A stretch of DNA of 64,000 nucleotides, taken from contig JACKAV010000009.1 in NCBI GenBank assembly GCA_020634895.1, forward strand, positions 65,465-129,464, written 5' to 3'. Under the pieces are notes generated by a model. That model made no database searches, was not told the origin of the DNA, and saw nothing but the letters and a program-made list of their open reading frames with translations. This DNA is from Anaerolineales bacterium. Lineage in GTDB: Bacteria; Chloroflexota; Anaerolineae; Anaerolineales; Villigracilaceae. The position numbers were made by a program, and so were the translations under genes. Below, one piece after another: positions 1-64,000 of the stretch. Positions within the stretch are counted from its first letter, which is position 1. Every line of letters starts with the position of its first letter.

Positions 1-1049
1 AAAAAGTTTTAGTGTACGGCTCATACGGGTACACGGGGGAATTGATCGTTGAACATGCGGTTCGGGAAGGCTTGCAGTTGATCCTTGCCGGTCGCGACGA
101 AAAGCGACTGCGTGAACAAGCAGAAAAATACAAACTGGAATATCGCGCTTTTGCAGTGGAAGATACATCTGCGCTTGATACCGCTTTGCAGGAAGTGGAT
201 GCGGTGTTGCATTGTGCCGGTCCGTTCGTGTTGACGTTTCAGCCGATGGCGGAAGCATGCATCCGCAACAAAAAACATTACGTGGACATCAGCGGCGAGA
301 TCGAAGAGTTCGAAGCGCTGGCGTTGATGGATGAAAGGGCAAAACAAGCCGATGTGATGCTCCTGCCCGGCGGCGGCTTTGACGTGGTGCCGTCCGACTG
401 TTTGATCTCGTACACTGCCAAAAAGCTGCCGAATGCCACAGACTTAAAGCTTTATATCAAAACTATCGGCAGCGGAGTTTCACGCGGCACGGCTCGTTCG
501 GGCATCGAGAACAGCCACAGGCAGGGACGTATTCGCCGTGATGGGAAGATCGTCAGCGTGCCGAATTTATATGACAGCAAGTATATCGATTTTGGTCGCG
601 GACCAACGCGCTTGATCACGATGGGTTGGGGTGACGTCAGTACGGCATATTACAGTACAGGCATTCCAAACGTAACTGTGTACATGAGCTTTCCAAAAGT
701 GATGATCTCGCTGATGAAGTTCACGCGCGTGGCAGGACCGCTTTTATATTCTCGCGCCGCGCGTGATTTTGTAAAATGGCTGATCGGGATTTTCTTCGCG
801 CCGGGTCCGTCAAAGGAGAAAAACAAAACTGGCTTTGCTCTGCTTATCGCCGAAATAACCGACGGAACCAAAACCGTCCGCGCAAAACTACGCACGCCAG
901 AATCATATTATCTGACGGCGTTGACTTCAGTGGAGATCATGAAGCATATTCTTGAAGGCGATTATGAACCCGGTTTCCAAACTCCAAGCAAAGTGTACGG
1001 CGCAGATTTCATTTTGCAGTTCGGTGGGGTTGAACGCGAAGATTTGTAA
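1..1049 (+). CDS. Saccharopine dehydrogenase-like NAD(P)-dependent oxidoreductase (5' end lies upstream of the window)
   Basis: Frame is open from position 3 (KVLVYGSYGYTG Rossmann motif); LHCAGPF, YVDISGE and GFDVVPSD motifs are typical of this family. Confidence 0.8.
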   Translation, partial: KVLVYGSYGYTGELIVEHAVREGLQLILAGRDEKRLREQAEKYKLEYRAFAVEDTSALDTALQEVDAVLHCAGPFVLTFQPMAEACIRNKKHYVDISGEIEEFEALALMDERAKQADVMLLPGGGFDVVPSDCLISYTAKKLPNATDLKLYIKTIGSGVSRGTARSGIENSHRQGRIRRDGKIVSVPNLYDSKYIDFGRGPTRLITMGWGDVSTAYYSTGIPNVTVYMSFPKVMISLMKFTRVAGPLLYSRAARDFVKWLIGIFFAPGPSKEKNKTGFALLIAEITDGTKTVRAKLRTPESYYLTALTSVEIMKHILEGDYEPGFQTPSKVYGADFILQFGGVEREDL

Positions 1050-1053
1050 CGGA

Positions 1054-1100
1054 GTCAAAAGTCTCCCGACTTTTGACATCCAACGACAGGAGTCGTTGGA
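1054..1100. repeat. Two adjacent intergenic hairpins
   Basis: gtcaaaagtc-tccc-gacttttgac (1054-1077) and tccaacgac-agga-gtcgttgga (1079-1100). Confidence 0.7.
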
Positions 1101-1146
1101 ATCCTATTCCCCCTTATAATCACAAAAAACAACCAAAGGAGCATGA

Positions 1147-2283
1147 ATGAAATTTGAAACTCTCGCCATTCACGCAGGACAGGAACCCGACCCGAACAAC
1201 GGCGCGGTGATGACGCCGGTCTACCTCACATCCACGTATAAACAGGATGGAATTGGCAAACCGCGTCAGGGATATGAATATTCGCGCACGTTGAATCCCA
1301 CCCGCAAGGCGCTGCAGGATTGTCTCGCCGAACTCGAAAGCGGACAGTGGGGTCTGGCTTTCGCCTCGGGCATGGCAGCCACAGATACGGTCTTGCGAAT
1401 GCTGGGACAAGGCGACCATGTCGTTGCAGGCAATGACGTGTATGGCGGCACGTTCCGTTTGTTTGACAAGGTGCTGCGCCGCTTCGGTCTGGACTTTACA
1501 TTTGCTGACACGACCGATCCTGAGAACCTCGCCGAAGCCTTGACTCCGTCCACGCGCATCGTGTGGCTGGAGACTCCCACCAATCCCCTGCTGGCAGTTT
1601 CGGATATCCGCGCCGTGGCGGAGGTAGTGAAAAATCATCCCAGCAAGCCCTTGCTGGTCGTGGATAATACTTTCGCCACACCATACATTCAACGTCCGCT
1701 TGAGTTGGGCGCGGACTTGGTTGTCCATTCGATGACAAAATATCTCGGCGGTCACTCGGACGTGGTCGGCGGCGCAATCATCGGCAAAGATAAAGAACTC
1801 GGCGAGAAGTTGGCTTATTTACAAAACGCAATCGGCGGCATACAGGGACCGATGGATTCATTCCTCGTTTTGCGTGGAATTAAAACACTTCCCATCCGCA
1901 TGGACAGGCATGCGCAAAATGCCGAGAAGATCGTCGAATTTTTAGAGAAGCAGAAAAATGTCAAACGGCTGATTTACCCATTTCATGAGAGTCACCCACA
2001 GGTCCGCGTGGCGAGGCGGCAGATGAAAAACGGCGGCGGGATGATCTCGTTCATCATGAAAGACGGCCGTGATGCAGCGGTCAAAGTCGCGGAATCCACG
2101 AAGTTGTTCACATTGGCTGAGTCCCTTGGCGGCGTAGAATCGCTCATCGAAGTTCCGGCAGCGATGACGCATCTATCCACGCAAGGCTCCACGCTGGAGG
2201 TTGATCCCGGATTGGTTCGTATCTCGGTCGGCATCGAAAATGTGGATGACCTGCTGGCAGACCTTGAACAAGCGTTACGATAA
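1147..2283 (+). CDS. Cystathionine gamma-lyase/gamma-synthase (PLP-dependent, Cys/Met metabolism)
   Basis: YEYSRTLNPTR, FASGMAA, VDNTFATP, HSMTKYLGGHSD (PLP lysine), LAESLGGVESL. Confidence 0.92.
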   Translation: MKFETLAIHAGQEPDPNNGAVMTPVYLTSTYKQDGIGKPRQGYEYSRTLNPTRKALQDCLAELESGQWGLAFASGMAATDTVLRMLGQGDHVVAGNDVYGGTFRLFDKVLRRFGLDFTFADTTDPENLAEALTPSTRIVWLETPTNPLLAVSDIRAVAEVVKNHPSKPLLVVDNTFATPYIQRPLELGADLVVHSMTKYLGGHSDVVGGAIIGKDKELGEKLAYLQNAIGGIQGPMDSFLVLRGIKTLPIRMDRHAQNAEKIVEFLEKQKNVKRLIYPFHESHPQVRVARRQMKNGGGMISFIMKDGRDAAVKVAESTKLFTLAESLGGVESLIEVPAAMTHLSTQGSTLEVDPGLVRISVGIENVDDLLADLEQALR

Positions 2284-2287
2284 AACG

Positions 2288-2316
2288 AAGACCTCCCGTA
2301 CGGGAGGTCTTTTTTA
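2288..2316 (+). terminator. Intrinsic terminator / perfect 24-bp palindrome
   Basis: aagacctcccgt|acgggaggtctt followed by a T-tract, between convergent genes. Confidence 0.8.
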
Positions 2317-3561
2317 TTTGGCTTTTACTGCAACCAGTGTTACATCATCATCCTGCTTCGAGCCATCCTGATACTCCTGCAATGTTTCGAGCAGGGTATT
2401 GCAAACCTGCTGGGCATTTTGTTTCACCAGACCACTCAGCGTTTCGTTGATGCCTTCCAGACCAAACGCCGTGCCTTGCGGATCGCGGCAGTCGGTCATG
2501 CCGTCGGTATAAAGTAAAAGAGTATCACCAGAACCCAGCTTGACTGTTTTTTCGTCGACTGTTACCGGGTCCCATAAACCGATCGCCATGCCGGGACTAT
2601 GCGGCATGCGTTCCACACTGCCGTCGGCGTGGAGAATCAATGGCGGTTCGTGACCAGCCCGGGCGTAGGAAAAGACGCGGGTTTTCAAATCCAGAATGCC
2701 GTATAAAACCGTTACGAACTGCGAGGATTTTTGCAGGCGCGTGATATGGATGTTGACCAGTTTCATCACATCGGCGGGAGTGGGACCAATATCCGCCTCT
2801 GCCATGATGAGGGCATGGGCGCGCGCCATGAACAAAGCGGACGGCACGCCTTTATCTGCCACATCACCGATCAGAACACCGATGCGGTCATCCTTCAACG
2901 TGAAAACATCATAAAAATCACCGCCCACCTGACGAGCCGGAAGAATGCGCGCGCCAAAACTAAACTCTTCGGTATCCGGCAGAACATCGGGCAGAATGCT
3001 GAGTTGGATCTCTGCCGCGAGTTGGAGTTCACGTTCGAGGCGCTCCTTCTCGATCAATTGTGCCTGCGCCGCTTTTAATTCGTCATAGGCTTTTTGCAGC
3101 ATCTGGTTCTTGAGAACAAGATCGTGGAACGCCGCTTCGTTGGACGACTCAAGCCGCTCGCTGATAACCTCCACCATGGAATATGCGAGATGGGGCCAAC
3201 GCGTCAGACATTCATTGAATTTATCGCGTGACATCATCCACAACTGGCTGTCTTCCATGGTGCGCACAGCGGCGGTCCGCTTGCCCTGTTTGAGAATGAG
3301 ACTCATCTCACCCACATACTCGCCAGGACCGCAAGCCCGCAAGTGCATTTCGTCGCTCGTGCCGCCTGCCAGCACTACTTCGATCCTTCCGCTTTTTACA
3401 ACATATAAACTATTTCCCGGTTCGCCTTCATAGAAGAGATAATCGCCAGCTTTGTATGATTCAACGGGCAGTTCATTTACCAGAGAAACAAGATCCTGGC
3501 GGGAAAGGTCTTTGAAAAGTGGGATCTTAAGGAAAACAGAAGTATCGGATGATTCGCTCAT
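2314..3561 (-). CDS. cNMP-binding domain plus SpoIIE/PP2C phosphatase
   Basis: N-terminal GEYVGEMSL..KRTAAV cNMP cassette; coiled coil; VGGDFYD, IGDVADKG, YTDG and DDVT PP2C motifs. Confidence 0.9.
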   Translation of the reverse strand: MSESSDTSVFLKIPLFKDLSRQDLVSLVNELPVESYKAGDYLFYEGEPGNSLYVVKSGRIEVVLAGGTSDEMHLRACGPGEYVGEMSLILKQGKRTAAVRTMEDSQLWMMSRDKFNECLTRWPHLAYSMVEVISERLESSNEAAFHDLVLKNQMLQKAYDELKAAQAQLIEKERLERELQLAAEIQLSILPDVLPDTEEFSFGARILPARQVGGDFYDVFTLKDDRIGVLIGDVADKGVPSALFMARAHALIMAEADIGPTPADVMKLVNIHITRLQKSSQFVTVLYGILDLKTRVFSYARAGHEPPLILHADGSVERMPHSPGMAIGLWDPVTVDEKTVKLGSGDTLLLYTDGMTDCRDPQGTAFGLEGINETLSGLVKQNAQQVCNTLLETLQEYQDGSKQDDDVTLVAVKAK

Positions 3562-4211
3562 GACTTTGCATCTCCTCGCAAGTCCATCACTTCACGACCT
3601 GCCAGCTTATCCTGTATCCGTTGGGCGACAAGATTCAAATGGCTTGGGTAATTGACATAATCCAAATCGTCGGTATGGATGGTGAGAACAGGACAAAGGT
3701 CGAAGGAGCCGAGCCACTCGTCATAGAATGATTCCAGCAACGTGAGATAGTCGGAGGAAATACCCGTCTCCATGTTCCGCGCGCGGCGGTGGATGCGGTC
3801 CATGAGAACCGAAACCGGCGCCTTGAGATAGATCAACAAGTCGGGGCGTGGAAGTCCATCCACTACGATGTTATACAAATGGCGGTATGCCAGATAATCG
3901 CGCTCGTTCAAATTGCCAAGATGGTGCAGCGCCCGCGCAAAAATATGGGCGTCTTCATAAATACTGCGGTCAAGGATCGCGGAACGCGCATCACGCGCTG
4001 CGACCAGATATTGGTCGGCGCGGTGTCCTAAAAAGAAGATCTGCAAATGAAATGACCACGTCCGCATGTCCCCATAAAAATCGGGCAGATAAGGATTATC
4101 CGCCACCGATTCATATCCCGTCCACCAGCCAAGGCGCGCTCCGATGCGTTCCGTTAATGTTGTTTTGCCCGCGCCAATGTTCCCAGCCACCAATACAAGA
4201 TGTTTAGCCAT
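3558..4211 (-). CDS. Deoxynucleoside kinase (dAK/dGK family)
   Basis: AGNIGAGKTT P-loop, DRSIYED, PDLLIYL; 4-nt overlap with the downstream phosphatase gene. Confidence 0.9.
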   Translation of the reverse strand: MAKHLVLVAGNIGAGKTTLTERIGARLGWWTGYESVADNPYLPDFYGDMRTWSFHLQIFFLGHRADQYLVAARDARSAILDRSIYEDAHIFARALHHLGNLNERDYLAYRHLYNIVVDGLPRPDLLIYLKAPVSVLMDRIHRRARNMETGISSDYLTLLESFYDEWLGSFDLCPVLTIHTDDLDYVNYPSHLNLVAQRIQDKLAGREVMDLRGDAKS

Positions 4212-4286
4212 AGTTTAGTGATTTTATCATGTCAAAAGGTTGCGGGTATAATTTCTGTACACTTTTGCTTACACAGGAGATCTTTC

Positions 4287-4685
4287 ATGAAAATTCGCGA
4301 CGCATCCGGCTGGACCATGTTCATCTTTGGCGTGCTTGCATTCCTGCTCGGTGTGATCGGTATCTTTCGCCCGGAAATTCTGCTTTCGATCCTTGGCTTT
4401 GAAGTCGTCGAACGCGCCGCCCGTGCCAGCTCCGATTACACCATCACCTATATGACCGCCGCATCCATGGCTTCATTGAACATGGGCGTGTATTACATAC
4501 TTGCCGCGCTGAACGATGTCAAGATCTTCTACCGCTGGACAGTCCCTTTCCGCGGGTTGACATTCATCGTTTTCACCACCATCGTCCTGCTCGGAATTGC
4601 ACCCATTAAGTTCGTCGGCGTTGCCCTTTGGGAAGGTATCGGCGCTCTCGCAACAGGCATTGCGCTGCGAAAAGAAAAAAAATAA
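4287..4685 (+). CDS. Small multi-pass membrane protein, hypothetical
   Basis: SD aggaga precedes ATG 4287; about four hydrophobic segments. Confidence 0.65.
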   Translation: MKIRDASGWTMFIFGVLAFLLGVIGIFRPEILLSILGFEVVERAARASSDYTITYMTAASMASLNMGVYYILAALNDVKIFYRWTVPFRGLTFIVFTTIVLLGIAPIKFVGVALWEGIGALATGIALRKEKK

Positions 4686-4689
4686 ATTC

Positions 4690-5307
4690 ATGAAATATAG
4701 AACCATCCTCACAAGCTTGATACTGGTCATTGGGGCATTCCTGTTTTCGTGCGCCAATAATCAAGAGGATCAAACCACCGCCCTGGATACGGATGCCATC
4801 CGCACCCAGGCAGTTTCGACGTACGCCTCATCCCTGACCGGGCTTGCTCCAACCTCCACGCCTTTCCCCACGCTGACGCCTGTCTCTCTCACCAAAGAAG
4901 GACCCACCCTCACATTGGAGCCGTCCGCCACACCGAACCCGTGCTTCAACCTTCTCTACATTGACGACGTCACGGTCGAAGATGGGACCCGAATGAAGGC
5001 AGGCGAGGTCTTTACAAAAACATGGCTTGTGCAAAATATCGGCGGCTGCGCCTGGAGAGCCGGATTTACCTTCCAGAACGTCGGCGGCGACTCGATGCGC
5101 GGCGCCACCGTCACATTGACCGAGGCGATTCCCACCGGCGCGAAACGCGAACTCTCCGTCGAACTCGTGGTTCCAAGCGGAATCAACGGCATCATCGAAA
5201 GTTCATGGCGCATGGCGGACGATACAGGCTCGTTCTTCGGCGACACGTTGACGGTTCAGATCATCGTCGGCAACGTGACAACGCCAGCAGTGACAAGTAC
5301 TCCATAG
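4690..5307 (+). CDS. Lipoprotein with NBR1-Ig-like domain
   Basis: Lipobox FLFSC, Pro/Thr linker, DVTVEDGT...FTKTWLVQNIGGCAW...SSWRM...FFGD pattern. Confidence 0.8.
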   Translation: MKYRTILTSLILVIGAFLFSCANNQEDQTTALDTDAIRTQAVSTYASSLTGLAPTSTPFPTLTPVSLTKEGPTLTLEPSATPNPCFNLLYIDDVTVEDGTRMKAGEVFTKTWLVQNIGGCAWRAGFTFQNVGGDSMRGATVTLTEAIPTGAKRELSVELVVPSGINGIIESSWRMADDTGSFFGDTLTVQIIVGNVTTPAVTSTP

Positions 5308-5312
5308 AATGC

Positions 5313-5341
5313 AAAAGACGCGGACAAAATCCGCGTCTTTT
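5313..5341. terminator. Bidirectional intrinsic terminator
   Basis: aaaagacgcgga-caaaa-tccgcgtctttt between convergent genes. Confidence 0.8.
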
Positions 5342-5354
5342 ATTTTATTAAATC

Positions 5355-5774
5355 CTATTGCGAGACAGCAGGAGCGCCAAACGACTCGATCGCGACCTTG
5401 GTTCTGTCATTCGGGTCATACTTGACCATTAACGAAGCACCGGGCACCAACATTCCCACCTGAAAACGTCCTACAACCGCTGTAGTTTCCGCTTCAAAAG
5501 CGTCACCGCCCATGGGCATTACACGCAAGCGGATACGCGCCTGCGGATTATCGTTCAACGTCACGCCGGTATCTTGAACCGACATAACCACCGCCGGAGC
5601 AGATACTCCGTTTTGAAGAACATTTTTATTACCAGCCATATTCTTAAATGTGCTGCCGAATACTTTATAGATCAAGAAACCCGTCCCAGCCAGTGTAACG
5701 AGCGTGACAAGACAACCACAAACCAGGGATACAACTGTAATTAATATCGAAGTGCCGCCAATAAAAGGCTCCAT
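5355..5774 (-). CDS. Membrane-anchored hypothetical protein (DUF3592-like)
   Basis: N-terminal TM segment; DTGVTLNDNP and VKYDPND motifs; SD ggag before ATG 5774. Confidence 0.6.
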   Translation of the reverse strand: MEPFIGGTSILITVVSLVCGCLVTLVTLAGTGFLIYKVFGSTFKNMAGNKNVLQNGVSAPAVVMSVQDTGVTLNDNPQARIRLRVMPMGGDAFEAETTAVVGRFQVGMLVPGASLMVKYDPNDRTKVAIESFGAPAVSQ

Positions 5775-5897
5775 TTTTTCACTCTCCAAAAGATGATTTT
5801 ATATATTTCCATTCTATCCATGCGGCATAAAAATAAAACTCCCCCGTTTGGGGGAAGATTTGGATTGCAAAGCTATTAATTCGGTAAAATCGAAACC

Positions 5898-6299
5898 ATG
5901 CCTATCTCCTCCATCTATACCAAAACTTTTACAATTCCCTCCTCCGCCATTGACGAGAACGGACACGTCAACAACGTGGTCTATGTGCAATGGATGCAGG
6001 ATATTGCCGTCGAGCATTACTCATCCATTGGCGGCGTCGAAGCGCAGGGACCCGATTCCACATGGGTTATCCGCAAACACAGCATCGAATATTTCCTGCC
6101 CGCATTCGAGGGCGAGGAAGTTGAAGTCCGCACATGGGTGGAGAATCTCCGCAAGGTGCGGTCACTGCGCATGTATGAATTTGTGCGAAAAAGCGACGGG
6201 AAGGTTTTGGTAAAAGGCGAAACGGATTGGGTCTTTATGGACGCGAAAACGGGAAAATTAAAGGCGATTCCAATTGAGGTGGAAAAGGTTTTTCGATAA
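5898..6299 (+). CDS. Acyl-CoA thioesterase (hotdog fold, 4HBT/YbgC family)
   Basis: IDENGHVNNVVY motif. Confidence 0.85.
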   Translation: MPISSIYTKTFTIPSSAIDENGHVNNVVYVQWMQDIAVEHYSSIGGVEAQGPDSTWVIRKHSIEYFLPAFEGEEVEVRTWVENLRKVRSLRMYEFVRKSDGKVLVKGETDWVFMDAKTGKLKAIPIEVEKVFR

Positions 6300-6303
6300 A
6301 TAT

Positions 6304-6326
6304 GTAGGGCAGGCTTGCAGCCAGCC
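6304..6326 (+). repeat. GTAG-type REP-like element
   Basis: gtag-ggcaggc-ttgca-gccagcc (23 nt: GTAG plus 7-bp stem plus 5-nt loop). Confidence 0.6.
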
Positions 6327-6376
6327 ATGTATTTCTAGGAGAGTGTTTCTTAGTCCCTAATTGTCTCATCTTTGTA

Positions 6377-6464
6377 CATGGAAAACACGGATTTCACGGA
6401 ACTACGCGGAAAAAACCGTTAAAAAGACCTGTTCTTGTCCGTGTTTTCCATGAATTCCGTGTCC
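6377..6464. repeat. CACGGA/TCCGTG inverted repeat element
   Basis: Perfect 15-bp inverted repeat catggaaaacacgga (6377-6391) / tccgtgttttccatg (6438-6452), with extra cacgga/tccgtg units. Confidence 0.7.
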
Positions 6465-6482
6465 AAAAAGACTTTAAAATCT

Positions 6483-6505
6483 GTCACGCTAAAAGCGTGA
6501 CCTAC
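6483..6505 (-). repeat. GTAG-type REP-like element
   Basis: Exact reverse complement of 13491-13513; its GTAG supplies the TAG stop of the glycosyltransferase. Confidence 0.75.
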
Positions 6506-7665
6506 AAACTCAATCGCTCATATACTTTTAGCAGTTTCTTTTGGGACTCGTGCCATGTGAATTTCTCGCGGACATGCGCCGCCGCGGACTCAGCCAGACG
6601 ATTTGATAATTCCATATCTTTCAATAATACGTTTGCCTGACGCGCCAGATCATCCGGGTCGTTGGGCGAGAAAAGCAAACCATCCACATCTTCGCGAACG
6701 AGTTCGCGGACGATGGGCATGTTCGAAGCAAGGAGCGGTCGTCCCGCCGCCATGTATTCAAGTACCTTGATCGGGCAGGCGCCTTGAGTCACATTTCGGT
6801 CATTCAAACCAAGCGGCGCTACGCAGATATCGGCTTGCGAGACCAAGGCGGGAATCTCATGATGCGGAACCGCAGGCTGGACGATCACGTGCTCGTCCAA
6901 ACCCAATTTGCGGATCTGCTTCGCCAGCATCTTGCGTTGACGTGAACGTCCACGCCCGACGATCTGTAACTTCACCGGCTGTTGTTCCAGGATTTTCGGC
7001 AAAGCCTTGATGACAATATCCAAGCCCTGCCAATCTGCCAATGTGCCGATGTAAAGCAGAACGGGTTCACGTCCTGCACGGGGTGGCAGCGGAGTGACGG
7101 GAAAATCTGAAGGGCTGACTCCGTTCGGGATGACAGTGACCAGCTTCCGGCTGAGTCCGAGCGAGGCGATGTAATCGCGAGTCACGTTCGATGGGCAGAT
7201 GATGGCGTCGCTCAGGTGCAGAGTCGCGATCTCCTGTTCCTTTATCTTGGCAAGCAGTTCCGAATCCATGCCGGGGTAGTGATATTTAAGCTCAATGGAC
7301 GGCAGTCCATTTACCTCGAAAAGTGTTTTGTACCCGAATTTCTTTTTGTTCTGTGTGATGTGAAAACCATCCCAAATATTGCGAAAATGGACGACATCAT
7401 AATCAGAATGAAGCGCGAGATGCGAAAGGACGGATTTGCCAAAATGCACGGCGCGGGCGAGAAAGTTCTGCGAAAGGTCCTGGCTGATGCGCGTGACCTG
7501 CGCGCCCTCAATAGTATCTTCGGGGGGGAGCAAGCCGTCGTTAGGCGTGATAAGATGGACGTGAAAATTCCCATTGACCAGTCCGCGCAAATTGTGGAGA
7601 ATATGGGTACTCGCCCCCTTGGGGCTGGGCACAATATCGAAGGCAGTATAAAGAACGTTCGTCAT
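6502..7665 (-). CDS. Glycosyltransferase family 4 (GT-B fold)
   Basis: VIPNGV, LYIGTLADWQGL, PIKVLEYMAAGRP. Confidence 0.9.
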   Translation of the reverse strand: MTNVLYTAFDIVPSPKGASTHILHNLRGLVNGNFHVHLITPNDGLLPPEDTIEGAQVTRISQDLSQNFLARAVHFGKSVLSHLALHSDYDVVHFRNIWDGFHITQNKKKFGYKTLFEVNGLPSIELKYHYPGMDSELLAKIKEQEIATLHLSDAIICPSNVTRDYIASLGLSRKLVTVIPNGVSPSDFPVTPLPPRAGREPVLLYIGTLADWQGLDIVIKALPKILEQQPVKLQIVGRGRSRQRKMLAKQIRKLGLDEHVIVQPAVPHHEIPALVSQADICVAPLGLNDRNVTQGACPIKVLEYMAAGRPLLASNMPIVRELVREDVDGLLFSPNDPDDLARQANVLLKDMELSNRLAESAAAHVREKFTWHESQKKLLKVYERLSL

Positions 7666-7782
7666 ATAAGGTTATCCACCGCAGAGCCCTCCAAGGGCAT
7701 GGGTTTTGAAGTTTTTTTCTGGTGTTCTTCGCGTGCTTAGCGGTTCAAATTTATTACGTGAGATTATAACTCGGAGGAATGC

Positions 7783-8730
7783 ATGGACGGTTTGATTTGC
7801 GGACTTATTGTCGCAGGTATCGTTGTCATTTCGTTGTTCTTCTACCTGCTTAACACCGCACGCAAAAAGGGGAATACAGACAAGAATCAATTTGGCAAAA
7901 AACAATACGCACCGGTTTACATCTCCATTGCAGACAAACCAGATTCGATCATCCGCGGCATGAACAAGTTCGTAGCCGAAGTGAATCGCACGGAAACCTC
8001 CGGCGATAAGTGGCGCTGGATTCCAATGCTCATTTTTTTGGCAGGTATCGGCTTGGCATGTATCGACCTGCTGCTCCTGTTGTTCGGATATAGATCCTTC
8101 GTTTTCAGCATCGGCGGATTGATGCTTTGGATCGCCGCTTTTGTGATGGCACGCGTTCTGCGCCGCAGCGACCTGCTGGATTTCTCTCCGCGCTACGGAG
8201 GCACAAAAGAACTCCTGCACACGCTTCGGGACGACCTCAAGCCTGGCACTACATTTCTCGGTCATCTCGACCTGACGGGTTCCATGCTCCAAACCAAAGT
8301 GGCGCGTGAAACCAAAGACACCCGCGACCGCGTCACGCAATTATTCAACGACCCCTGGCTTTCCCTCAAGGCAAAACTCTACGACGGCAATGTACTGCGC
8401 GTTTCCGCCATTCAAAAAACGAAGAAGCGCAAATCCTATTGGAAGCGCAGCCGCGTCAGCGGAAAGATGAAGATGAAGCCGGAAAAATTCAAAGGCGCAC
8501 AGCAACAGTTGAAAGTGCGCATCGTGGTCAACCCTGAGGCGTATGTCATCAAACCGAATGCCCAGTTCACACAAGGCAAGGACGTGGGCAAGTACAAGGT
8601 CGTACAGCTTGATACCAGCGGCGGCATGATCAACATCCTCGCCGTCTCCCCCTTCGAAGAAGTGGAACACAATCAAATCCTAAGTTTTCTTAAATCAGCA
8701 TACAGTTTATTGGAGAGAAAGGCTGCATAA
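7783..8730 (+). CDS. Hypothetical membrane protein with a very basic cytoplasmic segment
   Basis: Three TM-like segments; KKTKKRKSYWKRSR stretch; abuts the next gene. Confidence 0.7.
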   Translation: MDGLICGLIVAGIVVISLFFYLLNTARKKGNTDKNQFGKKQYAPVYISIADKPDSIIRGMNKFVAEVNRTETSGDKWRWIPMLIFLAGIGLACIDLLLLLFGYRSFVFSIGGLMLWIAAFVMARVLRRSDLLDFSPRYGGTKELLHTLRDDLKPGTTFLGHLDLTGSMLQTKVARETKDTRDRVTQLFNDPWLSLKAKLYDGNVLRVSAIQKTKKRKSYWKRSRVSGKMKMKPEKFKGAQQQLKVRIVVNPEAYVIKPNAQFTQGKDVGKYKVVQLDTSGGMINILAVSPFEEVEHNQILSFLKSAYSLLERKAA

Positions 8731-10290
8731 ATGAGTCGTAAAGTCATTCCTTTTGTTGTTGCGTTCGTATTGATCTGTTTGGTCATGGTCGTGGCGGGCG
8801 TGTTCGCATTCAGCGGTTCGGTCGCAGCGGAAAAATTCGGCAGCAGCACCGCATGGTCTCAACCCTACTCCACCGCCGAAAGTATGAAGGTCATCGACCT
8901 GACCGGCGATGGTCAGGATGAACTCTTCATCCAAAACACAAGCAATGTCAGCGTTCTGGACGGCTCCGGCACACCGCTCTGGCAGTTCGATTATTCCAGC
9001 CCCAAGACCACGCTCGGTGACGTCAACGGCGACGGCGTGGAAGACATTGTGGTGTACTACGTCGGGTCGGGCATGTCGGTGGATGTGATCTCAAAAGGGA
9101 ATGTGACTCCGTTGGCAAGCGCGCTTGATATCGGTTTCCCCTCGCGCGTGGCGGTGATGCGCTTCTCTTCTGGACCTCAAATTGTTCTTGGCGACAATTT
9201 GGGCGGAGTCCTCGCCTTGAGCACGAGCGGAGCGCCGCTTTGGTCGAGCGAAGTCGGCTCGGCTGAGATCCGCGGCATGGACGATGTCCGCATCAACGGG
9301 CAGGTGAATGTTGCCGTCGCATCCAACGACGGGACAGTGAAAGTCTTTGCGTCAGACGGCAAAACTGTCTGGACGGTGAATCAGGAACAACTGAGAAGGA
9401 TGCGCGCGTTCGACCTCGACGCCGATGGCAATAGCGAAGTCATCACCGGCGGCGAGTATGGTCTCTTCCGCATCTACAGCGCCGCGAACGGACAAGTCCT
9501 ATTCGAGAAGAAACTCGGGCAGGCTGTGAGCGAAGTCCGCGAAGTGGAATTGGACGGCGACCCGTCCTCGCGCGAGATCGTGGTTGGCGGCAAAGACGGC
9601 GGCGTGTGGGCGTTCTCGTTCAACGGGACAACCGCCAGCCAAATGTGGAGCGGTTCGCTCTCCGATAAAGTGACCGAGATCGCCGGGCTCGACATCAACG
9701 AAGACGGCAAGGAAGAAGCGGTCATCGGCGATGATTCTGGCAAGGTGGCGGTCTTCACCGAAAACGGCACGCGCAATAATCTGCCGGATCATTCCTCCGG
9801 CATCACCCGCGTGGACATCGGCAAACTCGGCGGCGAACGCTATGTGGTCATTGCCGATTACAACGAAGTGACCACGAACAAGGTCAATTTCAGTTCCATT
9901 CCAGGGTTCCAATTTACGCCGTTGGTCGTGGGGCTGATCGTTTCCGCGTTCATCCTCATCATTGCAGCGATCCTTGCGTCCATTCCGCCCAAACCGGAAA
10001 TGAAACTGTCCCTGCAAGACAAAAGCCGTGAAAGCCTCGAAGCGGAACGCCGCATGTTGAAGGAATCCATTGCGGATGTGGAGCGCCTGCGAAAATCGGG
10101 AGAGATGACCAATGACGCCTACCTCGCCCGCCTCAAACGCCTGCGCGGCGATCTCGCCGATAATGAATCCGCTTTCAAGACGGCGGGGTACCAGATCAAG
10201 GTCGAGACCTTCTCCTGCCCCCACTGTGGCGGGACGCTGGAATTGGGTATGGATAAGTGCGAGTATTGCGGGCAGGTGGTGTTGTCGTAG
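8731..10290 (+). CDS. Membrane protein: FG-GAP/PQQ-like beta-propeller, TM helix, coiled coil and C-terminal double zinc ribbon
   Basis: Repeated DxxGDG motifs; TM LVVGLIVSAFILIIAAILA; terminal CPHC...CEYC. Confidence 0.8.
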   Translation: MSRKVIPFVVAFVLICLVMVVAGVFAFSGSVAAEKFGSSTAWSQPYSTAESMKVIDLTGDGQDELFIQNTSNVSVLDGSGTPLWQFDYSSPKTTLGDVNGDGVEDIVVYYVGSGMSVDVISKGNVTPLASALDIGFPSRVAVMRFSSGPQIVLGDNLGGVLALSTSGAPLWSSEVGSAEIRGMDDVRINGQVNVAVASNDGTVKVFASDGKTVWTVNQEQLRRMRAFDLDADGNSEVITGGEYGLFRIYSAANGQVLFEKKLGQAVSEVREVELDGDPSSREIVVGGKDGGVWAFSFNGTTASQMWSGSLSDKVTEIAGLDINEDGKEEAVIGDDSGKVAVFTENGTRNNLPDHSSGITRVDIGKLGGERYVVIADYNEVTTNKVNFSSIPGFQFTPLVVGLIVSAFILIIAAILASIPPKPEMKLSLQDKSRESLEAERRMLKESIADVERLRKSGEMTNDAYLARLKRLRGDLADNESAFKTAGYQIKVETFSCPHCGGTLELGMDKCEYCGQVVLS

Positions 10291-10325
10291 GTAGTGATTA
10301 GGGAATAGGTGATAGTGAATAGTAA
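10291..10325 (+). repeat. 7-nt-periodic degenerate tandem repeat
   Basis: TAG at 10292, 10299, 10306, 10313, 10320. Confidence 0.6.
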
Positions 10326-10351
10326 AACTCCCGTCCATGTGGGCGGGAGTT
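10326..10351 (+). terminator. Hairpin, probable terminator
   Basis: aactcccgtcca-tg-tgggcgggagtt. Confidence 0.55.
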
Positions 10352-10363
10352 CTGATTTAAGAG

Positions 10364-10415
10364 CCGTCCACGAATTTATAACGAAGACAGTCTATTTTCG
10401 TGCATTCGTGGTCGG
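10364..10415. repeat. CACGAA/TTCGTG inverted repeat element
   Basis: ccacgaat (10368-10375) / attcgtgg (10404-10411), with inner acgaa/ttcgt. Confidence 0.55.
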
Positions 10416-10416
10416 T

Positions 10417-11838
10417 CTATTGCGAGAGAGAGCAACGAAAACCAAGATAATTTTCTTTGTCGTTTGGGTTAACCCCAAATCGAAAATACGAACGGGCGGC
10501 ATAGATACCAGAACTCCACGAGCCTCCCCGTTTCACTTTGTTTTGTCCATTTTCAGGGCCTGAGGGATTTTCAGAAGGTGAGTTCAAATAGTAAAGATCA
10601 TCATACCAGTCTCTTACCCATTCAGATACATTTCCTCCCAAATCGTACACTCCATACAGGCTCTTATCACCTAGATATTTGCCAACCGCTGTAGTATCTC
10701 CAATACAAGAATTATCATAATTCGCCTTATTGCAGTTAATATTTTCTCCCCAAGGATAGGTTCGATCATCCTGTCCACGCGCAGCTTTTTCCCATTGTGC
10801 CTCAGTAGGCAGGGCACGTCCCACCCATGAACAATAAGTCATTGCATCGTACCAAGAAACATATACAACCGGATAATTCGCAAACCCGGGGTCATCGAAA
10901 TAAGAAGAACGGGATTGTGAACGATTTTTTTCTGGTGGCTCGCACTGTTTCGCCTCCACACATTTGCCATACATTGCATTAGTGACCTCAGTCTGGTCAA
11001 TCCAATAAGCATCTAAAAAAACTTTATGAGCGACCTGGCTCCAATCTAAACTTCCCATCATAAATTCCCCTGCAGGGACATAAAGCAGCAGCATGTCATC
11101 CTTCAATGACCTTGAGGATGAGCCAATTCCAAGTACCGTTGTCGGTGTCGGGCTGGGAGACGCGGTTTCGGTCAGTGTTGGAGTGAACGGCGCTAACGTC
11201 TCTGTAGGCGGTTTGGGCGTTTCTGTAAAACTCTGTATGGTAGGTGTGGGTGTCGTTTCGGGCAGTTTCCTGAAGAGGGAATTCAAGCCAAATCCGCCTA
11301 AGATGAAAAACAGCAAAACGATTCCCACAACCCCAAAACTGCGAAACCGTTTTACTTGATAGATATTCCCAGACTTGATAAGTCTTTTTACCTCTTCGGT
11401 TTTTACTTTTTCTTCTGGAACCTGCGGCTTCTCTTCTTTTTCAGCTAATCCCCGATCTTTATTTTGCGAGACAACACTTTCAAGGTGACGGAAAAATCTT
11501 TCATCAGGCAGACCACCGCCAATAACATCAGAGTAATTTTTATCCTGCAGCAGCATCCATAGATCACCCTGCAGTAAAAGCGGAAATATCCTTTTGTCCT
11601 TCTGCATGGCATAAAGGACTTCACGTCTCACCCACTTCGAAAATTCCGAACTTTTAGTCATCACAACGATAAAAGCATCGCAGGCGTCTATTCGATTCGT
11701 GATGTGTTCAACCCACTCATCACCAGTCAACATTTCCAGGTCATACCAAACGTTAAATCCCCTTGTTTCAAGGGCATCAACCAGTCTCTTTACATAATCC
11801 TTATCTGTTCGGCTGTAACTAATGAAAATATGACCCAT
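10417..11838 (-). CDS. TIR domain, TM helix, Pro/Thr linker and FGE-sulfatase (SUMF1/C-type lectin fold) domain
   Basis: HIFISYSRTD...SKWVRREV TIR; TM FGVVGIVLLFFILGGFGL; LPTEAQWEKAARG, DLGGNVSEW, RGGSW...LGFR. Confidence 0.88.
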   Translation of the reverse strand: MGHIFISYSRTDKDYVKRLVDALETRGFNVWYDLEMLTGDEWVEHITNRIDACDAFIVVMTKSSEFSKWVRREVLYAMQKDKRIFPLLLQGDLWMLLQDKNYSDVIGGGLPDERFFRHLESVVSQNKDRGLAEKEEKPQVPEEKVKTEEVKRLIKSGNIYQVKRFRSFGVVGIVLLFFILGGFGLNSLFRKLPETTPTPTIQSFTETPKPPTETLAPFTPTLTETASPSPTPTTVLGIGSSSRSLKDDMLLLYVPAGEFMMGSLDWSQVAHKVFLDAYWIDQTEVTNAMYGKCVEAKQCEPPEKNRSQSRSSYFDDPGFANYPVVYVSWYDAMTYCSWVGRALPTEAQWEKAARGQDDRTYPWGENINCNKANYDNSCIGDTTAVGKYLGDKSLYGVYDLGGNVSEWVRDWYDDLYYLNSPSENPSGPENGQNKVKRGGSWSSGIYAARSYFRFGVNPNDKENYLGFRCSLSQ

Positions 11839-11971
11839 AAGTTTTTTAACCAATTACGATGCCTTGCAAGGTGCGGCAAGAAAAACACGGAGAAGCCCTG
11901 GCATGGTTCAGTTAAACCTAGTTTAAAAATTATAAACCCTCCCACCGAGAAAACTCAGCGAGAGGGCTCCA

Positions 11972-11991
11972 AACCTTCAACCTTCAACCCT
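11972..11991. repeat. 7-nt tandem repeat, three units
   Basis: aaccttc aaccttc aaccct directly after the moeB stop. Confidence 0.5.
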
Positions 11992-13145
11992 TAATACAAC
12001 GGCAAACTCGTATCCACTTCCTCTGCCCAGGCGTTGATTCCGCCTTTGAGGTTCTTCATCTTCTTGAAACCGGCGGACGAGAGAATTTCGATGGCGCGCG
12101 CCGAGCGTGATCCGCGTTTGCAGAAGACGACCATCTCTGTAGCAGAATCAAGCTCAGACATACGCTGGGCAACTTCACCGAGCGGGATGTTCTTTGCGCC
12201 ATCAATGGCAGCGATCTCCAACTCGTGAGGCTCACGCACATCGAGCAGGAGCAGGTCCGGGTCACGTTCGAGGCGGGCTTTTAATTCCTGCGCTGTGATG
12301 TCCCAATCCGCGCCCGCAGACGTATCATCCGCATGATGACCGGGCACACCACAAAACTCCTCGTAGTCGATCAACTCGGTGATATCGGCATTCGGTCCGC
12401 ACACACGGCAGTTGGGATTCTTCTTGAGCTTGACGAAATCAAAACTCATATCGAGCGCGTTGTATAGCAGGAGTTTTCCAATCAGCGGCTCGCCGATTCC
12501 AAGCAGGACTTTGAGCGCCTCGGTGGCTTGAAGTGTGCCGATCGTTCCGGGCAGGATGCCCAGCACGCCTCCCTCCGCGCACGAAGGGACAAGCCCGGGC
12601 GGCGGCGGTTCGGGGAAAAGACAGCGATAGCACGGACCTTCCTCGGCGTGAAAGACGCTCACTTGCCCATCGAAGCGGAAGATGGAGCCGTAGATATTCG
12701 GTTTGCCGAGCATCACGCAGACATCGTTGGTGAGATAACGGGTCGGAAAGTTATCGGTGCCGTCGATAATGACATCGTAATCCTTCGCGATGCGCAAGGC
12801 GTTCTCTGATGTATACGGCTCGTTATAAATATCCACCTGAATGTCCGGATTCAAATCCTGCAAGCGTTCGCGGGCACTTTCAACTTTCAACTTTCCAACT
12901 GTGCTCGTTCCGTGAATGACCTGACGCTGAAGGTTGGACGAATCTACAACGTCGTAATCCACCAAGCCAATGCGACCGATGCCAGCCGCGGCGAGGTAAA
13001 GCGCAACGGGAGAGCCAAGTCCGCCTGTGCCGATGACGAGAACAGAAGAGTTCTTGAGTTTGATCTGTCCCTGCAAGCCGACTTCGGGCATGAGCAGGTG
13101 ACGCGAGTAACGCAATATTTGTTCGTGATTAAGTTCTTCGATCAT
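11991..13145 (-). CDS. moeB: MoeB/MoeZ-type E1-like adenylyltransferase with C-terminal rhodanese domain
   Basis: RYSRH, GTGGLGS, SNLQRQ, CYRC and CRVC zinc motifs, PSCAEGG, rhodanese FCKRGSRS. Confidence 0.93.
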   Translation of the reverse strand: MIEELNHEQILRYSRHLLMPEVGLQGQIKLKNSSVLVIGTGGLGSPVALYLAAAGIGRIGLVDYDVVDSSNLQRQVIHGTSTVGKLKVESARERLQDLNPDIQVDIYNEPYTSENALRIAKDYDVIIDGTDNFPTRYLTNDVCVMLGKPNIYGSIFRFDGQVSVFHAEEGPCYRCLFPEPPPPGLVPSCAEGGVLGILPGTIGTLQATEALKVLLGIGEPLIGKLLLYNALDMSFDFVKLKKNPNCRVCGPNADITELIDYEEFCGVPGHHADDTSAGADWDITAQELKARLERDPDLLLLDVREPHELEIAAIDGAKNIPLGEVAQRMSELDSATEMVVFCKRGSRSARAIEILSSAGFKKMKNLKGGINAWAEEVDTSLPLY

Positions 13146-13453
13146 TTTGCCCTCACCCTAACCCTCTCCCAAAGGGAGAGGGAACCACCCGCAATGGACG
13201 GAATGAGCATCAACTTATCGCCGTCCTTGATGGGCGTTTCCACGCCTTGCAGGTCTTTGATATTATGCTCGCCGACGAACAAATTCACGAACGGACGCAG
13301 TTCATCCTTCTCGTTGAACAGATGCGGCTTGATGGCTGGGAACTGAGTCGTCAAATCCGCCAATGCCTCGGAAATATTCGCGCCGTTCACGTCCACTTCA
13401 CTTTTGCCGCTTGTATAGGTACGCAGCGGGGTTGGGATTCTCAAAGTTGTCAT
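13142..13453 (-). CDS. MoaD/ThiS/CysO-family ubiquitin-like sulfur carrier with a 13-aa extension after the Gly-Gly
   Basis: LRIPTPLR..., LRPFVNLFV, LIPSIAGG then SLSLWERVRVRAK-stop; ATGA overlap with moeB. Confidence 0.88.
   Translation of the reverse strand: MTTLRIPTPLRTYTSGKSEVDVNGANISEALADLTTQFPAIKPHLFNEKDELRPFVNLFVGEHNIKDLQGVETPIKDGDKLMLIPSIAGGSLSLWERVRVRAK
13150..13182. repeat. CCCTCACCCTAACCCTCTCCC-AAA-GGGAGAGGG palindromic element inside the Ubl 3' end
   Basis: ccctctccc (13162-13170) / gggagaggg (13174-13182), preceded by ccctca/ccctaa units. Confidence 0.75.
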
Positions 13454-13490
13454 AAATTCTGTTTTCTCTCTCGTTTAGTTTTTTTCTTCT

Positions 13491-13536
13491 GTAGGTCACG
13501 CTTTTAGCGTGACGCCACGTTACAAACACGACCTAC
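13491..13536. repeat. Inverted doublet of 23-nt GTAG REP-like elements (REPIN-like)
   Basis: gtag-gtcacgc-tttta-gcgtgac (13491-13513) abutting gccacgt-tacaa-acacgac-ctac (13514-13536). Confidence 0.7.
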
Positions 13537-13541
13537 ATATT

Positions 13542-14066
13542 TCATACAAACAATTGTACATCGGCATCTGCGGCGTATTCAAGGAAGGTCGCCGCGCCGC
13601 CAATCTCCGACTCTGGGATGAAGTCTTCGCGTTTGAAGCCAAAGACATCCATCGTCATCTGGCAGCCGATCATGCGGACGTCAAGTTCCACGCACATATC
13701 GCGTAATTCCTCAACCGTGGCAACGCCTTTATTCTTGAAGGTCTGTTTCATCAAACCGGTTGCCAGCGTCTCAAAACCAGGGACATTCGCCATCAAAATA
13801 TTCGGCATGGGCCAGTTAATGTTCTGGAATCCCTCGGGACCAAAGGGCATTTTCATCGGCATGGCAGGGTTGCCAAGCGCCGAGACTTGAGCGGAAAGCT
13901 TCGGTTTGAGCAGGGTCAGCCCAAAGAAGGTGAAAAAGATACCCACTTCCCAGCCCATTGCAGCGCCCGCACTGGCAAGGATGAACGGCGGATACGCCCA
14001 ATCAAGCGTCCCTTTGCTGGCGATCAACGCCAGTCTCTTCGGGGCATTCGGGTCAGATTTTGACAT
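13542..14066 (-). CDS. DsrE/DsrF/DrsH-like (DsrE2) sulfur-relay protein
   Basis: LALIASKGTLDWAYPPFILA, FFTFFGL, IGCQMTMDVFG, GGAATFL. Confidence 0.85.
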   Translation of the reverse strand: MSKSDPNAPKRLALIASKGTLDWAYPPFILASAGAAMGWEVGIFFTFFGLTLLKPKLSAQVSALGNPAMPMKMPFGPEGFQNINWPMPNILMANVPGFETLATGLMKQTFKNKGVATVEELRDMCVELDVRMIGCQMTMDVFGFKREDFIPESEIGGAATFLEYAADADVQLFV

Positions 14067-14098
14067 ATAAACCTCTTATTAAAATCAAAAGACAAAAT

Positions 14099-14335
14099 CT
14101 ACTTTTTGCGCAGGAAGAAAATGAACTTGCCTTCTTCCGTCAGGGAGCGCAGCAATTCGTTGCCGGTTTGCCTGCTCCACGCTTCGATGTCTGGAGGCGA
14201 ACCCGGGTCGGTTGCGATCATTTTCAGCACCTGCCCCGATTCCAATTCCTTGATCGCCTTGGTCGTTTTGACGATCGGCATTGGGCAAAGCAAACCTGTG
14301 CAATCCAAAACCTGGTCTTCGGTGATTACGTCCAT
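14099..14335 (-). CDS. tusA: Sulfurtransferase TusA/SirA family, 78 aa
   Basis: LDCTGLLCPMPIV (CPxP) and ATDPGS motifs; SD aggag before ATG 14335. Confidence 0.9.
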   Translation of the reverse strand: MDVITEDQVLDCTGLLCPMPIVKTTKAIKELESGQVLKMIATDPGSPPDIEAWSRQTGNELLRSLTEEGKFIFFLRKK

Positions 14336-14369
14336 ATTAAAGTTTCTCCTTTTGGAATTCTTGAGATCG

Positions 14370-14392
14370 ATCCTGAAGTGGAACTTCAGGAT
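14370..14392. repeat. Intergenic palindrome (GAAGT/ACTTC family)
   Basis: atcctgaagt-gga-acttcaggat. Confidence 0.55.
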
Positions 14393-14397
14393 TCCGT

Positions 14398-14811
14398 CTA
14401 TTGAATTTGAATTTCTTCTTCTTCGTATTGGGTGCGGTCTTCCACCAAACGCCACGAACGGTGGTTGACCGTTTTCCCTTTGTCCACACGCGAAATGATG
14501 TACGAGAAAAACGGCTGCGCCCATTCGCGGTCATATTCAGAAGGCACATTTGGGCAATCAGGGTGAGAATGAAAAACACCGATCAAGTCCATGCCCAACT
14601 CCATCGCTTTCATTTCCGCTTTCAGGTAATCTTCCGGCGTGATCAAAAAACGATTATGACGCGCTTCATCCTCGCGGGCATTCGGCAGCGAGATGATCTC
14701 ACGCACTTCCCCGTCCGCGCCGAGCAAAAAGCCTGCGCCCTCATCGGGATAAGCCGCTTCGATATGTTGTTGAATTCCTTCCAAAATCTTGTTTGTTACT
14801 TTCAAACTCAT
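14398..14811 (-). CDS. mec: JAB/MPN (M67) metallopeptidase, Mec/CysO-cysteine peptidase-like
   Basis: YPDEGAG glutamate and FHSHPD...PSEYD JAMM motif. Confidence 0.88.
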   Translation of the reverse strand: MSLKVTNKILEGIQQHIEAAYPDEGAGFLLGADGEVREIISLPNAREDEARHNRFLITPEDYLKAEMKAMELGMDLIGVFHSHPDCPNVPSEYDREWAQPFFSYIISRVDKGKTVNHRSWRLVEDRTQYEEEEIQIQ

Positions 14812-14814
14812 TTT

Positions 14815-15765
14815 TTATGCTCGCTCCCAAAGAGATTTGTCACTCAAATATTTATAGCCCGCATCCGGGAAGACGGTCACAACCACGCCTTCGTCAAGTT
14901 CACTTGCGACTTGAAGCGCAGCCACTGCCGCCGCCGCGGATGAGATTCCCACAAACAGACCTTCCTCCCGCGCAAGCCGGATCAACATCTCATGCGCCGC
15001 CTCGGTCTTGACCTCAAGCGGATTCCCCGCCAGAGACTCATCATAAATCCCGGGCTTGATGGAAGTCGGCATATGTTTCAATCCCTCCAATCCGTGGAAG
15101 GGAGCGTCCGGCTGAAACGCCAGCGTTTTGACATGCGGCAGATGCTCATGCAGATAGCGGCTTGTACCCGTAAATGTTCCGGATGTGCCCAATCCCGCCA
15201 CGAAGTGTGTGATCTGCCCATTGGTCTGGGAAATGATCTCAGGCGCAGTGCTCAGATAATGTGCCTGCCAGTTCGCGTCGTTGTTGTATTGATTGGCATA
15301 CCAGAATTTGTCCGGAGATTCCGCCGCCATCTCACGCGCCTTGAGGATTGCGCCATCTGAGCCTTCGGTCGGGTCGGTCAACACCAACTCCGCGCCAAGC
15401 GCCTTGAGGATGGAGATCCGCTCGGGGCTGGCGTTGGCAGGGAGCGCCAATGTGACGGGAATTCCCAACGCCGCGCCAAACGTCGCATATGAAATGCCCA
15501 TATTGCCGGACGTTGAATCCAATAGACGTTTGTGGTTATTCAAGTCACCATTGATGATGGCGGTCTGGATGATGTTCAACGCGGGTCGGTCTTTGACCGA
15601 GCCGCCGGGGTTAAACCATTCGGCTTTGGCAAAAACCTTCACTCGCGGTGACAGGCCCAAGGTCACGCGGCGAAGCGGAAGCAGGGGCGTATCCCCCACA
15701 TGAAAAGCAAGGCTGTCCAAAGGGATGGTATTTGATTCGGTTAATCGAAAGTCCAGTAAGGTCAT
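14815..15765 (-). CDS. cysM: PLP-dependent cysteine synthase, CysM-like
   Basis: VGDTPL, NPGGSVKDR (PLP lysine), TSGNMG, GLGTSGT, FPDAGYKYLS; SD aagga before ATG 15765. Confidence 0.9.
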   Translation of the reverse strand: MTLLDFRLTESNTIPLDSLAFHVGDTPLLPLRRVTLGLSPRVKVFAKAEWFNPGGSVKDRPALNIIQTAIINGDLNNHKRLLDSTSGNMGISYATFGAALGIPVTLALPANASPERISILKALGAELVLTDPTEGSDGAILKAREMAAESPDKFWYANQYNNDANWQAHYLSTAPEIISQTNGQITHFVAGLGTSGTFTGTSRYLHEHLPHVKTLAFQPDAPFHGLEGLKHMPTSIKPGIYDESLAGNPLEVKTEAAHEMLIRLAREEGLFVGISSAAAAVAALQVASELDEGVVVTVFPDAGYKYLSDKSLWERA

Positions 15766-15831
15766 ATATTCCTTGTTCAGTTTTGCAAAGGGCAAAACAT
15801 TATCAATTAAATAGAAACAGCCAACAGACAA

Positions 15832-15856
15832 ACAAAAAGACGGCGAACAAACGCCA
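15832..15856 (-). terminator. Candidate attenuator terminator in the cysM leader
   Basis: UGGCG-UUUGUU-CGCCG followed by UCUUUUUGUUU; short stem. Confidence 0.4.
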
Positions 15857-15941
15857 CACATCATGCATACTAAGGGATGCACGCGGGGGTCGCTCTACCG
15901 TCTGAGTCCGTTGGCTGCGGAAGTATTCGCTCAGGCGGTGG

Positions 15942-15986
15942 CTACGAGCCCCGCCCAAGACACAAGCAATAGGAAAATATCTTCAT
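15942..15986 (-). CDS. Candidate leader peptide MKIFSYCLCLGRGS (two Cys codons)
   Basis: ATG about 16 nt after the predicted transcription start; the stop sits inside a GC-rich hairpin; SD is weak. Confidence 0.4.
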   Translation of the reverse strand: MKIFSYCLCLGRGS

Positions 15987-16008
15987 GATTTAATCTCTAG
16001 ATGCGCCT

Positions 16009-16036
16009 ATTCTATGAATCTTACCGATTTTGTCAA
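16009..16036 (-). promoter_or_regulatory. sigma70-type promoter for the cysM operon
   Basis: TTGACA (16036-16031), 16 nt, TAGAAT (16014-16009). Confidence 0.65.
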
Positions 16037-16065
16037 GATAAATATCCCCACCAATATTTGTTGTT

Positions 16066-16347
16066 TTATCCGCCCGAAGCAGAAGCCATTAAGATGACCA
16101 CATCCCCATCATTCAATGTTGTCTCAAATCCGTTCAGTTCCTGCATTTGAACGCCGTTCACAAAGATGCTGAAATACCGCCGCAGTTCACCTTTCGCGTC
16201 AAAGAGGTGCGGCTTTAGCGCGGGATAACGCAAAAGGATGTTATCAAGCAGTTCGGTGATCGTTGCGCCGTTCACTGAGAACTCGCTTTGGTTATCAACA
16301 TAATATTTCATCAGGGCGGGAAACTTAACGGTTGGCATGGAAAGCAT
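16066..16347 (-). CDS. Second MoaD/ThiS-family ubiquitin-like protein ending in a free Gly-Gly (start may be 16338)
   Basis: VKFPALM..., LRRYFSIFVNG, ILMASASGG-stop. Confidence 0.85.
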   Translation of the reverse strand: MLSMPTVKFPALMKYYVDNQSEFSVNGATITELLDNILLRYPALKPHLFDAKGELRRYFSIFVNGVQMQELNGFETTLNDGDVVILMASASGG

Positions 16348-16357
16348 TTTAATGCAA

Positions 16358-16384
16358 AAGTCCCGAAGTTAAACTTCGGGACTT
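16358..16384. repeat. 13-bp palindrome (CCGAAGT/ACTTCGG family), possible fusA terminator
   Basis: aagtcccgaagtt-a-aacttcgggactt. Confidence 0.7.
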
Positions 16385-16407
16385 GAGACGTTAGTCCAAT
16401 GCTGAAA

Positions 16408-18489
16408 CTATTCTTCCTTCTTGGCTTCCATTTCCTTCTTATGCGCTTCGATGATCGGAGCCGCAATATGTGAAGGAACCGTATCGTAGTGATCGAACTC
16501 CATCGTGAAGTAACCGCGTCCACCTGTGATGGAACGAATCTGGGTGGTGTACTTCAGCATTTCAGCCATCGGCACGTGCGCGATGATGATGGTGTTTCCG
16601 CGTTCCGACTCGGTTCCCTGTACGCGCCCGCGGCGGGTGTTGAGGTCGCTCATCACGTCGCCCATATTCGCATCCGGGCAGGTCACGCGGACGTTCATGA
16701 TCGGCTCGAACAACACGGGTCCCGCCTCAGCCACGGCGAGCTTGAAGGCTTCGCGACCTGCGATTTCGAACGCGACTGGTTTCGAGTCTACTTCGTGTTC
16801 CTTACCGTCGTAGACAGTCACACGCACATTGCTCATCGGATAACCGGCGAACGCGCCTCTTTCCATCGTGGCGCGGATGCTCTTTTCGATCGGAGGCAGG
16901 TACGAACGGGAGAGATTCATACCGACCAACGCATCCACGAATTCGAAGTCGCCTTCCATGTACGGCTCGATGCGAAGATGAACTTCACCGAACTGACCAG
17001 CGCCGCCGGATTGTTTCTTGTGGCGATACTGCGCGGCAGCTTTTCTTGTAATGCCTTCGCGATACGGGACCTTCGGTTCGTGAAGTTCAATGCCAACCTG
17101 GAATTTGGTCTGCGCGCGATGGACTGCCACGTCGATATGCTGGTCGCCCATTCCCTGCAGGACGGTTTCATGCGTCACGGAGTCGTTCTGCCAGGAGAGA
17201 GTCATATCTTCTTCTGCCAGGCGGGTGAGGACGCTGGAAATCTTTGCAGCATCTGCCTGAGTCTTGGGAGTGACAGCTACACGGTACAACGCCGCTGGGT
17301 ATGCAGGCGTCGGAATGGTCAGGGGATGTCCCTTATCGCAGAAGGTGTCGCCAGTGGTGGAGACGTTCAGTTTCGCGACCACGGCAATGTCTCCAGCATG
17401 AACCAATTTTGTAGGAATGGATTCCTTACCACGCTGGAAATGCATACCGGACATACGCTCATCCGTTTCTTTGGGCTGGTTCCAAACATGAGAATCCGCT
17501 TCAATGGAGCCGGAGAGCACGCGGAAGTAGGTCATTTTTCCCACGAACGGATCAGCTGTTGTTTTCCATACATAAGCAGCGAGGGGAGCATCATCGGAAG
17601 GTTTCAATTCTTCTTCACCGTCTTTGCCCTGTGCTGTACGCTTTACAGCATCGACCGGAGAAGGAAGCAGGTCGATGACATCGTTGAGCAAGGCAATTGA
17701 TCCAATTTCATGCGCGCCTGCCGCACAAAAGACCGGGACAAATTCTCCAGCGTAGACCACATCTTCGAGACCACGCACCATCTCTTCGTCTGAGAGAGAG
17801 CCGTTCTCAAGATATTTTTCCATCAATTCATCTTCGCCTTCGGCGGCGGCTTCCACCATATCAAAATGGGCTTTTTCAGCAGCTTCCTTTAATTCAGCAG
17901 GGATTTCCGCCGTAGTCGAGCCGTCACCCATATAGGACTTCATCCCAATGATATCCACCACGCCTTTGAAATCGTGCTTATCGCCAATGGGCAGGTGGAC
18001 CTTGATGGCGCGTTTATCATGCAGTTTGACGAACTCGTCGATCTGGGCAAACGCCTTTTCAAAGTCTGCAGTATCGCGGTCCAATTTATTAATGACAATG
18101 AAACGCGGCAGGTTGAACTGGTCGCAATAGCGCCATGCCAGTTCGGTCCCCACTTCGATGCCGGAAACGGCGTCCACTAAAATAATTGCGCCATCTGCCA
18201 CACTGAGAGCGGATACCATCTCGCCCACGAAATCTGTGTAGCCTGGCGCATCTAGAAAATTGATCTTGTGATCTTTATGCTCAACCGGGATCAAACTCGT
18301 ATAAATGGAGATCTTTCTTCTTTGTTCTTCATCATCATAGTCTGATGTGGTCGTCCCGTCCTCAACTTTTCCCAGGCGGGTTGTTGCCCCCGTTACATGC
18401 AGAAAGGCTTCTGCAAGCATGGTTTTGCCTGCCCCCCCATGCGAAACCAACGCAACGTTGCGTATAAACTCGGTGGTATACTCTTTCAT
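16408..18489 (-). CDS. fusA: Elongation factor G paralogue (EF-G2 type)
   Basis: SHGGAGKT, DAPGYTDF, NKLD, KQSGGAGQF; divergent switch I (EEQRRKISI); not in the str operon. Confidence 0.88.
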   Translation of the reverse strand: MKEYTTEFIRNVALVSHGGAGKTMLAEAFLHVTGATTRLGKVEDGTTTSDYDDEEQRRKISIYTSLIPVEHKDHKINFLDAPGYTDFVGEMVSALSVADGAIILVDAVSGIEVGTELAWRYCDQFNLPRFIVINKLDRDTADFEKAFAQIDEFVKLHDKRAIKVHLPIGDKHDFKGVVDIIGMKSYMGDGSTTAEIPAELKEAAEKAHFDMVEAAAEGEDELMEKYLENGSLSDEEMVRGLEDVVYAGEFVPVFCAAGAHEIGSIALLNDVIDLLPSPVDAVKRTAQGKDGEEELKPSDDAPLAAYVWKTTADPFVGKMTYFRVLSGSIEADSHVWNQPKETDERMSGMHFQRGKESIPTKLVHAGDIAVVAKLNVSTTGDTFCDKGHPLTIPTPAYPAALYRVAVTPKTQADAAKISSVLTRLAEEDMTLSWQNDSVTHETVLQGMGDQHIDVAVHRAQTKFQVGIELHEPKVPYREGITRKAAAQYRHKKQSGGAGQFGEVHLRIEPYMEGDFEFVDALVGMNLSRSYLPPIEKSIRATMERGAFAGYPMSNVRVTVYDGKEHEVDSKPVAFEIAGREAFKLAVAEAGPVLFEPIMNVRVTCPDANMGDVMSDLNTRRGRVQGTESERGNTIIIAHVPMAEMLKYTTQIRSITGGRGYFTMEFDHYDTVPSHIAAPIIEAHKKEMEAKKEE

Positions 18490-18619
18490 CGATTAGTTAC
18501 CTTCCTGGATTATAAGATTGTCAAGCAGGTTGCACGATTGTAAAAGAACTCAAATGAATTGTCAAAGTGTGATGCGTCACACAAAAACTGTGACATTTAC
18601 GACTATCCCTGTTTAATAA

Positions 18620-19108
18620 ATGAGCTCATTGTTCGGCACATATTCCTTTGTAACCATCGCAGTTGGCTTCGCATTCATTGCCGGCGTCATCCTGCTCTCC
18701 AACAGACCCAAATGGAACGACTATCTCGCGTTTGGCGTGATCGTCGCCGGGCTGGTCATCACGTGGACCGTGCTGCATCCGCGCCAGACGCCCCTCATGG
18801 ACGATGCAAAAGAAGTGCAGGCAATGATCGGCAACGGCAAGCCCGTGCTGCTTGAATTCCAATCCCCCTACTGAATACGCTGTGTATCGATAAAACCCGT
18901 CGTGGACGGGCTCGAACAGGAAGTCAACGGACAGGTACATTTCATCCGTTTGAACATACAGGAACAGGTCGGCATGGAGCTTGCCCCCGTGTACGACTTC
19001 GAATTCACTCCCACCTTTATATACTTCGACTCAGAAGGCAACGAAGTCTGGCGCATGGTTGGCGATTTCGATCCGCAGCGCGTGCGCGATACACTTGCAA
19101 ATGAATAA
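18620..19108 (+). CDS. Membrane-anchored thioredoxin-fold protein with an in-frame UGA (18872-18874) in a UxxC motif: probable selenoprotein
   Basis: The two track ORFs are in the same frame and read ...KPVLLEFQSPY-UGA-IRC-VSIKPVVDGL...FTPTFIYFDSEG. Confidence 0.8.
18875..18910 (+). promoter_or_regulatory. Candidate bacterial SECIS hairpin
   Basis: cccgtc-gtg-gacggg (18896-18910); the loop starts with G, 27 nt after the UGA. Confidence 0.55.
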
Positions 19109-19679
19109 TTTTCTCCGCCGTTTCAAATTCAATACCGCCTATACACTTGGCAATACCCCCTGGGATAGCGGCATCTCGCCGCCCGAGCTTTATGATTTTC
19201 TCGCGGCACATCCCACCGGACGCGCACTGGATATCGGCTGCGGCACCGGAACCAATCTCATCACCCTCGTCAACGCCGGTTGGCAGGCAGATGGTTTCGA
19301 CTTTGCCCCCCGCGCCGTCAATCTCGCAAAAAGAAAACTCCGCAAAATCAGTATCAACGCCCGCGTCTTTACCGACGACGCTACACAAATGAAGAACATC
19401 CAGCCGCCGTATGATCTCGCGCTCGACCTCGGATGTTTCCACGGAATCGAATCAAAAGCGGATTATCTGACCCAACTGGCACGCGCACTCGCCCCAAGCG
19501 GATTCTGGCTCATGTACGGATTCCTCAAACCAGACACGGCTCAACCCGGACCCGGAATTGCCCCCTCCGACCTGGACCTGATCGAACGCCACAACCTGAC
19601 TCTGGTCTCCCGCCAGGACGGATTCGACAGAGGCGAAAAGACCTCCGCATGGTTCTTATGGCAAATGAGTAACAAGTAA
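19101..19679 (+). CDS. Class I SAM-dependent methyltransferase (TPMT-like)
   Basis: TPWDSG, ALDIGCGTG, DLALDLGCFH; overlaps the stop of the thioredoxin gene. Confidence 0.85.
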   Translation: MNNFLRRFKFNTAYTLGNTPWDSGISPPELYDFLAAHPTGRALDIGCGTGTNLITLVNAGWQADGFDFAPRAVNLAKRKLRKISINARVFTDDATQMKNIQPPYDLALDLGCFHGIESKADYLTQLARALAPSGFWLMYGFLKPDTAQPGPGIAPSDLDLIERHNLTLVSRQDGFDRGEKTSAWFLWQMSNK

Positions 19680-19727
19680 CCAGCCGAACTCGTCTGACAT
19701 TTATCCGTGTTTATCGGTAATTATTAT

Positions 19728-20648
19728 ATGAAAATCCTCTTTCTCTTTTTAGACGGTATCGGGCTCGGCGAAGACAACCCTGAGACAAATCCTTTTATCA
19801 ACGCGGATATGCCATACTTGGAGTCTCTGCTTGGCGGGAAAAAACTAACCAAATCCGCCGCGCCGTTCGAAAGTGACACAATTACACTCAAAGCCATCGA
19901 TCCCAACCTCGGCGTGAAGGGACTGCCTCAATCCGCCACAGGGCAGGCTGTTCTGCTCACCGGCACAAACATCCCTGCCGAACTCGGCTATCATTACGGA
20001 CCCAAACCCAACTCCGAAGTTGCCCAATACCTAAACGGACATACGATATTCTCAAGGACGGTCAATGCCGGGAAAAAAGCCGCCCTGCTAAACGCCTACC
20101 CACCGGGATATTTTAAAGGAATCAACTCGGGTAAACGCCTGTACTCTTCCATTCCACTCGCGTTGACCAACGCCGGCATTTCCCTCTTCACCGAACAGGA
20201 CTACCACGCGGGTAACGCGCTGGCAGCCGATTTCACCGGCGAAGGCTGGAAGACTTTTCTCAACATAGACAACGCCCCAGTCTTCGACCCGGAAACAGCT
20301 GGAACAAAACTTGGCGAGTTAGCCAAACGATACGATTTCTCCTTCTTCGAATATTGGGCAAGCGACTACGCCGGTCACAAACAGGATATGCCCTGGGCAA
20401 CCAACCAACTCGAAGTTTTCGACGGCGTGCTAAAAGGTCTGCTCGCAAACTGGCGGGACGAAGACGGTCTCATCCTGCTCACCTCCGACCACGGCAACAT
20501 GGAAGACCTCGGCACACGCAAACACACAGCCGCGCATGTTCCGCTTTTATTATTTGGGGATAAAACAAAACGAGACGCCTTCACAGACGTCTCGGACTTG
20601 ACCGGTGTTGCGCCAGCAATCAGTCAATTACTCGCACTCGACAATTAA
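19728..20648 (+). CDS. Alkaline-phosphatase-superfamily metalloenzyme (phosphoglycerate mutase/phosphopentomutase-like)
   Basis: LFLFLDGIG, PQSATGQ, SDYAGHKQD, LTSDHGNME, KHT. Confidence 0.82.
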   Translation: MKILFLFLDGIGLGEDNPETNPFINADMPYLESLLGGKKLTKSAAPFESDTITLKAIDPNLGVKGLPQSATGQAVLLTGTNIPAELGYHYGPKPNSEVAQYLNGHTIFSRTVNAGKKAALLNAYPPGYFKGINSGKRLYSSIPLALTNAGISLFTEQDYHAGNALAADFTGEGWKTFLNIDNAPVFDPETAGTKLGELAKRYDFSFFEYWASDYAGHKQDMPWATNQLEVFDGVLKGLLANWRDEDGLILLTSDHGNMEDLGTRKHTAAHVPLLLFGDKTKRDAFTDVSDLTGVAPAISQLLALDN

Positions 20649-21791
20649 TTATCTTCGAAGCTTCTCAATAGCTTCCTTCGCCAGAGCGGCAATTTCTCTA
20701 TTCGTGCGGTCGGAAGCAACCTCCTGCAAAGGTTGAATAGCGCGCGCATCGCCAAACTGGGCAAGCGACAGAATGGCTTGCTGCTTGACGTTCGGGTCGG
20801 GATCATGGAGCATTTCGATAAGGAACGGAACGACCCGCGCATCTCGGATCTGCGCAAGCCCGAGGATGGCGTGCTCGCGGACAGTCGCTTCGGGGTGGAT
20901 CAACGCCTCGGCAAGCAAGTCGATGGCGGGTGCGCCAAAACGAGCCAACGCCAACGCCGCAGCCTGACTCACTTCGTGGTGCAGATCATATACCGCCATT
21001 CCCAATTCTTCCATAGCGCGGACATCACCCAAATTCCCCAAAACCATCGCCGCAAATTTACGGACTGTCCCCTCACGGTCGCCAAGGGCTTCGATCAACG
21101 GCTCGACCACTGGCGTGCCCATATTCTGGATGGCTGTCAACAAATCGCGCACAGACTGTTCCCGCTCAAACCACCAGAACGAATCGCGCAGCGCTTCCAT
21201 CAAAAAGGGAATCGCCGCCGGGTCGTGTGAATCACCCAACGCTTTCAGCGCCGCCTGCCGGACTTCTATCTTGGTATCGTCCAATGTGACGTTGGCAAGC
21301 TCATCAAAAGTTGAAGGGTCGCGGAACTTTCCAACAGCGGAACAAGCGGCAATGCGGACTTCATCCTCATTGTCCTTCAGTAATGGAAGCAACTCAGGCA
21401 GAACACGTGCATCGCCGATATTTGCCAACGCAGTCGCTGCCCTCGCGCGGACGGTAAAAAATTCCCCATGCAAGGCTTCAACCAAAACGGGAATTGCATT
21501 CCTGTCTTTGCTGATCGCAAAGACCTCAGCCGCACGTCCGCGAATGATGGGGTGTGCAGACTTCAACGCTTTGGTCAGCTCGGGAGAGGCGGCAGGGATT
21601 CGGGCGAGGATTTGCTGATAGACCGGAAGCAGGCTCAAGTCTTGGGTCTGAAGCGCTTCGATGAGGGACGGAACAGCATCCGCGCCAAGTCGAATCAGAT
21701 CCTGTGCGGCACGCTCGCGCCGCGATGTATCCGCCAGTATTGCGATCAGTTTTTTTGCTTCACCCTGTTTGGGATTCGAGAGCCAGTTCAT
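20649..21791 (-). CDS. HEAT-repeat (PBS lyase-like) protein
   Basis: Many VRxxAAxALGxIGD-type repeats. Confidence 0.88.
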   Translation of the reverse strand: MNWLSNPKQGEAKKLIAILADTSRRERAAQDLIRLGADAVPSLIEALQTQDLSLLPVYQQILARIPAASPELTKALKSAHPIIRGRAAEVFAISKDRNAIPVLVEALHGEFFTVRARAATALANIGDARVLPELLPLLKDNEDEVRIAACSAVGKFRDPSTFDELANVTLDDTKIEVRQAALKALGDSHDPAAIPFLMEALRDSFWWFEREQSVRDLLTAIQNMGTPVVEPLIEALGDREGTVRKFAAMVLGNLGDVRAMEELGMAVYDLHHEVSQAAALALARFGAPAIDLLAEALIHPEATVREHAILGLAQIRDARVVPFLIEMLHDPDPNVKQQAILSLAQFGDARAIQPLQEVASDRTNREIAALAKEAIEKLRR

Positions 21792-21875
21792 GAGAATATT
21801 TTACATGAATTTGTAATCGATTTAGAGTGCGAGTGTATAATAAAAAAATCAGCAAGCCAACTCGAGGAGATTTTC

Positions 21876-22592
21876 ATGAGAGCAAAAAGAGAGAGCATTT
21901 TTGGCTTTATCGTTTTAATTCTTTCCATTCTTGCATGCAACTCACCCGCCACCGGCGGAGATGTTAACCCAAGTGAAGATACGCCGCAGCCAACTCCGGG
22001 CGTGACTTATGTAGTGATCGTGGAGAACACCGCTACAACCATCCCTACTGAGACGCCCATTCCCCCAACACCTACGCCGCAAATTCCCCCGGAACTTACT
22101 CTTACAAAAAATTCAAACTGCCGCCTGGGACCAAGCAATTTTTTTAATATCATCGATCAGATCGCTTCAGGCAAAGACCTGCCTGTTGTTGGAAGGAACG
22201 AAGACAGCACCTGGTGGCAGGTGGTGAACGATACCGGGCGCGAATGCTGGTTATTTGCAGAGAACACCACGCCAAATCAGGATTTCTCTTCGCTTCCCAT
22301 CGGAGAGGCGCCGCCTTTGCCGGGAATTCCTCTGAGCTTTTATGTGGTTGACCAGAACTGCCAGCCCGGACCGAAGAAATTCTCGTTGACATTAAGCTGG
22401 GCAAGCGGCGGCGGCGAGACGGCTTACCGCCTCTATCGTGACGGAGGGCGGGTCGGCGAATTCAAGCCGAATCGACTCTCATACAAAGACCCTGCCGTGC
22501 CTTATAACAAAGTGGTGACATACGAGATCGAAGCAGTAAATGAGAACGGAGTTTCAGAACGGGCAATCCAGATCGTGGGACCATGTAAATAA
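21876..22592 (+). CDS. Secreted lipoprotein, hypothetical (SH3-like and FN3-like segments)
   Basis: SD gaggag, lipobox ILAC, Pro/Thr linker, NCRLGPS...WWQV, LSWAS...YRLYRDG. Confidence 0.7.
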   Translation: MRAKRESIFGFIVLILSILACNSPATGGDVNPSEDTPQPTPGVTYVVIVENTATTIPTETPIPPTPTPQIPPELTLTKNSNCRLGPSNFFNIIDQIASGKDLPVVGRNEDSTWWQVVNDTGRECWLFAENTTPNQDFSSLPIGEAPPLPGIPLSFYVVDQNCQPGPKKFSLTLSWASGGGETAYRLYRDGGRVGEFKPNRLSYKDPAVPYNKVVTYEIEAVNENGVSERAIQIVGPCK

Positions 22593-22593
22593 G

Positions 22594-22622
22594 AACTCTC
22601 CCCGTGTGATGCGGGGAGTTTT
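22594..22622 (+). terminator. Probable intrinsic terminator
   Basis: ctccccg-tgtgatg-cggggag followed by tttt. Confidence 0.55.
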
Positions 22623-22824
22623 CTCGTGGTATGTAATTTTTTTCACCAAATCCCGCTTTCAAAAACTCTCAAGTCCCGAATTCAGACGATTTTTCTCTGA
22701 TATAATCTCCGACTCGGTCATCCCAACCATAACGTGAAATCGATTTTGGTGTTTATTTCCTAAGTGTCAGATACACATTAGGTGCGCTTTTTCGCGCAAT
22801 ATATTTAGCGGAGTTTCAATCACA

Positions 22825-23781
22825 ATGAAGAAAGAACAACTACTTGATTTGTATTACCAGATGGTCTTGATCCGCCGTGTGGAAGAACGCGGCGCGGAAC
22901 TATACCAGGCTGGCAAGATCGGCGGCTTCATGCATCTCTACATCGGGCAGGAAGCCGTTTCGACAGGTCTCGTTGCGGCGCGCGAACCTCGCGACCGCGT
23001 CATCACCGCCTACCGTGACCACGGCGTGGCGCTCAACTGCGGCATCCCAGCCAATGAAGTCCTTGCGGAATTGCTCGGCAAGTCAACAGGCATGTCCAAG
23101 GGCAAGGGCGGCTCGATGCATATGGCAGATACCAAGAAGAACATGTGGGGCGGACATGCCATCGTTGGTGGACACCTGCCCGTAGCGGCGGGTCTCGCCC
23201 TCGGCGACCAGTATGCCAAGAACGACAATGTCACCATCTGCATGTTCGGTGACGGCGCGACCAATATCGGCTACTTCCATGAAGCGCTGAACCTCGCCAA
23301 GACATGGGGACTGCGCGTACTTTGGGTCTGTGAAAACAATCAGTACGGCATGGGTACCGCAGTGGAACGCGCTTCGGCTGTCTCCGAGATTCGCCAAAAG
23401 GCGGAAGGCTACGGCATGAAAAACAGCCGCGTGGACGGTATGGATGTCATAAAGGTCCAGGAAGCCGCAGCAAAAGCCATTGACTATATCCGCACGGAAA
23501 GTCAGCCTTATTTGCTCGAAGTGGTCACCTACCGCTACCGCGGACATTCCATGGGCGATCCCGAACGCTACCGCAAAGCGGAAGAAGTTAAGAAGTGGCA
23601 GGAAAATGACCCGATCGGTATTTTCAACAAATATCTTTTGGACAAGAAAGTCGCCACCCGCAAGGCATTGGATGAGATCGAAGCCCGCGTGGAAGAGGAA
23701 GTTGCCAAGGCTGTCGAATTCGCAGAGACCAGCCCCGAGCCCACTATGGAAGATCTTTACGCGGATATTTACGCAGACTAA
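22825..23781 (+). CDS. pdhA: Pyruvate dehydrogenase E1 alpha
   Basis: GFMHLYIGQEA, GKGGSMH, GDGA...NN TPP motif, GHSMGDP. Confidence 0.95.
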   Translation: MKKEQLLDLYYQMVLIRRVEERGAELYQAGKIGGFMHLYIGQEAVSTGLVAAREPRDRVITAYRDHGVALNCGIPANEVLAELLGKSTGMSKGKGGSMHMADTKKNMWGGHAIVGGHLPVAAGLALGDQYAKNDNVTICMFGDGATNIGYFHEALNLAKTWGLRVLWVCENNQYGMGTAVERASAVSEIRQKAEGYGMKNSRVDGMDVIKVQEAAAKAIDYIRTESQPYLLEVVTYRYRGHSMGDPERYRKAEEVKKWQENDPIGIFNKYLLDKKVATRKALDEIEARVEEEVAKAVEFAETSPEPTMEDLYADIYAD

Positions 23782-23782
23782 A

Positions 23783-23856
23783 TTCAGTTATCAGTTGACA
23801 GTGAACAGTGGACAGTAAAACCCACTGTTCACTGATTACTGATCACTGCTCACTGG
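23783..23856. repeat. Inverted pair of 7-nt-periodic arrays (5x CAGT / 5x ACTG)
   Basis: CAGT at 23785, 23792, 23799, 23806, 23813; ACTG at 23824, 23831, 23838, 23845, 23852. Confidence 0.85.
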
Positions 23857-23864
23857 AGTTACAC

Positions 23865-24839
23865 ATGGCAAAAATCACAATGCGCGAGGCGATCTCGCAA
23901 GCACTTATGGAAGAAATGGACCGCGACCCCGCCGTCTTTATCATGGGCGAGGAAGTCGGTGTTTGGGGCGGTACCTACGCCGTCACCAAAGGTTTTTATG
24001 ACAAGTACGGCGCAGACCGCGTGAAAGACACCCCCATCGCGGAAAACGCCATCATCGGCGGCGCGATCGGCGCAGCAATGGTCGGTCAACGCCCGGTGGC
24101 AGAACTCATGACCATCAACTTCGCCTTCTCGGCGATGGACTACATCGTGAACCAGGCTGCCAAACTGCGTTACATGTTCGGCGGACAGTTCATGCTCCCG
24201 ATGGTGATCCGTGCCGTCGGCGGCGGCGGACGCCAGCTCGGCGCCACCCACTCGCAGACTCCCGATGCCATCTTCGCACACTTCCCCGGTCTGAAAGTCG
24301 TCAGCCCCGGAACGCCGGAAGATGCCAAAGGGCTGCTCAAGTCCGCCATCCGCTCGAATGACCCGATCCTCTTCATTGAGCACGCCACCATGTATCAAGT
24401 GAGAGGCGATGTTCCTGAAGGCGAATATCTCATCCCGATTGGCAAATCCAAAGTGCAGCGCGAAGGCAGTGACCTGACCATCGTCACCTACTGCAAGGGA
24501 CTTGAGCTTTCGATGAAAGCCGCAGAGGAACTTGCCAAGGAAGGCATCGAAGCCGAGATCGTTGACCTGCGCACACTTCGTCCGCTCGACATGGAACCCG
24601 TACTCGAATCGTTCAAGAAAACCAACCGCGCCATCGTTGTTGAAGAAGGTTGGAAATCCTATGGTGTCGGCGCCGAGATCGTCAGCCGCATCTACGAAGA
24701 AGCCTTCGATTACATCGATGCCCCCATCATCCGCGTTGCGCAAAAGGAAGTTCCGCTTCCGTACAACCGCACGCTCGAACAAGCCGCCCTCCCGCAAATT
24801 CCCGACATCGTTGCCGCGGCAAAGGAGGTTCTCAAATAA
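23865..24839 (+). CDS. pdhB: Pyruvate dehydrogenase E1 beta
   Basis: GEEVG, DTPIAE, HSQ, DLRTLRPLD. Confidence 0.95.
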   Translation: MAKITMREAISQALMEEMDRDPAVFIMGEEVGVWGGTYAVTKGFYDKYGADRVKDTPIAENAIIGGAIGAAMVGQRPVAELMTINFAFSAMDYIVNQAAKLRYMFGGQFMLPMVIRAVGGGGRQLGATHSQTPDAIFAHFPGLKVVSPGTPEDAKGLLKSAIRSNDPILFIEHATMYQVRGDVPEGEYLIPIGKSKVQREGSDLTIVTYCKGLELSMKAAEELAKEGIEAEIVDLRTLRPLDMEPVLESFKKTNRAIVVEEGWKSYGVGAEIVSRIYEEAFDYIDAPIIRVAQKEVPLPYNRTLEQAALPQIPDIVAAAKEVLK

Positions 24840-26077
24840 TGGCTGAAACCATCAATATGCCCAAACTTGGCTTCGACATGGCGGAAGGTGTTCTCGTCCG
24901 CTGGGTGAAGCAGGTCGGTGAAAACATCAACAAAGGCGATGTGCTTGCCGAGATCGAAACTGACAAAGCCACCGTTGAAGTAGAATCCCCTGCCAGCGGC
25001 GTTGTTTTGCAATTGATCGTTGACCAGGGAACAAGCGTCCCGGTCAACGCGCCAATCGCCATCGTTGGAGAAGCCGGTGAAAAAGTGGATGCGCCTGCGG
25101 CGGCTCCGAAACCGGAAGCAAAGTCAGAAGAAAAACCTGCGGCTCAAACCGCGCCGACACCTGCCGCAACAACCCAAGCCTCTACCCCCGCCGCAAGCGG
25201 ACCCGTCAAAGCCAGCCCGCTTGCGCGCAAAGTTGCCAAAGATAACGGCGTTGACCTCGCCACTGTTCAAGGTACTGGTCCCGGCGGACGAGTAGTTCGC
25301 AAAGATGTGGAAGCCGCATTATCCAGCAGTCAGCCGTCAGCGGTCAGCCGCCCATCCACCCCAATTACCAATTACCAATTACCTACCTCTGTCGAAGACA
25401 AAGTCGTTCCGACCACCAAACTGCGGCAAGCCATCGGTCGCCGACTCGTCGAATCCAAGCAGACCATTCCCCACTTCTACGTCACCCATGAGTACAAGAT
25501 GGAAGCGGTCATGGACATGCGCAAGCAGATCAATGCCTATCTTGGCGACAATGAAAAAGTCTCCGTCAACGACTTCATCATCAAGGCAACGGCGTTGACA
25601 TTGCGTCAGTTCCCCAATCTCAACGCAACCCTCAAAGGCAATGAGATCATCCAGTTCGGTCACGTCAATGTCGGCGTGGCAGTCACCGTCCCGGGTGGAC
25701 TCATGACCGTCGTCGTGAAAGATGCGGATGTCAAATCCATGCGCCAAATTTCAGGCGAGATCAAAGCCATGGCAGCGCGTGCCCGCGAAGGCAAAGTCAA
25801 GCCGGAAGATGTGGACGGCTCGACCTTCTCCACATCCAACCTCGGCATGTACGATGTGGAAGAATTTATCGCCATCGTCAACCCGCCTGAAGCTGCGATT
25901 TTGGCAATCGGCTCCGCCAAGGAAACACCAGTGGTTGTGAATGGCGAGATCAAGATCGGCTCACGCATGAAAGCCACCATCTCCGTTGACCACCGCGTCA
26001 GCGACGGCGCCGAAGCGGCACAGTTCATGCAAACACTCGCTGAGTTCCTGGAAAATCCAGTACGAATGTTGGTGTAA
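24839..26077 (+). CDS. pdhC: Dihydrolipoamide acetyltransferase E2
   Basis: ETDKATVE lipoyl domain, ASPLARK PSBD, DHRVSDG catalytic motif; TAATG coupling to pdhB. Confidence 0.95.
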   Translation: MAETINMPKLGFDMAEGVLVRWVKQVGENINKGDVLAEIETDKATVEVESPASGVVLQLIVDQGTSVPVNAPIAIVGEAGEKVDAPAAAPKPEAKSEEKPAAQTAPTPAATTQASTPAASGPVKASPLARKVAKDNGVDLATVQGTGPGGRVVRKDVEAALSSSQPSAVSRPSTPITNYQLPTSVEDKVVPTTKLRQAIGRRLVESKQTIPHFYVTHEYKMEAVMDMRKQINAYLGDNEKVSVNDFIIKATALTLRQFPNLNATLKGNEIIQFGHVNVGVAVTVPGGLMTVVVKDADVKSMRQISGEIKAMAARAREGKVKPEDVDGSTFSTSNLGMYDVEEFIAIVNPPEAAILAIGSAKETPVVVNGEIKIGSRMKATISVDHRVSDGAEAAQFMQTLAEFLENPVRMLV

Positions 26078-26081
26078 AAGC

Positions 26082-26112
26082 AAACTTCCGAAGTCAATGG
26101 CTTCGGAAGTTT
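26082..26112 (+). terminator. ACTTCCGAAG palindrome acting as the pdh terminator
   Basis: aaacttccgaag-N7-cttcggaagttt plus T-tract. Confidence 0.7.
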
Positions 26113-26186
26113 TTGTTTAAGGGAGTTGTGAAATATGAATAAGCCGAAAGAGAGTGGTTTCCTCTGCCGACCCATATTCGCCTTAA

Positions 26187-29081
26187 TTAAGGCACATAAT
26201 AATCGATCAACAAATGCGGACGGTTCGCCTGGTCAACAGCATCGCCGCTGTAAAACGTCAGGAAGTCCGCACCAAGATCGTCGTTATCATCCAATTGGAA
26301 GGCAAGGCGGAGTTGAGTAATGCCTGTTCTGTTGATATACGTAAAAGCATTCGGCGTCAGCACAGCCCAATACCATCCACCCACAGGGTTATTCTGAATG
26401 ATCGCCGCATTTCCAAAACTGGCAGGAGACTGAAAGTCCATCGACTGGAGGGCATTCACCTTGAATGGACCAAAGAAACCGTAGGGTCCGTAACTTAAAT
26501 CCACGAGAATATTGCCATGTGTGGTGAATGGATCACTGCCCGAAATGCCCTGTAACTTTATCGTCAGGATCGCCTGCGTGATGACCGCATTATCCGGCAG
26601 ATAATCGGTGGGGAAATGCAAAATGGAACGGTATTGACGATCCTGAGCATCATCGCCAACCCGCAACGTATCCGCGGTGGAATTTTTTGTGCCGCCAATA
26701 TCGCTGTCTTCCGCTGTTTCCAGAATCCAGCCGTCATTCCTGCCGTTGGAGCGCAAACGTTCGGTCTTCACTTCATTCACTTTTTTACTGATCGAGTAGA
26801 AAGGTCCGGCAAAATTCCCATTTCCAAAACCAACCCCGCCGAGCGGATTCCCAGCCGCATCCACAAGGCTGTCATCATCCACAACGCTGAGTTGAATGGT
26901 GCCATTTCCCGTTCCGGTGCCAACTGTGACAATTGCAGTGCTTGCATCGATGGAGAGTTCGGGAATCGTGAGCCCCGTCGGTCCATTTGCAGTTAACGCA
27001 AATTGGCTCACGTCGATATACTTCACGGGTTCAGAAAAGATCACGCTGAAATGAACCGTTTCCGCCGAAGTTGGATCCGGGTCGAGGCGCAGGATCATTG
27101 TCACGATTGGAGGAGTCCGATCAAGCGTATAAGACTCTCCAGTTGTGAAATTTCCATTGCCGCCTCCAAAACCACCGAGCGGAATGCCGCTTTCATCCAC
27201 AATGCTGTCATCATCCACCAGATCGAGCCGCAGCGTTCCATCGCCCGAACCCGCGTTGACGTTGACCGTATAAGCATTCCCCGCGCCGACGACATCAACC
27301 AGAGACGCGCCTCCAACAGACCCGGAAGTGGAGAGTATAAAATCGCTGGTATCAACGCCGGTCACTGATTCGGAAAAGGTCACCGCAAAACGCGCGCCCG
27401 CATTCGCAGTCGGATTCGCATCGAGCCGCAGGATACTCGTCACAACAGCAATGTTCTTATTCACAACATAGACTTCACCATTCATGAAGCTGCCATTCCC
27501 CGCACCCGCACCGCCAAGCGGATTTTGCGAAACGTCCCTGATGCCGTCATCATCCACAACGTCGAGGCGCAGTGTACCATCGCCCGTTCCGGTATCCACG
27601 TTGACGAAGTACTCGCTTCCCGCCCCGCTGACAGCGGTTATCACCGCCCCAGAAATTCCCCCGCCGATAGTTAACACAAAATCGCCGACTTCCACGCCGG
27701 TGACATCCTCAGAAAATCGGACGAGGAAATCAACATGCTGATCCGCGGGAGAACAATTGGATGAACAGGAATGTTGAATGGAGACAATCGTTGGCGGGGT
27801 ATCTGCCTGATATGACATTTCCCTTACATATATATCCCTTTCACCATTGGTGTCCTCCGGTACATGCGCAAACGAAGTGGCGAAAAGCAGAAACCGACCA
27901 TCCCCCGAAATAGACGGCAGAATGGGGCTATCCATGCCGCTGCTGTCGTGACCGGGAACCGCCAGATACATTTGGTTTGTAGTCCGATCGGCAATGTAAA
28001 GATCGCGTCTCGGCATTCCATCACCTTTATCATCAAAACTAAAAGCGATATAACGCCCGTCCGCAGAGATGACCGAGGAATCAGACTCGCCCACCATTGC
28101 ATAACCATCTTTGTAGGAAACTAACAAAGTTGTACCAGCCTGCATATCCCGCACATAGAGTTGGGTATAACCATAAGTATCGACCGTTGTGAAATCATCT
28201 GAAGAAGTGGAGAACGTCACATATCTTCCATCGCCCGATATGGACGGTTCCGTTGAAGAGAAACCGCCCTGTACGCCGCTCGAGTTGACAGATGCGCGCA
28301 CGATCTGCCCGGTCTGTATCGAATATACAAAAACATCCGCGACACCGTTGGTATCATCGGGAACGAAATTTGTGGACCTCGAATTGAAGACCACAAAGCG
28401 TCCGTCCAGGGAGATGCTGCCATCAAAGCCGCCAGCGTTCCCAGAGACGGTAACACCGGTTGTCGTTCCCAATTGCATGTCGCGCACAAAAATATCGCCT
28501 GCACCGTTGGTATCGTTTGGCACGAGATTATCCGCTTCGGAGTCAAAGACCACAAATCGCCCATCCCCAGAAATCGACGCATTTATCGCCTCATTGTTCG
28601 GTTCGCCGCCCGTCGAAGTTAATGAAGCGCGCGATACTATTCCAGTAACTGTATCTTTGACATAAATATCGCTAAAACCATTCATATCACCCGGCAGGAG
28701 ATTAGTCGCGCCGGATTCAAAGGCGACGAAATGCCCGTCCGCCGAAATGGATGGATTGCCTCCGCCTCCGTCCGCTTCCAGACCAGCCGCATCCACCGAA
28801 ACGCGGACAATTGTGCCAAGCTGCAAGTCGCGCATAAAAACGTCACTCACGCCATTAATATCATTCGGGACGAGATTTGTCCCTTCAGATTCAAAGACGG
28901 CAAAACGCCCGTTCGCGGAAATTTGTCCGCGATACGAAATGGCATTCGAACCTGCCGAGACCCAGGTGTAGCCGCCAGCCGCGGCATGTGCAGAATCGAG
29001 ACCGCCCGGCTGAAAAAATGAAGCCAACAAGAGGAGTCCCAAAGCGCCTCTCCAAACTATTTTGTGGATATTGGGTTTCAT
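26187..29081 (-). CDS. Secreted surface protein: PD40/TolB-like beta-propeller, three Ig-like repeats, DNRLRE/CBM96-like C-terminal domain
   Basis: Signal peptide; repeated SISGDGRF...D.N...DIFVRD; repeated FSE.V.GVD..DF and GTLRLD..DDDS; LRVGDD...YRSILHF; ends YYVP. Confidence 0.85.
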   Translation of the reverse strand: MKPNIHKIVWRGALGLLLLASFFQPGGLDSAHAAAGGYTWVSAGSNAISYRGQISANGRFAVFESEGTNLVPNDINGVSDVFMRDLQLGTIVRVSVDAAGLEADGGGGNPSISADGHFVAFESGATNLLPGDMNGFSDIYVKDTVTGIVSRASLTSTGGEPNNEAINASISGDGRFVVFDSEADNLVPNDTNGAGDIFVRDMQLGTTTGVTVSGNAGGFDGSISLDGRFVVFNSRSTNFVPDDTNGVADVFVYSIQTGQIVRASVNSSGVQGGFSSTEPSISGDGRYVTFSTSSDDFTTVDTYGYTQLYVRDMQAGTTLLVSYKDGYAMVGESDSSVISADGRYIAFSFDDKGDGMPRRDLYIADRTTNQMYLAVPGHDSSGMDSPILPSISGDGRFLLFATSFAHVPEDTNGERDIYVREMSYQADTPPTIVSIQHSCSSNCSPADQHVDFLVRFSEDVTGVEVGDFVLTIGGGISGAVITAVSGAGSEYFVNVDTGTGDGTLRLDVVDDDGIRDVSQNPLGGAGAGNGSFMNGEVYVVNKNIAVVTSILRLDANPTANAGARFAVTFSESVTGVDTSDFILSTSGSVGGASLVDVVGAGNAYTVNVNAGSGDGTLRLDLVDDDSIVDESGIPLGGFGGGNGNFTTGESYTLDRTPPIVTMILRLDPDPTSAETVHFSVIFSEPVKYIDVSQFALTANGPTGLTIPELSIDASTAIVTVGTGTGNGTIQLSVVDDDSLVDAAGNPLGGVGFGNGNFAGPFYSISKKVNEVKTERLRSNGRNDGWILETAEDSDIGGTKNSTADTLRVGDDAQDRQYRSILHFPTDYLPDNAVITQAILTIKLQGISGSDPFTTHGNILVDLSYGPYGFFGPFKVNALQSMDFQSPASFGNAAIIQNNPVGGWYWAVLTPNAFTYINRTGITQLRLAFQLDDNDDLGADFLTFYSGDAVDQANRPHLLIDYYVP

Positions 29082-29203
29082 ACTGCTCTCCTTCAAATGT
29101 GAAACAAATCCCCGCTTATTTTCACAACCTCATCATATATCCAAAAAATGAGACTCGATTATTTCAAAATCATTCTAGATTTTCCAACCAGGGTATGTAA
29201 CAA

Positions 29204-29240
29204 AAAGCACCCCTGAGCTATTGAAACTCAGGGATGCTTT
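29204..29240 (-). terminator. Hairpin, probable terminator
   Basis: aaagca-ccctgag...ctcaggg-atgcttt between tandem minus-strand genes. Confidence 0.55.
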
Positions 29241-29266
29241 GATTTATGTATTGCCAACCAACAGCG

Positions 29267-32206
29267 TTACGGAACCGGCAATCCCTCGCACAAGGTTCGA
29301 TATTCCTCATCCCCAAAGAAGAAGGTCCATTCGGATTGGCTGAAATTTTTTGTGAGGCGGCTGCAAGCGGCATTGACAATGGCGTCGCCCTGTATCTCAG
29401 CCACCACAGAAGTATCGTAGAAGAGGATCGTCCTCAACGAGGAGGAAAACAATTGCTTCCCGTCGGGTGAATATGCGAGCGAAGTAACATCCCCCTTCTG
29501 GCGGATGCGATACACCTCCTCGCCGGTAGCGGCATTGACAATGATGATCTGATCCTGCTCGCCCAACAGCAGACGGTCACCGCCGGGATTAAACGCCATC
29601 GAAAACGCCTGGTCTGCGGCAAAAACCGCAACCTGCTCGAACCCAGATACTTCTGCCTGCCAGATATGTGTATCTGTCAGGGTGTTCGCGGAGAGGATTT
29701 TCCCTTCCGGGTTGAATTCCACAAGTTGATTTTTGCCGGACGAATCAAGTTCGGAAACAACGGTATCGGCGGTCAGATCCACAACGATCACTTTATCGTC
29801 AAGACCCAAAGCCGCCAGATTCGTTGATGAAACTGAAAGCGAATAAATGGGCAGGTCACTTTGATAAATGACCCCGCTTTCAGAACCATCCAAACCTCTT
29901 CTTTGCAAAAGTCCCGCTTCACTGCCGAGGATAAGGGTGTTTCCATCTGGTGAATAAGCGATGCGCTGCCTTGCACCAGCATTGACCAGAGTGCGATAAC
30001 TGCCAGCGACCAGGTTCGAGATTATCACCTGCCCATCATCCAGGGAAATCGCCATCTGGTCTCCGTTCGGGCTGATGGCAATGTCATAGACGGTGTTCGC
30101 GCCAAAATCGAGCAGCGGATTTTTCTTTATAACCGTCTGCGTGGCATCAAGCACGGGGTCGAGTAGCCAAACCTGCGCCTTGGTCGAGGCGGCGAACCAA
30201 TCCCCATTGGGACTTACTTTTATATTTTCCGTCGAATCGGTAAAACGCAGGAAACCATCCGTCATTTGAAGGGCAGAAATATTCCAAATGGAAACCTGCC
30301 CGTCCATATCACCGGTGACGATATAACTTGAATCTGAACTGAAAGCCAGAGACGTTCCGGTCGCTTCGATCGGGATCTGAAATATCTCAGCGCCATTTGC
30401 CGTGTCCCAAATCCTTACCGTCCGATCGGAACCAGTGGAAGCGATCCACAGTCCATCCGGACTGATCTTAACCTCCTGCACAATGCTGTCCTGCAACATG
30501 CGCAGACGTTCCTCGCCAGATTTCACATCCCATATACGGATACGGAAATCATCAGAACTGGTAACAAACCATGTACCATCCGGGCTGAAGGCAACGTTGG
30601 TAACCCTATCCTCATTTAGAACGCGCAGCAATTCCCCGCCCGTATATGGACTGGTAAGCACAGCGTAATTATCGGCACTTCCAGATATCAACTGCTGACT
30701 ATCAGGGCTGAACGCGATCTCATATACTTCTTTTTTATGAGCAGGGCTGTTTATGATCTGACCCGTGTGCAAGTTCCAAAACGTGATCGAGCCGAGGTTC
30801 GATGCCGCGGCAAACCATAATCCATCCGGGCTGAAAGCAGTGACCTGCAGGCTGCCATACACAGACAACTCCGCCGAAAGTTCATAGTTCGACAGTTTTA
30901 TCAGATCGATCTTGCTGTCATCCCGCGCCATTGCCAGCAGTTTTCCGTCCGGGCTGATGTTCACAGCACGCACCGACACACCCAGGTTGATCTTTTTCAC
31001 CAAGTCGCCATTTTCGGCATCGATGATCTGCACCTCGCCGCTGTCGTCGCTGGTGACCAATATCTTTCCATCGGGACTGAACGTCGCATCCAACACGGAC
31101 CCGGAACTGGTCGTACAAAACAAGCTTTCGCCATCCTCAAAGCGGGTCAAACAAGCGGAGCCGTCCTCGCCCGACGACACAAACTTATTTCCATCAGGGC
31201 TTACTTCAAGGTCGATAATGGAACCTTCGTGTTGTATCTGCGCAACAGGGATGGGCAGCAGACTGATGTTCTTCCGCAGGATTCCTTCCGCCTCCACCGA
31301 ACTGTTGCGTTGATATGAATCTATGGCAAGTAATGTGCTGGTAAACAACCCGCCCGAACGCGATTGATAGATCTGCGCACGCGCCGCACTGCGCTGCGCC
31401 TTGGCAATGACCTCGTTTTTCTCTGCAGAAGCCTTCGCTGCCAGCGCGGCATGAGCACTGTCGTTCGCAAGCTTTTCGTTCTTTTGTGCGAGGACTCTTT
31501 GCGCATCGGCTTCCTGCGCATTGGAGACAGCCTGATTTCGTTGATCGAGCGCCAGCAATGAGAGAAAGACTGTAACCAGCAAAACGATCACAGCCGAGAT
31601 CCAGATGGCTGTGCGGAGTCTCTCATCCCTGCGGCTGAACGTGATGTAATGTCTCTGCAGGTCAGACGGCAAAGGGTCTTTCTCTGCAAAGACCACAATC
31701 ATCCTGTTAGCATTGCGGAGGTCCCTGCCGCGCAACAGCAAACTGGCATCCTTTTTACGATCCCACTCCAGCGCGCGGACCTGCAAGCGGCGGTGTTCCT
31801 GAAGCCATTCGATATCGATATTGATTGCTACTTTAACTTTGTCCAAGCCCACAGTAAAATCGTCCGTTTCGCGGATGAAGATCCAATTCAAGTCGCGGAC
31901 GAATTCCTCTACCTCTTTCGGTGTCACATCGCGGACAACGATCGGGATGATGCGCTTTGCATTCTTATGCGCATGGTTCAACTCCACCTTGCAAACTTCA
32001 GACGCAATTGAATCCGGACTGATAAGGAAGATAAACGCATCAGCCTCTTCAATACCCTGCAGGATCTGGTCCAGCCAGCCCACAGCAGGCGGGATATCCT
32101 CCCAGTCCACCCACACATCCAGATCAATGGCTTTAAATTCCTCGATCAATTTGCGGGCAACGGCAGAATCTTTTCGCGAATAAGAAACAAAAACACCGGT
32201 CATCAA
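29267..32206 (-). CDS. TIR domain, helical region, TM helix and WD40 beta-propeller(s)
   Basis: VFVSYSRKD...SEVCKVEL TIR; LQVRALEW...LLRG segment; TM IWISAVIVLLVTVFLSLLAL; many FSPDG and RIWD repeats. Confidence 0.88.
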   Translation of the reverse strand: MMTGVFVSYSRKDSAVARKLIEEFKAIDLDVWVDWEDIPPAVGWLDQILQGIEEADAFIFLISPDSIASEVCKVELNHAHKNAKRIIPIVVRDVTPKEVEEFVRDLNWIFIRETDDFTVGLDKVKVAINIDIEWLQEHRRLQVRALEWDRKKDASLLLRGRDLRNANRMIVVFAEKDPLPSDLQRHYITFSRRDERLRTAIWISAVIVLLVTVFLSLLALDQRNQAVSNAQEADAQRVLAQKNEKLANDSAHAALAAKASAEKNEVIAKAQRSAARAQIYQSRSGGLFTSTLLAIDSYQRNSSVEAEGILRKNISLLPIPVAQIQHEGSIIDLEVSPDGNKFVSSGEDGSACLTRFEDGESLFCTTSSGSVLDATFSPDGKILVTSDDSGEVQIIDAENGDLVKKINLGVSVRAVNISPDGKLLAMARDDSKIDLIKLSNYELSAELSVYGSLQVTAFSPDGLWFAAASNLGSITFWNLHTGQIINSPAHKKEVYEIAFSPDSQQLISGSADNYAVLTSPYTGGELLRVLNEDRVTNVAFSPDGTWFVTSSDDFRIRIWDVKSGEERLRMLQDSIVQEVKISPDGLWIASTGSDRTVRIWDTANGAEIFQIPIEATGTSLAFSSDSSYIVTGDMDGQVSIWNISALQMTDGFLRFTDSTENIKVSPNGDWFAASTKAQVWLLDPVLDATQTVIKKNPLLDFGANTVYDIAISPNGDQMAISLDDGQVIISNLVAGSYRTLVNAGARQRIAYSPDGNTLILGSEAGLLQRRGLDGSESGVIYQSDLPIYSLSVSSTNLAALGLDDKVIVVDLTADTVVSELDSSGKNQLVEFNPEGKILSANTLTDTHIWQAEVSGFEQVAVFAADQAFSMAFNPGGDRLLLGEQDQIIIVNAATGEEVYRIRQKGDVTSLAYSPDGKQLFSSSLRTILFYDTSVVAEIQGDAIVNAACSRLTKNFSQSEWTFFFGDEEYRTLCEGLPVP

Positions 32207-32334
32207 TCACCACTTTCTATAAATATGGAGAAGATCAATAAAATTATACCTGCTGCCCGATAAAAAAGCCTCCAACATATTTCGTCAGAGGCGAAAATTT
32301 CATTATTAGACTTCTTGCAAAAGTCTAAAAGACT

Positions 32335-32401
32335 AACCACGGAGGCACAGAGACACCGAGAATAGTTATTAAAAACTCCGTGGTTCTGCGTCTTTGTGGT
32401 T
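32335..32401. repeat. CAC(G/A)GAG inverted repeat element with roughly 9-nt periodicity
   Basis: aaccacggag (32335-32344) / ctccgtggtt (32376-32385), with cacagag and ctttgtg units. Confidence 0.6.
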
Positions 32402-32460
32402 CAAAATGGTCTTCAACACAAAGCGATTGCCACTTATGCAAGAGGTCTATTACTTCAAAA

Positions 32461-35400
32461 TCACGGCACATAATATTTTATCGTCAACTGCGGGCGGGCA
32501 TAAAGCACTCCATAATCGCCGCTGAAAAACGACAGGTAATCGTCGCGCCGGTTGTCGTCGTCATCGACAAGGAAGCCAAGCCTGAATTGCGTCACGCCCT
32601 GGAGGTTGATAAATGGGAAGGAGCGAGCATCCAAATTCGACCAATACCAACCGCCCACCGGGTTATCCAAAATAATCCCTGCAGAATACAAACTGGCAGG
32701 AGCCTGAAAATCGGAATTTTGCAAAGACCCGATCTGGAATGGTCCAAAACTGCCGAATGCGCCTTCGCGAATATCGATCCAAATATAACGATGCGACACA
32801 AAAGGATTTTTCCCAACGATCGTTTCAAGCTGCAGAGTCAATATCGCCTGCGTGATAACCGCGTTATCCGGCATGGATTCGGTCGGGAACTGCAAGATGG
32901 AACGATATTGATTATCCTGCGCGTTATCGCCCACACGAATCGTGGCAGACCTCGAATTGACCGTCCCGCCACGATTGCTCGTCTCTTTCGATTCAAGGAT
33001 CCACCCATCATCCGCGCCATCTGAATAAAAGACGGCAGAGTAAATAACGGGCGTATTTCTGTCAATGGTATACGTCTCACCGGAAGCAAAATTCGCATTC
33101 CCAATTCCCGCACCGCCCAAAGGCGCGCCCATTGCATCCACAATGCTGTCATCGTCGAATAGATCAAGGCGGAGCGACCCATTACCGCTGCCAGTGTTGA
33201 CGACGACGGTGTAGATCGAACCCGATCCGGTAATGGATAAAAGTCCCGCATCACTCAAGCCGGAAGCTGCCAGCACAAAATCAGCCGCGTCCACACCGAA
33301 AACGGATTCAGAGAATGTGACCGCGAATCGCACCGTGTCGGCGGAGGTGGGGTCTGGGTCAGCTCGCAGGATGGAGGTCACGTACGGAGCGCTTCTGTTG
33401 ATTGTATAGGTATCGCCCGCAAAATTTCCATTTGAAATGCCAACTCCACCCAACGGCGTAGACATCGCATCAATGATACTGTCGTTGTCCGTGAGGTCGA
33501 GGCGCAGGGTTCCATCCCCGCTGCCTGTGTTGACAGTGACCATGTAAGCGCTGCCTGAGCCGGAAATTTCTGTGATGGAAGCGTTCGCAAGATTGCCGCT
33601 GGTCGAAAGGATGAAGTCTCCCGCATCCACGCCGCTGACATCCTTCGAGAAGTCCAACGCATAGCGGACAAAATCCGCGTTGGTGGACAAAGCATCCGCG
33701 CCGGAGATCGAAGTGACCACCGGAGGAACCACTGGCGCGGGAGTATCCGTTACAACAGGTGGCGGCGTGGGCGCATCAGGAATTGGCGTTGAAACATCCA
33801 GCATCGGCGTAGCCGTAGGACCCGCCGTTCCATATGGAGATTCAAAAGCACCAATATCCGGTGCGCTGCCAAAATAATTATCGTTGATTCCCGGAATAAG
33901 CACGCCCCTATCAATGTTCGGGCTGGTTGCCGAGAGCGAGAAATCTCCCCACGCAGGGTTCGTCAAACCGGGAGGATTTTCGTGCCCGTTACATTCCAAA
34001 TTTGAAGCGCGGCACAATTGATTCATGGTGGAGTAATTTACGTTCTCCCAAATGAATCGATAGCCCGTGCTCGAAGTGCTCCAGTTGTCGTAATTCCAAT
34101 CATGCCCCGTCGAACCGGCGTGATGCGCCTCTACAGAATATCCATTCCCTTGAAAGATATTGTTCCGCATGATCGAGTTATACGTGTTGCTGATCATCTC
34201 AAGCGAATTCAAGTTCGCCTGATTCGTCCAACTGGTGTTGTGATAGATCAACACCCAGCCGTCTGAATTTCGATCCCATTTGATGTTGCGGGCTGTGAAA
34301 TTCGAGAACGTATTCCGCAGCACCCAGACCGGTCCACGCGTGATCGGCGCAAGGGAAATGCCCACCAAAGTTGAATCGATCGAGTTATTCCTGAAGCGGT
34401 GATTGACGCAGGTTCCCTCCGGCTCGAGCGCATCATCACCGATGTTACGAATGGTATTGTTATAAATATCCGCATCGAACGCCACGCCGGGGTTATCCAA
34501 CGCGCCTGATGAACTTGTGTATATCCCATTGAAATAATCGTGGATCTGGTTGCCGCGCACGATTGCGCCGATATGCCCCCTGAGAACGACGGCAATCGAT
34601 TCCATTGAAGTCCCTTTGACGGCAGCCCACGGCCACGGGTCATTGACCACGTCGTACATCTCGTTATATTCGATGCGCGTGTCGTTGCCGCGGTCTTCGC
34701 CGCCAGTCCATTCGACAAAGACCGGATTCTGCAAATTATGGATGCGGTTCTTACGCACCACGATATGAGAAGCATTCGTCAAACACGCGCCGCAGCCGTA
34801 CTCCGTTCCGTAGTAACGCATCTCAAAACCTTCGATCCAGATCCAGTCACGCCCGTTCACATCGAACGCTTTGTTCAAACGCGGAATCTGCCAGGAATAT
34901 TTTGACGGCTCACGCTGGCTGCGAACATAAAGCCGCGACGTGACCGGGTCGTAATACCAACCTTCACTGATCGAAGTGTTGTTGTGTCCGCGAGAATCCA
35001 AAAGCCCATTCAGGTCGTCGTACTTGTACATGCGCTTTCCATCGCGCGTGAGGTAATAAATGCCGGGACCGATCTTCGCAAACCAAACCAGCGACTTGGA
35101 CTTGTACGGCTCCCACACATCCGATGCGAGGGTTTCGGACCCATCAAGAACTGCGCCTCCACCCTCCGCCTTGACCTGAATCCAATTTCCAGGCATTCCC
35201 GAAGCCGGAAACGTGACCGACTCATGATAGACCCCGTCCGCGACCAAAACCTGCGAGCCGGGCACAGCGCGGTTGACGCCTTCCTGAATGGTGCGGAACG
35301 GCGCCGAAACAGACCCGTCCCCGCCTGCGGGAGCATCGTCATTGACGTAAATATAATTCGAAGGTGAAAAGAATAATTCGTCTGATTGAGTCGTAAAAAT

Positions 35401-35736
35401 CCCGCCAATTTCAGTAACGCCGTCCGAGACTTTTACTTCATATGTACTTGAAGGGGCAAGGTTGAATAAACTTCCGATCAGTCTGCCGTCTTTGATACGC
35501 AAAAGATCATGCCCTGAATGCCAAACGGAATCTCCGCTTAAGCGATAGGTCATTTTCGCCGAGACAGGCAGCCCCGCACCGCTGACCACAACTCCAGCCG
35601 TTTCAATGTTGGGAACAAAACTGATCTCACTGAAACCTGCCGCAGGTATAGCCCCCGCTGACTGCACTGGCAGGATCAACATGCTTGAAACCAGCAAAAT
35701 AAATATAAAACGCGGAAAACGGATTCTCTTTCTCAT
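32461..35736 (-). CDS. Secreted surface protein: FN3-like domain, right-handed beta-helix, two Ig-like repeats, DNRLRE/CBM96-like domain
   Basis: Signal peptide; GDGSVSAPFRTIQ, Asn-ladder repeats, SPNIDRG...PDIGAFE; same Ig and C-terminal modules as 26187-29081; ends YYVP. Confidence 0.85.
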   Translation of the reverse strand: MRKRIRFPRFIFILLVSSMLILPVQSAGAIPAAGFSEISFVPNIETAGVVVSGAGLPVSAKMTYRLSGDSVWHSGHDLLRIKDGRLIGSLFNLAPSSTYEVKVSDGVTEIGGIFTTQSDELFFSPSNYIYVNDDAPAGGDGSVSAPFRTIQEGVNRAVPGSQVLVADGVYHESVTFPASGMPGNWIQVKAEGGGAVLDGSETLASDVWEPYKSKSLVWFAKIGPGIYYLTRDGKRMYKYDDLNGLLDSRGHNNTSISEGWYYDPVTSRLYVRSQREPSKYSWQIPRLNKAFDVNGRDWIWIEGFEMRYYGTEYGCGACLTNASHIVVRKNRIHNLQNPVFVEWTGGEDRGNDTRIEYNEMYDVVNDPWPWAAVKGTSMESIAVVLRGHIGAIVRGNQIHDYFNGIYTSSSGALDNPGVAFDADIYNNTIRNIGDDALEPEGTCVNHRFRNNSIDSTLVGISLAPITRGPVWVLRNTFSNFTARNIKWDRNSDGWVLIYHNTSWTNQANLNSLEMISNTYNSIMRNNIFQGNGYSVEAHHAGSTGHDWNYDNWSTSSTGYRFIWENVNYSTMNQLCRASNLECNGHENPPGLTNPAWGDFSLSATSPNIDRGVLIPGINDNYFGSAPDIGAFESPYGTAGPTATPMLDVSTPIPDAPTPPPVVTDTPAPVVPPVVTSISGADALSTNADFVRYALDFSKDVSGVDAGDFILSTSGNLANASITEISGSGSAYMVTVNTGSGDGTLRLDLTDNDSIIDAMSTPLGGVGISNGNFAGDTYTINRSAPYVTSILRADPDPTSADTVRFAVTFSESVFGVDAADFVLAASGLSDAGLLSITGSGSIYTVVVNTGSGNGSLRLDLFDDDSIVDAMGAPLGGAGIGNANFASGETYTIDRNTPVIYSAVFYSDGADDGWILESKETSNRGGTVNSRSATIRVGDNAQDNQYRSILQFPTESMPDNAVITQAILTLQLETIVGKNPFVSHRYIWIDIREGAFGSFGPFQIGSLQNSDFQAPASLYSAGIILDNPVGGWYWSNLDARSFPFINLQGVTQFRLGFLVDDDDNRRDDYLSFFSGDYGVLYARPQLTIKYYVP

Positions 35737-35828
35737 AGATGTACGAAATAACAAGGCGTGAACGCGCCGTTATCCGCTTCCACTATAGCATGGACAAACA
35801 AAAATACAATTTTCAAAACATGACAAAA

Positions 35829-35851
35829 AATCCCCGAATTTATCGGGGATT
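35829..35851 (-). terminator. Palindrome / terminator downstream of speE
   Basis: aatccccga-attta-tcggggatt, with a U-tract on the minus strand. Confidence 0.65.
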
Positions 35852-35857
35852 CTCAGG

Positions 35858-36688
35858 CTAACCGTACAATTCTTTCCTGAAAAATTCGGGCAGGGCAAAC
35901 GCCCCGCGATGAATTTCAGGGTTGAGATATTTGTTCTCGCCGGGCGGATACGGCGTTTTCAGTCCATCTTCCCAGGGGGTATCCGAGACGTACATAAAAC
36001 CGATGCCGCCGCCCGGGTAGGTCGGGATGTTGGCGTAGTAGTAAGCGGGATTCTTCGTCAGCGTTTTCGCGGATTGATAAATTTGCTTGATCAATTCCGT
36101 GTCGAAGAAAGGCTGCTCGCATTGAGTCGCTGCCGCGCCGCCGGGAGCAAGTGCATGCACTATGAGCTTGTAAAAGTCATCCGAGAAGAGACGCTCTGCC
36201 ATGCCAATGGGATCGGTCGTATCGGAGATGATAACGTCAAACGTGCCGGGGTTTTCCTCTAGGTAGCCGAAGGCGTCCCGAATGAGCAGCTTGGAGCGAG
36301 GATCAGACCACGGGTCCCCGAAGGAGGCGGTGAAGTATTCGCGGGAAAGGTCCACCACGCGCTGGTCCAATTCACAGACGGCAACCTCCTCCACCGAAGG
36401 GTATCGCAATACCTGCTGCAGTGAACCGCCGTCCCCGCCGCCGATGATCAGTACACGCTTTGGCACGCCGACGGCAAGCATGGGCATGTGGACGATCATT
36501 TCATGGTAGCCCATGTTGTCGCGTTCGGTGAGTTGGATGATGCCGTCGAGGATCATCGCGTTGCCGAAAAATTCGGTCTCGACCAATTGCAAATGCTGGA
36601 ATTCCGTCTGTTCATCAGCAAGGATTCTTTTAACGCGAATCCCCTTGCGGTAATACGGATGTAATTCTTCAGTGAACCATATGCTCAT
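35858..36688 (-). CDS. speE: Polyamine aminopropyltransferase (spermidine synthase type)
   Basis: LDGIIQ, YHEMIVH, IIGGGDGG, IISDTTDP. Confidence 0.92.
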   Translation of the reverse strand: MSIWFTEELHPYYRKGIRVKRILADEQTEFQHLQLVETEFFGNAMILDGIIQLTERDNMGYHEMIVHMPMLAVGVPKRVLIIGGGDGGSLQQVLRYPSVEEVAVCELDQRVVDLSREYFTASFGDPWSDPRSKLLIRDAFGYLEENPGTFDVIISDTTDPIGMAERLFSDDFYKLIVHALAPGGAAATQCEQPFFDTELIKQIYQSAKTLTKNPAYYYANIPTYPGGGIGFMYVSDTPWEDGLKTPYPPGENKYLNPEIHRGAFALPEFFRKELYG

Positions 36689-36736
36689 TCGAGTTCCTTG
36701 TGTAAAGTTTGTCGGGAGATGGGATGTTGCAGTAAA

Positions 36737-36759
36737 AAGGCGGTTGATAACCGCCTTTG
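36737..36759 (-). terminator. Terminator-like hairpin between the two speE homologues
   Basis: aaaggcggtt-gat-aaccgccttt; U-tract on the minus strand. Confidence 0.55.
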
Positions 36760-36769
36760 AAAGATAACA

Positions 36770-37708
36770 CTACTTCGGCAATTCCTGTGTACTGAAAACA
36801 GGTGGATGCTCGATCGTGTAAACGGTGGTTTCCTTTGCGATCGCGTCGCGGATGTGTTTGGGTGATTGCATTAATCCCAACAAGGTGGTGCCGTCGAACA
36901 TCTTAAATTTGCCGTTGGTTTTATCGGCAAGAAGTTCATCCACCGCTTCCGGATCGGGACGCAGGTTGATGGGAGAATCGCTCGCGAGAATAAAGCCCCA
37001 CGGATGCCCCAACATGGGCACATGGATGTGATACGAATGCACATACTTGAAAACCGCTTTGAGCGTGGAGACAAGACGAATGTGCATTTCCATCGACGGC
37101 GGTGAAACGGGACCCGCCTGCAGCAGAAAGTATCCGCCGGAACGAAGCGCTTTCTGCGCCTTGGCAAAATATTCCCTGGTGAATAACATGAACGACGGAC
37201 CATGTTCAATGGGATCGGTCAGGTCAGAAATGATGACATCCCATTCGGAGGGAGAATTGTCCAAATAAGCGACTGCATCCTGAATGACAAGCTCCACGCG
37301 CGGGTCGTCGAACGCGCCTTGATGCATTTCGGGCAAGTGTTCTATGCAGGCTTCCACGACTTCACGGTCGAGATCGACCATGACAACGCGTTCCATATTC
37401 TTCCACTTGAGCAGTTCGCGAATGGTTGCGCCTTCACCGCCGCCGAGGACAAGTCCGCGTTTGGGGTCGCCCTGATTGACACAGGCAGGCTGAACCAGAG
37501 ACTCATGATACAGAAAATCGTCGCCCGTGGATGACTGCCAGATACCGTCGAGAACCAGTCCCTTGCCGTATGTCCCGCAATCCACGATCCACAATTCCTG
37601 GAATTGAGTATGCGTGTGCAGAATGACCTTGTGAACTGCGTGATTCAAAACATCGTCGGGGGTCAAATAGTCAGAGATCCAATAAATTGGAGGTTTTGCT
37701 TCGTTCAT
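36770..37708 (-). CDS. speE: Second polyamine aminopropyltransferase (GGGEG type)
   Basis: LDGIWQ, YHESLVQP, VLGGGEGAT, IISDLTDP. Confidence 0.88.
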   Translation of the reverse strand: MNEAKPPIYWISDYLTPDDVLNHAVHKVILHTHTQFQELWIVDCGTYGKGLVLDGIWQSSTGDDFLYHESLVQPACVNQGDPKRGLVLGGGEGATIRELLKWKNMERVVMVDLDREVVEACIEHLPEMHQGAFDDPRVELVIQDAVAYLDNSPSEWDVIISDLTDPIEHGPSFMLFTREYFAKAQKALRSGGYFLLQAGPVSPPSMEMHIRLVSTLKAVFKYVHSYHIHVPMLGHPWGFILASDSPINLRPDPEAVDELLADKTNGKFKMFDGTTLLGLMQSPKHIRDAIAKETTVYTIEHPPVFSTQELPK

Positions 37709-37807
37709 ATTCATTCTCCTTGGTGAGGGTTTCTAATCACTCTTTTTCGTAATACGGAATCCATCACTGTCCATGGTGACCGTAAAATCCGTAAACTCAA
37801 TAATATC

Positions 37808-38191
37808 CTAAAACGCTATAGGCATTCTGGTTTCCACCGAGGCTTCCCGGTCGAGTTTTCGCATGGTGAAATCGTCCGCGCCGAATGCGTCCTTGATGCG
37901 CATCAGCAGAGGCATCATATCCTTTCCAATGGCGCAGGTGAAAAGGTCGATGGCGCAATAACCATATTCGGGCCAGGCGTGCAGGCTGGCATGTGATTCC
38001 GCAAGGAGCAGGAAACAGGTAAAACCATGCGGACTAAATTTATAAAAACCTTCATCCACAACCGTCAAGCCGCTTTCATGCACGGCTTGTGAGAACAACG
38101 AGTAGGCACGGTCGCTGTCCCTTAAAATCTCAGGGTTGCAGTCGGAGAGATCGAAAATATAATGTTCTCCCAATTTCAAACTAGCGTTCAT
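37808..38191 (-). CDS. speD: S-adenosylmethionine decarboxylase proenzyme (SpeH/SpeD type)
   Basis: LLAESHASLHAWPE self-cleavage motif, IDLFTC. Confidence 0.92.
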   Translation of the reverse strand: MNASLKLGEHYIFDLSDCNPEILRDSDRAYSLFSQAVHESGLTVVDEGFYKFSPHGFTCFLLLAESHASLHAWPEYGYCAIDLFTCAIGKDMMPLLMRIKDAFGADDFTMRKLDREASVETRMPIAF

Positions 38192-38206
38192 TCACACCTC
38201 CGGGTG

Positions 38207-38284
38207 TTAAAAAGTAAAGAACCCACCCAGGAACTCTTCCAACCCGATCCGCAGGATGTTTCCCTGCGTAACGGCTGAAACCAT
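38207..38284 (-). CDS. Candidate uORF MVSAVTQGNILRIGLEEFLGGFFTF in the speD leader
   Basis: ATG 38284 to TAA 38207; the stop overlaps the hairpin that sequesters the speD SD; no clear SD of its own. Confidence 0.3.
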   Translation of the reverse strand: MVSAVTQGNILRIGLEEFLGGFFTF

Positions 38285-38308
38285 TCTTGAGCAGACTCTG
38301 TGCGCGCA

Positions 38309-38336
38309 AATATACTACGGAGCATCGGAGTGTCAA
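38309..38336 (-). promoter_or_regulatory. sigma70-type promoter for speD
   Basis: TTGACA (38336-38331), 16 nt, TATATT (38314-38309). Confidence 0.6.
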
Positions 38337-38464
38337 TCTTTTTAGGTTATGAATATTATTTACTGAACGCCCTTACAAAAATCAAAATCATCATTGTAGA
38401 CTTCCTCCAGTCCACAATGATGATTCGGGGATTTACTTTTATACAGATTCAAAACGGGCGGATT

Positions 38465-39223
38465 TTAACGCACCACGCCTCGCACCTGACCTTCGACCTT
38501 ATCTGCCCAGGGATAGATCTCTGTGCCTTTGGCAGCTTCGCGAATGGCGGGATCATCCGAGTAATGCCCGCGTTGGTCTTGCGGAATCAACGGGGCAATG
38601 TGACGCATGATGTCGTGACCGATCTCATCCAACTGGTCGCGGAGTTTTTGTCCGCGCCCCTCGGCTTTGTACGGACCGAATGGTTTGCCGATGTTCACCT
38701 GTATCTTTGCGCGGCGTCCACGTTTGAGGCTGGGAAAAACCTCGGTCATGCCGACCAGCCCAACGGGAAGAAGAGGCGCGCCAGACCGCACCGCAAGGAA
38801 GGCTGTTCCGGGTCGTGCAGGTCGCAGGACAGCCGCCCAGTTCCCTCCCTCCGGAAAGATCGCCAGGATACCGCCTTGTTTAAGAATCCCCTCCCCGGCG
38901 CGGAGAGAATCCTTTGCGCCGGTGCCGCGATAAAGCGGATGATATCCCCACAGGAACGGCAGGACAAGCGAAGCCTTTGGTGCGTGAGGCGGCTGAGCGC
39001 CGCCCAGAAATTCGATCTGCCACGGAGCAGCCCGCACAAAACTGGCGGGGTCTACAAAACTGAAGTGATTCCCCACCATGATAAGCGGACCCGACTTGGG
39101 GAGGTTTTCTTCGCCGTTGATCTCAAGATCCGTGACAAGCCGATAGACGGGGTGAGACAGCCAATGCAGAAAACTGCGGACAAATCTGCGCCCCGGTGAT
39201 GTGAATTTTTGCTGTTCCATCAA
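38465..39223 (-). CDS. Lysophospholipid acyltransferase (PlsC family)
   Basis: NHFSFVD (HX4D), IFPEG, RPGTAFLA. Confidence 0.88.
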   Translation of the reverse strand: MMEQQKFTSPGRRFVRSFLHWLSHPVYRLVTDLEINGEENLPKSGPLIMVGNHFSFVDPASFVRAAPWQIEFLGGAQPPHAPKASLVLPFLWGYHPLYRGTGAKDSLRAGEGILKQGGILAIFPEGGNWAAVLRPARPGTAFLAVRSGAPLLPVGLVGMTEVFPSLKRGRRAKIQVNIGKPFGPYKAEGRGQKLRDQLDEIGHDIMRHIAPLIPQDQRGHYSDDPAIREAAKGTEIYPWADKVEGQVRGVVR

Positions 39224-40537
39224 TTAATCTGCAGGGGCATATTCCACAGCCGCCTGCCGGGCGCGCTGATCGCTAACCGTGAGAAGGATGAGCATTCCCA
39301 CAACAAGAAATACTGCAATGGAAAGAATGCCAGCCCGCTGCCCAGCCTGTTCGGCGAGAAGGTTATCCATTCCCTGCGCTTCGAGACGCAGAGCAATGCC
39401 GGAGGCGAGCAGTCCATAAATGGTTGGTCCGATGAAAGAGGAGGTTCTTCCGGCAATTGCGAAGAAACTGTAGAACTCCGCGCTTTGACCCTTCGGGGCA
39501 AAAATCCCCGCCATTGTGCGAGTGACCGCTTGCACGCCAGTCAAAGCAAGACCTGCAACCGAGGCGATGACGAAGAAACCGGTCAGGGTGTTATTGAAGA
39601 ACATCCAGATCACCGCACCAAGCATAAGCAGGAGTGAGGCGTACAGTGCCCGCATCAAACCCGTGCGTTCGCCAATAATCCCAGAGAGATACGCACCCGC
39701 CACACTGGCAACCTGTACCACGATCATAAGGATGATCAACTGGGTCTGGTTCATGCCATAAAGCACAGCGCCGATGATGGCGGCGAAATCCAGCGCCATG
39801 ACAATGCCGTCATTGAAGATCAAAAATGCGATGATGAATTTCAGGAACTCGCTGAAATGCCTCACCGAGCGGACAGTACGTCCAAGGCGGCTGAACGCCA
39901 GAGTGAAATAGTTCATGCCTTCGGGCAAAGGCTTGCGCTCGCCTGTCTCTTTCACCCACAAGAAGGTCGGAAGGGCAGAGATCAAAAAGAAGATCGCCGT
40001 AAATACGAAAGCTCCGCGCACAGGCAAATCTGAACCTTTGACGAGCACAATGGCAGGCAATACCAGCAAGAGACAAATGATGCCACCCACCGAACCGATC
40101 GCCCAACCGTTGGCAGAGACCTTCCCAATCTCATTGGGGTTGGCGACTTCGGTCAACAGCGAGTTGTAGAAGACCTGTCCTGCGCGGTAACCGATCTCAG
40201 CGAGCACGAAGAACAACATCCCCGTAAAAATGTCGCCCTTCCGCACAAAGAATAATAATGCCGTAAAAAGCCACGAAAGCGAAGAAAAGAATAAAAGGAA
40301 CCGTTTCTTGAACGCCGAATAATCTGCGATGACAGCCAAAAGCGGCGAAATGACCGCACTGACCAGCATGGCTATCCCCACCGCAATGCCCCACAAACGT
40401 GAACCTTCCGCCCCGCCAACCACCGACCCCTTAAAATAAGCCGAATAAATCGCCAGCAGCACCACCGCCGCGTAGGCGGAATTACCAAAATCGTACAAGT
40501 ACCACCCCCACTGTGCGCGTTTTCGCTCTTTTTCCAT
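39224..40537 (-). CDS. MFS transporter (UMF1/Atg22-like)
   Basis: WYLYDFGNSAY, FYNSLL, AEFYSFF; about 12 TM segments. Confidence 0.88.
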   Translation of the reverse strand: MEKERKRAQWGWYLYDFGNSAYAAVVLLAIYSAYFKGSVVGGAEGSRLWGIAVGIAMLVSAVISPLLAVIADYSAFKKRFLLFFSSLSWLFTALLFFVRKGDIFTGMLFFVLAEIGYRAGQVFYNSLLTEVANPNEIGKVSANGWAIGSVGGIICLLLVLPAIVLVKGSDLPVRGAFVFTAIFFLISALPTFLWVKETGERKPLPEGMNYFTLAFSRLGRTVRSVRHFSEFLKFIIAFLIFNDGIVMALDFAAIIGAVLYGMNQTQLIILMIVVQVASVAGAYLSGIIGERTGLMRALYASLLLMLGAVIWMFFNNTLTGFFVIASVAGLALTGVQAVTRTMAGIFAPKGQSAEFYSFFAIAGRTSSFIGPTIYGLLASGIALRLEAQGMDNLLAEQAGQRAGILSIAVFLVVGMLILLTVSDQRARQAAVEYAPAD

Positions 40538-40692
40538 TTGCTTCTCCTAAAATCAACTGGTTTTTACTGGTTAAACAGTCTAAATGGCGTTTCGTTATGC
40601 ACGCCCTCCCGCGTCTGTTATCAGTTAACCAAATCATAACCGCGATTGCGAATAAGGTATAGTTGGGTTCGAAAATTTTTTCGGGAGCATTC

Positions 40693-41499
40693 ATGATGTC
40701 CAAAAAAGAAAATCTTAATCAAGAAACGCTCGAAGCTTGGGAAGCCAACGCCGAAGTCTGGGATGCGCGTATGGGCGACGAAGGGAATGATTTCTTCAAC
40801 ATCCTGTGCTGGCCCGCACTCGCCTCCCTGCTGGACCCGAAGCCTGATTCTCACATCCTAGACATTGCCTGTGGAAACGGGCTGACCACCCGCCGCCTCG
40901 CCGAAATGGGATGCAGCGTCACCGCCTTCGACTTCTCCGCCAACCTGATCGAATACGCGAAAAAGCGTCTCGCTGACCGCCAATCAAAAGTTGACCTGCG
41001 CGTGCTCGACGCCACCAATGAATCTCAACTCCTCTCTCTCGGCGAAGGCAAATTCGATTCCGCACTTTCCAACATGGCTCTCTTCGACATGGCAGACATC
41101 GAACCGCTTTTTAGAATACTGCCAAAATTGCTCAAGCCGAATGGAACATTCGTATTCTCCCTCACACATCCATGCTTCAATAACGCCTCGTCCATGCACG
41201 TTGTCGAAGAAATGGACGACGGTGAGATCAAAACCGTATATTCCGTCAAAGTATCCCGCTATATGAATCCCTACAGTCAGCGTGGACTCGCTCTCAGAAA
41301 CCAACCCAAGCCGCAAGTCTATTTTGAGCGTCCGCTTCAGTATTATCTCAACCTCGGTTTTCAGAACGGCTTCGTCGTGGACGGATTCGAAGAACGAGCC
41401 TTCCCGTCCGAAACGCCGCAGTCCACTCCGCTCGGCTGGGGCGGAAAGTTCAGCGAGATTCCCGCCGCGCTCGTCGTGCGAATGCGATTGACAAAGTAA
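40693..41499 (+). CDS. Class I SAM-dependent methyltransferase
   Basis: ILDIACGNG, LKPNGTFVFSLTHPCF. Confidence 0.88.
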   Translation: MMSKKENLNQETLEAWEANAEVWDARMGDEGNDFFNILCWPALASLLDPKPDSHILDIACGNGLTTRRLAEMGCSVTAFDFSANLIEYAKKRLADRQSKVDLRVLDATNESQLLSLGEGKFDSALSNMALFDMADIEPLFRILPKLLKPNGTFVFSLTHPCFNNASSMHVVEEMDDGEIKTVYSVKVSRYMNPYSQRGLALRNQPKPQVYFERPLQYYLNLGFQNGFVVDGFEERAFPSETPQSTPLGWGGKFSEIPAALVVRMRLTK

Positions 41500-41515
41500 C
41501 GGTCATTAATCATTT

Positions 41516-42670
41516 ATGAATTTCGTTTATCTCATTATTGAATTTATCGACGAGCTTGTCTTCGGTGTCGGCGAGACCGCCTGGCCCCTTATCCGCAACG
41601 ACCTGCATCTTACCTATTCACAGATCGGATTGCTGCTCAGCCTGCCCGGCATCCTCGCCGCATTCATCGAACCGTTCATCGGCATCCTCGGTGACGTTTG
41701 GCGTCGGCGTCTGCTTATCATTATCGGAGGCATTCTCTTCACCGCCTCCCTTTTTATGACGAGTATCAGCTACTCTTTCATCTTTCTTCTCGCCTCCATT
41801 ATTCTTTTCAACCCATCTTCGGGCGCATACGTAAATCTCTCACAGGCAAACCTGATGGACTCAGACGAACAGCGCCACGAACAAAACATGGCGCGCTGGA
41901 CCTTCGCCGGTTCACTCGGTGTGGTGACGGGTCCGCTGCTGCTGGGCGCGTTTGTTTACTTCGGTTTGGGCTGGCGCGGAACGTACGCCATGCTCGCCGC
42001 GTTATCCACCTTGAGTCTGCTCATCGCCATCAAATATCTGCCCGCCGATAAAAAGAACACTCCATTCCCATCTTTCAGCGAAGTCTTCGACGGTTTCAAA
42101 GCAGCACTCAACGCCCTCAAACGCAAGGAAGTCTGGCGTTGGATGCTCCTGCTTGAGTTTGCCGACTTGATGCTCGACGTGCTTTTTAGTTTTCTCGCGC
42201 TCTACTTTGTGGATGTCGTTCGCACAAGCGAATCACAGGCAGGTATTGCCGTCACCATTTGGCTGGTCATGGGTCTCATCACCGACTTCTTATTCATCCC
42301 ATTTGTTGACCGTCAAAAAGATACCATTCGCTATCTTCGTTTTACCGCATTCATCGAAACAGCAGCGTTCATCGGCTTTCTGCTTATCCCCGGTTTTATT
42401 CCGAAAATATTGCTCGTCATCCTCGTCAACCTCTTCAATACAGGCTGGTATCCCATTCTACAAGGACGGTTATACTCAAGCCTGCCCGGTCAAAGCGCCA
42501 GCATCATGGCGCTCGGCATTGTCACCGACCCGCTCGCAAAATTATTGCCGCTCCTCATTGGCGTCCTCGCCGATAATTTTGGTCTCCAATCCGCCATGTG
42601 GATTCTGCTTCTCGGTCCGCTTGCATTGCTTATCAGTTTACCAAAGAAAAATCTAACGCCCAGCACATGA
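41516..42670 (+). CDS. MFS transporter
   Basis: GILGDVWRRR loop motif; about 12 TM segments. Confidence 0.82.
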   Translation: MNFVYLIIEFIDELVFGVGETAWPLIRNDLHLTYSQIGLLLSLPGILAAFIEPFIGILGDVWRRRLLIIIGGILFTASLFMTSISYSFIFLLASIILFNPSSGAYVNLSQANLMDSDEQRHEQNMARWTFAGSLGVVTGPLLLGAFVYFGLGWRGTYAMLAALSTLSLLIAIKYLPADKKNTPFPSFSEVFDGFKAALNALKRKEVWRWMLLLEFADLMLDVLFSFLALYFVDVVRTSESQAGIAVTIWLVMGLITDFLFIPFVDRQKDTIRYLRFTAFIETAAFIGFLLIPGFIPKILLVILVNLFNTGWYPILQGRLYSSLPGQSASIMALGIVTDPLAKLLPLLIGVLADNFGLQSAMWILLLGPLALLISLPKKNLTPST

Positions 42671-43884
42671 CACCCGATACCTCCATTTACATTCACATCC
42701 CATTCTGCACACATCGCTGCGCCTACTGCGACTTCAATACCTACGCCGGGCAGGAGGCGATGATTCCTGCATACGTCGATGCCCTGCTTAAGGAAATCGA
42801 ATACATCGGGAGTCGCCAACTAGACTTTAACGTCCCAACGATATTTTTCGGCGGCGGGACTCCTTCGCTTCTTTCGGGACCTCAATTTGATTCCATCATG
42901 TCGGCTTTATCTTCCGCCTTTGCCGTTTCCGCTGACGCGGAGGTGACCATCGAAGCCAACCCCGGAACGATCTCTCCAAACAAACTTGACGCAATTCGCA
43001 AGGCAGGCATCAACCGCATCAGCTTCGGTGTGCAATCGACGGTCACTGAAGAACTGCATATGCTTGAACGCACGCACGATTTCTTCACCGTTATCGAAGC
43101 CGTATCCACCGCCCGAAAAGCCGGTTTCGATAATCTCAACCTCGACCTCATCTACGGCTTGCCCGAACAGACTTTGTCAAGCTGGCAAACAACAGTAAAA
43201 CGTATTCTGGAATTGCAGCCGGAACATATCTCAGCATACGCACTCACCCTTGAGCACGGCACCCCCTTCGGCAAATGGGCAGACCGCGGGCTTCTCCCAC
43301 TCCCTGACCCCGACCTCGCCGCCGATATGTACGAATGGACAATGGATTTCCTCGCCAAGAGCGGCTACGCGCAGTACGAAATCTCGAATTGGGCAAAGGA
43401 TGATACACAACAAGCCAGTGAATATGGCCAACCTTCATTCGCTTGCAAACACAACCTCCAATACTGGCATTCACTCCCCTATCTCGGTCTTGGCGCGGGT
43501 GCGCATGGATACGCAAATAATTATCGCTACTCGAATGCCTTACGCATCAAAACCTACATCGAGCGGATGTCCTCTGACAACCGATCAGTGACCTCTACTT
43601 TTCCGATTACTCCCGTCACTGTGAACCATCATAAACAATCGCAGCAGGATGACATTTCCGATTACATGATCAACAACTTGCGGCTGGTAAAAGCCGGTGT
43701 CGCTGACTCAGATTTCAGGTCCCGTTTTGGAGGCGGGCTTTTGGATGTCTTCCCCAAAGAAGTGGATGAACTCATCCGCACGGGTCTCCTCGAAAAAAAG
43801 ACCTCCGATTTTTCGGAGGTCTTCAGACTTACTCGTCGCGGAAGGCTGTTGGGGAATCGGGTGTTCCTGAAGTTCATCCAATAG
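42667..43884 (+). CDS. hemW: Radical SAM heme chaperone HemW (HemN-like)
   Basis: YIHIPFCTHRCAYCDFN, FGGGTPS, EANP, YEISNWA, HNLQYW. Confidence 0.92.
   Translation: MTPDTSIYIHIPFCTHRCAYCDFNTYAGQEAMIPAYVDALLKEIEYIGSRQLDFNVPTIFFGGGTPSLLSGPQFDSIMSALSSAFAVSADAEVTIEANPGTISPNKLDAIRKAGINRISFGVQSTVTEELHMLERTHDFFTVIEAVSTARKAGFDNLNLDLIYGLPEQTLSSWQTTVKRILELQPEHISAYALTLEHGTPFGKWADRGLLPLPDPDLAADMYEWTMDFLAKSGYAQYEISNWAKDDTQQASEYGQPSFACKHNLQYWHSLPYLGLGAGAHGYANNYRYSNALRIKTYIERMSSDNRSVTSTFPITPVTVNHHKQSQQDDISDYMINNLRLVKAGVADSDFRSRFGGGLLDVFPKEVDELIRTGLLEKKTSDFSEVFRLTRRGRLLGNRVFLKFIQ
43798..43823. repeat. 11-bp palindrome inside the hemW coding sequence
   Basis: aagacctccga-tttt-tcggaggtctt, encoding KTSDFSEVF. 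Confidence 0.75.
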
Positions 43885-43887
43885 GAT

Positions 43888-44964
43888 TTAGCCAATACCG
43901 CACTGACAATAGGGATAATCCCACCAGCCATAAGAACAGTTACCGGGGTTAGGCTTACCGATGGCTTCACAGGCATCAAGATTTGGCGGCACACCCGTGG
44001 AACTGGCTGGTACCTTTTCTTTAACATGCTGAGGTTGAACAATTTCAGGACAGATTTTTGGTTCATAACCAGTTGGCTTAAACCCAAACGCTTGGAAGCA
44101 GGTATTATCCACTGCGTAAAGCGCCGACAAAGGATAATAACGGCTGCTTCGGATCGGTGACCCGGCTTGTTCTTCAGTGAAGTAATCCACATAGTCAAGT
44201 TGTTGGACGTTCTGCAAACCCGCATCAGACATTACCGAGTACATGAAGGTATCGCCAGTAAATGATTTTTTGAAGGCAATCTGAATGGTGGCATAAGGAC
44301 CCGCATTGATGCGAACCCAGGCAATATCGGCATCATCACCGATACCTTCGGCAATGTCAGAGATCAATTTATCGTAGCCATTCCCAGAAAACGGGGCATC
44401 CGATTTGGAAGCAGAATTACCGGCAGAGTCGTGATTGGTATCCGCATAAATGCGAATATTATCCGCAGTCCAATCTTCCGAGAAGGGCGGCTGAGCCACA
44501 ATAATAAAATCACCGAAGCTATCAAGGTTTGTATCCAACTCAACCGAATATTGAATGCCGGGTGCATTATTGGGGTTGCTGCCAACCAGCTTTATCGAGA
44601 TAAAATAAAATTCGCCTCCATCACTGATACCAAAGGTGGCAATATCCATATCTGGAATATAGACCATATCCTGAGTAAAGGGACGTTCCAGGCGGTCGAT
44701 ATCGTAGGAATCGCCATAGGGCGCGCGGTTTTCAGGAGCAGTATCCACAGATGAAACATCAGGATAAATCTCCCCATCCGGTGCCGAAACCGGAATTGCC
44801 TGATGTTGAACAGCCGCAGGCGGAGCTTCTTCAGGCTCCGTTGTTACCGTGGCAGTTGATGTACTGACCTCCTCTGTTGGGGTGTCACTTCCGGGTAAAT
44901 TACACCCCTGTATAACGAGAAGTACCAAGACACCAGCAAGGAACAAATTAAGTTTTTTATTCAT
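43888..44964 (-). CDS. Lipoprotein, hypothetical (DOMON/CBM9-like segment possible)
   Basis: Lipobox IQGC, Thr/Pro linker, YSVELDTNLD, Cys-rich C-terminus. Confidence 0.7.
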   Translation of the reverse strand: MNKKLNLFLAGVLVLLVIQGCNLPGSDTPTEEVSTSTATVTTEPEEAPPAAVQHQAIPVSAPDGEIYPDVSSVDTAPENRAPYGDSYDIDRLERPFTQDMVYIPDMDIATFGISDGGEFYFISIKLVGSNPNNAPGIQYSVELDTNLDSFGDFIIVAQPPFSEDWTADNIRIYADTNHDSAGNSASKSDAPFSGNGYDKLISDIAEGIGDDADIAWVRINAGPYATIQIAFKKSFTGDTFMYSVMSDAGLQNVQQLDYVDYFTEEQAGSPIRSSRYYPLSALYAVDNTCFQAFGFKPTGYEPKICPEIVQPQHVKEKVPASSTGVPPNLDACEAIGKPNPGNCSYGWWDYPYCQCGIG

Positions 44965-45038
44965 AGCCTCTTTTCCTTTCCTTCTCTATAATTATTGTGG
45001 CTTCCACACATAATTACAAGCATTACTAAAGGGCTATA

Positions 45039-45066
45039 AAAATTCCCGCCGTTTGGCGGGAATTTT
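45039..45066 (-). terminator. ppdK terminator
   Basis: aaaattcccgcc-gttt-ggcgggaatttt. Confidence 0.8.
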
Positions 45067-45089
45067 CCTTTTGCTATTCGATTTCGCTT

Positions 45090-47924
45090 CTATTTCTTGG
45101 ATCTTTTGACTGCTTTCTTTACCGCTTTTTTGACAGTCTTCTTTACAGCGGGTTTCTTTGCCGCAGTTTTCTTTACAGCCTTGGCAGGTTTGTGAGCCAA
45201 TGCGGCATGAGCGGCAGCCAGTCTCGCCACAGGTACGCGGAAGGGCGAGCAGGAAACGTAGTTGTTACCGATCATGTGGCACCATTCAATGGATTCTGGG
45301 TCGCCGCCGTGCTCACCGCAGATACCGACTTCGAGTTCGGGGCGGGTCTTGCGTCCATCAAAAATGGCGCTCTTCATCAACATACCAACGCCGTTGCGGT
45401 CGAGCGTCTGGAAGGGATTCTTTTCGAGAATATTCTGTTCCTGATAAGTGATGAGGAAGTTGCGCTCGGCATCATCGCGGGAATAACCAAAGGTCATCTG
45501 TGTCAGGTCGTTGGTACCGAAGGAGAAGAACTGCGCCTGGTCGGCGACTTCGGCGGCGGTCACTGCCGCGCGTGGGATCTCGATCATGGTGCCGAACTTG
45601 TAGGCGAACTTGACGTTCTTTTCCTGCATCACAGCCTTACCGATGCGTTCGAGGCGCGGCTGAATCCATTCGAGTTCCTTCACGGTTCCGGTCAACGGGA
45701 TCATGATCTCGGGTTTAACCTTGATGCCGCGCAGGGTGCAGTCGGCGGCAGCTTCGAAGATGGCGCGGACCTGCATTTCCACGATCTCAGGCATGGAGAT
45801 GCTCAAGCGAACACCACGCAGACCCATCATCGGGTTGGATTCGTGCATTCCCTTGATGGAAGCAAGCAGGTTTTCCTTCTCCGCCAGTCCATCGGTCTGC
45901 CCCTTCACACGCATGGTGATGACTTCTTCAAGCAGTTTTTCTTCATCAGGCATGAACTCATGCAGAGGCGGGTCGATGAGGCGGATGATCACAGGGTGTC
46001 CATCCATCGCTTCGAAGAGACCGTCAAAGTCCTTGCGCTGGTGCGGCAGCAGCAGATTAAGCGCCGCAGTGCGGTCTTCGCTGGTTTCGGCAAGGATCAT
46101 CTTCTGCACGATCGGAAGACGTTCCGGTTCAAAGAACATATGCTCCGTGCGGCACAGACCAATACCCACAGCGCCGTAAGAGCGTGCGCGGCGCGCATCC
46201 TTCGGGTAATCGGCGTTCGCCCAGACCTGCAAACCACGGGTCGGGTAACCGGGAGCGACCTCTTCGCGGACGTCTTTGCGGGCGCAAATATCGTCTGCCC
46301 ATTTGAGCAGGGTCATCAATTCCTTCTGCTCCTCAAGGGAAGGTTCGGAGGTGGGGATCTTACCGGCAAACACTTTACCGGTCGTTCCATCCACGGAGAC
46401 CCAATCGCCTTCATTCAGGGTCATACCGCCCACGTTCATAACGCGCTTCTCAAGATCGATCTTGATGGCGGATGCTCCCACCACACATGGGATACCGAAC
46501 TGACGAGCCACAACTGCCGCATGGGAGGTCGCGCCGCCTTCGCTGGTCAGCACGCCCTTGGCAGCGATCATGCCGTGGACATCATCCGGTTTGGTGAACG
46601 GACGCACCATGATGGTGTCCTGTCCGTGTTCTTTGGAAAATTTTTCGGCGGTATCCGCATCAAAATAGATCTGACCCACTGCGGCACCGGGAGAGGCGTT
46701 CACGCCTTTGGCAATGAATTTGCCTTCCTTTTCAGCCTGATCCATGGCGGCATCGTTGAATTGCGGATGCAGCAAAGAATCCACCTGCTCGGGCGTAACA
46801 CGTCCGACTGCCTGTTCACGGGTGATCAAGCCTTCATTCGCCATATCCACCGCGATCTTCACAGCAGACTTGGCGGTGCGTTTCCCTACACGCGTTTGGA
46901 GCATCCACAACTTTCCGCTCTCGATGGTGAATTCCACATCCTGCATGTCGGTGTAGTGCTTTTCAAGACGGGCGGTAATTCCCATAAATTCGCTGTATGC
47001 CTTGGGCATGTACTTCTTAAGGTTTTCGATCGGGTCGGCATTGCGGATGCCGGCGACAACATCTTCACCTTGAGCATTGAGGAGGTACTCGCCCATCATC
47101 TTCTTCTCGCCTGTGGAGGGGTTGCGGGTAAACGCCACGCCGGTTGCGGAGTCATCGCCCATATTACCGAACACCATGGTCACAATATTGACGGCGGTTC
47201 CGAGTGAATCGGAAATACCTTCCTTGCGGCGATACGCGATGGCGCGTTTACCGTTCCAGGAGCGGAATACGGCTTCAGTGGCGAGTGAAAGCTGTTTGTA
47301 TGGATCCTGCGGAAATTCCTGTCCACATGCCTTTTTATATGCTTCCTTATACAGCCCCACTACTTCCTTCCAATCCTCCGCCCGCATTTCGATATCGAGC
47401 TTATAACCCTTTTTATGTTTAAACTCATCAAGTGGGTGTTCAAATGCTTCGTCTTCGATGTCCATCACCACGGTTCCGAACATTTCGACCACGCGGCGGT
47501 ACGAGTCCCATACGAAGCGCGCATTCCCGGTTGTCTCGATCATCCCTTCAGCAACAATATCCGTTAAACCAATGTTGAGAATGGTATTCATCATACCCGG
47601 CATGGAGAACTTCGCGCCAGAACGGCATGAAACCAGCAGCGGCTTTTTGGGGTCGCCGAATTTCTTACCGGTCTTCCGCTCGATCTCTTTCATCGCCTTG
47701 AGTTCCTGTTCCCACATACCTTTGGGGAATTTGCCTGCATCCTGATAAGCATTGCACGCTTCAGTGGTAACAGTAAAGAAAGGCGGGACCGGCACATTCG
47801 CTCTTGTCATGTCCAGCAACCCTGCTCCCTTACCGCCAACGATGGACTTCACGCCATCCCACGAACCCTTGGCTAATTTTTCAACTTCTTTTACCTCGTT
47901 ATAGAGATAAACCCATTTAGTCAT
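45090..47924 (-). CDS. ppdK: Pyruvate, phosphate dikinase with a Lys/Ala-rich C-terminal tail
   Basis: GGKGA, SMPGMM, GEDVVAG, GGATSHAAVVAR (phospho-His), GLCRTEHMF, SFGTNDLTQ, GICGEHGG. Confidence 0.96.
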   Translation of the reverse strand: MTKWVYLYNEVKEVEKLAKGSWDGVKSIVGGKGAGLLDMTRANVPVPPFFTVTTEACNAYQDAGKFPKGMWEQELKAMKEIERKTGKKFGDPKKPLLVSCRSGAKFSMPGMMNTILNIGLTDIVAEGMIETTGNARFVWDSYRRVVEMFGTVVMDIEDEAFEHPLDEFKHKKGYKLDIEMRAEDWKEVVGLYKEAYKKACGQEFPQDPYKQLSLATEAVFRSWNGKRAIAYRRKEGISDSLGTAVNIVTMVFGNMGDDSATGVAFTRNPSTGEKKMMGEYLLNAQGEDVVAGIRNADPIENLKKYMPKAYSEFMGITARLEKHYTDMQDVEFTIESGKLWMLQTRVGKRTAKSAVKIAVDMANEGLITREQAVGRVTPEQVDSLLHPQFNDAAMDQAEKEGKFIAKGVNASPGAAVGQIYFDADTAEKFSKEHGQDTIMVRPFTKPDDVHGMIAAKGVLTSEGGATSHAAVVARQFGIPCVVGASAIKIDLEKRVMNVGGMTLNEGDWVSVDGTTGKVFAGKIPTSEPSLEEQKELMTLLKWADDICARKDVREEVAPGYPTRGLQVWANADYPKDARRARSYGAVGIGLCRTEHMFFEPERLPIVQKMILAETSEDRTAALNLLLPHQRKDFDGLFEAMDGHPVIIRLIDPPLHEFMPDEEKLLEEVITMRVKGQTDGLAEKENLLASIKGMHESNPMMGLRGVRLSISMPEIVEMQVRAIFEAAADCTLRGIKVKPEIMIPLTGTVKELEWIQPRLERIGKAVMQEKNVKFAYKFGTMIEIPRAAVTAAEVADQAQFFSFGTNDLTQMTFGYSRDDAERNFLITYQEQNILEKNPFQTLDRNGVGMLMKSAIFDGRKTRPELEVGICGEHGGDPESIEWCHMIGNNYVSCSPFRVPVARLAAAHAALAHKPAKAVKKTAAKKPAVKKTVKKAVKKAVKRSKK

Positions 47925-48189
47925 TACAGCCTCCTAAAAAGCAATTGTTATAGTCTGTTTACAGATTGTGAAATATTGTACCAAAAACAGTCCAAATTGC
48001 ACCTGACAAATATCACGCGATGTAGTGAATTCAATCGGGTATTTCCCCTATTACATATTAAATAACCTGTTAATAAATTGCAAAGTTACATTTCAATTAT
48101 CTCAATGATAATAAGTGTCAAGAAAAAAATCTTGTTAACTCATTGCAAAGTAATTTCATAGCCAATTCAGGGATAATGGACAATAGATT

Positions 48190-48630
48190 ATGACACCTAT
48201 AGCGAAAATACTTGTAATCGATGACGACACCGCCATCACTGAATTGATGAGCATGCTTTTGAAAACCTTTGGGTTCGATGTGCTCACCACCAATATCGCT
48301 TCAGAAGGAATCAAGCTGGCACATGAAGCCGAGCCGAACGTTATCCTTCTGGATCTTATGATGCCGGATCTTGATGGCTGGCAGGTTTGCAAAGCCATTC
48401 GTCAAAAAAGCAACGTGCCCATCCTTGTACTTTCCGCTATTAACGATCCGCGCATGGTGGCAAGCGTACTGGATGTAGGCGCCGATGATTTTCTTGTAAA
48501 GCCTGTTCCCAGCGGCGTCCTGGTTGCAAACATCAAGAAATTAATCAGACGCAATACAGGCGCTCTGGATATGACCAAGTTAAAAAAAACGACACCTTTC
48601 GCCCAGAGTAACCAACCGCTTCCCTCCTAG
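48190..48630 (+). CDS. Single-domain response regulator (receiver)
   Basis: VIDDD, LLDLMMPDLDG, LSA, DFLVKP. Confidence 0.88.
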   Translation: MTPIAKILVIDDDTAITELMSMLLKTFGFDVLTTNIASEGIKLAHEAEPNVILLDLMMPDLDGWQVCKAIRQKSNVPILVLSAINDPRMVASVLDVGADDFLVKPVPSGVLVANIKKLIRRNTGALDMTKLKKTTPFAQSNQPLPS

Positions 48631-48648
48631 CCGGAAGCTGGTTCCTAC

Positions 48649-48692
48649 AAACAGAGATGCCCACCTATAAGAACGGTGGGCATCTCTGTTTT
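48649..48692. terminator. Bidirectional terminator with a 17-bp stem
   Basis: aaacagagatgcccacc / ggtgggcatctctgttt between convergent genes. Confidence 0.85.
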
Positions 48693-49455
48693 ATATAAGC
48701 ATTTTCAACGCCCCAGCAGTTTTTTCCGGCTGTTCCATCATCGGCATGTGACCTGCTCCGGGCAGTTCCACCAAAGCCGCCGAAGGGACGAGCGATTTGA
48801 TCTCCCTCGCCCGCTCCACCGGAATCAGGTTATCGGCATCCCCATGAAGCAGCACAAGCGGATGAGTGAATGCAGCGACAAAAGAAGTCAGGTCTTCACG
48901 CTCTGCCATGGCGCCAAGAGCACCCACAACCGCAGAAATACTCTGCTTTGCGATCAACGGGTGGACAAAATCACGCACACGTTGGTCGGAAGAAAGTTTA
49001 TCTGTCATGCCGTCAGCGACGGGCTGCACACCATTTTGTTTTACATCTGCAGCAGATTTATATCTACCGTCCTTACGGTCAGGCGGGTCACCCGCTGCTT
49101 GAGAGGAAACAAGCGCCAAGCCTGCTGTCTTATCAGGAAACGCCTTGGCGAAAGCAAGAGCAACGTAACCGCCCATTGAATGCCCAGCCAAAGCCGTTTT
49201 TTTGATGCCAAGTGTTTCAAGCAAAGCCGCGAGATCACTGGCAATATTCGTCATTGTATACGGAGTTTCAACCGTGGTCGATTCGCCAAAGCCGCGCACA
49301 TCGGGCAGGATAAGGTCAAAATCATTCTCAAGCAGGGGCAGCACATCGTTCCAGATCGTATGGTCCAGCGGATACCCGTGGATCAAAACAAGCGGCGTCC
49401 CTTTACCGCGGCGTTCATAGGAAATTTGAATACCGTTAATACTTACCTTTTCCAT
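48691..49455 (-). CDS. Alpha/beta hydrolase
   Basis: LIHGYP, GHSMGG, GDAD, GAGH. Confidence 0.9.
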   Translation of the reverse strand: MEKVSINGIQISYERRGKGTPLVLIHGYPLDHTIWNDVLPLLENDFDLILPDVRGFGESTTVETPYTMTNIASDLAALLETLGIKKTALAGHSMGGYVALAFAKAFPDKTAGLALVSSQAAGDPPDRKDGRYKSAADVKQNGVQPVADGMTDKLSSDQRVRDFVHPLIAKQSISAVVGALGAMAEREDLTSFVAAFTHPLVLLHGDADNLIPVERAREIKSLVPSAALVELPGAGHMPMMEQPEKTAGALKMLI

Positions 49456-49461
49456 TTTTCT

Positions 49462-49998
49462 CTACCTCCAATTCACATTTGTTTTCAATTTGCTTCCCAG
49501 TTTGGATTTATAAAAAACGAAGCCGTTATCGCGCCCAAATTCAAAGACGCGGCGGGTGATATCCACATCCGCCTTGCAGTATTCGGCGACCTTGTCCAAT
49601 TCGCCGTTGCGGAACCACTCCACAGACTTCACGCCGTCCGCAGTTTTGGCTGCGTCAAGCGAGGCGCCAGCCAGATTGTCGAGGCTGAGGCGAAAGCCAA
49701 GATTCCGCTGGATGTCGAGCAGCATATCCAAAGTCGGGAGTGAGGCGAGGCGGATATTTGGAGAATAAGGCTGAAGGACGCGATAATCAAAATGGAGCAG
49801 GTTGAATCCGATCACCTTCGTCGCGGATTTTAATTCCGCCACCAAGGCTGGGATATCCTGCTCCCAATACACTGTAAAATCGTTTTTGGCTGTCGAAAAC
49901 GTGACGCCGCAGGCGAACTTCAATTCTTCAATATGGTCGCGCCCGCCGACATCGTCGAACAAGTTTTGGGTTTCCAGATCGAAATATACATAATTCAT
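49462..49998 (-). CDS. RNase H-fold DEDDy-type 3'-5' exonuclease (YprB/PolB-exo-like)
   Basis: FDLET (ExoI), GFNLLHFD (ExoII), YCKAD (ExoIII). Confidence 0.8.
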   Translation of the reverse strand: MNYVYFDLETQNLFDDVGGRDHIEELKFACGVTFSTAKNDFTVYWEQDIPALVAELKSATKVIGFNLLHFDYRVLQPYSPNIRLASLPTLDMLLDIQRNLGFRLSLDNLAGASLDAAKTADGVKSVEWFRNGELDKVAEYCKADVDITRRVFEFGRDNGFVFYKSKLGSKLKTNVNWR

Positions 49999-51662
49999 TT
50001 TTCACCATTAATTTTCTTCACTTCTTCACGGGCAAATTCCAATGCCTGATCCCTGTCAATTATTTTACCCGCTGCCTGATTTTCACGAATGGACTCAAGC
50101 AATTGCCCAATACTGCGCCCAGGTTTGAGGTTCAACTCCTTCATCAGGTCGTTCCCATCGATCAGGCGCGGCGGGTTTACAACCTCTTCCGGTCGTTCCC
50201 AATAATTTTCGAGGAAGATACGCGCGACATCGAGATAGGCTGTCCAGGTTTGCTGGGAGAGGTCGTTCCCTTTTGTCCCGCGGACATCCGCAAGCGCAAG
50301 CAGAATCAGGTCAACACCAGCTTTTCCGCTGTCACGGAAGAAGCGGTAAACCGCTTTGCGCGAAGGCGGCTGCCCTTCGTTTTCCAACCGGTCGGCAAAG
50401 GAATGGATCCGCATGTGATTTTTGACGATCACATACAGACGTTCGATCTCGTCGTTGCTCAAGTTAAGGGAGCGGGCGCGTTCGGCAGCGACATCCGCGC
50501 CTTTGACATCATGGTCGAAAAAGCGGATACGTCCATTTTCATCGACAAATCTCGTCTCCGGTTTGGAAACATCATGGTAAAGCGCCGCAAAAAATAAAAG
50601 CGAACGATGGGAACGGTTCGGATTAAGGGGACTTGAAAAATACCGGGCGAAATTTTCGCGATACCGCCCGATCTTCATGCTGACCAGCCCCATGAACATG
50701 TCACTCGTTTTTTCCGGGTCAAAGTCCACGCGCAAAGAGGAGGTTAGCAATTGGTCAAGTTGATCCAAAACAGACAGGGTATGCGTCCATACATCGTGGA
50801 TATGCGGTGCAGACTGTTGGACTCCCTTCATCTGTAATAGTTCGGGAGTTAGGTATTGTAAGACACCGAGCATGTCCAACGCGCGGATGGAAGCGCTGGC
50901 TTTCACCCCGCCGAGGATCTTGAAAAGCTCATCGCGGACACGTTCGACTGAGACGTTTCCGATCAGGCTGGCGGATTGTTTCATCAACTCGCGGGTGTTC
51001 TTTTCGATCGTGAAGCCGAATGCCGCTGCCTGTCTCACCGCTCGGAGAATCCGAACCGGATCATTCGACAAGGCAGAAGGAGTGCAGGCGCGGATCAATC
51101 TGGCACGAATGTCATTCGCGCCATCCATGGGGTCGTGGATGGTATTGTCGCGCAGGTTCAGGGCAATGGCATTGATGGTGAAATCGCGGTCGCGCAAGTC
51201 CTCTTCGAGGCTCGATCCGCGATAGGTGGCAAAATCAAGATAGGTGAATGAACCGTCTTCGTTGGTGACGATGACACGACCAGTATCACGTTCGTCGTCC
51301 AGCACCATGAAGTCGGCGTTGAGTGAGTTGGTCACGCTCCGAGCGAGGGAAATGCCGCTCGAAGGCAGGGCAAAGTCAAAGTCCGGTGAGAGGCGGTTGG
51401 TCAACATATCACGTACTGCGCCGCCGACCAGATACACTTCCACATCCTGCGGAATGACGTCAATTATTTTTTGTAATAAGGGTGGGAATGTAAAAGGTAC
51501 GGACATAAAACGAATCTCTGGTCTTTCTTTATATCGGCTGGACTGTGATGCGCGCAACGCCTGTTCGGGTGTGCCGCCTTGCGCGATAACTCGTCCGCGC
51601 ACAATTGCGACCCAGCGACCTGAATAGGGTGACCGTTCTACGCTGCTTTCATGTTCACTCAT
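49995..51662 (-). CDS. Class II CCA-adding enzyme/poly(A) polymerase with HD domain and an extra N-terminal (DUF5678-like) domain
   Basis: YLVGGAVRD, DFD, RDFTINA, DPVRILRA, ERVRDEL, YHDVSKP; N-terminal YSGRWVAIVRGRVIAQG. Confidence 0.88.
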   Translation of the reverse strand: MSEHESSVERSPYSGRWVAIVRGRVIAQGGTPEQALRASQSSRYKERPEIRFMSVPFTFPPLLQKIIDVIPQDVEVYLVGGAVRDMLTNRLSPDFDFALPSSGISLARSVTNSLNADFMVLDDERDTGRVIVTNEDGSFTYLDFATYRGSSLEEDLRDRDFTINAIALNLRDNTIHDPMDGANDIRARLIRACTPSALSNDPVRILRAVRQAAAFGFTIEKNTRELMKQSASLIGNVSVERVRDELFKILGGVKASASIRALDMLGVLQYLTPELLQMKGVQQSAPHIHDVWTHTLSVLDQLDQLLTSSLRVDFDPEKTSDMFMGLVSMKIGRYRENFARYFSSPLNPNRSHRSLLFFAALYHDVSKPETRFVDENGRIRFFDHDVKGADVAAERARSLNLSNDEIERLYVIVKNHMRIHSFADRLENEGQPPSRKAVYRFFRDSGKAGVDLILLALADVRGTKGNDLSQQTWTAYLDVARIFLENYWERPEEVVNPPRLIDGNDLMKELNLKPGRSIGQLLESIRENQAAGKIIDRDQALEFAREEVKKINGEK

Positions 51663-51685
51663 GGGAACCCCCTGTGCAATGAAGT

Positions 51686-52243
51686 CTATTCTGAAGGTTG
51701 ATATTTGTTCAGGTCTACAACGCCGACGAACGGAAGGTTGCGATGGTATTCATCGAGGTCGAGTCCGTAGCCGAATACAAATTTATTTGGAATGGTAAAA
51801 CCGATGTAATCGATCGGCACATGCGCTTCGCGTCGTTCGGGTTTATCGAGCAGGGCACAAACTTTCAGCGATTTCGGCTGGCGGGTGCTGAGCATTTGCA
51901 AAACGGAAGCAATGGTGTGACCGCTGTCCACAATATCTTCAACGAGGAGAACATTCTGACCGCGGATATCCGTTTGAAGGTCGAGGGTGACTCGGGCGGA
52001 GCCAGTCGATTCGCGCCTGCCGACGCCATAGGAGGAAACCGCCATGAAATCCATCATATGCGGGATGGAGATACACCTGCTCAGGTCAACGAGAAAGGGC
52101 ACACCGCCGCGCAAAATACAAATGAGCAAAAGGTTTTCGCCGCGATAATCTGCGCTGATCTGTTCGCCGAGTTCTTTAACGCGTTTCTGCAGCACATCGG
52201 CTTCAATGAGGATTTCGGCGAGTACGTCCTGATAATTTTGCAT
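51686..52243 (-). CDS. hpt: Hypoxanthine phosphoribosyltransferase
   Basis: VEDIVDSGHT PRPP loop, FVFGYGLD. Confidence 0.93.
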   Translation of the reverse strand: MQNYQDVLAEILIEADVLQKRVKELGEQISADYRGENLLLICILRGGVPFLVDLSRCISIPHMMDFMAVSSYGVGRRESTGSARVTLDLQTDIRGQNVLLVEDIVDSGHTIASVLQMLSTRQPKSLKVCALLDKPERREAHVPIDYIGFTIPNKFVFGYGLDLDEYHRNLPFVGVVDLNKYQPSE

Positions 52244-52331
52244 GATGGTGATTCCTTGGTTGAATGGTTCGAAGGTCAATGGCTAGTTTACATCAAATCC
52301 CGATTTACAGAAACCACAAGACTGCAAATTC

Positions 52332-52901
52332 TTAACGCGGCACTTCGTGATGCTGACGGCAGCGCGCCTCATACATTTCCGATGCGCCGACGATCACAAC
52401 AGGTTCGTCGTATCGCGCAGGCTTTCCATTGACCAGTCTCTGGGTGCGTGATGCTTCGTCGCCGCAGACCATGCAAATGGCATGGAGCTTCAGCACTTCT
52501 TCTGCTTTTGCCATCAGTTCAGGGATGGACCCGAACGGTTCGCCGCGGAAATCCATATCCAGACCGGCGGCAATGACGCGTATCCCGCGCGTGGTCAATT
52601 CCTGCGCCACTTCCACGATCTCTTCGTCAAAGAATTGGACTTCATCCAAGCCGACCACGGTCGTACCGTCTTCGAGCTGCTCGCGGATATCGGCAGCCTT
52701 TTGCACAGGGATGGCGTCAAACGTGGAACCTGTGTGGGAAGCCACCTTCTCAACCGCATAGCGGATGTCGATCGCTGGTTTGAAGACCTGCACCTTTTGT
52801 TTTGCAATGGTCGCCCGCACCAAACGGCGGATCAGTTCGTCCGTTTTGCCGCTGAACATGGAGCCGCACACAACTTCGATCATGCCCTGGGTATGCATCA
52901 T
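52332..52901 (-). CDS. tdk: Thymidine kinase
   Basis: [24 protein letters not shown], zinc cysteines, YEARCR. Confidence 0.94.
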
Positions 52902-52948
52902 TTCTTATCCTGCCTCTCCAAATCTGATTTTATATTGCACTATCATAA

Positions 52949-52980
52949 AAACAGGCAGACGCTTTTGCATCTGCCTGTTT
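52949..52980 (-). terminator. rplU-rpmA-rpmE operon terminator
   Basis: aaacaggcagatgc-aaaa-gcgtctgcctgttt-tt on the minus strand. Confidence 0.8.
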
Positions 52981-53028
52981 AGTTTAACTGATAAAGGGCT
53001 GGCTGACAAAGTGTCCGCCATGAAGTGA

Positions 53029-53562
53029 CTATTCGCCTGCTTCGGGTGTCTCTTCAGTCGCTTCGGCTGGTTTTTCAGCTTTTTCAGCCTTCTCAACCTT
53101 CTTGGGCGGCTCAGGAAGTTCGATCTCGAGAGAGCGTAACTTCTTCTTTGTCGCAGTCAACGCAGACTGACCGAAGCCGTTGAGCGCCAGAAGCGCTTCG
53201 TCGCCTTCGGCGAATTTGTCAACGACCTGACCAATGTTCAGCAAACCAGCGCGCTTGAGCGCATCGGTCGCACGCGGGGTCAAACCGAGATCGTCCACAG
53301 AACGATTGCCGACGTTCGTGGATTCTTCGCGCGCCTTCTGCTCTTCCACATAAGACTGGCGTGCAGAAAGTTTCTTATAGAAGCGGTCCACCTGACCTTC
53401 CACATCGAGCATCTTCGCAGATTCACCGGTGTAGAACGGATGACAGTTGGAGCACACATCGATACGCAGTTCCTTCTTGGTGGATGTAGTTGTCCAAGTG
53501 GTTCCGCAGGAAGCACAGGTCACTGTGGCTTCGTAAACTGTAGGATGAATATCAGCTTTCAT
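53029..53562 (-). CDS. rpmE: 50S ribosomal protein bL31 (zinc type) fused to an RNA polymerase alpha-CTD-like domain
   Basis: MKADIHP, CASC and [16 protein letters not shown]; residues about 87-149 [20 protein letters not shown]...NGFGQSAL. Confidence 0.88.
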
Positions 53563-53825
53563 TATTCCACCGCCTCGGCCGGCACAATGTTGACACGCTT
53601 GCGTCCGTGATGAACATCGAACATCACCACGCCATCGGCTGTGGCAAACAGGGTGTCATCCTTGCCGACCATGACATTAAGACCCGGCTTGATCTTGGTG
53701 CCGCGCTGGCGGACCAAAATATTGCCGGAGAGTACGAACTGTCCCGCGTAGCGCTTAACGCCCAAACGCTGGGAATTGCTATCTCTACCGTTGCGGCTTG
53801 AACCGCCGCCTACTTTATGCGCCAT
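53562..53825 (-). CDS. rpmA: 50S ribosomal protein bL27
   Basis: [26 protein letters not shown]. Confidence 0.96.
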
Positions 53826-53838
53826 TTTCTACCTGCCT

Positions 53839-54303
53839 TTACTTCTTTTCGGTCTTTTTGGTCGAAGTGGATTTCTTAGCGGTGGACTTTTTCTCTGTGG
53901 AAGGCTTCGCATCCGCTTCCTTCTCAGCCTTGGCGGGTTTCTCCGCTTTAGCCTTGGGTTTCGCCTCAGCCTTTGCAGGCTTCTCACCCGGCTTGCCGAT
54001 GAAATCGATCATCAGGCGGGTATAGTGGGCGCGGTTGCCGCCGCGAACGCGGATGCGTTTCTTGGGGCGATACTTGAACGAGAGAACCTTGGGTCCTTTG
54101 ACGTGGTCCACCACGGTGGCGGAGACTGTAATTCCGCTGACAGTGGGTGTACCGACGGATACTGCGTCCCCATCCGCCATGAGCAAAACGCGTTCAAAAT
54201 CGAACGACTTGCCCACTTCATGAGCGAGGCGGTCCACATCGATCGTGGTGCCTTCGACGGCGCGATACTGCTTGCCGCCGCTTTCGACGATTGCAAATTT
54301 CAT
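53839..54303 (-). CDS. rplU: 50S ribosomal protein bL21 with Lys/Ala-rich tail
   Basis: MKFAIVESGGKQY, KYRPKK, GNRAHYT. Confidence 0.95.
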   Translation of the reverse strand: MKFAIVESGGKQYRAVEGTTIDVDRLAHEVGKSFDFERVLLMADGDAVSVGTPTVSGITVSATVVDHVKGPKVLSFKYRPKKRIRVRGGNRAHYTRLMIDFIGKPGEKPAKAEAKPKAKAEKPAKAEKEADAKPSTEKKSTAKKSTSTKKTEKK

Positions 54304-54436
54304 TATCTTTTCTCCAGTCATTCACTTCGCCACAGAGTGTGCGGGTTACCTGCACCCTTCGCCTACTCCTGGGGAAGCTGGGGTTGTAAACAAACAACTA
54401 CCCCGGAATCTAACCTCCGGGGTGGAAGCGGACGGT

Positions 54437-54466
54437 ATTATACATGCAGACTCGCAGACTTGTCAA
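54437..54466 (-). promoter_or_regulatory. Consensus sigma70 promoter for rplU-rpmA-rpmE
   Basis: TTGACA (54466-54461), 18 nt, TATAAT (54442-54437). Confidence 0.75.
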
Positions 54467-54530
54467 CAAGTTTTCAGAGGAGAGTCTGCCGTGTTTCGCT
54501 TAACAGGCAACCGGTCCGGGAAGAGGCGGT

Positions 54531-55004
54531 TTATCCCTTTGGGATGATGGCGGTGATGGTCCTGGTCACAGCCTGCAATTGACCGGCATGCGCCTTGAGC
54601 TTGTTCGCGTCACCCGTTTTCAAACCCGATTGGACATCCGTAATGGTCTTGGAGGTTGAGGCTTCGTTGTCGATGATCTTTTGGGTGATGCTCTCCATGT
54701 TGACCAACATCTGCATTACGTTCTTGGGAATGAGGGGCACATTCTTGAGGATGGGCAGCAGCACATCCAGGATCTGGTTGGCGGTGCGGGCGTATTTGAC
54801 CGTGAGCGTGTGAAGCGAACCAATGGAGGAGGTCAACTCGATGGCAACCTCCTGGATCGCGTCGATCATTTCCTTGTGCTGCTCGATGATCTTGGAAATA
54901 TCCTGAATGGATGCGGTGAGCTTATCTGAAAATTTCACGTAAGAAACAGTGCTCGAGCTTGCGGTGGAACCACTTTTTACAGAACCTCTGATCGGTGTTG
55001 GCAT
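54531..55004 (-). CDS. Hypothetical all-helical protein, 157 aa
   Basis: SD ggagg before ATG 55004; amphipathic helical pattern. Confidence 0.7.
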   Translation of the reverse strand: MPTPIRGSVKSGSTASSSTVSYVKFSDKLTASIQDISKIIEQHKEMIDAIQEVAIELTSSIGSLHTLTVKYARTANQILDVLLPILKNVPLIPKNVMQMLVNMESITQKIIDNEASTSKTITDVQSGLKTGDANKLKAHAGQLQAVTRTITAIIPKG

Positions 55005-55158
55005 GGAACGATACCTCCAATTGGGATTTTTTACATTGCCGATACGACAGCGTTGACCAAATATACTTTGAATCGTTTTGCAAAACAACCTTGTTGACAA
55101 AGCAGATTTTCTCGTATATGCTGGGAACGCAATCATTCTTATTATTAAGGAGATTACC

Positions 55159-56007
55159 ATGAGCGATGCTGATGCACGTTGGGAACGAACCCGGAGTTTT
55201 CTGCTCTGGCTGGCGATCCCGTTGATACTTGGGCTGCTGGCTGCATCGATAGTGCCGCAACCTGTCATTGGGGTGATACGACTTGAAGACGCCATTTACA
55301 CATATACAGCACAAAGCATGATCAAACAAATACGGTACGCCGCAGACCATCCGGAAGTCCGCGCCGTGGTGCTCGTCATCGACAGTCCAGGTGGAACCGT
55401 CGTGGACACAGAATCGATCTACATGGAATTGACGCGATTGCGCGAGAAGAAACCCGTTGTGACCGTTGTCAACGGCATGTCTGCCAGCGGCGGATACTAT
55501 CTGACTGTCAACACAGATTATGTGTTTGCCAAACCAACATCGCTTGTGGGCAATATCGGCGTGATCGGTTATCTGCCGCCCGCTCCGTTCGTGATCGAAG
55601 ATATCATCACAACGGGACCGTATAAATTATGGGGCGCGCCGCGCGATTCAGATATGCGCCAGGTGGAGATGATCAAGCAGGGATTCTTCGAAGCGGTGAA
55701 GCTTGGGCGCGGTGACAAACTCACAGCGGACGATTCGGTCACATTCAGCGGACAGATCTGGGCGGGGATCGATGCGTTGAAACTTGGCATCATCGATGAG
55801 TTCGGCACGGAAAATGACGGCGCGAAAAAAGCCGCCGAGTTTGCAAACGTCGCAAACTATAAAGTGTTGGACCTTGCCATTCCATCCGGCGCCGACCCGT
55901 ATGGCGGAATCTTCTTCGCTCAAAGTTCCGATGGCGTTTCAATGCCTTACCCGAAAGAGGCTGGGATCTACATGCTGTATATTCCGCCCCTGCCCATCAA
56001 ACAATAG
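55159..56007 (+). CDS. S49 family peptidase (short SppA type)
   Basis: IDSPGG, ASGGYY, GNIGV, GLIDE-like motif. Confidence 0.85.
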   Translation: MSDADARWERTRSFLLWLAIPLILGLLAASIVPQPVIGVIRLEDAIYTYTAQSMIKQIRYAADHPEVRAVVLVIDSPGGTVVDTESIYMELTRLREKKPVVTVVNGMSASGGYYLTVNTDYVFAKPTSLVGNIGVIGYLPPAPFVIEDIITTGPYKLWGAPRDSDMRQVEMIKQGFFEAVKLGRGDKLTADDSVTFSGQIWAGIDALKLGIIDEFGTENDGAKKAAEFANVANYKVLDLAIPSGADPYGGIFFAQSSDGVSMPYPKEAGIYMLYIPPLPIKQ

Positions 56008-56016
56008 GAGGATGTC

Positions 56017-57483
56017 ATGAAACGTCAATACTTAATTGCGATCCTTGCACTGCTCCTCCCCGCTCTGGTTCGCGGACTGTGGTTCTATCACGGCTTACCG
56101 TCGACCCGACCTGAGATTTCCACGCCTGATTACGCTTCATTTACAAGACCACAAGTTGCAGTCAGCACGCCTGATCTGGAAAATGTTCAGGAATTGGGCG
56201 GAACCGTTTTAATAGACGGCTATCACGGCAATCAGTTCATGTTGAATGAGATCGACTCGTTCACGAACGCCATCCGCCTGCGCGGCGGGACAGTGGAAAC
56301 AGTCACCGATTCGACCGCATTGGAACTTCAACTTAAATCTGCAAGCGCGTTCGTTACCATTTCGCCAAGCGTTACGTTCTCACCATACGAAGCGCTGCTG
56401 CTCAAGAAATTTGCAGACCGTGGCGGCAGGATTCTTGTCTTCGCTGATGCAACCCGCATCTCGCTTTATTACGATTACATCAGCGGCAACCCCATTGCCT
56501 ATGGAGATGCAAACGCCGCCAACTCCCTGCTGAAACAGTTCGATATTTCCATTAACAGTGATTATCTCTACAACACCAAAAAGAATGAAGGCAACTTCCG
56601 CAATGTGCTATTCGATAAATTCGGCAAAAGCGAATTGACCTTTGGCTTGAGCGAAGTGGCGCTGTACGGCACGCGCTCGGTCGAATCGACTTCGGGTCTG
56701 GTTCTGCTTCAGGGAACAAGTTCCACGCTCTCATCTTCGGACGATGCGCACAATCCCAATGCTGGCGGCGCTGTGTTAAGTGCCGACGGCAACGTGGCGG
56801 CATTCGGTGACTTTACATTCCTATCCACGCCGTATAACACGTACACCGACAATGCCACCCTCATCCAAAACCTTGCAGATTTTGCGTTATCCAGCGAGCG
56901 AACACCAAGCCTCACACTTTTCCCATATCTGTTCACGCAACAGACGGTTCAGGTCTATCTCGCGCCGGATATAGAAAAGACCCCGGAAGTTGTTACCGCG
57001 TTGGGAAGTTTGCAATCGGCAATGTCGCTTCTCAATTTGAAGGTTGAATTTGTGGATAAACTCCCCTCTTCCGGCGATACGATCATAATTGGTTTGTTCG
57101 ACTCAACGGATGACTTCGATGTGTTTTTGAAAAGAGCCGATGTTGAGATCAACGATCAAAAAATAGATACCGTCACATTTGGTGAAGTGGTGAAGTCCGG
57201 AAACGGCTTGGTGCTTTTCGACGCGGGCAAAAAAGGAAACACACTTGTCCTGCTTGCGAATACCACAGAAGACGCCATCTCCCTGCTTGGCGTGATGGGA
57301 TACGGCACGCTCGATAGCTGTTTGATGAGCGATAACGTTGCCGTGTGCAGTGTCGGGTACAGCGACTATTCCTCCGATGCCTACAGTGAAGACACGTATA
57401 GTGACTCAAGCGGTACGGGCGATACAACCACCACAGAAACAGTTGAACCAACTCCAGAGGCACAGCCAACGCCAAGCGGATAA
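56017..57483 (+). CDS. Membrane-anchored hypothetical protein with a DUF4350/GldG-like domain
   Basis: N-terminal TM, VLIDGYHGN, FADRGGRILV, Ser/Thr-rich tail. Confidence 0.65.
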   Translation: MKRQYLIAILALLLPALVRGLWFYHGLPSTRPEISTPDYASFTRPQVAVSTPDLENVQELGGTVLIDGYHGNQFMLNEIDSFTNAIRLRGGTVETVTDSTALELQLKSASAFVTISPSVTFSPYEALLLKKFADRGGRILVFADATRISLYYDYISGNPIAYGDANAANSLLKQFDISINSDYLYNTKKNEGNFRNVLFDKFGKSELTFGLSEVALYGTRSVESTSGLVLLQGTSSTLSSSDDAHNPNAGGAVLSADGNVAAFGDFTFLSTPYNTYTDNATLIQNLADFALSSERTPSLTLFPYLFTQQTVQVYLAPDIEKTPEVVTALGSLQSAMSLLNLKVEFVDKLPSSGDTIIIGLFDSTDDFDVFLKRADVEINDQKIDTVTFGEVVKSGNGLVLFDAGKKGNTLVLLANTTEDAISLLGVMGYGTLDSCLMSDNVAVCSVGYSDYSSDAYSEDTYSDSSGTGDTTTTETVEPTPEAQPTPSG

Positions 57484-57486
57484 GTC

Positions 57487-57519
57487 AAAGTCCCCGAGCA
57501 TGAAATGTTCGGGGACTTT
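57487..57519 (+). terminator. Palindrome / terminator (AAGTCCCCGA family)
   Basis: aaagtccccga-N11-tcggggacttt-t. Confidence 0.7.
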
Positions 57520-57557
57520 TCATTGACAAAACCTCCGCGATAATTTACATTCGCTTC

Positions 57558-59636
57558 ATGCCAAGCCTCAGCCTGCTTCAGCGTCAGATCATCGAATCGC
57601 CCCTCGACTCTCGTCTCTTCGTCTCCGGTGTGACGGGTACAGGCAAAACCACCGCCGGCGTCGAACGGATTCATTTCCTGCTTGAGCAGGGCATCCCCGC
57701 GGATTCGATTCTTCTGCTCACGCCACAGCGGACTCTCCAGGAGCCTTATCTCGATCTGCTGGAAAGTCCCAACCGGATGGCTGGCGGCGAAGTGACGCCC
57801 GCCACGATTGGCGGTTTGGCTCGCCGCATGTGTGACCTGTTCTGGTCACTCGCAGCGGAAAAAGCCGGCTTTCGAAACCCAGACCAGCCGCCCATCTTCC
57901 TTACGCTGGAGACAGCTCAATACTACATGGCACATCTTGTCCGCCCATTGATCGAAGAACGCGGATATTTCGAATCAGTCACCATCAATCGCAACCGTTT
58001 ATATTCCCAGATCATTGACAACCTGAACAAAGCCGCCATCGTCGGCTTTCCGCATACCGAGATCGGCGCGCGGTTGGATTCAGCTTGGTTCGGCGACCCC
58101 GCCCAGCGGCGCATCTACGCCGACGCACAGGAATGCGCGAATCTTTTCCGTCAATATTGCCTTGACCATAACCTGCTCGACTTTTCACTTCAACTTGAGA
58201 TATTCACAAACATCCTCTGGCGCGATGAACGATCGCGCTCATATCTCACTCAGACCTATCGTCACCTCATATATGACAACGTGGAAGAAGACGTCACCAG
58301 TTCGCATGACATCGTCCACGAGTGGCTGGCGGAATTCGACTCGGCGCTGCTGCTTTACGATCAGGCGGCAGGGTATCGCAAATTTCTGGGCGGCGATCCA
58401 GAAAGCGGCTTGGCATTGAGCCGTGATTGTGATCAAGTCATCGAATTGAATGAGTCGTTCGTCTCATCGGAAAATATCATCCAACTATCCAACGCGTTGG
58501 TATCCGCTGTCACCGAACAGGAGATCATGGAAGCTGGTGAAAGCGCGTCTGCGATGGAATTCATCATGACGCATTTTCACCCGGAGATGTTGGATGAAGT
58601 TGTGGAGCGGATCCGTTCGCTGCTCGAGGCTGGGACGCCGCCATCGGAGATCGTTATCCTCGCGCCGTATCTTTCCGACTCGCTGCGTTTCTCGATCACG
58701 AACAGACTCAACATCGCAGAAATCCCCTGGCGCAGCAACCGACCATCTCGTTCCCTGCGAGACGAAACCGCCAGCAAAACCTTGTTGACTCTTGCCGCGC
58801 TCGCGCATCCGCATTGGAATGTTCAACCGAATAAATTCGACGTATCACATGCATTGATGTTCGCATTGGGCACGGACCTGATCCGCGCTCAATTGCTGAC
58901 GGACATTGTTTACAGTCAACGTGAACTTCGGCTTTCCGCGTTCGATATCATCAAACCAGAAACGCAGGAACGCATCACCTACTCGCTCGGCTCGCGCTAT
59001 ACGTTACTGCGCGAATGGATCGAGAATTACCGCGCGTCTGAACCTTTGCCGTTCGATTTCTTCCTGCGGAAATTTTTCGGTGAAGTGTTATCCCAGCCTG
59101 AGTATGGTTTTCATTCCGATCTCGACTCCGTGCGGATCGCCGCAAGCCTCGTTGAATCGGTCAAGAAATTCAGGAATGCGATGGAACCCGCGCTGGAAAA
59201 TGACATGGACTTGGGCGTGGAATACATCACCATGCTGCAGGACGGCGTCATCGCCGCACAGTATCTCGAGTCATGGCGAAGCGAAGACAAAGATGCCGTA
59301 TTGGTCGCACCCGCCTACACCTTCCTGATGATGAACCGTCCCGCCGCGTTTCAATTCTGGCTCGACCCCGGCTCGGACGGCTGGTCGCAGCGCGTGTCGC
59401 AGCCGCTCACCCATCCCTATGTCCTTTCACGATACTGGGAACCGGGACGCATCTGGCAGGACTCTGACGAAGTGGAAATGGAAATAGAAACGCTCGCACG
59501 CCTCACGGGCGGACTTTTAGCCCGCTGCCGCGAAAAGATTTTTCTTGCCCTTTCAGACCTCGGCGCATCCGGCTTCGAGCAGCGTGGAAAATTACTAAGA
59601 GCATTTCAGAAGGTGCTGCAAAGCCAGGCTGGGTAA
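57558..59636 (+). CDS. UvrD/SF1 helicase-like protein with degenerate Walker B
   Basis: SGVTGTGKT, ILLLTP (motif Ia), LLDF, LIYDNVEED in place of DExQD. Confidence 0.75.
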   Translation: MPSLSLLQRQIIESPLDSRLFVSGVTGTGKTTAGVERIHFLLEQGIPADSILLLTPQRTLQEPYLDLLESPNRMAGGEVTPATIGGLARRMCDLFWSLAAEKAGFRNPDQPPIFLTLETAQYYMAHLVRPLIEERGYFESVTINRNRLYSQIIDNLNKAAIVGFPHTEIGARLDSAWFGDPAQRRIYADAQECANLFRQYCLDHNLLDFSLQLEIFTNILWRDERSRSYLTQTYRHLIYDNVEEDVTSSHDIVHEWLAEFDSALLLYDQAAGYRKFLGGDPESGLALSRDCDQVIELNESFVSSENIIQLSNALVSAVTEQEIMEAGESASAMEFIMTHFHPEMLDEVVERIRSLLEAGTPPSEIVILAPYLSDSLRFSITNRLNIAEIPWRSNRPSRSLRDETASKTLLTLAALAHPHWNVQPNKFDVSHALMFALGTDLIRAQLLTDIVYSQRELRLSAFDIIKPETQERITYSLGSRYTLLREWIENYRASEPLPFDFFLRKFFGEVLSQPEYGFHSDLDSVRIAASLVESVKKFRNAMEPALENDMDLGVEYITMLQDGVIAAQYLESWRSEDKDAVLVAPAYTFLMMNRPAAFQFWLDPGSDGWSQRVSQPLTHPYVLSRYWEPGRIWQDSDEVEMEIETLARLTGGLLARCREKIFLALSDLGASGFEQRGKLLRAFQKVLQSQAG

Positions 59637-59660
59637 AACAAAAGGAAATTGGGAATTTTC

Positions 59661-60803
59661 ATGAATATCCGAAAACGACCTTTGATCATCGCAAGCGTGT
59701 TTTTATTTGCGCTTTCCCTGTTCATTCGCTACCAAATATTGGGTTTCCAAAACCTCGATATGGTCCGGCTGCGTGAATGGTATGACTTTCTCCTTCACAA
59801 CGGCTACAAAGGTCTTGCGAATGGAGAGTTCTCAAATTACCCGCCTCTTTATCTTTATCTATTATTTTTCGCTACCCTTCTTAATAAATGGATCGATCCA
59901 TTTACAGCCATCAAACTTATCCCAACAGCTTTCGACCTGATCTCATTGGTTGCTGTTTACAAGATCGCCCGCGTCAAATATGACGGGGACAAGCCATACC
60001 TGATCGCATCTGCGTTTTTCCTCCTGCCGACCGTTATGTATAACAGTTCAGGCTGGGGGCAAATAGACGGCATGTACGGCGCGTTTTTGCTAATCTGCTT
60101 TTACTTTCTCCTCACAGAACGTCCCTTTTGGGCAATGGTCGCGTTCGGACTTGGCTTTTCCATCAAGGCACAGTCCATTTTTATTCTGCCCTTTCTGGGA
60201 ATCATGTTCCTCAGAAAACGAATCCGATGGTACGACTTTCTCATTGTGCCAGTCGTCTATCTTATTCTCGCGCTGCCGACTGTCATGCTTGGGCGGAGTT
60301 GGGAAAGCATTCTGTTCCTTTATGTGGGGCAGGCACAACAATTCAGCGAACTTGCGCGTTATGTCCCGAACTTATACATCCTATTGGTGGGACAACCGCT
60401 TCATCCCGCCTTCGAGATCGGCATGACCATCTTCGCAGTCTGCATGTTTGCATGGGCATGGGTCAATTGGAAAGCCAAAACACCAGTTACACAGAAACAG
60501 CTTGCGCTTACCGCATTGGCAAGCGCGGCACTCGTTCCATTTCTTCTACCCAAAATGCTGGATCGTTATTTCTATCCCGCGGACATCTTTTCGTTTGTCA
60601 CCGCGATCTTCATTCCCGAATTATGGTTCTTCGCCCTGTTTTTCCAGATAAGCTCGGGAATGGTTTATACGATCTTCACACTCGGCACGCCTCCATTGCT
60701 CGCGCTTGCCGGAGCATTGATCAATACTCCCCTTGTCTTTTTTATCATCCGCCGACAATTAAGAGCCTTGAAAGAAACTGAAGAAAATCACCCCACTCCC
60801 TAG
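59661..60803 (+). CDS. Polytopic GT-C-type glycosyltransferase (GT87/DUF2029-like)
   Basis: NYPPLY, WGQIDG, IKAQ, LPKMLDRYFY; many TM segments. Confidence 0.75.
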   Translation: MNIRKRPLIIASVFLFALSLFIRYQILGFQNLDMVRLREWYDFLLHNGYKGLANGEFSNYPPLYLYLLFFATLLNKWIDPFTAIKLIPTAFDLISLVAVYKIARVKYDGDKPYLIASAFFLLPTVMYNSSGWGQIDGMYGAFLLICFYFLLTERPFWAMVAFGLGFSIKAQSIFILPFLGIMFLRKRIRWYDFLIVPVVYLILALPTVMLGRSWESILFLYVGQAQQFSELARYVPNLYILLVGQPLHPAFEIGMTIFAVCMFAWAWVNWKAKTPVTQKQLALTALASAALVPFLLPKMLDRYFYPADIFSFVTAIFIPELWFFALFFQISSGMVYTIFTLGTPPLLALAGALINTPLVFFIIRRQLRALKETEENHPTP

Positions 60804-60811
60804 GAGAACAC

Positions 60812-61840
60812 ATGGAATCACAACATAAACACTGGCTGCCAATTTTCCTTCTCGTCTTATTGATCGCACTGGCAGGATGGTATTACTCGCAAAATCCGCC
60901 AGTCACCGCATCCGCCACCGAACAACCCGTGACCGTACTTGAGCTTGCCGGTCCCGCCGCGGACCGTGACGCCGAATTCTCCGGCTTGGCTTGGCATGGT
61001 GAGACGCTCATTCTCCTGCCGCAATATCCCGAACGATTCGGCGATGGTGACGGCGCCCTCTTCGCCCTCTCCAAAGCGGACATCCTCGCCGCAGTAGACG
61101 GCACGCTTCAGACTCCGCTCGAGCCTGTTACCGTCCATTTGAATGCGCCCGGGCTGAAAGAGTCCATTCCCTATTTTCAGGGCTACGAATCCATCGTCTT
61201 CAACGGTGACCAGGTCTTCCTGACCATCGAAGCGGGCGAAGGGACCGATATGCACGGCTATCTCGTCACCGGCAAGATCTCGGCTGACGAGAGCGAGATC
61301 ACGTTATCCACCAATAATGTTGTCGAAATCCCATTGGCTTTCCCCTCCGATAACCACGCTGACGAAGCCATCCTCATCGAAGGGGATTCCGTTTTGACCT
61401 TCTTCGAGATCAACGGTGCGGACTTGAATTCCGCTCCCGCCGCGCATGTTTTCGATTTCGGGTTGAACCCGCAGGGGATGATTCCATTCCCGAATATCGA
61501 ATACCGCGTCACTGACGCTGCCGCCGACTCTGGAAATAATTTCTGGGTCATCAACTACTTCTTCCCCGGCGACACCGACCTTGCCACAAACCACGACCCG
61601 CTCATCGAAAAATACGGAGTGGGTCCATCTCACGCCCAACATCCGCAGATCGAACGTCTCGTTGAAATGACCTATTCACCGGAAGGCATTACACTCACCG
61701 ACACAGCGCCAATTCAACTGGAACTCGAAAGCGACGACGCCCGCAACCTCGAAGGTTTGGTGCTGCTCGATGACAAAGGCTTTTTGCTCGTAACGGATAA
61801 ATACCCTTCTACATTATTTATGTTCGTGGAAAAACCATAA
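60812..61840 (+). CDS. Secreted hypothetical protein, probable beta-propeller
   Basis: N-terminal TM/signal, EFSGLAW, NLEGL...LVTD blade-like motifs. Confidence 0.65.
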   Translation: MESQHKHWLPIFLLVLLIALAGWYYSQNPPVTASATEQPVTVLELAGPAADRDAEFSGLAWHGETLILLPQYPERFGDGDGALFALSKADILAAVDGTLQTPLEPVTVHLNAPGLKESIPYFQGYESIVFNGDQVFLTIEAGEGTDMHGYLVTGKISADESEITLSTNNVVEIPLAFPSDNHADEAILIEGDSVLTFFEINGADLNSAPAAHVFDFGLNPQGMIPFPNIEYRVTDAAADSGNNFWVINYFFPGDTDLATNHDPLIEKYGVGPSHAQHPQIERLVEMTYSPEGITLTDTAPIQLELESDDARNLEGLVLLDDKGFLLVTDKYPSTLFMFVEKP

Positions 61841-61930
61841 TCCTATAAGGAATTTTTCAGACAATGGTTGCATAATAGTTGGGGCGGCTTTTCGCAAGCC
61901 GCCCCATACTTCGTGCAATCAGAGCAGCAT

Positions 61931-63493
61931 ATGACTAAAATTCCATTTTCCGAGGTTCTGGAAAAATCCAAAATCGTAAAAGCAAAAGAACTACAGATCG
62001 AACTCCCATCACAGCCTGTCCGATATTATCGTCACGGCTGGCAGTCGTGGTCACTGGCAGCGTGGACCGATACAAGCCCAATCCCAATACCCAAGCCTGC
62101 CATCTTTCATCCATTGCAAGTGGACGTGGAACAAGTCTATAAAAAATACCTGAACGGTTCATGGCTCGGTGCGGTAGAGTTTTCCGATGGAAACATTCTT
62201 CTTCTTGGGGCGTTGGCTACAGACGCGAATGTGTCTCTCGTTCAGGATCAACTCACAGGGCAGAGTGATGCGGATGAGATCGAATGGTTCATCGCCTATG
62301 GTCAGGAAAATGTCGTCTTCGAAGAATATGCCGAACAGTTGGGACGTCGTCTCGGCAAAACAAAAAAGAACGGCGTACCGCGTGTATGGTGTTCATGGTA
62401 CAGCCTGTATCAGGCGATCAACGAAACACTGCTCGATAAAATATTCAATGAGATCGACGACCTGCCGTTCGATGTTTTACAGATCGATGACGGCTGGCAA
62501 ATGGATATTGGCGATTGGGAGGCAAATCAAAAATTTCCATCGGGCATGAAGGCGCTGGCAGACCGAATCAAATCAACGGGGCGAAGAGCCGGTCTGTGGC
62601 TTGCGCCGTTGATCGCAACAAAGTCATCACGCCTCTTTCACGAACATCCAAATTGGTTTCTGCAAAAAGAAGACGGGCGACTGGTCTCGGCTGGATTCAA
62701 TTGGGGCGAGCGTTTATACGCGCTTGATACGACGCATCCTGACGTGACCTCATGGCTGGTTGCCCTCATGAAGCGGATTCGCGGCTGGGGCTTCGATTAC
62801 CTCAAATTGGACTTTCTATATGGCGGCGCATTGAAGGGAAAGCGCTACAAAGACATTCCGCGTGAAGCCGCGTATCGTGAATGTCTGCAAACGCTGCGCG
62901 AAGCAATGGGCGCGGACGCTTTCTTCCTGACCTGCGGAACGCCCATCCTCCCCGCCATTGGGGTATGCGACGCAATCCGCATCGGACCTGATGTCGCTTA
63001 CTATTGGGAAAGATTCCATGACGCGTATTTGCTTTATAACCCCACCGTCCCAGGCACGAGGAACGCCATCCGCACAACGCTTCATCGTCTGTGGCTGAAA
63101 CCCTTATTGCACATCGACCCCGACGTCGCCTACTTCGAAACATCAGGGAATCTGCTTTCGCATGCACAGAAAATCCTGCTGCAAGACCTTGCTCACATCT
63201 GCGATTTCAAAGCGACCTCCGACCTGCCGCAATGGATGACAAAAGAAGAACACGATGAACTACGCTCCTTTTTGGATGACAAACCCAAAGTCACCCAAAC
63301 CGGACGATATACGTTCAGCGTCAACGGTCACTTTGCGGATTTCAATTCCGCGATCGAACTGCCGCACATCCCCAAAGGATTGACCGCATTGGGCGGCAGG
63401 CTTCTGGGCTGGCTGGGGAATAGATATATCATTTTACGAATGTACAAGATACTAGACCTCGGAAAACTGCGAAAGAGACGGGCGATTTTGTAA
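61931..63493 (+). CDS. Alpha-galactosidase, glycoside hydrolase family 36
   Basis: WCSWY, QIDDGWQ, YLKLDF, IRIGPD. Confidence 0.88.
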   Translation: MTKIPFSEVLEKSKIVKAKELQIELPSQPVRYYRHGWQSWSLAAWTDTSPIPIPKPAIFHPLQVDVEQVYKKYLNGSWLGAVEFSDGNILLLGALATDANVSLVQDQLTGQSDADEIEWFIAYGQENVVFEEYAEQLGRRLGKTKKNGVPRVWCSWYSLYQAINETLLDKIFNEIDDLPFDVLQIDDGWQMDIGDWEANQKFPSGMKALADRIKSTGRRAGLWLAPLIATKSSRLFHEHPNWFLQKEDGRLVSAGFNWGERLYALDTTHPDVTSWLVALMKRIRGWGFDYLKLDFLYGGALKGKRYKDIPREAAYRECLQTLREAMGADAFFLTCGTPILPAIGVCDAIRIGPDVAYYWERFHDAYLLYNPTVPGTRNAIRTTLHRLWLKPLLHIDPDVAYFETSGNLLSHAQKILLQDLAHICDFKATSDLPQWMTKEEHDELRSFLDDKPKVTQTGRYTFSVNGHFADFNSAIELPHIPKGLTALGGRLLGWLGNRYIILRMYKILDLGKLRKRRAIL

Positions 63494-63538
63494 AGTTGAT
63501 GTGGGTTATACTACCTTCAACAAAAGCTTGGAGGTTGT

Positions 63539-64000
63539 ATGTCCCCACTATTTTCTTCCAATGAGCATCCACGCAAAAGTAAGTGGGTATATTTATGGCA
63601 ATCCGCAGACATCAGGCAGAAAATTCTTATAACCCTATTGCTGGTGGCCATCTATAGATTCCTGCTCAATATCCCGGTACCTGGAATAATTTCCACGCCG
63701 GATTCGATTCGGGAAAATATAGTTCCTGGAAGCGGGCTTTACACCATGCTGGATTTCCTGAGTATGTTGTCAGGAAGTTCCCTGCTTGGTGTTTCCGTGC
63801 TGGCGCTTGGATTATTGCCATTCAACTTATCAGGGCTTTTATTAAAATTAACAATTCCCCTGATACCAAGTTTACAAATGATGTTCGAAGATGACCCGCG
63901 CGGAAGTCAGCGATGGTTTGAAAGATGGAATTATTATCTTGCTGTGCCGGTTGCAATATTTGAGGCTTTTCTTTTCCTGTTTCTGATTTCCCCGAATTGC
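63539..64000 (+). CDS. secY: Divergent SecY homologue (runs off the window; not in the ORF track)
   Basis: Manual translation: MSPLF...DIRQKILITLLLVAIYRFLLNIPVPG...LSMLSGSSLLGVSVLALGLLPFNLSGLLLKL...IPSL; SD ggagg. Confidence 0.82.
   Translation, partial: MSPLFSSNEHPRKSKWVYLWQSADIRQKILITLLLVAIYRFLLNIPVPGIISTPDSIRENIVPGSGLYTMLDFLSMLSGSSLLGVSVLALGLLPFNLSGLLLKLTIPLIPSLQMMFEDDPRGSQRWFERWNYYLAVPVAIFEAFLFLFLISPNC

Follow-up and report, generated by a model that had tools for sequence, protein, structure and literature searches.

How does a cysteine pathway of the CysO type obtain its sulfur? The sulfur source of MoeZR/CysO has been described as unknown (PMC3227635). We studied this question in a window of 64,000 nucleotides from an Anaerolineales bacterium (wastewater-type Chloroflexota), in which a CysO-type cysteine operon includes genes for TusA and DsrE2. 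We lean, with some reservation, towards the reading that this persulfide pair was recruited into the operon from the organism's own dissimilatory sHdr gene set. In that case, TusA/DsrE2 most probably supply the pathway with sulfane sulfur, and the embedded pair would provide a testable answer to the question of the sulfur source.

Operon layout and gene products

The window contains a six-gene cluster at 11991-15765 on the minus strand, identified via open reading frames and family matches. The order cysM-mec-tusA-dsrE2-Ubl-moeZ (E1 plus rhodanese) is the one already given in the preliminary description. The genes are tightly spaced, with gaps of 3, 62, 32 and 88 nt between the first five (cysM to Ubl), while the Ubl stop and the moeZ start share the 4 nt ATGA. 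Since relatives show the same gene order, a chance juxtaposition of the six genes is excluded. The assignment to the CysO/CysM/Mec/MoeZ logic also stands, i.e., the families match and every catalytic motif is present. All features listed below are on the minus strand.

Judged by its signals, the stretch from cysM to moeZ seems to be framed by a single, strong promoter-like and a single, strong terminator-like site. Upstream of cysM, we find a sigma-70-like promoter (TTGACA-16-TAGAAT; 16009..16036) that matches 11/12 consensus positions and is the best in the region. RNA contigs end just downstream of it (15968-15977), which is a weak indication given that contigs cannot show a start and are fragmentary. 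The leader of about 240 nt (15766..16008) carries a terminator-like hairpin (15840-15857) with a T-run behind it and is without match to any Rfam family. Another terminator-like hairpin with 16 pairs is located 22 nt past the moeZ stop (11934..11969).

The first gene encodes a cysM-like PLP-dependent cysteine synthase (14815..15765; 316 aa from ATG; PF00291, E 1.9e-66), which scores 323.9 bits against TIGR01138 cysM and thus stays under the cut-off of 394. Its PLP-binding lysine is part of NPGGSVKDR, and the best solved relatives are the CysM of E. coli/Salmonella (E 1e-56) and of M. tuberculosis (E 1e-50). The lysine that had been pointed out in the motif GLKHM is real. It is K230, aligns to Arg210 of E. 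coli CysM, and is invariant (within HGLEGLKHMP) among the aligned operon-type CysMs. The second gene encodes a Mec-like JAMM metalloprotease (Prok-JAB; 14398..14811; 137 aa; PF14464, 73 bits, E 2.3e-20) with the motif HSHPDCPNVPSEYD. Its nearest solved relative is 2kcq (E 6e-24), with the JAMM motif aligned.

The operon Ubl gene (13142-13453) belongs to the ThiS/MoaD family (PF02597, E 1.7e-9, 38.5 bits). Residues 1-90 form the predicted sulfur carrier of ThiS/MoaD fold (13184..13453) ending in PSIAGG, and 13 further codons (SLSLWERVRVRAK; 13145..13183) extend the full Ubl to 103 residues, as read from the sequence. The coding sequence of this tail comes from a REP-like element (core 13149-13185) that is dispersed over the genome in about 35 copies. 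In every relative the residues after GG are different, and some relatives have fusions instead. Such a lack of constraint is expected if the tail is removed by the JAMM protease, and trimming is therefore implied. Carriers with residues past Gly-Gly that are removed by a JAMM protease are reportedly known from the work of the Begley lab on HcyS/HcyD.

A second ThiS/MoaD Ubl with a clean Gly-Gly end (16066..16347; 93 aa; PF02597; TIGR01687 50.1 bits vs. cut-off 49.5) is encoded between an EF-G paralogue, which precedes it, and the cysM promoter, which follows it. The two Ubls share 41% identity. In the family, this second Ubl is kept upstream of cysM and always ends in GG, or in one case in GGS. 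The last gene of the operon encodes a MoeZ-type E1 adenylyltransferase with C-terminal rhodanese (11991..13145; 384 aa; PF00899 283 bits, PF00581 66.5 bits). It comprises two CxxC zinc motifs, Cys189 and the rhodanese Cys342 (in CKRGSRS), and these cysteines are invariant in the alignment. MoeZ is the sole ThiF-family E1 found in the genome. The preliminary description mentioned neither the second Ubl nor the 13-residue tail, and likewise neither the sHdr paralogy of tusA-dsrE2 nor the rarity of the embedded pair.

Origin and distribution of the tusA-dsrE2 pair

TusA (14099..14335; 78 aa; PF01206, E 7e-23, 80.7 bits) shows an invariant Cys17-Pro-x-Pro and a nearly invariant Cys12 within an alignment of 62 sequences. 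DsrE2 (13542..14066; 174 aa; PF13686, E 7.4e-48, 162.9 bits) scores 209.3 bits against the NCBIfam model NF047629 (DsrE2), for which the cut-off is 210. It has one invariant cysteine, Cys135 in GCQMT, and its solved relatives are 2qs7 and 3pnx. Both proteins are genuine members of the sulfur-oxidizer type, and a paralogous pair is present in the same genome, which has a full sHdr/LbpA gene set. There, the pair is part of the cluster tusA-dsrE2-STAS-dsrE-hdrC-hdrB-hdrA-hyp-hdrCB. The two copies are 83% (TusA) and 91% (DsrE2) identical, while the DNA identity is 80% over 789 nt. A dN/dS of 0.03-0.06 at a dS of 1.5-1.9 shows that both copies are held by selection. Thus, by sequence comparison, the operon pair is an old paralogue of the genome's own sHdr-cluster pair.

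We also compared the operon with related loci. The core of cysM, mec, a variable slot, Ubl and moeZ is widespread in Anaerolineales. In 18/20 related loci cysM-mec-Ubl-moeZ is kept, and Ubl is directly upstream of moeZ in 18/20. The slot itself holds tusA-dsrE2, tusA alone, a DUF3303 Cys protein, DUF4395 plus thioredoxin, or nothing. A broad co-conservation of tusA/dsrE2 with cysM is not found. Among the genomes sampled, the embedded pair is adjacent in only 4/151 for the order and in 1/61 for the Marinimicrobia order. Given this rarity, the cysteine pathway plainly works without the embedded pair. The closest relative (MoeZ 96% identical) has kept tusA while dsrE2 is absent, and others carry unrelated Cys-rich proteins in the slot. 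TusA is probably the key adaptor, with DsrE2 as an optional upstream partner.

Within the tree of TusA plus DsrE2, the Cys-linked pairs are found at four separate places and a single clade is rejected by the AU test (p 7e-34). The tally of independent origins might be too high if the paralogues have undergone gene conversion. The insertion point differs in G076, which shows cysM-tusA-dsrE2-mec. Two loci are from another phylum (Neomarinimicrobiota): L065 has a Cys-linked pair and a Ubl fused to MoeZ, while L045 has a compact trio of a cysteine-synthase-like gene, dsrE2 and tusA without Ubl, E1 and JAMM. The sHdr marker HdrB1 was not found in three genomes with a Cys-linked pair, namely G119 (99% complete) as well as G151 and G153 (no completeness figure). 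Three observations support the proposed functional tie of the pair to the cysteine operon: four recruitments with separate placements (two insertion points, two phyla), the purifying selection, and the persistence of the pair in genomes without sHdr found.

Proposed sulfur route and its alternatives

Each step of the following route is inferred from family knowledge. Mec would cut the repeat-encoded 13-residue tail off the Ubl to expose Gly-Gly, and the C-terminus would then be adenylated by MoeZ, the genome's only E1. Sulfane sulfur would be carried as persulfide on Cys135 of DsrE2 and Cys17 of TusA, and passed either to the rhodanese Cys342 of MoeZ or straight to the Ubl-adenylate (cf. E. 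coli TusA/MoaD), which yields Ubl-COSH. CysM would condense Ubl-COSH with the aminoacrylate derived from O-phosphoserine, and Mec would finally free cysteine from the Ubl-Cys adduct. O-phosphoserine is suggested as substrate because no CysE over cut-off was found in the genome (97% complete). Likewise, no NIR_SIR sulfite reductase was found in this genome (97% complete), and the enzyme is seldom found in the order (10/151 genomes). If the route is true, the relay would allow zero-valent sulfur (persulfide, polysulfide, thiosulfate-derived) to be incorporated into cysteine in a cell that lacks sulfite reductase. Moreover, it would need no free sulfide and spend no cysteine via a desulfurase. 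Individual transfers have precedents: TusA-to-rhodanese transfer was observed in Hyphomicrobium (PMC11094781) and MoaD-COSH is formed from the E. coli TusA persulfide (PMC5372717). A point against the preferred reading is that the role of DsrE2 is not settled even for sulfur oxidizers (PMC11094781).

Cysteine need not be the only product served by the relay, since MoeZ is the only E1 and both MoaD and a TtuB-like Ubl are encoded away from the cysM operon. That is, TusA/DsrE2 might load MoeZ with sulfur for all clients (MoaD in molybdopterin formation, the TtuB-like Ubl in tRNA thiolation, and both Ubls of the locus), such that cysteine is one beneficiary and the pair is here because moeZ is here. 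We regard this as unlikely; it overlaps with the preferred reading and does not exclude it. It agrees with the MoaD-MoaE genes (C24:31998-32618) and with a ThiS-like gene that neighbors a gene of the PAPS_reduct family (C4:40540-41377), with E. coli TusA supplying both Moco and tRNA thiolation (PMC5372717), and with the dual role of mycobacterial MoeZR (PMC3227635). On the other hand, the pair in G076 is flanked by cysM and mec and not close to moeZ, and in L045 dsrE2-tusA adjoin the cysteine-synthase-like gene in the absence of any E1. The same two loci would fit a direct attack of a TusA/DsrE2 persulfide or thiosulfonate on the CysM aminoacrylate, since L045 also lacks Ubl and JAMM and in G076 cysM immediately precedes the pair. 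Here, the Ubl would be bypassed via a protein-S-S-cysteine or S-sulfocysteine intermediate. CysM is slightly nearer to the thiosulfate-using isozyme of E. coli than to M. tuberculosis CysM, and archaeal DsrE3A and TusA bear thiosulfonate (PMC4175335). Still, we give this a slightly lower chance, given that in all other cases the same operon still has Ubl, Mec and MoeZ as conserved members and that a protein persulfide is bulky for the closed CysM active site. Furthermore, we know of no cysteine synthase that uses a protein persulfide or thiosulfonate as nucleophile.

The unrelated slot proteins of the relatives leave room for a common task in redox chemistry rather than sulfur donation. TusA/DsrE2, DUF3303 and DUF4395 plus thioredoxin could, e.g., resolve a Ubl-acyl-persulfide on the rhodanese cysteine to Ubl-COSH or keep catalytic cysteines reduced, without delivering sulfur. 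The TM-anchored thioredoxin (CxxC), the DUF4395 protein (CxGC) and the small DUF3303 protein (conserved Cys) are in line with this, as is the second, nearly invariant Cys12 of TusA. We consider it improbable, since TusA and DsrE2 are established as carriers of persulfide and not as reductases, and the pair is by sequence an orthologue of the sulfur-oxidation relay. Least plausible, and very improbable in our view, is a dissimilatory tusA-dsrE2 cassette that entered the operon by chance without any tie to cysteine synthesis. The arrangement is rare and the full sHdr/LbpA set of the genome uses such proteins, but four separately placed recruitments into one operon type, the strong purifying selection and the retention in genomes without sHdr found speak against it.

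Comparison with known systems

A neighborhood class of ThiS/MoaD, E1-rhodanese, JAB and cysteine synthase was already listed for Chloroflexus (Iyer, Burroughs and Aravind 2006, PMC1779556, Table 1 row 4c). Our operon agrees with this class and with the M. tuberculosis CysO-CysM-Mec-MoeZ(R) system in the four families, their motifs and the E1-rhodanese fusion. The absence of CysE is in line with O-phosphoserine use, and MoaD is probably a further client of the E1, as is the case for MoeZR (PMC3227635). Unlike in M. tuberculosis, all parts including the E1 are within one operon, the Ubl has a tail past Gly-Gly that would have to be removed, a second Ubl is located upstream, and TusA-DsrE2 is embedded. 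With respect to E. coli, CysM differs by lysine in place of Arg210.

The operon resembles the rhd-tusA-dsrE2 and sHdr-associated TusA/DsrE relays of sulfur oxidizers (Allochromatium, Hyphomicrobium, Aquifex; PMC11094781) in that its TusA and DsrE2 are close paralogues of the sHdr-linked pair in the same genome, and a rhodanese module is the third neighbor here, too. In contrast to these relays, the rhodanese is a domain of the E1 and not stand-alone, sulfur would probably be accepted by a biosynthetic Ubl rather than by DsrC, LbpA or sHdr, and the pair also occurs in genomes without sHdr found. With E. coli IscS-TusA-MoaD/MoeB (PMC5372717), the proposed route shares the logic of a TusA persulfide that leads to a thiocarboxylate on a ThiS/MoaD-type carrier with a MoeB-type E1. 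The E. coli route takes its sulfur from cysteine via IscS, and a cysteine synthesis fed in this way would run in a circle. Furthermore, the E. coli E1 is without rhodanese domain, and DsrE2 is not involved.

SirA/TusA in related operons is known since 2006 (PMC1779556). Wolinella-type operons combine ThiS/MoaD, JAB, an E1 without rhodanese, SirA (=TusA), sulfite reductase and O-acetylhomoserine sulfhydrylase (PMC1779556, Table 1 row 4e) and thus also place a TusA-family protein within a Ubl/JAMM/E1 operon for amino-acid sulfur assimilation. Different from these, sulfite reductase was not found in our genome, the E1 retains its rhodanese, the client is a cysteine synthase instead of MetY, and a true DsrE2 stands beside TusA.

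Operon layout and transcription

The preliminary description had noted six co-oriented genes (11991-15765). This cluster was confirmed on the minus strand, i.e., all families are matched by Pfam and NCBIfam and the catalytic residues are present. From its 5' end, it comprises a cysM-like PALP enzyme (14815-15765; 316 aa from ATG; PF00291, E 1.9e-66), a Mec-like JAMM protease (14398-14811; PF14464, 73 bits), tusA (14099-14335; PF01206, 80.7 bits vs. a cut-off of 28.6), dsrE2 (13542-14066; Pfam DrsE_2, 162.9 bits, well over cut-off), a ThiS/MoaD-type carrier termed Ubl (13142-13453; PF02597) and moeZ, which joins an E1 to a C-terminal rhodanese domain (11991-13145; PF00899 and PF00581). The intergenic gaps from cysM to Ubl measure 3, 62, 32 and 88 nt; the stop codon of Ubl is then interlocked with the moeZ start in ATGA. 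About 240 nt 5' of cysM, the region has its best promoter-like match (TTGACA-16-TAGAAT, 16036-16009), and a terminator-like hairpin of 16 pairs (11969-11934) lies 3' of moeZ. Rfam shows neither a riboswitch nor a leader family within 11500-16700.

In four runs of a single wastewater metatranscriptome study, short low-depth contigs, for which DNA carry-over is possible, lie on parts of moeZ, Ubl, tusA, cysM and the leader. No RNA contig from these runs spans two genes with at least 31 nt on each side. One RNA contig (run X2) matches the window at 13173-13485 and continues with 43 letters unlike the window. Its divergence past 13485 suggests a co-occurring strain with another gene upstream of Ubl, i.e., another content of the gap between mec and Ubl, to which we refer as the slot.

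Next to the operon, 10417-11853 (minus strand) encodes a 478-aa protein with a TIR domain at its N-terminus (PF13676, E 9e-25) and a domain of the FGE-sulfatase type at its C-terminus (PF03781, E 4e-53), separated by a hydrophobic stretch rich in Pro and Thr. Several relatives carry a CysK-like gene after moeZ at this place.

Enzymes, carriers and genome-wide sulfur gene content

MoeZ has two CxxC zinc motifs, Cys189 and the rhodanese Cys342, the latter invariant within CKRGSRS in 25 sequences. It is the only E1 found in the genome (assembly 97% complete), so that it must presumably also serve MoaD, encoded beside MoaE on contig C24, and a ThiS-like gene on contig C4 that adjoins a PAPS_reduct-family gene. 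The sulfite/nitrite reductase family (NIR_SIR, PF01077) has no match in the window's genome and is found in only 10/151 sampled Anaerolineales genomes. Given this absence and rarity, cells of the window's type seem to depend on reduced sulfur. Judged by gene content, assimilatory sulfate reduction seems absent from most of the order.

The PLP-binding Lys of CysM lies in SVKDR, as aligned to E. coli CysM, and the cysM equivalog model scores 323.9 bits, under its cut-off of 394.2. A Lys had been noted in the GLKHM loop in place of the Arg of O-phosphoserine-using enzymes. This Lys is borne out as Lys230, which aligns opposite E. coli CysM Arg210 and, by coordinates, would fall within about one residue of M. 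tuberculosis CysM Arg220. It is invariant within HGLEGLKHMP of operon-type CysMs (63-100% identity) and also Lys in two Neomarinimicrobiota loci (L065, L045); by these alignments, it is a clade feature and not a local change. With regard to the serine substrate, no CysE over cut-off is found in the window's genome (best 42 bits vs. 210) or across its genus, which would fit an O-phosphoserine-using CysM. Among the 151 sampled Anaerolineales genomes, 34 have a CysE over cut-off.

The mec gene starts 3 nt after cysM, and the HxHx7Sx2D motif of its product (HSHPDCPNVPSEYD) was aligned to 2kcq. The operon Ubl has the conserved Gly-Gly, followed by 13 further codons (SLSLWERVRVRAK), so that a free Gly-Gly would require processing. 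These codons belong to a dispersed REP-like element (core here 13149-13185) with about 35 genomic copies; the Ubl gene closes with a half-copy of it (13145-13185). The element reads CCCTCACCCTAACCCTCTCCC-AAA-GGGAGAGGG..., after which another hairpin, GGGAAGGG, usually comes. It also carries the sole Rfam match within 11500-16700 (whalefall-1, sub-threshold with 21.4 vs. 37 bits). In relatives, Gly-Gly is followed by nothing, by 2-5 residues or by 10-45 repeat-derived residues. In two loci, Ubl is even in frame with another protein, namely with MoeZ in Neomarinimicrobiota (L065:7532-8953, 473 aa) and with a DUF4395 membrane protein in Anaerolineales genome G013 (L106:8635-9384, 249 aa). Both fusions would need cleavage after Gly-Gly. 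Tails free of constraint next to a JAMM gene that is conserved imply maturation of the operon Ubl by Mec, which would remove the post-Gly-Gly residues, a process that would resemble HcyS/HcyD and QbsE/QbsD, where the carrier is matured by its JAMM partner.

A second Ubl (16066-16347, minus strand) with a clean Gly-Gly end is 41% identical to the operon Ubl. Its gene follows an EF-G paralogue (16408-18489) after 60 nt and precedes the cysM promoter, a family-conserved position, and its counterparts in relatives are always GG-terminal (once GGS). We ruled it out as MoaD, since a separate MoaD sits directly upstream of MoaE on C24.

Descent and distribution of the tusA-dsrE2 pair

The Cys-Pro-x-Pro residues of TusA (C17, P18, P20) are invariant in 62 sequences, and C135 is the only invariant Cys of DsrE2, which scores 209.3 for its NCBIfam equivalog NF047629 (cut-off 210), i.e., 0.7 bit short. 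The embedded pair (13546-14332) shares 80% DNA identity, over both genes and the spacer, with a pair on contig C21 of the same genome. The latter heads a typical cluster for sulfur oxidation (sHdr) with the order tusA-dsrE2-STAS-dsrE-hdrC-hdrB-hdrA-hyp-hdrCB (L005:2501-9640, equal to C21:183500-190640). By this paralogy, the embedded genes are of the true sulfur-oxidiser TusA/DsrE2 type. Between the two pairs, dS is 1.5-1.9 and dN/dS 0.03-0.06. Judged by these values, the duplication is old and purifying selection acts on both copies; the dS values also rule out recent gene conversion between the genome's two pairs.

The STAS protein of the sHdr cluster (L005:8284-8667), located between dsrE2 and the next dsrE, recurs as an insert in three further loci (L007, L008, L015) and is absent elsewhere. 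A third carrier set on C21 (L006:5512-9449, equal to C21:203500-207450) has the order PocR/HTH regulator-tusA-dsrE-dsrE2-dsrE-GcvH-like lipoate-binding protein. The gene directly 3' of it encodes the small subunit of a NiFe-hydrogenase, which has a Tat signal.

Next, we compared gene order. The window belongs to an Anaerolineales bacterium, a label borne by all of its nearest loci. The cysM-mec-...-Ubl-moeZ arrangement is present in 18/20 fetched MoeZ loci; the core operon is thus the norm in Anaerolineales. Of the 151 sampled order genomes, 132 have a MoeZ homologue and 71 a DsrE2 homologue, but adjacency of these genes is limited to four genomes: that of the window, 2/4 congeners (G071, G119) and one genome of another family (G076). 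In this sample, tusA and dsrE2 are thus not widely co-conserved with cysM. The slot holds tusA-dsrE2 in the window's genome and the same two congeners, tusA alone in the closest relative (G030, MoeZ 96% identical), a DUF3303 protein of about 96 aa in six genomes (e.g., L091:6355-6660, L100:8077-8367), a DUF4395 membrane protein with a TM-anchored CxxC thioredoxin in five, and nothing in two. The DUF3303 protein has conserved Cys residues (…ETCPAK…, …STCE…, C-terminal GC). Insertion points vary as well: G013 carries the DUF4395/thioredoxin pair between Ubl and moeZ, and G076 carries tusA-dsrE2 between cysM and mec. A literature search found nothing on DUF4395 or DUF3303 in a cysteine-operon context.

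A GTDB-wide DsrE2 scan resulted in 80 loci, about twenty of them sHdr-linked and five in cysteine context (four Anaerolineales and L065 from Neomarinimicrobiota). Within the order of L065, the embedded form occurs in 1/61 sampled genomes, its own. Another Neomarinimicrobiota genome (G152) shows a compact trio of a cysteine-synthase-like gene, dsrE2 and tusA (L045:1650-3410) without Ubl, E1 and JAMM.

Conclusions on origin are based on a careful maximum-likelihood tree of concatenated TusA and DsrE2 (38 rows); a 105-row DsrE2 tree was quick only. The nine pairs beside cysteine-synthase genes fall into four well-supported places, a count that gene conversion between paralogues could blur. Such pairs are found (i) among other Marinimicrobia pairs, (ii) inside the sHdr pairs of family f4, (iii) in a clade of six Anaerolineales pairs including those of the congeners G071 and G119, and (iv) at the position of the window's pair, whose sister group is formed by the sHdr pairs of the same genome and of G030 (support 96/86). 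A single clade is rejected by the AU test (p 7e-34). Independently of the tree, the insertion point in G076 and the phylum of L065 also speak for separate origins. The sHdr gene HdrB1 has no match in three genomes with cysteine-linked pairs, i.e., G119 (99% complete) as well as G151 and G153 (completeness not given), nor in G152. Several recruitments, selection and retention in genomes with no sHdr match together speak for a function of the pair in the operon housing it; that tusA-dsrE2 is a mere passenger is, given this pattern, unlikely.

Proposed sulfur route and comparison with known systems

The physiological sulfur donor of MoeZR/CysO 'remains unknown' (PMC3227635). From sequence and by analogy, the operon is best read as a pathway of the CysO type, where TusA, optionally partnered by DsrE2, would supply either the rhodanese Cys342 of MoeZ or the Ubl-adenylate with sulfane sulfur. 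In E. coli, the MoaD thiocarboxylate is formed by TusA persulfide (PMC5372717), and efficient sulfur transfer from TusA to rhodanese is reported for Hyphomicrobium (PMC11094781). A complex prediction for TusA and the MoeZ rhodanese (residues 270-384) from alignments A1 and A2 scored 0.00 vs. a mark of 0.32 and weighs neither way.

Less probably, the relay would feed the sole E1 for all its clients, to which MoaD and the ThiS-like protein would belong. Sulfur might also pass straight to CysM, as suggested by the compact Neomarinimicrobiota trio; the window's own operon retains the Ubl, E1 and JAMM genes which that trio lacks. Finally, the slot proteins, with their conserved Cys or CxxC, could share a thiol-redox role. 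Beside donation by TusA to MoeZ or Ubl, a wider reading is possible, though less likely than not: the slot between mec and Ubl would be an exchangeable site for sulfur donors in CysO-type operons, filled with lineage-specific Cys modules, with the TusA/DsrE2 version putting zero-valent sulfur directly into cysteine. The modules would then be TusA/DsrE2 from sulfur oxidation, DUF3303, or DUF4395 with thioredoxin (Ubl-fused in one genome). If so, cysteine would be made from zero-valent sulfur without free sulfide, sulfite reductase or cysteine desulfurase, and the dissimilatory branch of sulfur metabolism would be tied to the assimilatory one by common carriers.

A cysteine desulfurase as CysO/MoeZ donor would make the pathway circular. 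Gene order singles out TusA and DsrE2 as candidate donors, and six small soluble proteins make the sulfur-donor question directly testable. In an order mostly without sulfite reductase, carriers from energy-yielding sulfur oxidation would be reused for biosynthesis, which bears on sulfur acquisition by abundant wastewater and sediment Chloroflexota. The variable post-Gly-Gly tails and fusions provide natural evidence for carrier maturation by the JAMM partner.

Like the CysO/CysM/Mec/MoeZ pathway, the window has a PALP synthase, a JAMM protease, a Ubl and an E1 with rhodanese; unlike there, residues follow the Ubl Gly-Gly. The same core-operon class is listed for Chloroflexus by Iyer et al. 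2006 (PMC1779556, row 4c), who also report SirA (i.e., TusA) as a constant member of related sulfur-assimilation operons with an E1 lacking rhodanese (row 4e). The Wolinella-type operon of row 4e adds sulfite reductase and O-acetylhomoserine sulfhydrylase to such an E1, whereas the window's E1 has a rhodanese, its genome is without NIR_SIR match and the client is a cysteine synthase. The rhd-tusA-dsrE2 triad of sulfur oxidisers has a stand-alone rhodanese, while the only rhodanese neighbouring the window's pair is the C-terminal domain of MoeZ. Our literature search found no paper on TusA or DsrE2 in connection with CysO. New here are the descent of the embedded pair from an sHdr relay and its recruitment on several occasions, as well as the slot with its exchangeable content and the carrier tail encoded by a repeat.

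What the first reader, a model, noticed from the sequence alone, without database searches (positions are those of the whole stretch)
13142..13195. Ubiquitin-like sulfur carrier with its Gly-Gly capped by a repeat-encoded peptide
Seen: the Ubl reads ...SIAGG-SLSLWERVRVRAK-stop. The extension is encoded almost entirely by a palindromic element (ccctcaccctaaccctctccc-aaa-gggagaggg, 13150-13182) that also provides the GAGGG SD-like sequence and sits beside the ATGA coupling to moeB. Established: E1-like enzymes need a free C-terminal Gly, and JAB proteases in some thiocarboxylate pathways trim extensions after the GG. A JAB gene is in this operon. Inference: a selfish palindrome was tolerated or domesticated as a propeptide, making JAB cleavage an obligatory maturation step.
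Basis: partly seen in the sequence, partly recalled or inferred. Interest (0 to 1): 0.75.

Follow-up and report, generated by a model that had tools for sequence, protein, structure and literature searches.

The report
Hairpin repeat translated as sulfur-carrier tail
A copy of a widespread 33-base hairpin repeat sits exactly between the Gly-Gly end of a ubiquitin-like sulfur-carrier gene and its activating-enzyme gene, so the carrier is made with a 13-residue tail; relatives show this junction is repeatedly colonised by different repeats and that the tail is tolerated rather than domesticated, so it must presumably be clipped off, most likely by the operon's JAB protease.

Summary
The minus-strand ORF 13142-13453 is a ThiS/MoaD/CysO-type Ubl ending ...PSIAGG-SLSLWERVRVRAK. 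Its TGA overlaps the moeZ ATG as ATGA. The tail is encoded by CCCTCTCCC-TTT-GGGAGAGGG-TTA-GGGTGAGGG (13182-13150). Independent assemblies and sludge metagenome contigs carry the same junction, with no stop after GG.

The element is a dispersed repeat. It is unique in this window, but the exact 21-mer occurs in at least 120 unrelated metagenome contigs, and depth over it rises 20-70 fold.

The tail is not a conserved propeptide. A relative with a 99% identical core has GG-TAG followed by a different repeat. Among 80 Anaerolineales species, 32 have no insert; the commonest empty junction is GGAGGT-stop-N-ATG. The other 48 carry one of at least five palindromic repeat families, and 54/80 have residues after GG. 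Core dN/dS is the same with long tails (0.079) as with GG-stop (0.084), so tailed genes are functional. An intact JAMM gene is found in every locus with enough upstream sequence.

So "tolerated" is supported and "domesticated" is not. JAB trimming is a well-precedented inference (QbsE/QbsD, CxnE/CxnF, MoaD-MoaE/DR0402) that I could not test. The enrichment of repeats at this junction is unexplained.

The parts
13184..13453 (-). Ubl1 core: 90-aa ThiS/MoaD/CysO-type beta-grasp sulfur carrier ending PSIAGG (Gly-Gly codons GGT GGT at 13184-13189)
   Evidence: Pfam PF02597 and NCBIfam SAMP1/moaD_arch hits. PDB relatives are 4n6e_B and M. tuberculosis CysO 3dwg_C. The AF2 model is a beta-grasp. The core is 80-99% identical in 120 homologues.
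13145..13183 (-). 13-codon post-Gly-Gly tail, SLSLWERVRVRAK
   Evidence: Direct translation. Residues 88-103 have pLDDT below 50 in the AF2 model. The tail is not conserved among orthologues.
13150..13182 (-). Dispersed hairpin repeat. On the minus strand: left arm CCCTCTCCC 13182-13174, loop TTT 13173-13171, right arm GGGAGAGGG 13170-13162, TTA 13161-13159, G-rich end GGGTGAGGG 13158-13150. The SD-like GAGGG is 13154-13150.
   Evidence: The hairpin folds at -17.4 kcal/mol. The exact 21-mer occurs in at least 120 metagenome contigs, nearly always with a C-rich left arm and a variable loop upstream. Depth rises 20-70x, with loose ends at 13149/50 and 13182-85. There is a sub-threshold Rfam whalefall-1 match.
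13142..13145 (-). ATGA overlap: Ubl1 stop TGA (13142-13144) and moeZ start ATG (13143-13145)
   Evidence: The moeZ start is fixed by the conserved ATGATCGAAGAACTT / MIEEL in orthologues.
11991..13145 (-). moeZ/moeB: E1-like ThiF adenylyltransferase with a C-terminal rhodanese domain
   Evidence: Pfam ThiF 1.5e-84 and Rhodanese 3.1e-18. NCBIfam MoeB/MoeZ models match below their curated cut-offs.
14398..14811 (-). JAB/JAMM (MPN+) metalloprotease, the candidate tail-trimming enzyme
   Evidence: Pfam Prok-JAB 2.3e-20. The motif is intact: E24, H81-S-H83-x7-S91-x2-D94. PDB relatives are 2kcq and PfJAMM1 5ld9. It lies upstream of Ubl1 in every related locus with enough sequence.
14815..15765 (-). 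CysM-type PLP cysteine synthase (likely ATG at 15765; the mechanical ORF runs to 15882)
   Evidence: Pfam PALP and NCBIfam cysM.
16066..16347 (-). Ubl2: second CysO/MoaD-like carrier, ending GG-stop, upstream of cysM
   Evidence: 38/42 orthologues end GG-stop and 4 have tails of 3-8 aa.
14099..14335 (-). TusA-family sulfurtransferase
   Evidence: Pfam TusA 3.6e-22. Start at 14335.
13542..14066 (-). DsrE2-like sulfur carrier
   Evidence: Pfam DrsE_2 7.4e-48. NCBIfam SulfCarrDsrE2 209.3 bits against a cut-off of 210.

Best explanation
A roughly 33-nt copy of a widely dispersed REP-like hairpin repeat has been inserted into the essentially zero-length junction between a CysO/SAMP1-type sulfur-carrier gene and its E1 gene moeZ. 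The repeat is a C-rich arm, a loop and a G-rich arm, followed by TTAGGGTGAGGG.

In relatives without an insert, the commonest junction is GGA-GGT-stop-N-ATG. There the Gly-Gly codons themselves read GGAGG, which is my reading of the moeZ ribosome-binding site. With almost no intergenic DNA, an insertion between the two genes lands next to or inside the stop codon.

Here the Ubl frame enters the repeat in its only stop-free frame and ends in ATGA on the moeZ start. The repeat's G-rich end supplies a replacement GAGGG 4 nt before that ATG.

Shown: the repeat, the insertion site, the lack of tail conservation, and undiminished purifying selection on tailed genes.

Inferred: the 103-aa product is a precursor, because the E1 needs a free Gly90 carboxylate. 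The disordered tail is most likely clipped by the operon's JAMM protease. The tail peptide has no function of its own; it is tolerated because a processing activity exists.
For: The sequence and reading frame are confirmed, and independent assemblies and contigs carry the same junction.

Repeat status: the exact 21-mer occurs in at least 120 unrelated metagenome contigs, nearly always with a C-rich left arm and a variable loop upstream. Metagenome depth rises 20-70 fold exactly over 13150-13185, with unrelated flanks.

Empty site and other occupants: of the 32 species without an insert, about 20 have GGAGGY-TRA-N-ATG and most of the rest lack the stop and read a short tail into moeZ; the other 48 carry palindromic repeats of at least five families.

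Lability: L001, with a 99% identical core, has GGG-TAG and a T1-type repeat. Close relatives carrying the same repeat differ in the loop and in point changes.

Function retained: core dN/dS is 0.079 for 361 long-tail pairs and 0.084 for 296 GG-stop pairs.

Processing capacity: the JAMM motif is intact, and JAB is found upstream of Ubl1 in every locus with enough sequence. In the wider family, only 19 of 129 cluster representatives end at GG. In-frame Ubl-linker-MoeZ fusions sit next to Prok-JAB genes.

The tail is predicted to be disordered.

Precedents: QbsE-CF/QbsD and CxnE-decapeptide/CxnF (PMC5925218), the MoaD-MoaE fusion cut by DR0402 and linear fusions cut by HvJAMM1 (PMC8832034), and the prediction by Iyer et al. 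2006 (PMC1779556).
Against: Nothing here shows cleavage. JAB is present in GG-stop species too, and it is independently explained by the CysO-CysM-Mec+ pathway, where it hydrolyses the CysO-Cys adduct. Co-occurrence therefore does not discriminate.

Cluster representatives over-sample long or erroneous ORFs, so the 19/129 figure exaggerates how frequent tails are.

Passive tolerance does not by itself explain why this junction holds repeats far more often than neighbouring DNA.

Species counts are not phylogenetically independent.
Confidence: 0.6

Rival explanations
1. The hairpin is there because it is useful as RNA or DNA. A stable stem between carrier and E1, plus a built-in SD and near-terminal stops, would tune the carrier:E1 expression ratio, mRNA stability or translational coupling. 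The translated tail would be a by-product. This is compatible with JAB trimming but changes what is under selection.
For: Repeats are strongly enriched at this junction compared with the +-10 kb flanks. T3 has 8 copies at Ubl1>moeZ plus 2 at cysM>JAB, against 3 elsewhere in 1.16 Mb. T1 has 18 against 40, and T2 has 8 against 11. The repeats sit at many different offsets after GG, which implies independent insertions. At each occupied junction a T3 copy lies with its G-rich end 1-7 nt before the downstream ATG, at both junctions; L022 and L058 also hold an extra inverted copy. The element carries TAG and TGA in two frames near its 3' end and is open in the third. Whatever frame enters it, the upstream ORF ends within 20 nt of the next start. 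Spacer folds are stable, with median MFE from -22 to -50 kcal/mol.
Against: 40% of species do without any insert. The five families differ greatly in length (38-158 nt) and stability. The counts are inflated by shared ancestry. There are no expression data: metatranscriptome contigs are too sparse. The fold of the local mRNA is not unusual against shuffles (z = -0.66).
Confidence: 0.25
2. The capped Ubl1 is dead or idle in this organism. The tail blocks adenylation, nothing removes it, and the GG-stop Ubl2 at 16066-16347 does the work.
For: A second carrier ending in GG-stop is in the same operon. An E1 cannot adenylate an internal Gly (established enzymology).
Against: The Ubl1 core is under equally strong purifying selection in tailed and untailed lineages (dN/dS 0.079 against 0.084). 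54/80 species have tails. The window differs from its 99% relative by 1 non-synonymous and 7 synonymous changes. Ubl1 is transcribed. Translational coupling to moeZ is preserved.
Confidence: 0.07
3. The tail is removed by a protease other than the operon's JAB, such as a general carboxy-terminal or housekeeping peptidase. JAB would then serve only CysO-Cys hydrolysis.
For: JAB presence is fully explained by the CysO/CysM/Mec+ pathway and does not track tail presence. The tail is predicted to be disordered and so accessible.
Against: Every characterised case of post-GG trimming of bacterial sulfur carriers cited here uses a clustered JAMM enzyme (PMC5925218, PMC8832034). Exact exposure of Gly90 needs Ubl-directed specificity. 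Ubl-MoeZ fusions in the wider family sit directly beside JAB genes.
Confidence: 0.08

Closest known systems
Precursor-type sulfur-carrier proteins trimmed by a clustered JAMM protease: QbsE-CF/QbsD (thioquinolobactin) and CxnE-SEAARAEESR/CxnF (chuangxinmycin), cited from PMC5925218; HcyS-Ala/HcyD (from my own knowledge, not checked here)
   Same: A ThiS/MoaD-fold carrier has residues after the Gly-Gly. A JAMM gene lies in the same cluster. A MoeZ-type E1 with a rhodanese domain needs a free C-terminal Gly.
   Different: In those cases the extension is a lineage-stable part of the gene. Here it is encoded by a mobile hairpin repeat, differs between near-identical strains, and is absent in a third of related species. 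Cleavage is demonstrated or proposed there and is untested here.
MoaD-MoaE linear fusion cleaved by DR0402/DRJAMM in Deinococcus radiodurans; HvJAMM1 and PfJAMM1 cleaving linear SAMP fusions (PMC8832034)
   Same: A JAMM enzyme releases a Ubl with a free C-terminal Gly from whatever follows it. Analogous Ubl-linker-MoeZ fusions beside JAB genes occur in this family. L034 reads as a fusion through a repeat.
   Different: In the window the two proteins are separate ORFs (ATGA overlap), and the appended piece is a 13-aa non-functional peptide.
CysO-CysM-Mec+-MoeZ thiocarboxylate-dependent cysteine biosynthesis (M. tuberculosis; PMC3227635 for MoeZR/CysO)
   Same: The gene set matches: CysO-like Ubl, CysM, JAB, and MoeZ with rhodanese. 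Ubl1 matches the Mtb CysO structure 3dwg_C at E = 1.9e-12.
   Different: There are two Ubls plus TusA and DsrE2 in one operon. Which Ubl serves CysM is not established. Mtb CysO ends at GG.
Palindromic repeats translated inside genes: Rickettsia palindromic elements (Ogata 2000/2002, cited in PMC5896051) and Coxiella QMITE2 giving EnhC a 33-aa C-terminal extension (PMC5896051)
   Same: A short dispersed palindrome is inserted in frame and contributes residues. Strain-to-strain presence or absence, and stop-before versus read-through variants, are also seen.
   Different: Here the host protein's chemistry requires removal of the added residues. One junction has also been hit by several unrelated repeat families.
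REP/BIME-type repetitive extragenic palindromes; Rfam whalefall-1 (RF01762, PMC2864571)
   Same: It is a short GC-rich hairpin with a variable loop, dispersed in many copies, often in inverted pairs. Whalefall-1 shares the CUCUCC/GGAGAG hairpin and the AGGGUGAGG box.
   Different: No RAYT or transposase association was tested. The whalefall-1 score is 21.4 bits against a gathering score of 37, and the model's 24-nt internal segment is missing.

Membership tests
ThiS/MoaD/CysO sulfur-carrier Ubl | beta-grasp fold / family profile match | tested here: met
   PF02597 38.5 bits against a cut-off of 22.5. PDB CysO 3dwg_C at 1.9e-12. The AF2 model is a beta-grasp.
ThiS/MoaD/CysO sulfur-carrier Ubl | Gly-Gly at the extreme C-terminus of the gene product | tested here: not met
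   The invariant Gly-Gly is at residues 89-90, but 13 residues follow it. The mature form is unknown.
ThiS/MoaD/CysO sulfur-carrier Ubl | partner E1-like adenylyltransferase adjacent | tested here: met
   moeZ (ThiF + rhodanese) overlaps the stop codon.
ThiS/MoaD/CysO sulfur-carrier Ubl | C-terminal thiocarboxylate formation | not testable with these tools
   Needs biochemistry.
JAMM-processed precursor sulfur carriers (QbsE/CxnE type) | extension after Gly-Gly | tested here: met
   The tail is 13 aa. 54/80 related species also have residues after GG.
JAMM-processed precursor sulfur carriers (QbsE/CxnE type) | JAMM/MPN+ gene with an intact E..HxHx7Sx2D motif in the same cluster | tested here: met
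   Gene at 14398-14811, with E24 and H81SH83-x7-S91-x2-D94.
JAMM-processed precursor sulfur carriers (QbsE/CxnE type) | cleavage exactly after Gly-Gly by that JAMM | not testable with these tools
   This is an inference only. Co-occurrence is uninformative because GG-stop species also have JAB.
Dispersed REP-like palindromic repeat | many copies with unrelated flanks | tested here: met
   At least 120 metagenome contigs and a 20-70x depth spike. There is only 1 copy in the 64-kb window, and copies are rare in related genomes' flanks.
Dispersed REP-like palindromic repeat | conserved stem with a variable loop | tested here: met
   Loops of 3-12 nt of unrelated sequence lie between a C-rich left arm (variants such as CCCCTCGCCC occur) and the G-rich arm, which the search fixed. 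Close relatives differ in the loop.
Dispersed REP-like palindromic repeat | associated mobilising enzyme (RAYT / IS200-type) or TIR+TSD of a MITE | not tested
   No transposase search was done, and no obvious target-site duplication was seen at the junction.
Rfam whalefall-1 RF01762 | covariance-model score at or above the gathering threshold | tested here: not met
   21.4 bits against 37. The model's internal 24-nt segment is absent.
Domesticated propeptide | conservation of the peptide (sequence, length or frame) among orthologues | tested here: not met
   Tails differ in family, frame and length, and are absent in 26/80 species. A relative with a 99% identical core lacks the tail.

The most novel reading that the evidence does not exclude
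Because a dedicated protease exposes Gly-Gly whatever follows it, the C-terminus of this carrier is a buffered 'safe harbour'. Alternatively it is a selected landing pad. In either case, unrelated selfish hairpin repeats colonise it far more often than neighbouring DNA. At least five repeat families would then have turned a GG-stop gene into a proprotein independently, and the repeats act as portable intercistronic modules: hairpin, frame-independent stops and an SD. This would be a natural experiment on how a processing enzyme relaxes constraint on a gene end, and a bacterial parallel to ubiquitin's variable C-terminal caps.
Probability: 0.3. Interest if true: 0.65.

Novelty: new variant of a known kind. 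Interest (0 to 1): 0.5.

Why it matters
Sulfur carriers that need JAMM trimming are known from only a few biosynthetic clusters. Here a primary-metabolism-type operon (CysO/CysM/JAB/MoeZ with TusA and DsrE2) in a whole order of Chloroflexota shows post-GG extensions as the majority state. Many of them are created by mobile hairpin repeats.

If the JAB enzyme trims them, it must accept essentially any sequence after Gly-Gly, from 1 to more than 40 residues and even a whole E1. That makes it an easily testable, promiscuous Ubl C-terminal hydrolase.

For annotation, the result also warns that 'long' MoaD/ThiS proteins in these genomes are precursors or read-through repeats, not new domains.

For repeat biology, it identifies operon junctions where repeats accumulate, with a fixed orientation that preserves the downstream ribosome-binding site.

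Tried and rejected
- **Assembly or sequencing artefact.** Rejected: an identical independent scaffold and spanning contigs in several runs.
- **Repeat within the window.** Searching the window with up to 3 mismatches found only this copy. The claim of a repeat therefore had to be tested elsewhere.
- **Conserved propeptide.** Rejected by the tails of 120 homologues and 80 species loci.
- **Pseudogene or idle gene.** Rejected by dN/dS.
- **Frame constraint on the repeat.** All three frames occur among relatives (…RVRVRAK read-through, …GEG-TAG, …GRG(LG)-TGA), so the peptide frame is not selected.
- **Known RNA family.** Only a sub-threshold whalefall-1 match.
- **G-quadruplex instead of hairpin.** The motif fits G3N3G3N3G3N3G3, but the model energy is -12.6 against -17.4 kcal/mol for the hairpin, so I did not pursue it.
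- **JAB co-occurrence as a test of trimming.** Uninformative, because JAB is in all loci with enough upstream sequence.
- **Metatranscriptome coverage across the junction.** Too sparse, and contigs break at the repeat.
- **Position of metagenomic copies relative to ORFs.** Crude analysis: 22 of 104 copies are read into by a same-strand ORF. I treat this as indicative only, because mechanical ORFs in GC-rich DNA are noisy.
Full report
**1. Observation**

The minus-strand ORF 13142-13453 encodes 103 residues: MTTLRIP...LMLIPSIAGG-SLSLWERVRVRAK.
- The Gly-Gly codons GGT GGT are 13184-13189, and the 13-codon tail is 13145-13183.
- The stop TGA (13142-13144) overlaps the ATG (13143-13145) of the next gene as ATGA.
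- The tail DNA is almost entirely CCCTCTCCC-TTT-GGGAGAGGG-TTA-GGGTGAGGG (13182-13150, minus strand), followed by CAAA and the ATG.
- The 21-nt inverted repeat has one match in the window against 0.01 expected from shuffles. The stem folds at -17.4 kcal/mol.

The one point it could not have known is that the element occurs only once in these 64 kb, even allowing 3 mismatches.

**2. The genes**

All genes are on the minus strand:

| Gene | Coordinates | Evidence |
|---|---|---|
| Ubl2 (ThiS/MoaD, ends GG-stop) | 16066-16347 | Pfam/NCBIfam |
| CysM-type PLP enzyme | 14815-15765 | Pfam/NCBIfam |
| Prok-JAB | 14398-14811 | motif E24, H81-S-H83-x7-S91-x2-D94 intact |
| TusA | 14099-14335 | Pfam |
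| DsrE2-like | 13542-14066 | Pfam/NCBIfam |
| Ubl1 (the finding) | 13142-13453 | Pfam PF02597 |
| MoeZ/MoeB (ThiF + rhodanese) | 11991-13145 | Pfam/NCBIfam |

The closest solved structures to Ubl1 are 4n6e_B, deposited as a ThiS/MoaD family protein, and M. tuberculosis CysO 3dwg_C. The closest to JAB are 2kcq and PfJAMM1. This is a CysO/CysM/Mec+/MoeZ-type thiocarboxylate operon, enlarged by a second carrier and two sulfur-relay proteins.

**3. Is the sequence real?**

- An independent 2,982-bp ENA scaffold has the identical junction.
- In four activated-sludge metagenomes, contigs run from moeZ into the element with 0 differences (X1 13045-13178, X6 13056-13175). A variant contig covers the whole junction (X4 12979-13214). 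None has a stop after GG.
- Wastewater metatranscriptome contigs cover Ubl1 (13173-13485), moeZ, tusA and cysM at low depth.

**4. Is the element a repeat?**

Yes, but the evidence comes from outside the window.
- Nearly all copies have an upstream (T)CCCCTCTCCC arm and a loop of 3-12 unrelated bases. Flanks are unrelated, composition and environments vary, and copies often sit in inverted pairs.
- In the sludge runs, depth rises 20-70 fold exactly over 13143-13196. Loose ends at 13149/13150 and 13182-13185 mark the element's borders.
- Rfam gives only a sub-threshold match to whalefall-1: 21.4 bits against a gathering score of 37. The shared parts are the CUCUCC/GGAGAG hairpin and the AGGGUGAGG box (PMC2864571).

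**5. What orthologues show**

The 120 best homologues have an extremely conserved core (...LIPSIAGG, 71-99% identity) but very different ends:
- nothing after GG;
- 1-3 residues (KNS, KIS, RDY and others);
- ...PLSLWERVRVRAK-type tails;
- longer double-repeat tails (SLIPNPSPEGEG-SPLSLWERVRVRAK);
- GEGLGMR-type tails;
- CHCEE...RRSNL...LAMT-type tails;
- NTKDTK...LRVLCGEK-type tails.

The most telling case is L001. Its core is 99% identical (1 non-synonymous and 7 synonymous differences), but it reads GGT GGG TAG, followed by a different palindromic repeat of about 100 nt before the same moeZ ATG.

Close relatives that keep the window's repeat at the same site differ in the loop and in point changes: SLSLWEGGRVRAL, SLSFGERARVRAK, SSLSCWERVRVRA and SSLSFWERVRVRAK.

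**6. The junction across 80 species**

The set is 79 GTDB species genomes of Anaerolineales / Candidatus Villigracilis and relatives, plus the window.
- 32 have no insert. About 20 of these read GGAGGY-TRA-N-ATG, so the Gly-Gly codons form a GGAGG about 5 nt before the moeZ ATG; I read that as the moeZ ribosome-binding site. In most of the others the stop is missing and a short tail reads into moeZ; in nine it is a 4-aa xHVA-type tail overlapping moeZ by 11 nt.
- 48 carry a palindromic insert:
  - T1 GTCATTGCGAGG...CCTCGCAATGAC: 19
  - T2 CACGAAGGxCACAAAGG...: 12
  - T3, the window's type (including a GGGGAAGGG...GGGGATGGGG variant): 11
  - T4: 2
  - T5: 2
  - other: 2
- Overall 54/80 have at least one residue after GG, and 26/80 end at GG.
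- The inserts begin 0-7 nt after GG at many different offsets, so several independent insertions are involved.
- L034 reads straight through a repeat into MoeZ with no stop.

This geometry explains why repeats become tails here. There is essentially no intergenic DNA, so an insertion between the genes lands next to or inside the stop codon.

**7. The tail is not special to the Ubl**

The same 21-mer, in the same orientation, lies at the other zero-length junction of the operon (cysM>JAB) in L019, L027, L031, L045, L055 and L068.
- In L019, L027, L031 and L045 it is read in another frame, giving CysM ...LWE-SPLPEGEG-type tails that stop at the TAG inside TTAGGG; in L055 and L068 the frame ends at the TGA of GGTGAGGG.
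- GGTGAGGG then sits 1-3 nt before the JAB ATG.
- Tails on the other operon proteins are otherwise near zero. Ubl2 is GG-stop in 38/42.

The element has TAG and TGA in two frames near its 3' end and is open in the third, which is the window's frame. Whatever frame enters it, translation ends within about 20 nt of the next start.

**8. Are tailed genes functional?**

Nei-Gojobori dN/dS of the 270-nt core is 0.079 for 361 pairs of long-tail species and 0.084 for 296 pairs of GG-stop species. This removes the 'inactivated gene, Ubl2 used instead' alternative as a general explanation.

AlphaFold2 models a beta-grasp, with residues 88-103 below pLDDT 50.

**9. Wider family**

Among the 150 listed representatives of 50%-identity clusters, 129 have a recognisable ...AGG motif. 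Only 19 of these end at GG.
- Many are in-frame Ubl-linker-MoeZ fusions (...AGG-x10-30-LSxDEIxRYSRHL...).
- Two are tandem Ubl-Ubl proteins.
- Two fusions that I looked up lie directly downstream of Prok-JAB genes.

Cluster representatives favour long or erroneous ORFs, so these proportions are upper bounds.

**10. Mechanism**

It is established enzymology that E1-like enzymes adenylate the free carboxylate of the C-terminal Gly, so the 103-aa product must be trimmed to work.

The literature supplies direct precedents for JAMM enzymes doing this:
- QbsD removes CF from QbsE, and CxnF is proposed to remove a decapeptide from CxnE (PMC5925218).
- DR0402 cuts a MoaD-MoaE fusion, and HvJAMM1 cuts linear SAMP fusions (PMC8832034).
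- Iyer et al. predicted this role for JAB next to fused ThiS/MoaD (PMC1779556).

My best explanation is that the repeat is a tolerated insertion and the operon's JAB, or less likely another protease, exposes Gly90. I give this a confidence of 0.6, and the cleavage step is inferred. 'Domestication' of the peptide is rejected.

**11. What remains unexplained**

In 1.16 Mb of related loci, the repeats are concentrated at this junction:

| Repeat type | At Ubl1>moeZ | At cysM>JAB | Elsewhere |
|---|---|---|---|
| T3 | 8 | 2 | 3 |
| T1 | 18 | – | 40 |
| T2 | 8 | – | 11 |

At each occupied junction a T3 copy is oriented with its G-rich end next to the downstream ATG; L022 and L058 also hold an extra inverted copy. 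Three explanations cannot be separated here: target preference of an unknown mobilising enzyme, relaxed constraint because the tail is removed, or selection for a hairpin/SD module that tunes carrier:E1 expression. Shared ancestry inflates the counts.

**12. Comparison and novelty**

Two phenomena are each known:
- precursor sulfur carriers trimmed by JAMM enzymes;
- palindromic repeats translated as parts of proteins (Rickettsia RPEs; Coxiella QMITE2 extending EnhC by 33 aa, PMC5896051).

Their combination did not turn up in my limited literature searches. The combination means a carrier whose required free end is capped by interchangeable mobile repeats, as the majority state across an order, with purifying selection undiminished. 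I rate it a new variant of a known kind, of moderate interest. The single-locus 'propeptide' reading is too strong, but the family-wide pattern gives a cheap and decisive biochemical test.

Noticed in passing
L034 10270-10315 (JAXLVX010000044.1, Anaerolineales STL-CHL8): Ubl1, a T3-variant repeat and MoeZ are in one reading frame with no stop (GG-SPFPFRGKGRGWGR-MIEEL...). This is either a repeat-made Ubl-E1 fusion or a sequencing error.
   Followed up: partly
L209 567-1493; L210 1330-1965: In more distant relatives the carrier is naturally fused in frame to the ThiF/MoeZ enzyme through a 10-30-aa linker. The fusion gene lies directly downstream of a Prok-JAB gene.
   Followed up: partly
L211 6001-6573: A tandem Ubl-Ubl protein (two ThiS domains, each ending in GG) lies next to PALP and NIL-domain genes. 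It resembles a di-ubiquitin-like precursor.
   Followed up: no
L019, L027, L031, L045, L055, L068, about 1.6-1.9 kb upstream of Ubl1's GG: The same 21-mer repeat, in the same orientation, sits at the cysM>JAB junction. It gives CysM an ...LWE-SPLPEGEG-type tail and places GGTGAGGG 1-3 nt before the JAB ATG.
   Followed up: yes
L033 7320-7400; also P0200 and P0243: The tail ends in a second copy of ...PSIAGG-stop, a duplicated carrier C-terminus after an insert.
   Followed up: no
window 13150-13170 (-): The G-rich arm GGGAGAGGGTTAGGGTGAGGG fits a G3N3G3N3G3N3G3 quadruplex motif and contains TTAGGG. ViennaRNA gives -12.6 kcal/mol for the quadruplex against -17.4 for the hairpin.
   Followed up: partly
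window 13149-13184 (-): There is a sub-threshold Rfam match to whalefall-1 (RF01762, 21.4 bits against 37). That 'environmental-only' motif may be a relative of this repeat family.
   Followed up: partly
window 10417-11853 (-): A 478-aa protein with an N-terminal TIR domain and a C-terminal FGE-sulfatase/SUMF1-like domain lies just downstream of moeZ. From the sequence I judge there is a probable membrane segment between the domains.
   Followed up: no
window 23785-23848: This is the longest inverted repeat in the window: 27-nt arms, 85% complementary, 10 nt apart (CAGTTATCAGTTGACAGTGAACAGTGG...). It is unrelated to the finding.
   Followed up: no
window 14815-15882 (-): The mechanical cysM ORF starts at a GTG 39 codons upstream of the ATG (15765) where homology begins. 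The upstream stretch is probably not translated.
   Followed up: no

Follow-up and report, generated by a model that had tools for sequence, protein, structure and literature searches.

How a thioredoxin-like gene can carry a stop codon exactly where the first cysteine of its active site should stand is the question raised by positions 18620–19108 of an Anaerolineales genome, within a stretch of 64,000 nucleotides (hereafter the window). On the plus strand, an ORF of 84 codons (18620–18874) is terminated by a TGA at 18872–18874, past which the same frame continues as IRCVSIKPVVDG... for 77 further codons up to a TAA at 19106–19108. The residues directly after the TGA are I-R-C-V-S-I-K-P-V-V-D-G-L, the predicted tryptic peptide across residue 85 ends in PVLLEFQSPYUIR, and LNIQEQVGMELAPVYDFEFTPTFIYFDSEGNEVWR is an example of a C-terminal peptide from the part beyond it. 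Public gene calls make two proteins out of this one frame, of 84 and 68 residues (the latter 18902–19108), and protein sets derived from NCBI, ENA and Logan list the gene as two unnamed fragments; the called 68-residue fragment starts at an in-frame GTG at 18902 and is without the active site. We propose that the two called ORFs are a single 162-residue selenoprotein gene, in which the UGA would be decoded as selenocysteine (Sec) with a downstream hairpin serving as SECIS, and which would encode a membrane thioredoxin with a U85-x-x-C88 centre, first in a conserved three-gene cluster. We assign this reading a probability of roughly 0.88. The complete predicted gene (18620–19108, plus strand, 162 codons plus TAA, active site Y-U-I-R-C) draws on the single frame, a Pfam thioredoxin match (PF00085), full-length homologues of 160–166 residues and purifying selection downstream of the TGA. 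The first-pass annotation had described two ORFs in one frame, split only by the TGA at 18872–18874, and coordinates and frame indeed match the sequence.

A protein search with the product, the stop being written as Cys, returned 292 relatives. The 120 that were listed are all full-length (159–223 residues, nearly all 160–170), the closest among them shares 80% identity, and the few named ones are thioredoxin-family proteins from Anaerolineae/Chloroflexota. In the FQSPY-C-x-x-C motif, the Cys in the TGA column is invariant in 24 of 24 full-length homologues aligned, which bears out the earlier claim that the TGA occupies the first Cys position of a thioredoxin CxxC. The in-frame UGA (18872–18874, plus strand, codon 85) would thus encode a Sec at the attacking, N-terminal position, and the TGT at 18881–18883 (plus strand), likewise assigned from sequence and homologue alignment, would provide Cys88 as the resolving Cys of the UxxC.

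Metagenome contigs were scanned with a back-translated pattern of P-V-L-x-E-F-Q-S-P-Y, then TRR (TGA, TAA, TAG or TGG), then x-x-C, which yielded at least 120 loci. The codon is TGA in 120 of 120 matches listed, with TAA, TAG and TGG at zero, and wherever the contig is long enough the frame beyond it stays open for 75–81 codons carrying conserved family motifs. These homologues are highly divergent, U-IRC, U-IAC, U-MGC, U-LAC and U-LGC variants being among them. The same pattern with TGH, applied to one genome per GTDB species, gave at least 119 loci, nearly all of those listed being Anaerolineales, Anaerolineae or Chloroflexota MAGs; in the 119 species-representative matches listed, the codon is TGA in 77, TGC in 32 and TGT in 10 (42 Cys). 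The chromosome CP070639.1 (L191) is an example of the TGA form, and OW818655.1 of the Cys form. Both scans demand the flanking PVLxEFQSPY and xxC and so sample the well-conserved core of the family only. Within this core, the TGA form is the majority state, found in about two thirds of sampled species (77/119 matches listed), and the metagenome and genome matches listed together hold more than 190 divergent TGA-form homologues. An alignment of homologues had been suggested earlier as a check on the Sec reading; it returns Cys or TGA only at this codon, never TAA, TAG or TGG, with an open frame downstream.

On a neighbour-joining tree computed with the U/C column masked, Sec and Cys forms are intermixed, and parsimony counts at least 14 switches, a crude estimate. 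The family may serve as an example of dual coding: the matches listed comprise over 190 Sec forms and 42 Cys forms, between which at least 14 switches are counted. A genome-wide reassignment of UGA was considered and ruled out: UGA terminates 7 of the 42 long ORFs in the 64-kb window, and TGA also serves as the own terminator of many of the homologue genes. Since UGA still ends other ORFs as well as these genes, the recoding would have to be local and position-specific.

A hairpin inside the coding sequence (18894–18912, plus strand, codons K92–L98) offers a candidate for the local signal. Its core pairs 18896–18901 with 18905–18910 around a GUG loop (18902–18904), and the outer extension in the window consists of the A18894–U18912 pair only, 18895/18911 being an A-C mismatch. 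The first-pass annotation had noted a hairpin with a G-starting loop 27 nt downstream, and CCCGTC-GTG-GACGGG is found at 18896–18910, the loop G at 18902 lying 27 nt past the A of the TGA. We aligned 104 distinct TGA-form sequences over a region that begins 6 nt ahead of the TGA and extends 57 nt past it; the alignment is free of gaps. In an 8-pair helix (columns 29–36 with 40–47), 87.4% of the cells are standard pairs, compared with 22–42% when the 3' arm is slid by 1–3 columns. Pair 34–42, which joins the first base of a Val/Ile codon to the third base of an Asp codon, is G-C in 69 sequences, A-U in 32, G-U in 3 and unpaired in none; pair 33–43, between the third base of the Pro codon and the first base of a Gly/Arg codon, is C-G in 93 and U-A in 11, again with none unpaired. 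Throughout the TGA forms the stem measures 6–8 bp, its position is fixed at +27 nt, and all loops except one or two read GUG, GUU or GUC. In a subgroup with KPAVD..., the helix is shifted and encloses the 7-nt loop CCGUUGA, in which G-U is again exposed.

The Cys forms of the gene provide the decisive control in this respect. The six-pair core has on average 5.4 pairs in TGA forms and 2.8 in Cys forms, and the local minimum free energy is −8.4 kcal/mol in the former versus −4.0 kcal/mol in the latter (Mann-Whitney p=3e-11). At codon 94, the third base is C in all 75 of 75 TGA forms, as against A in 4, G in 14, T in 8 and C in 16 Cys forms; at the Pro codon it is C or T in 74 of 75 TGA forms, whereas all four bases occur in Cys forms. 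The synonymous sites of the hairpin are hence frozen solely in TGA forms, and a SECIS at this place would constrain these sites as well as the choice of amino acid at codon 97. Four Cys forms retain a perfect hairpin (L166, L171, L215 and L237) and are probably recent Sec-to-Cys conversions.

Folding programs gave a mixed picture. RNAalifold with RIBOSUM scoring returned exactly the 6-bp hairpin, and with default scoring no consensus pairs in the TGA-form alignment. The single-sequence fold of the window predicts the hairpin with an energy not better than that of shuffles (z = −1.1), and Rfam, run over the whole window at gathering thresholds and over 18560–19200 at E<=10, gave no SECIS or other relevant match and one chance antisense match. 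The single-sequence fold is thus not significant, and for the predicted hairpin the comparative data, that is the pair counts and the contrast between Sec and Cys forms, are decisive. For bacterial SECIS elements in general, bSECISearch allows loop distances of 16–37 nt from the UGA. The element compares with the SelB-recognised SECIS of E. coli fdhF and Moorella in being a stem-loop of the coding region soon after the UGA, with G-U exposed on the 5' side of the apical loop and a distance that is fixed across orthologues. In fdhF, the loop G lies about 19 nt after the UGA, and the E. coli element has a bulged U; here, in contrast, the loop G is at 27 nt, most members have a 3-nt loop, a bulged U is lacking and no Rfam SECIS model matches. 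The accepted hallmark of a bacterial SECIS is a conserved G in a small apical loop, shortly past the UGA (PMC1088965). The hairpin to which the first-pass annotation had drawn attention shows SECIS-like behaviour: fixed distance, G-U at the loop start, covariation and specificity for TGA forms, Cys forms keeping 2.8 of 6 pairs.

Taken together, the Cys/TGA alternation, the covarying TGA-specific hairpin and the open, conserved frame uphold the UxxC selenoprotein that the first-pass annotation had put forward as its main reading. According to this mechanism, UGA 18872–18874 would be decoded as selenocysteine, with the hairpin about 22–38 nt past the UGA recruiting SelB-GTP-Sec-tRNA(Sec) to the ribosome. 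The product, two N-terminal transmembrane helices followed by a classical thioredoxin domain, would have as its redox centre U85-x-x-C88, working as a selenenylsulfide/selenol-thiol couple in which Sec is the attacking nucleophile. We infer Sec rather than another residue at the UGA, the dependence on SelB, the redox role, the relationship to the partner genes and the orientation in the membrane; for the identity of the inserted residue, the standard comparative signature is the guide. Sec use has been reported from this part of the bacterial tree: SelB and Sec-type formate dehydrogenases from Anaerolineales single-cell genomes, SelB from Anaerolinea thermophila (PMC4959059), and the use of Sec from Chloroflexi more generally (PMC1794560, PMC13326102). 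UxxC thioredoxins (PF00085) are an experimentally verified family of bacterial selenoproteins (PMC13188914, PMC1794560), and many thioredoxin-like selenoproteins have been predicted (PMC13188914, PMC9312934, PMC1794560).

The likeliest alternative, which we nevertheless consider improbable, is that the UGA is read through in another way, either by insertion of Cys through a SelB-like factor and a tRNA with UCA anticodon, or by hairpin-stimulated near-cognate read-through with Trp or Cys. Cys insertion of this kind is reportedly found in a few bacteria, according to Mukai and colleagues. Comparative data are silent on which amino acid is inserted, a position-specific recoding with a local hairpin suits this alternative too, and the free interchange with Cys fits Cys insertion equally well. 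Nor did the surroundings of the gene yield the machinery. ARAGORN found no tRNA in the 64-kb window, and no tRNA-Sec among the 6 tRNAs of the window plus about 250 related loci, which cover a small part of any genome. Pfam detected no SelA, SelB or SelD among the 42 long ORFs of the window, and tblastn with E. coli SelD and SelA sequences gave no match in the window and the ~250 loci, a weak negative given the small fraction of a genome that these represent. The window also holds no convincing second pair of same-frame ORFs split by TGA besides the thioredoxin gene. On the other side, alternative systems for insertion at UGA are rare. A Cys/UGA pair at a redox-active CxxC together with a hairpin at fixed distance and with a G-U loop is the standard selenoprotein signature, UxxC thioredoxins are verified selenoproteins (PMC13188914), and SelB as well as Sec-type formate dehydrogenases exist in Anaerolineales (PMC4959059).

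That the gene is simply broken, either a pseudogene or two polypeptides (an 84-residue membrane stub and a 68-residue fragment starting from GTG 18902), is very unlikely. This explanation agrees with the annotation by gene callers and with the presence of the in-frame GTG at 18902, yet it has to face the recurrence of this TGA across more than 190 divergent homologues, which keep the downstream frame intact and conserved and never show TAA or TAG at the codon. Moreover, codon 95 is GTT or GTC in many relatives, neither of which is a start codon, and the TGA-form-specific hairpin would be left without a role. Strain variation also speaks against it. Ten strain variants were picked because their first 84 residues are identical to those of the window protein, which leaves variation possible in the C-terminal part only. 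After the TGA, their variable codons comprise about 15 synonymous and 5 nonsynonymous ones, the latter clustered, with three codons within 103–106, a loop that is also variable between species. In the nine codons between the TGA and GTG 18902, the sole change is synonymous (TGT>TGC at Cys88, in one variant). In unconstrained sequence, nonsynonymous change is expected to predominate. Change after the TGA being mostly synonymous, the frame was therefore under purifying selection while these strains diverged, and the earlier suggestion of an intact gene rather than a pseudogene is strengthened accordingly.

Independent assemblies from ENA and Logan, together with the NCBI MAG GCA_020433745.1 of the same species, supply at least 23 contigs on which gene callers predict the identical 84-residue N-terminal product. 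Ten of these contigs are 96.6–99.8% identical to the window at the DNA level, and the sequence was found in at least 20 activated-sludge/wastewater runs from 8 studies. Four runs, from four studies, gave contigs without any variant at positions 18872–18874, at a depth of up to 166. A contig from a wastewater metatranscriptome covers 18832–19008 with the TGA unchanged, and a second metatranscriptome contig covers 18507–18823; the gene is therefore transcribed, DNA carry-over being a possible alternative source of the RNA contigs. That the TGA is a misread TGC or TGT, owing to faulty sequencing or assembly, is a possibility that had been named by the first-pass annotation as a potential refutation and for which a TGA one base away from a Cys codon is the only argument; it is excluded for all practical purposes by the recurrence of the TGA in these independent assemblies, runs and RNA contig.

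We next consider what kind of protein the intact frame would encode. Translated with Cys at the stop, the 162-residue product contains a Pfam Thioredoxin domain (PF00085, E=6.6e-10, 39.4 bits with the cutoff at 23.5), and no Redoxin or AhpC-TSA match is found in it. The NCBIfam TrxA equivalog TIGR01068 scores 44.9 bits, far below its cutoff of 96.8, and with this score and its Y-U-I-R-C centre in place of WCGPC the predicted protein is thioredoxin-like and not a TrxA orthologue. The AlphaFold2 model of the 80%-identical Cys homologue (P0001; 53 sequences, mean pLDDT 86.5) contains helices 10–26 and 32–52, followed by a helix, strand 76–81, helix 86–105, a strand, a helix, two strands and a helix, its thioredoxin part having the order beta-alpha-beta-alpha-beta-beta-alpha. 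According to this model and the alignment, U85-x-x-C88 would follow strand 76–81 and sit at the start of helix 86–105. Among PDB structures, the closest are classical thioredoxins of the cytoplasmic type (spinach Trx m, E. coli TrxA and Treponema pallidum Trx), with target TM-scores of 0.75–0.8 and an rmsd of ~2 Å. T130-P131-T132 is invariant and stands at the position of the thioredoxin cis-Pro loop, where the proline would presumably adopt the cis conformation.

The two N-terminal transmembrane helices of the first-pass annotation reappear as two hydrophobic segments in the hydropathy scan and as the corresponding helices of the P0001 model. They span approximately residues 10–26 and 32–52 (18647–18775, plus strand), with a short, conserved, positively charged loop, NRPKWND, between them, and the window protein has two such segments, as do 202 of 203 family members. 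The mean number of K+R is 2.6 in the inter-helix loop, 0.2 in the N-terminal tail and 1.7 in the 15 residues after the second helix. Since the loop exceeds both flanks, the positive-inside rule points, though weakly, to an extracytoplasmic thioredoxin domain, at odds that we judge little better than even.

Membrane-held thioredoxin-fold domains with a CxxC-type centre are known from ResA, CcmG/DsbE and TlpA, which the protein resembles in this respect, the charge pattern weakly favouring an outward domain here. However, ResA, CcmG/DsbE and TlpA are anchored by one helix only and have a Redoxin/AhpC-TSA-type fold that contains an additional insertion, whereas here there are two helices and no CcdA or DsbD nearby, Pfam having found neither among the 42 long ORFs of the 64-kb window. 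An assignment to the ResA/CcmG/TlpA type was therefore rejected, given the two helices, the lack of a Redoxin/AhpC-TSA match and the classical thioredoxins as nearest folds. The closest known system is the Sec-thioredoxin with UxxC, e.g. Treponema denticola WP_010956703.1, which is listed as experimentally verified (PMC13188914). It is alike in its thioredoxin fold, in having Sec in place of the attacking N-terminal Cys, in its common Cys orthologues and in a SECIS within the coding sequence just past the UGA. The Anaerolineales protein differs from it by the two-helix N-terminal anchor and by Y-U-x-x-C instead of W-C/U-G-P-C, and the clade by being so far confined to Anaerolineales/Chloroflexota, by its Sec majority (77/119 matches listed) and by a fixed operon with methyltransferase and metalloenzyme.

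The NCBIfam families SaoT (NF040730), HUIPC-motif (NF047660) and VPGUxxT (NF041383) share with the protein a thioredoxin-like fold, a UxxC-type motif and their discovery by comparative genomics (PMC13188914). When the NCBIfam selenoprotein models were searched against the protein at E<=0.001, none matched, and only generic thioredoxin models came up, all below cutoff. No selenoprotein model matching, the NCBI annotation models therefore miss the clade, and the gene is annotated as two fragments. BSepDB, a homology-based selenoprotein resource (method in PMC13326102), may already list members of the clade under 'thioredoxin'. Altogether, the sequence comparisons indicate that this is almost certainly a genuine, widely conserved and mis-annotated selenoprotein gene with a well-supported SECIS, belonging to the already known class of UxxC thioredoxins. 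As such, it leaves the understanding of Sec insertion unchanged. It would, however, be a conserved gene overlooked throughout an order of bacteria that abound in wastewater and sediment, and would widen Sec use in Anaerolineales beyond formate dehydrogenase alone.

Two further genes follow on the plus strand. The first (19101–19679) encodes a predicted SAM-dependent methyltransferase of 192 residues, TPMT/HOL-like, with Pfam matches to Methyltransf_12/25/23/31/11 and a borderline one to TPMT (26.1 bits, the cutoff being 26), as well as weak similarity to TehB-, ArsM- and CpaM-type enzymes. Between the ATG of this gene and the thioredoxin stop there is an overlap of 8 nt (ATGAATAA), and translation of the methyltransferase would be coupled to that of the thioredoxin. 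The third gene of the cluster (19707–20648) encodes a putative metalloenzyme-superfamily protein of 313 residues with an alkaline-phosphatase-like core of the iPGM/phosphopentomutase type (PF01676 E=1e-21; NCBIfam matches below threshold only). Among Sec-form genomes, 54 of 60 have the methyltransferase directly behind the thioredoxin gene, as do 27 of 35 Cys-form genomes and 69 of 72 metagenome loci, and the metalloenzyme follows the methyltransferase in 39/53, 14/29 and 28/35, respectively. A scan of 18300–20900 for promoters and terminators gave nothing above shuffled expectation. The first-pass annotation had coupled the thioredoxin to both neighbours: as far as co-expression is concerned, the 8-nt overlap and the gene order conserved in both forms speak in favour, while the functional link is one that we infer.

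The fixed operon with a TPMT-like methyltransferase nevertheless leads to a concrete functional hypothesis, in which the thioredoxin is the probable membrane-tethered reductant of the three-gene module. In its fullest version, which we advance tentatively and regard as unlikely, thioredoxin, methyltransferase and metalloenzyme would form one module across the Anaerolineales lineage, in which a membrane-tethered selenol reduces S, Se, Te or As species or a membrane-associated disulfide and the product is then methylated. Alternatively or additionally, the domain might face outward and be an extracytoplasmic selenoprotein of a monoderm-type bacterium. The conserved operon, the borderline TPMT match, the charge bias and a thioredoxin-methyltransferase fusion would all allow for these proposals, either of which, if true, would place Sec in a new functional context. 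The fusion is in frame and clean in L156 (Candidatus Villigracilis), and is weak evidence as it comes from a long-read assembly. A second fusion, in L160, was discounted, being garbled by frameshifts of the kind typical of long-read errors.

Upstream and divergent lies a gene for an elongation factor G paralogue (16408–18489, minus strand; NCBIfam NF009381, 872 bits). It keeps this place in 51 of 55 Sec-form genomes, in all 27 of 27 Cys-form genomes and in 34 of 35 metagenome loci, and appears to be a conserved neighbour that provides context only.

Among the homologues carrying a Cys codon in place of the TGA of the Sec-thioredoxin gene, four loci (L166, L171, L215 and L237) retain the perfect 6-bp hairpin, and this retention suggests that, in these sequences, Sec was replaced by Cys recently and the SECIS has yet to decay. 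A subgroup of Sec forms, the KPAVDEL variants (L136, L156, L205, L217, L240 and related metagenome loci), carries a shifted SECIS, whose stem AAGC(C)CG/CG(A)GCUU is capped by the 7-nt loop CCGUUGA in place of the 3-nt GUG loop.

In the N-terminal part of the protein (18620-18775) and in family alignments A1/A3, the conservation of two segments nearly equals that of the active site: the short inter-helix loop N-[KR]-P-K-W-N-D and the linker L-H-P-R-Q-T-P-L that follows the second transmembrane helix. Such conservation hints that these segments make a specific contact on the surface of the membrane.

In two loci, the Sec-thioredoxin and the downstream methyltransferase read as a single in-frame fusion. 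The fusion is clean in L156 (Candidatus Villigracilis saccharophilus, JADJNA010000062.1), while in L160 the SAM-binding motif is garbled in a frameshift-like manner. Indel artefacts are possible in both, because both assemblies are long-read.

Directly upstream of the EF-G gene lies a sulfur-carrier-protein cluster (11991-16347, minus strand), which comprises genes for a ThiF+rhodanese (MoeZ-like) protein (11991-13145), DsrE_2 (13542-14066), a PALP cysteine-synthase-like protein (14815-15882) and MoaD/ThiS (16066-16347), all on the minus strand, together with TusA and JAB genes, detected in locus L001. The cluster looks like a CysO/CysM-type thiocarboxylate pathway. Selenoprotein families elsewhere in bacteria include proteins of the MoeB, DsrE and rhodanese types, but the genes of this cluster showed no TGA within their reading frames.

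The window also encodes two TIR-domain proteins, both on the minus strand, one with an FGE-sulfatase domain (10417-11853) and one with a WD40 propeller (29267-32206). The latter gene is flanked by two very large ORFs, of which 26187-29096 contains PD40 repeats only and 32461-35754 (1097 aa) has no match in Pfam. These may be defence or signalling genes. Spermidine/spermine synthase paralogues form a tandem pair (35858-36688 and 36770-37714, minus strand). Finally, ORF 53029-53562 (minus strand) joins ribosomal protein L31 to a segment that hits PF03118, the C-terminal domain of RNA polymerase alpha, with E=8e-7; it is either an unusual fusion or the product of a mis-called start.

Follow-up and report, generated by a model that had tools for sequence, protein, structure and literature searches.

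The intergenic region in front of speD in the window (the whole 64,000-nucleotide stretch of DNA analyzed here) encodes on its minus strand a rod-shaped leader RNA of about 82 nt, which is conserved and covarying among relatives and forms a new RNA family, found in Villigracilaceae only and of the attenuator or riboswitch-candidate kind. Its occurrence only before speD–speE makes it plausible that the rod helps to regulate polyamine synthesis. Judging from the alignments, we give roughly even chances to the reading that the rod is a cis-acting leader acting as a conditional intrinsic terminator, that is, a transcription attenuator, which would gate speD–speE expression. Polyamine levels need tight control, and to our knowledge a single bacterial RNA, a rare SAM-I variant, is validated as a polyamine sensor, the ldcC motif still being an orphan; the rod adds an independent, covariation-backed leader RNA before speD–speE. 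Villigracilaceae are abundant filamentous Chloroflexota of activated sludge.

The leader corresponds to the intergenic region 38336–38192 (minus strand, as are all features of the window described here) and lies 5′ of a three-gene operon consisting of speD and two speE-type genes. The speD gene (37808–38191) encodes a pyruvoyl-type S-adenosylmethionine decarboxylase of 127 aa (PF02675 AdoMet_dc, E = 5.4e-32), and it is followed by two tandem genes of the spermidine-synthase family (35858–37714; PF01564, PF17284), located at 36770–37714 and 35858–36688 and encoding proteins of 314 and 276 aa. These two paralogues are about 32% identical to each other and may differ in their aminopropyl acceptors; directly after speD, relatives carry a speE gene of one type or the other, and the source genome carries both. 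On the other side of the leader, 3′ of an acyltransferase gene, an 18-bp hairpin (GAATCATCATTGTGGAC...GTCTACAATGATGATT followed by TGATTTTTGT; 38385–38426) is likely the terminator of that upstream gene, and its ATGATGATTTTGA arm is found at the same location in relatives.

Transcription of the leader is predicted to start from a sigma-70-type promoter, TTGACA-16-TATATT (38309–38336), which matches 11 of 12 positions and was the top-scoring site in a scan of the region; its hexamers lie at 38336–38331 and 38314–38309, separated by a 16-nt spacer. The earlier note had described this promoter, and comparison bears it out: TTGAC(A/G/T)-16-TATAA(A/C) is present in all 93 of the relatives' leaders, and in these the first paired base of the rod follows the −10 hexamer by 7–12 nt. 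From this conservation and this spacing we infer that transcription almost certainly begins 0–5 nt 5′ of the rod. The predicted start is thus upstream of the rod in 93 of 93 leaders and not, as the earlier note had allowed for, downstream of it. Because the rod lies within a few nucleotides of the predicted start, a classical antiterminator would have no room upstream. The −35 hexamer adjoins a putative UP element, an A/T-rich stretch (TAAATAATATTCA...AAAAAGA; 38337–38362), whose AATATTCA and AAAAGA blocks are kept in relatives, including two genomes without the rod; this block could be either a UP-element-like sequence or the operator of a transcription factor.

The minimum free energy (MFE) fold of the leader is a rod of three helices (38218–38299), and the same rod is recovered by the consensus fold and by a covariance model. 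Helix P1 pairs 38299–38283 with 38234–38218, P2 pairs 38280–38273 with 38244–38237, and P3 (CGCAGGG/UCCUGCG) pairs 38268–38262 with 38256–38250 and is closed by the loop AAACA (38261–38257), while an internal loop, GUUA/GAUCG, separates P2 from P3. This fold, with the U-rich tract that follows it, is identical to the one drawn in the earlier note. The MFE of 38305–38180 was −45.3 kcal/mol (z = −2.63), and one of 200 dinucleotide shuffles was equally stable; the single-sequence fold is only modestly above chance, and it is the relatives that give it real support. Many other genomes of the genus, as defined by GTDB, have speD orthologues of 77–90% identity, whose upstream regions can be aligned with the leader. 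A MAFFT/RNAalifold consensus of 13 leaders gave the same rod, in which 12 pairs change on both sides. In the covariance model (R1; 97 positions, 31 pairs and 0 branch points), 96% of the cells pair across 58 sequences and compensatory changes are found in 17 of the 31 pairs (138 cells), whereas sliding the partners against each other leaves 33–56% of the cells paired and no shuffle matches the real values. The covariation that the earlier note proposed to look for in an alignment of speD leaders is thus present, and the leader is indeed a conserved structured one; the conservation of an upstream open reading frame (uORF), for which the same alignment was to be read, is not, as discussed below. 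The model scores about 95 bits on its own strand and about 25 bits on the reverse strand, the fold being strand-specific because of its G.U pairs.

Conservation within the upper rod is uneven. The segment GUUAC is invariant and faces GGAUCG across a 3×3 loop with the possible pairs U.U, U-A and A.G, the middle one of which survives one-sided changes. P3 covaries, from G-C to A-U and to U-A, and its loop conforms to A-N-ACA. As far as the alignments tell, the upper rod is more conserved than a terminator requires. In two leaders, L069 and L070 (genomes G077 and G078), about 45 nt that form an additional hairpin (ACCCAAACA…UGUUUGGGU) are inserted just 5′ of the GUUAC loop, which makes the rod branched and leaves all of its conserved blocks in place.

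The most constrained part of the leader is the base of the stem together with the tail, AGAGUCU/GGGUUCU-UU-NNN-UUUU. The 5′ base of P1, AGAGUCU (38293–38299), is invariant in 57–58 of the 58 sequences. Invariant, too, is GGGUUCUUU (38216–38224), in which the 3′ base of P1 passes into the tail and TTCTTT occupies 38221–38216. The basal pairs of P1, A-U, G-C, A-U, G.U, U.G, C-G and U.G, are invariant, with the three wobbles kept as GU in 57, UG in 58 and UG in 57 of the 58 sequences, whereas the pairs next to them exchange freely (GC 25, GU 17 and AU 16 at one position; CG 37, UA 14 and UG 7 at another). Because the wobbles are invariant beside freely exchanging pairs, the wobble, or the weakness that it confers, appears to be itself under selection. 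The five basal pairs contribute −3.9 of the −38 kcal/mol total. In the tail, GGGTTCTTT is found in 92 of 93 aligned sequences and TTCTTT in 95 of 96 leaders, including the two AGGTTCTTT variants; U7–U9 are invariant, three variable positions follow, and UUUU is present in 91–93 of 93. Elsewhere in the genome, GGGTTCTTT-NNN-TTTT and GTTACGCAGGG occur by chance, within unrelated sequence.

This anatomy is that of an intrinsic terminator, a hairpin (ending at 38218) followed by a U-rich tract of the form UU-NNN-UUUU(U), and more specifically that of the NusG-dependent terminators of B. subtilis, which have weak terminal A-U or G-U pairs and a non-template TTNTTT that spans −11 to −6 and begins, with its first Ts, inside the stem base, and which release the transcript 7–9 nt past the stem and carry interruptions in the distal U-tract (PMC8060035, PMC11602163). 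The rod base has such weak terminal pairs, and TTCTTT at 38221–38216 fits the NusG pause motif TTNTTT; placing it at −11 to −6 puts the 3′ end at about 38211, 7 nt past the last stem pair and within the invariant U run. Pausing and termination are accordingly predicted within the interrupted U-tract UUACUUUUU (38209–38217), at about 38211–38209, 7–9 nt past the stem. A simple terminator scanner passed over the rod on account of its internal loops and of a stem that exceeds 20 pairs. A survey of the genome returned about 1000 sites with a hairpin and a T-run, mostly with GC-rich bases; the rod base, with two non-GC pairs among its three basal pairs, is weaker than most of these terminator-like sites though not extreme, and the survey is only mildly informative on how unusual it is.

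NusG-dependent pausing has been characterized in Bacillus and Mycobacterium, and we know of no description of it in Chloroflexota. The NusG of the source genome (L156:1321-2013) reads SWYVVRNTPGV and so has the pause-type residues Y77, N81 and T82 of the B. subtilis protein, at which positions E. coli NusG has H, S and V; its best PDB match is the NusG of a B. subtilis paused complex (8ehq_G, E = 5e-64). The protein (L156:1321-2016, contig C1) also has an N-terminal extension of about 60 residues, acidic and rich in Pro, Glu and Ser, before its NGN domain; this extension resembles that of mycobacterial NusG, and the alignment with 8eos_G starts within it.

Searches with R1 gave a single strong match per genome in 57 of 95 genomes of the genus. 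In a sample of the order (401 genomes, 123 genera) matches were confined to five genera of Villigracilaceae, and in a sample of the phylum (401 genomes, 217 genera) no match was found outside this family; beyond Villigracilaceae, both samples yielded merely sub-threshold matches to short hairpins. No further copy of the rod was found in the source genome by covariance-model search. Wherever the flanking DNA sufficed (57 matches), speD and next a speE gene follow the rod. Of 92 unique leaders, 86 have the end of the R1 model 13–22 nt before the speD start, and insertions extend this distance to 93–175 nt in the other six. Conversely, among GTDB species representatives the rod is present at 78 of the 80 best speD loci, and the SpeD proteins of the five genera are 71–90% identical. 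The two rod-less speD loci have different leaders, which still consist of a hairpin and then a U-run. One leader (L068) has kept the P1 base and the tail and has replaced P2 and P3, so that the upper rod may be dispensable.

Replacement leaders were seen in two forms. In L014 and L079 the promoter and the UP-like block are the same, and the rod has given way to a perfect 10-bp hairpin followed by UAUAUUUU; in L137, again with the same promoter and UP-like block, a longer leader carries GCCACAG…CUGUGGC and AGAAAUUUUG in place of the rod. The architecture of a hairpin and a U-run is retained in these leaders without conserved sequence.

The rod does not belong to a family in Rfam. A cmscan of Rfam 15 over 37500–39000 at E ≤ 10, and over the loci of seven relatives at E ≤ 1, returned noise only, namely miRNA-like and psRNA14 matches far under the gathering scores, with no SAM, ldcC, speF or potC family among them; a weak mir-3051 match in this noise is due to the hairpin at 38385–38426. 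The view of the earlier note that the leader is not a SAM-I riboswitch, reached by eye, agrees with the lack of any SAM-family match at these thresholds and with the 0 branch points of the model.

How might such an element gate speD–speE? In the mechanism that we favor at even confidence, the strong conserved promoter would initiate 0–5 nt 5′ of the rod, and the upper rod (P3, P2 and upper P1) would fold before the base. RNA polymerase would then reach the invariant TTCTTT-NNN-TTTT tail and probably pause there with the aid of NusG, and closure of the last five to seven marginal pairs, the last five of which are worth about 4 kcal/mol, would decide the outcome: with the base closed, the transcript would be released 14–16 nt before the speD start codon, and with the base open, the polymerase would continue into speD–speE. 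What the comparison shows is the structure, its conservation, its exclusive tie to speD and its terminator-like anatomy; pausing, termination and any signal are our inference. A signal would most likely act through the conserved upper rod and the invariant wobble pairs; it could be a metabolite of the polyamine pathway or a protein, and the expected logic would be negative feedback on polyamine synthesis. A search of 85 unique aligned sequences for conserved antiterminator or pseudoknot helices revealed none that was convincing, only wobble-rich pairings of 4–5 bp. These pairings, GGAUC/GGUUC and AGGGA/UUCUU among them, were rejected; they would require melting of P2, and they cannot show covariation because both partner segments are invariant. 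At −38 to −45 kcal/mol, the complete rod is so stable that read-through, or regulation at all, is in question. If the rod is regulated, it would be a terminator that is tunable directly, without an antiterminator, and Chloroflexota would join the groups with NusG-assisted termination; otherwise it is a clean new RNA family for Rfam. The design is unusual, the whole leader being one hairpin whose wobble-rich, marginal base is fused to a NusG-type pause motif.

The rod can be set beside several known systems. With the NusG-dependent terminators of B. subtilis (PMC8060035, PMC11602163) it shares TTNTTT with the first Ts in the stem base, the 7–9-nt release window in the U run, the interrupted U-tract and the Y/N/T residues of NusG, but those terminators have a short generic stem, whereas the rod is about 82 nt long, covaries, has conserved loops and serves one operon. 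NusG-dependent pausing is also known from riboswitch leaders (PMC11602163). The HMP-PP riboswitch of thiS, an ON switch for a precursor (PMC6478431), has the same terminator look, conserved loop nucleotides, link to one pathway and use of the terminator hairpin itself as the sensor; the rod is, however, much longer and has no sequence or Rfam similarity to it, and the alternative P1/pseudoknot fold of thiS has no counterpart that we could find in the rod. The spermidine riboswitch, a variant of SAM-I with a four-way junction that is known from 13 examples in Bacillales (Salvail et al. 2023, PMC10853860), likewise lies 5′ of speD/speE-type genes, is terminator-based and has the OFF logic expected here. 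The rod does not share its fold, being unbranched and without a match to SAM-I (RF00162) even at E ≤ 10. The ldcC motif (RF02440) is an orphan bulged hairpin of Firmicutes and Spirochaetes found 5′ of polyamine-related decarboxylases (Weinberg et al. 2017, PMC5737381): both are cis-regulatory hairpins in the 5′ UTRs of such decarboxylases, including SAM decarboxylase, but they differ in size and in conserved nucleotides, and ldcC gave no match over 37500–39000 at E ≤ 10 or in the seven relatives at E ≤ 1.

A more specific version of the attenuator, which we regard as possible but clearly less probable than the general one, makes the rod a new riboswitch class that binds spermidine, decarboxylated SAM (dcSAM), MTA or SAM at the UUA/GAU loop, the P3 loop and/or the tandem wobble base, with ligand-induced termination as an OFF switch. 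The conservation of GUUAC, of the A-N-ACA loop and of the wobbles, far beyond what a plain terminator needs, speaks for it, as does the nature of the element, a conserved, covarying cis-leader with a consistent gene link that is exclusive to speD–speE; there are also precedents, both for an aptamer embedded in a terminator, that of HMP-PP having been spotted through its 'peculiar terminator' features (PMC6478431), and for spermidine-induced termination 5′ of speD/speE (PMC10853860). The choice of a polyamine or SAM as the ligand, made already in the earlier note, is pure conjecture. The rod would, a shade more doubtfully still, be a second natural class of polyamine riboswitch, unrelated to the SAM-I variant, whose terminator hairpin is itself the aptamer and which works without an antiterminator: the invariant G.U/U.G base, the UUA/GAU loop or both would be the docking site for spermidine, a polycation like it, or dcSAM, and docking during a NusG-stabilized pause would tip the marginal pairs of about 4 kcal/mol. 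Termination, leaky without the ligand, would thereby become efficient, and speD–speE would come under a closed feedback loop. Against a riboswitch, the conserved nucleotides lie mostly in a near-continuous helix without a pocket at a junction of several helices, the search of the 85 unique aligned sequences gave no alternative, ligand-free fold, L068 lacks P2 and P3 yet keeps the base and tail, and two genomes have exchanged the whole rod for simple hairpins. These replacements, hairpins with a U-run in L079/L014 and L137 alike, can also be read in favor of a constitutive element that senses nothing and either shields the mRNA from 5′-end-dependent RNases or, as a fixed leaky terminator or an RNase III site, keeps speD–speE expression at a low level. 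Stabilizing 5′ hairpins classically sit at the 5′ end of the transcript, long near-continuous duplexes resemble RNase III substrates as the rod does, the rod is 0–5 nt from the predicted start, and no antiterminator was found; such an element leaves unexplained, however, why three wobbles are invariant beside covarying pairs and why TTCTTT, GUUAC and the P3 loop are invariant across five genera whose SpeD proteins are 71–90% identical. We rate this explanation as unlikely, about on a par with a second polyamine riboswitch class. That the rod is a stand-alone sRNA gene with targets in trans, speD being reached through read-through only, is far less probable again. Bacterial sRNA genes canonically consist of a promoter, a hairpin and a U-tail, and all three are present here, the hairpin measuring about 90 nt. 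But in 86 of the 92 unique leaders only 13–22 nt separate the rod from the speD start, speD lacks a separate promoter, the rod occurs only in genomes with speD, and there is no obvious single-stranded seed because the RNA is almost fully paired.

Control through translation, which was central to the earlier note, fares no better than the sRNA or only slightly so. The 25-codon uORF (MVSAVTQGNILRIGLEEFLGGFFTF and a stop codon; 38207–38284) exists in the source genome, and its stop codon abuts the Shine-Dalgarno (SD) hairpin, so that translation of the uORF, or of an arrest peptide, was envisaged to remodel the rod and the hairpin. Systems of this type in the polyamine field, the MAGDIS uORF of eukaryotic AdoMetDC and bacterial arrest peptides such as SpeFL, need a conserved peptide-coding uORF, and the polyamine pathway is the only thing that the speD leader shares with them: among the 92 unique leaders no conserved uORF in a fixed frame, as in leader- or arrest-peptide attenuation, was found. 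The uORF ATG is present in only about seven of the 92, opens ORFs of 6, 25, 39 or 44 codons in differing frames and is not preceded by an SD sequence, and an ATG uORF is missing altogether from ten leaders; a 'MKK...' ORF of the long-loop subtype (ATGAAAAAG) has lost its ATG in other genera (GTAAAAAG, ATAAAAAG). We take the 25-codon uORF for a chance ORF outside the element; comparison effectively refutes control by uORF translation, which we hold to be very improbable, and the speD leader is a cautionary case of a chance uORF within a structured leader. Slightly less improbable than the sRNA gene, though still improbable, is occlusion of the speD SD by the small hairpin as the main mechanism, possibly modulated by the rod. 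The hairpin, ACACC-CGGA-GGUGU (38194–38207) over the SD GGAGGUG (38201–38195), is present here as the earlier note had it, nearly all leaders have a pyrimidine-rich stretch before the SD, and a few changes preserve pairing (e.g. AUACC/GGUAU, ACGCC/GGUGU), but it does not hold up as the core of the mechanism: it is weak and only partly conserved, with 5 bp in about 28 of the 92 leaders and 3 bp in most, where its dG is about −1 to −6 kcal/mol, and it is absent from the RNAalifold consensus of 13 leaders. Moreover, the rod can be separated from the SD, by 93–175 nt in the six genomes with insertions between the rod tail and the SD; the tolerance of these insertions fits a transcriptional mechanism and not one that depends on proximity to the SD. 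The insertions (L033, L043/L154, L102/L145, L109 and L129) sit precisely at the junction of the U-tail (…TTTTTA) with the AACCC-GGAGG segment. Several of them have inverted-repeat ends in common (CGCTGGTTATCG…CGATAC), a hint of a small mobile repeat for which the spot between tail and SD is either a target or a tolerated site.
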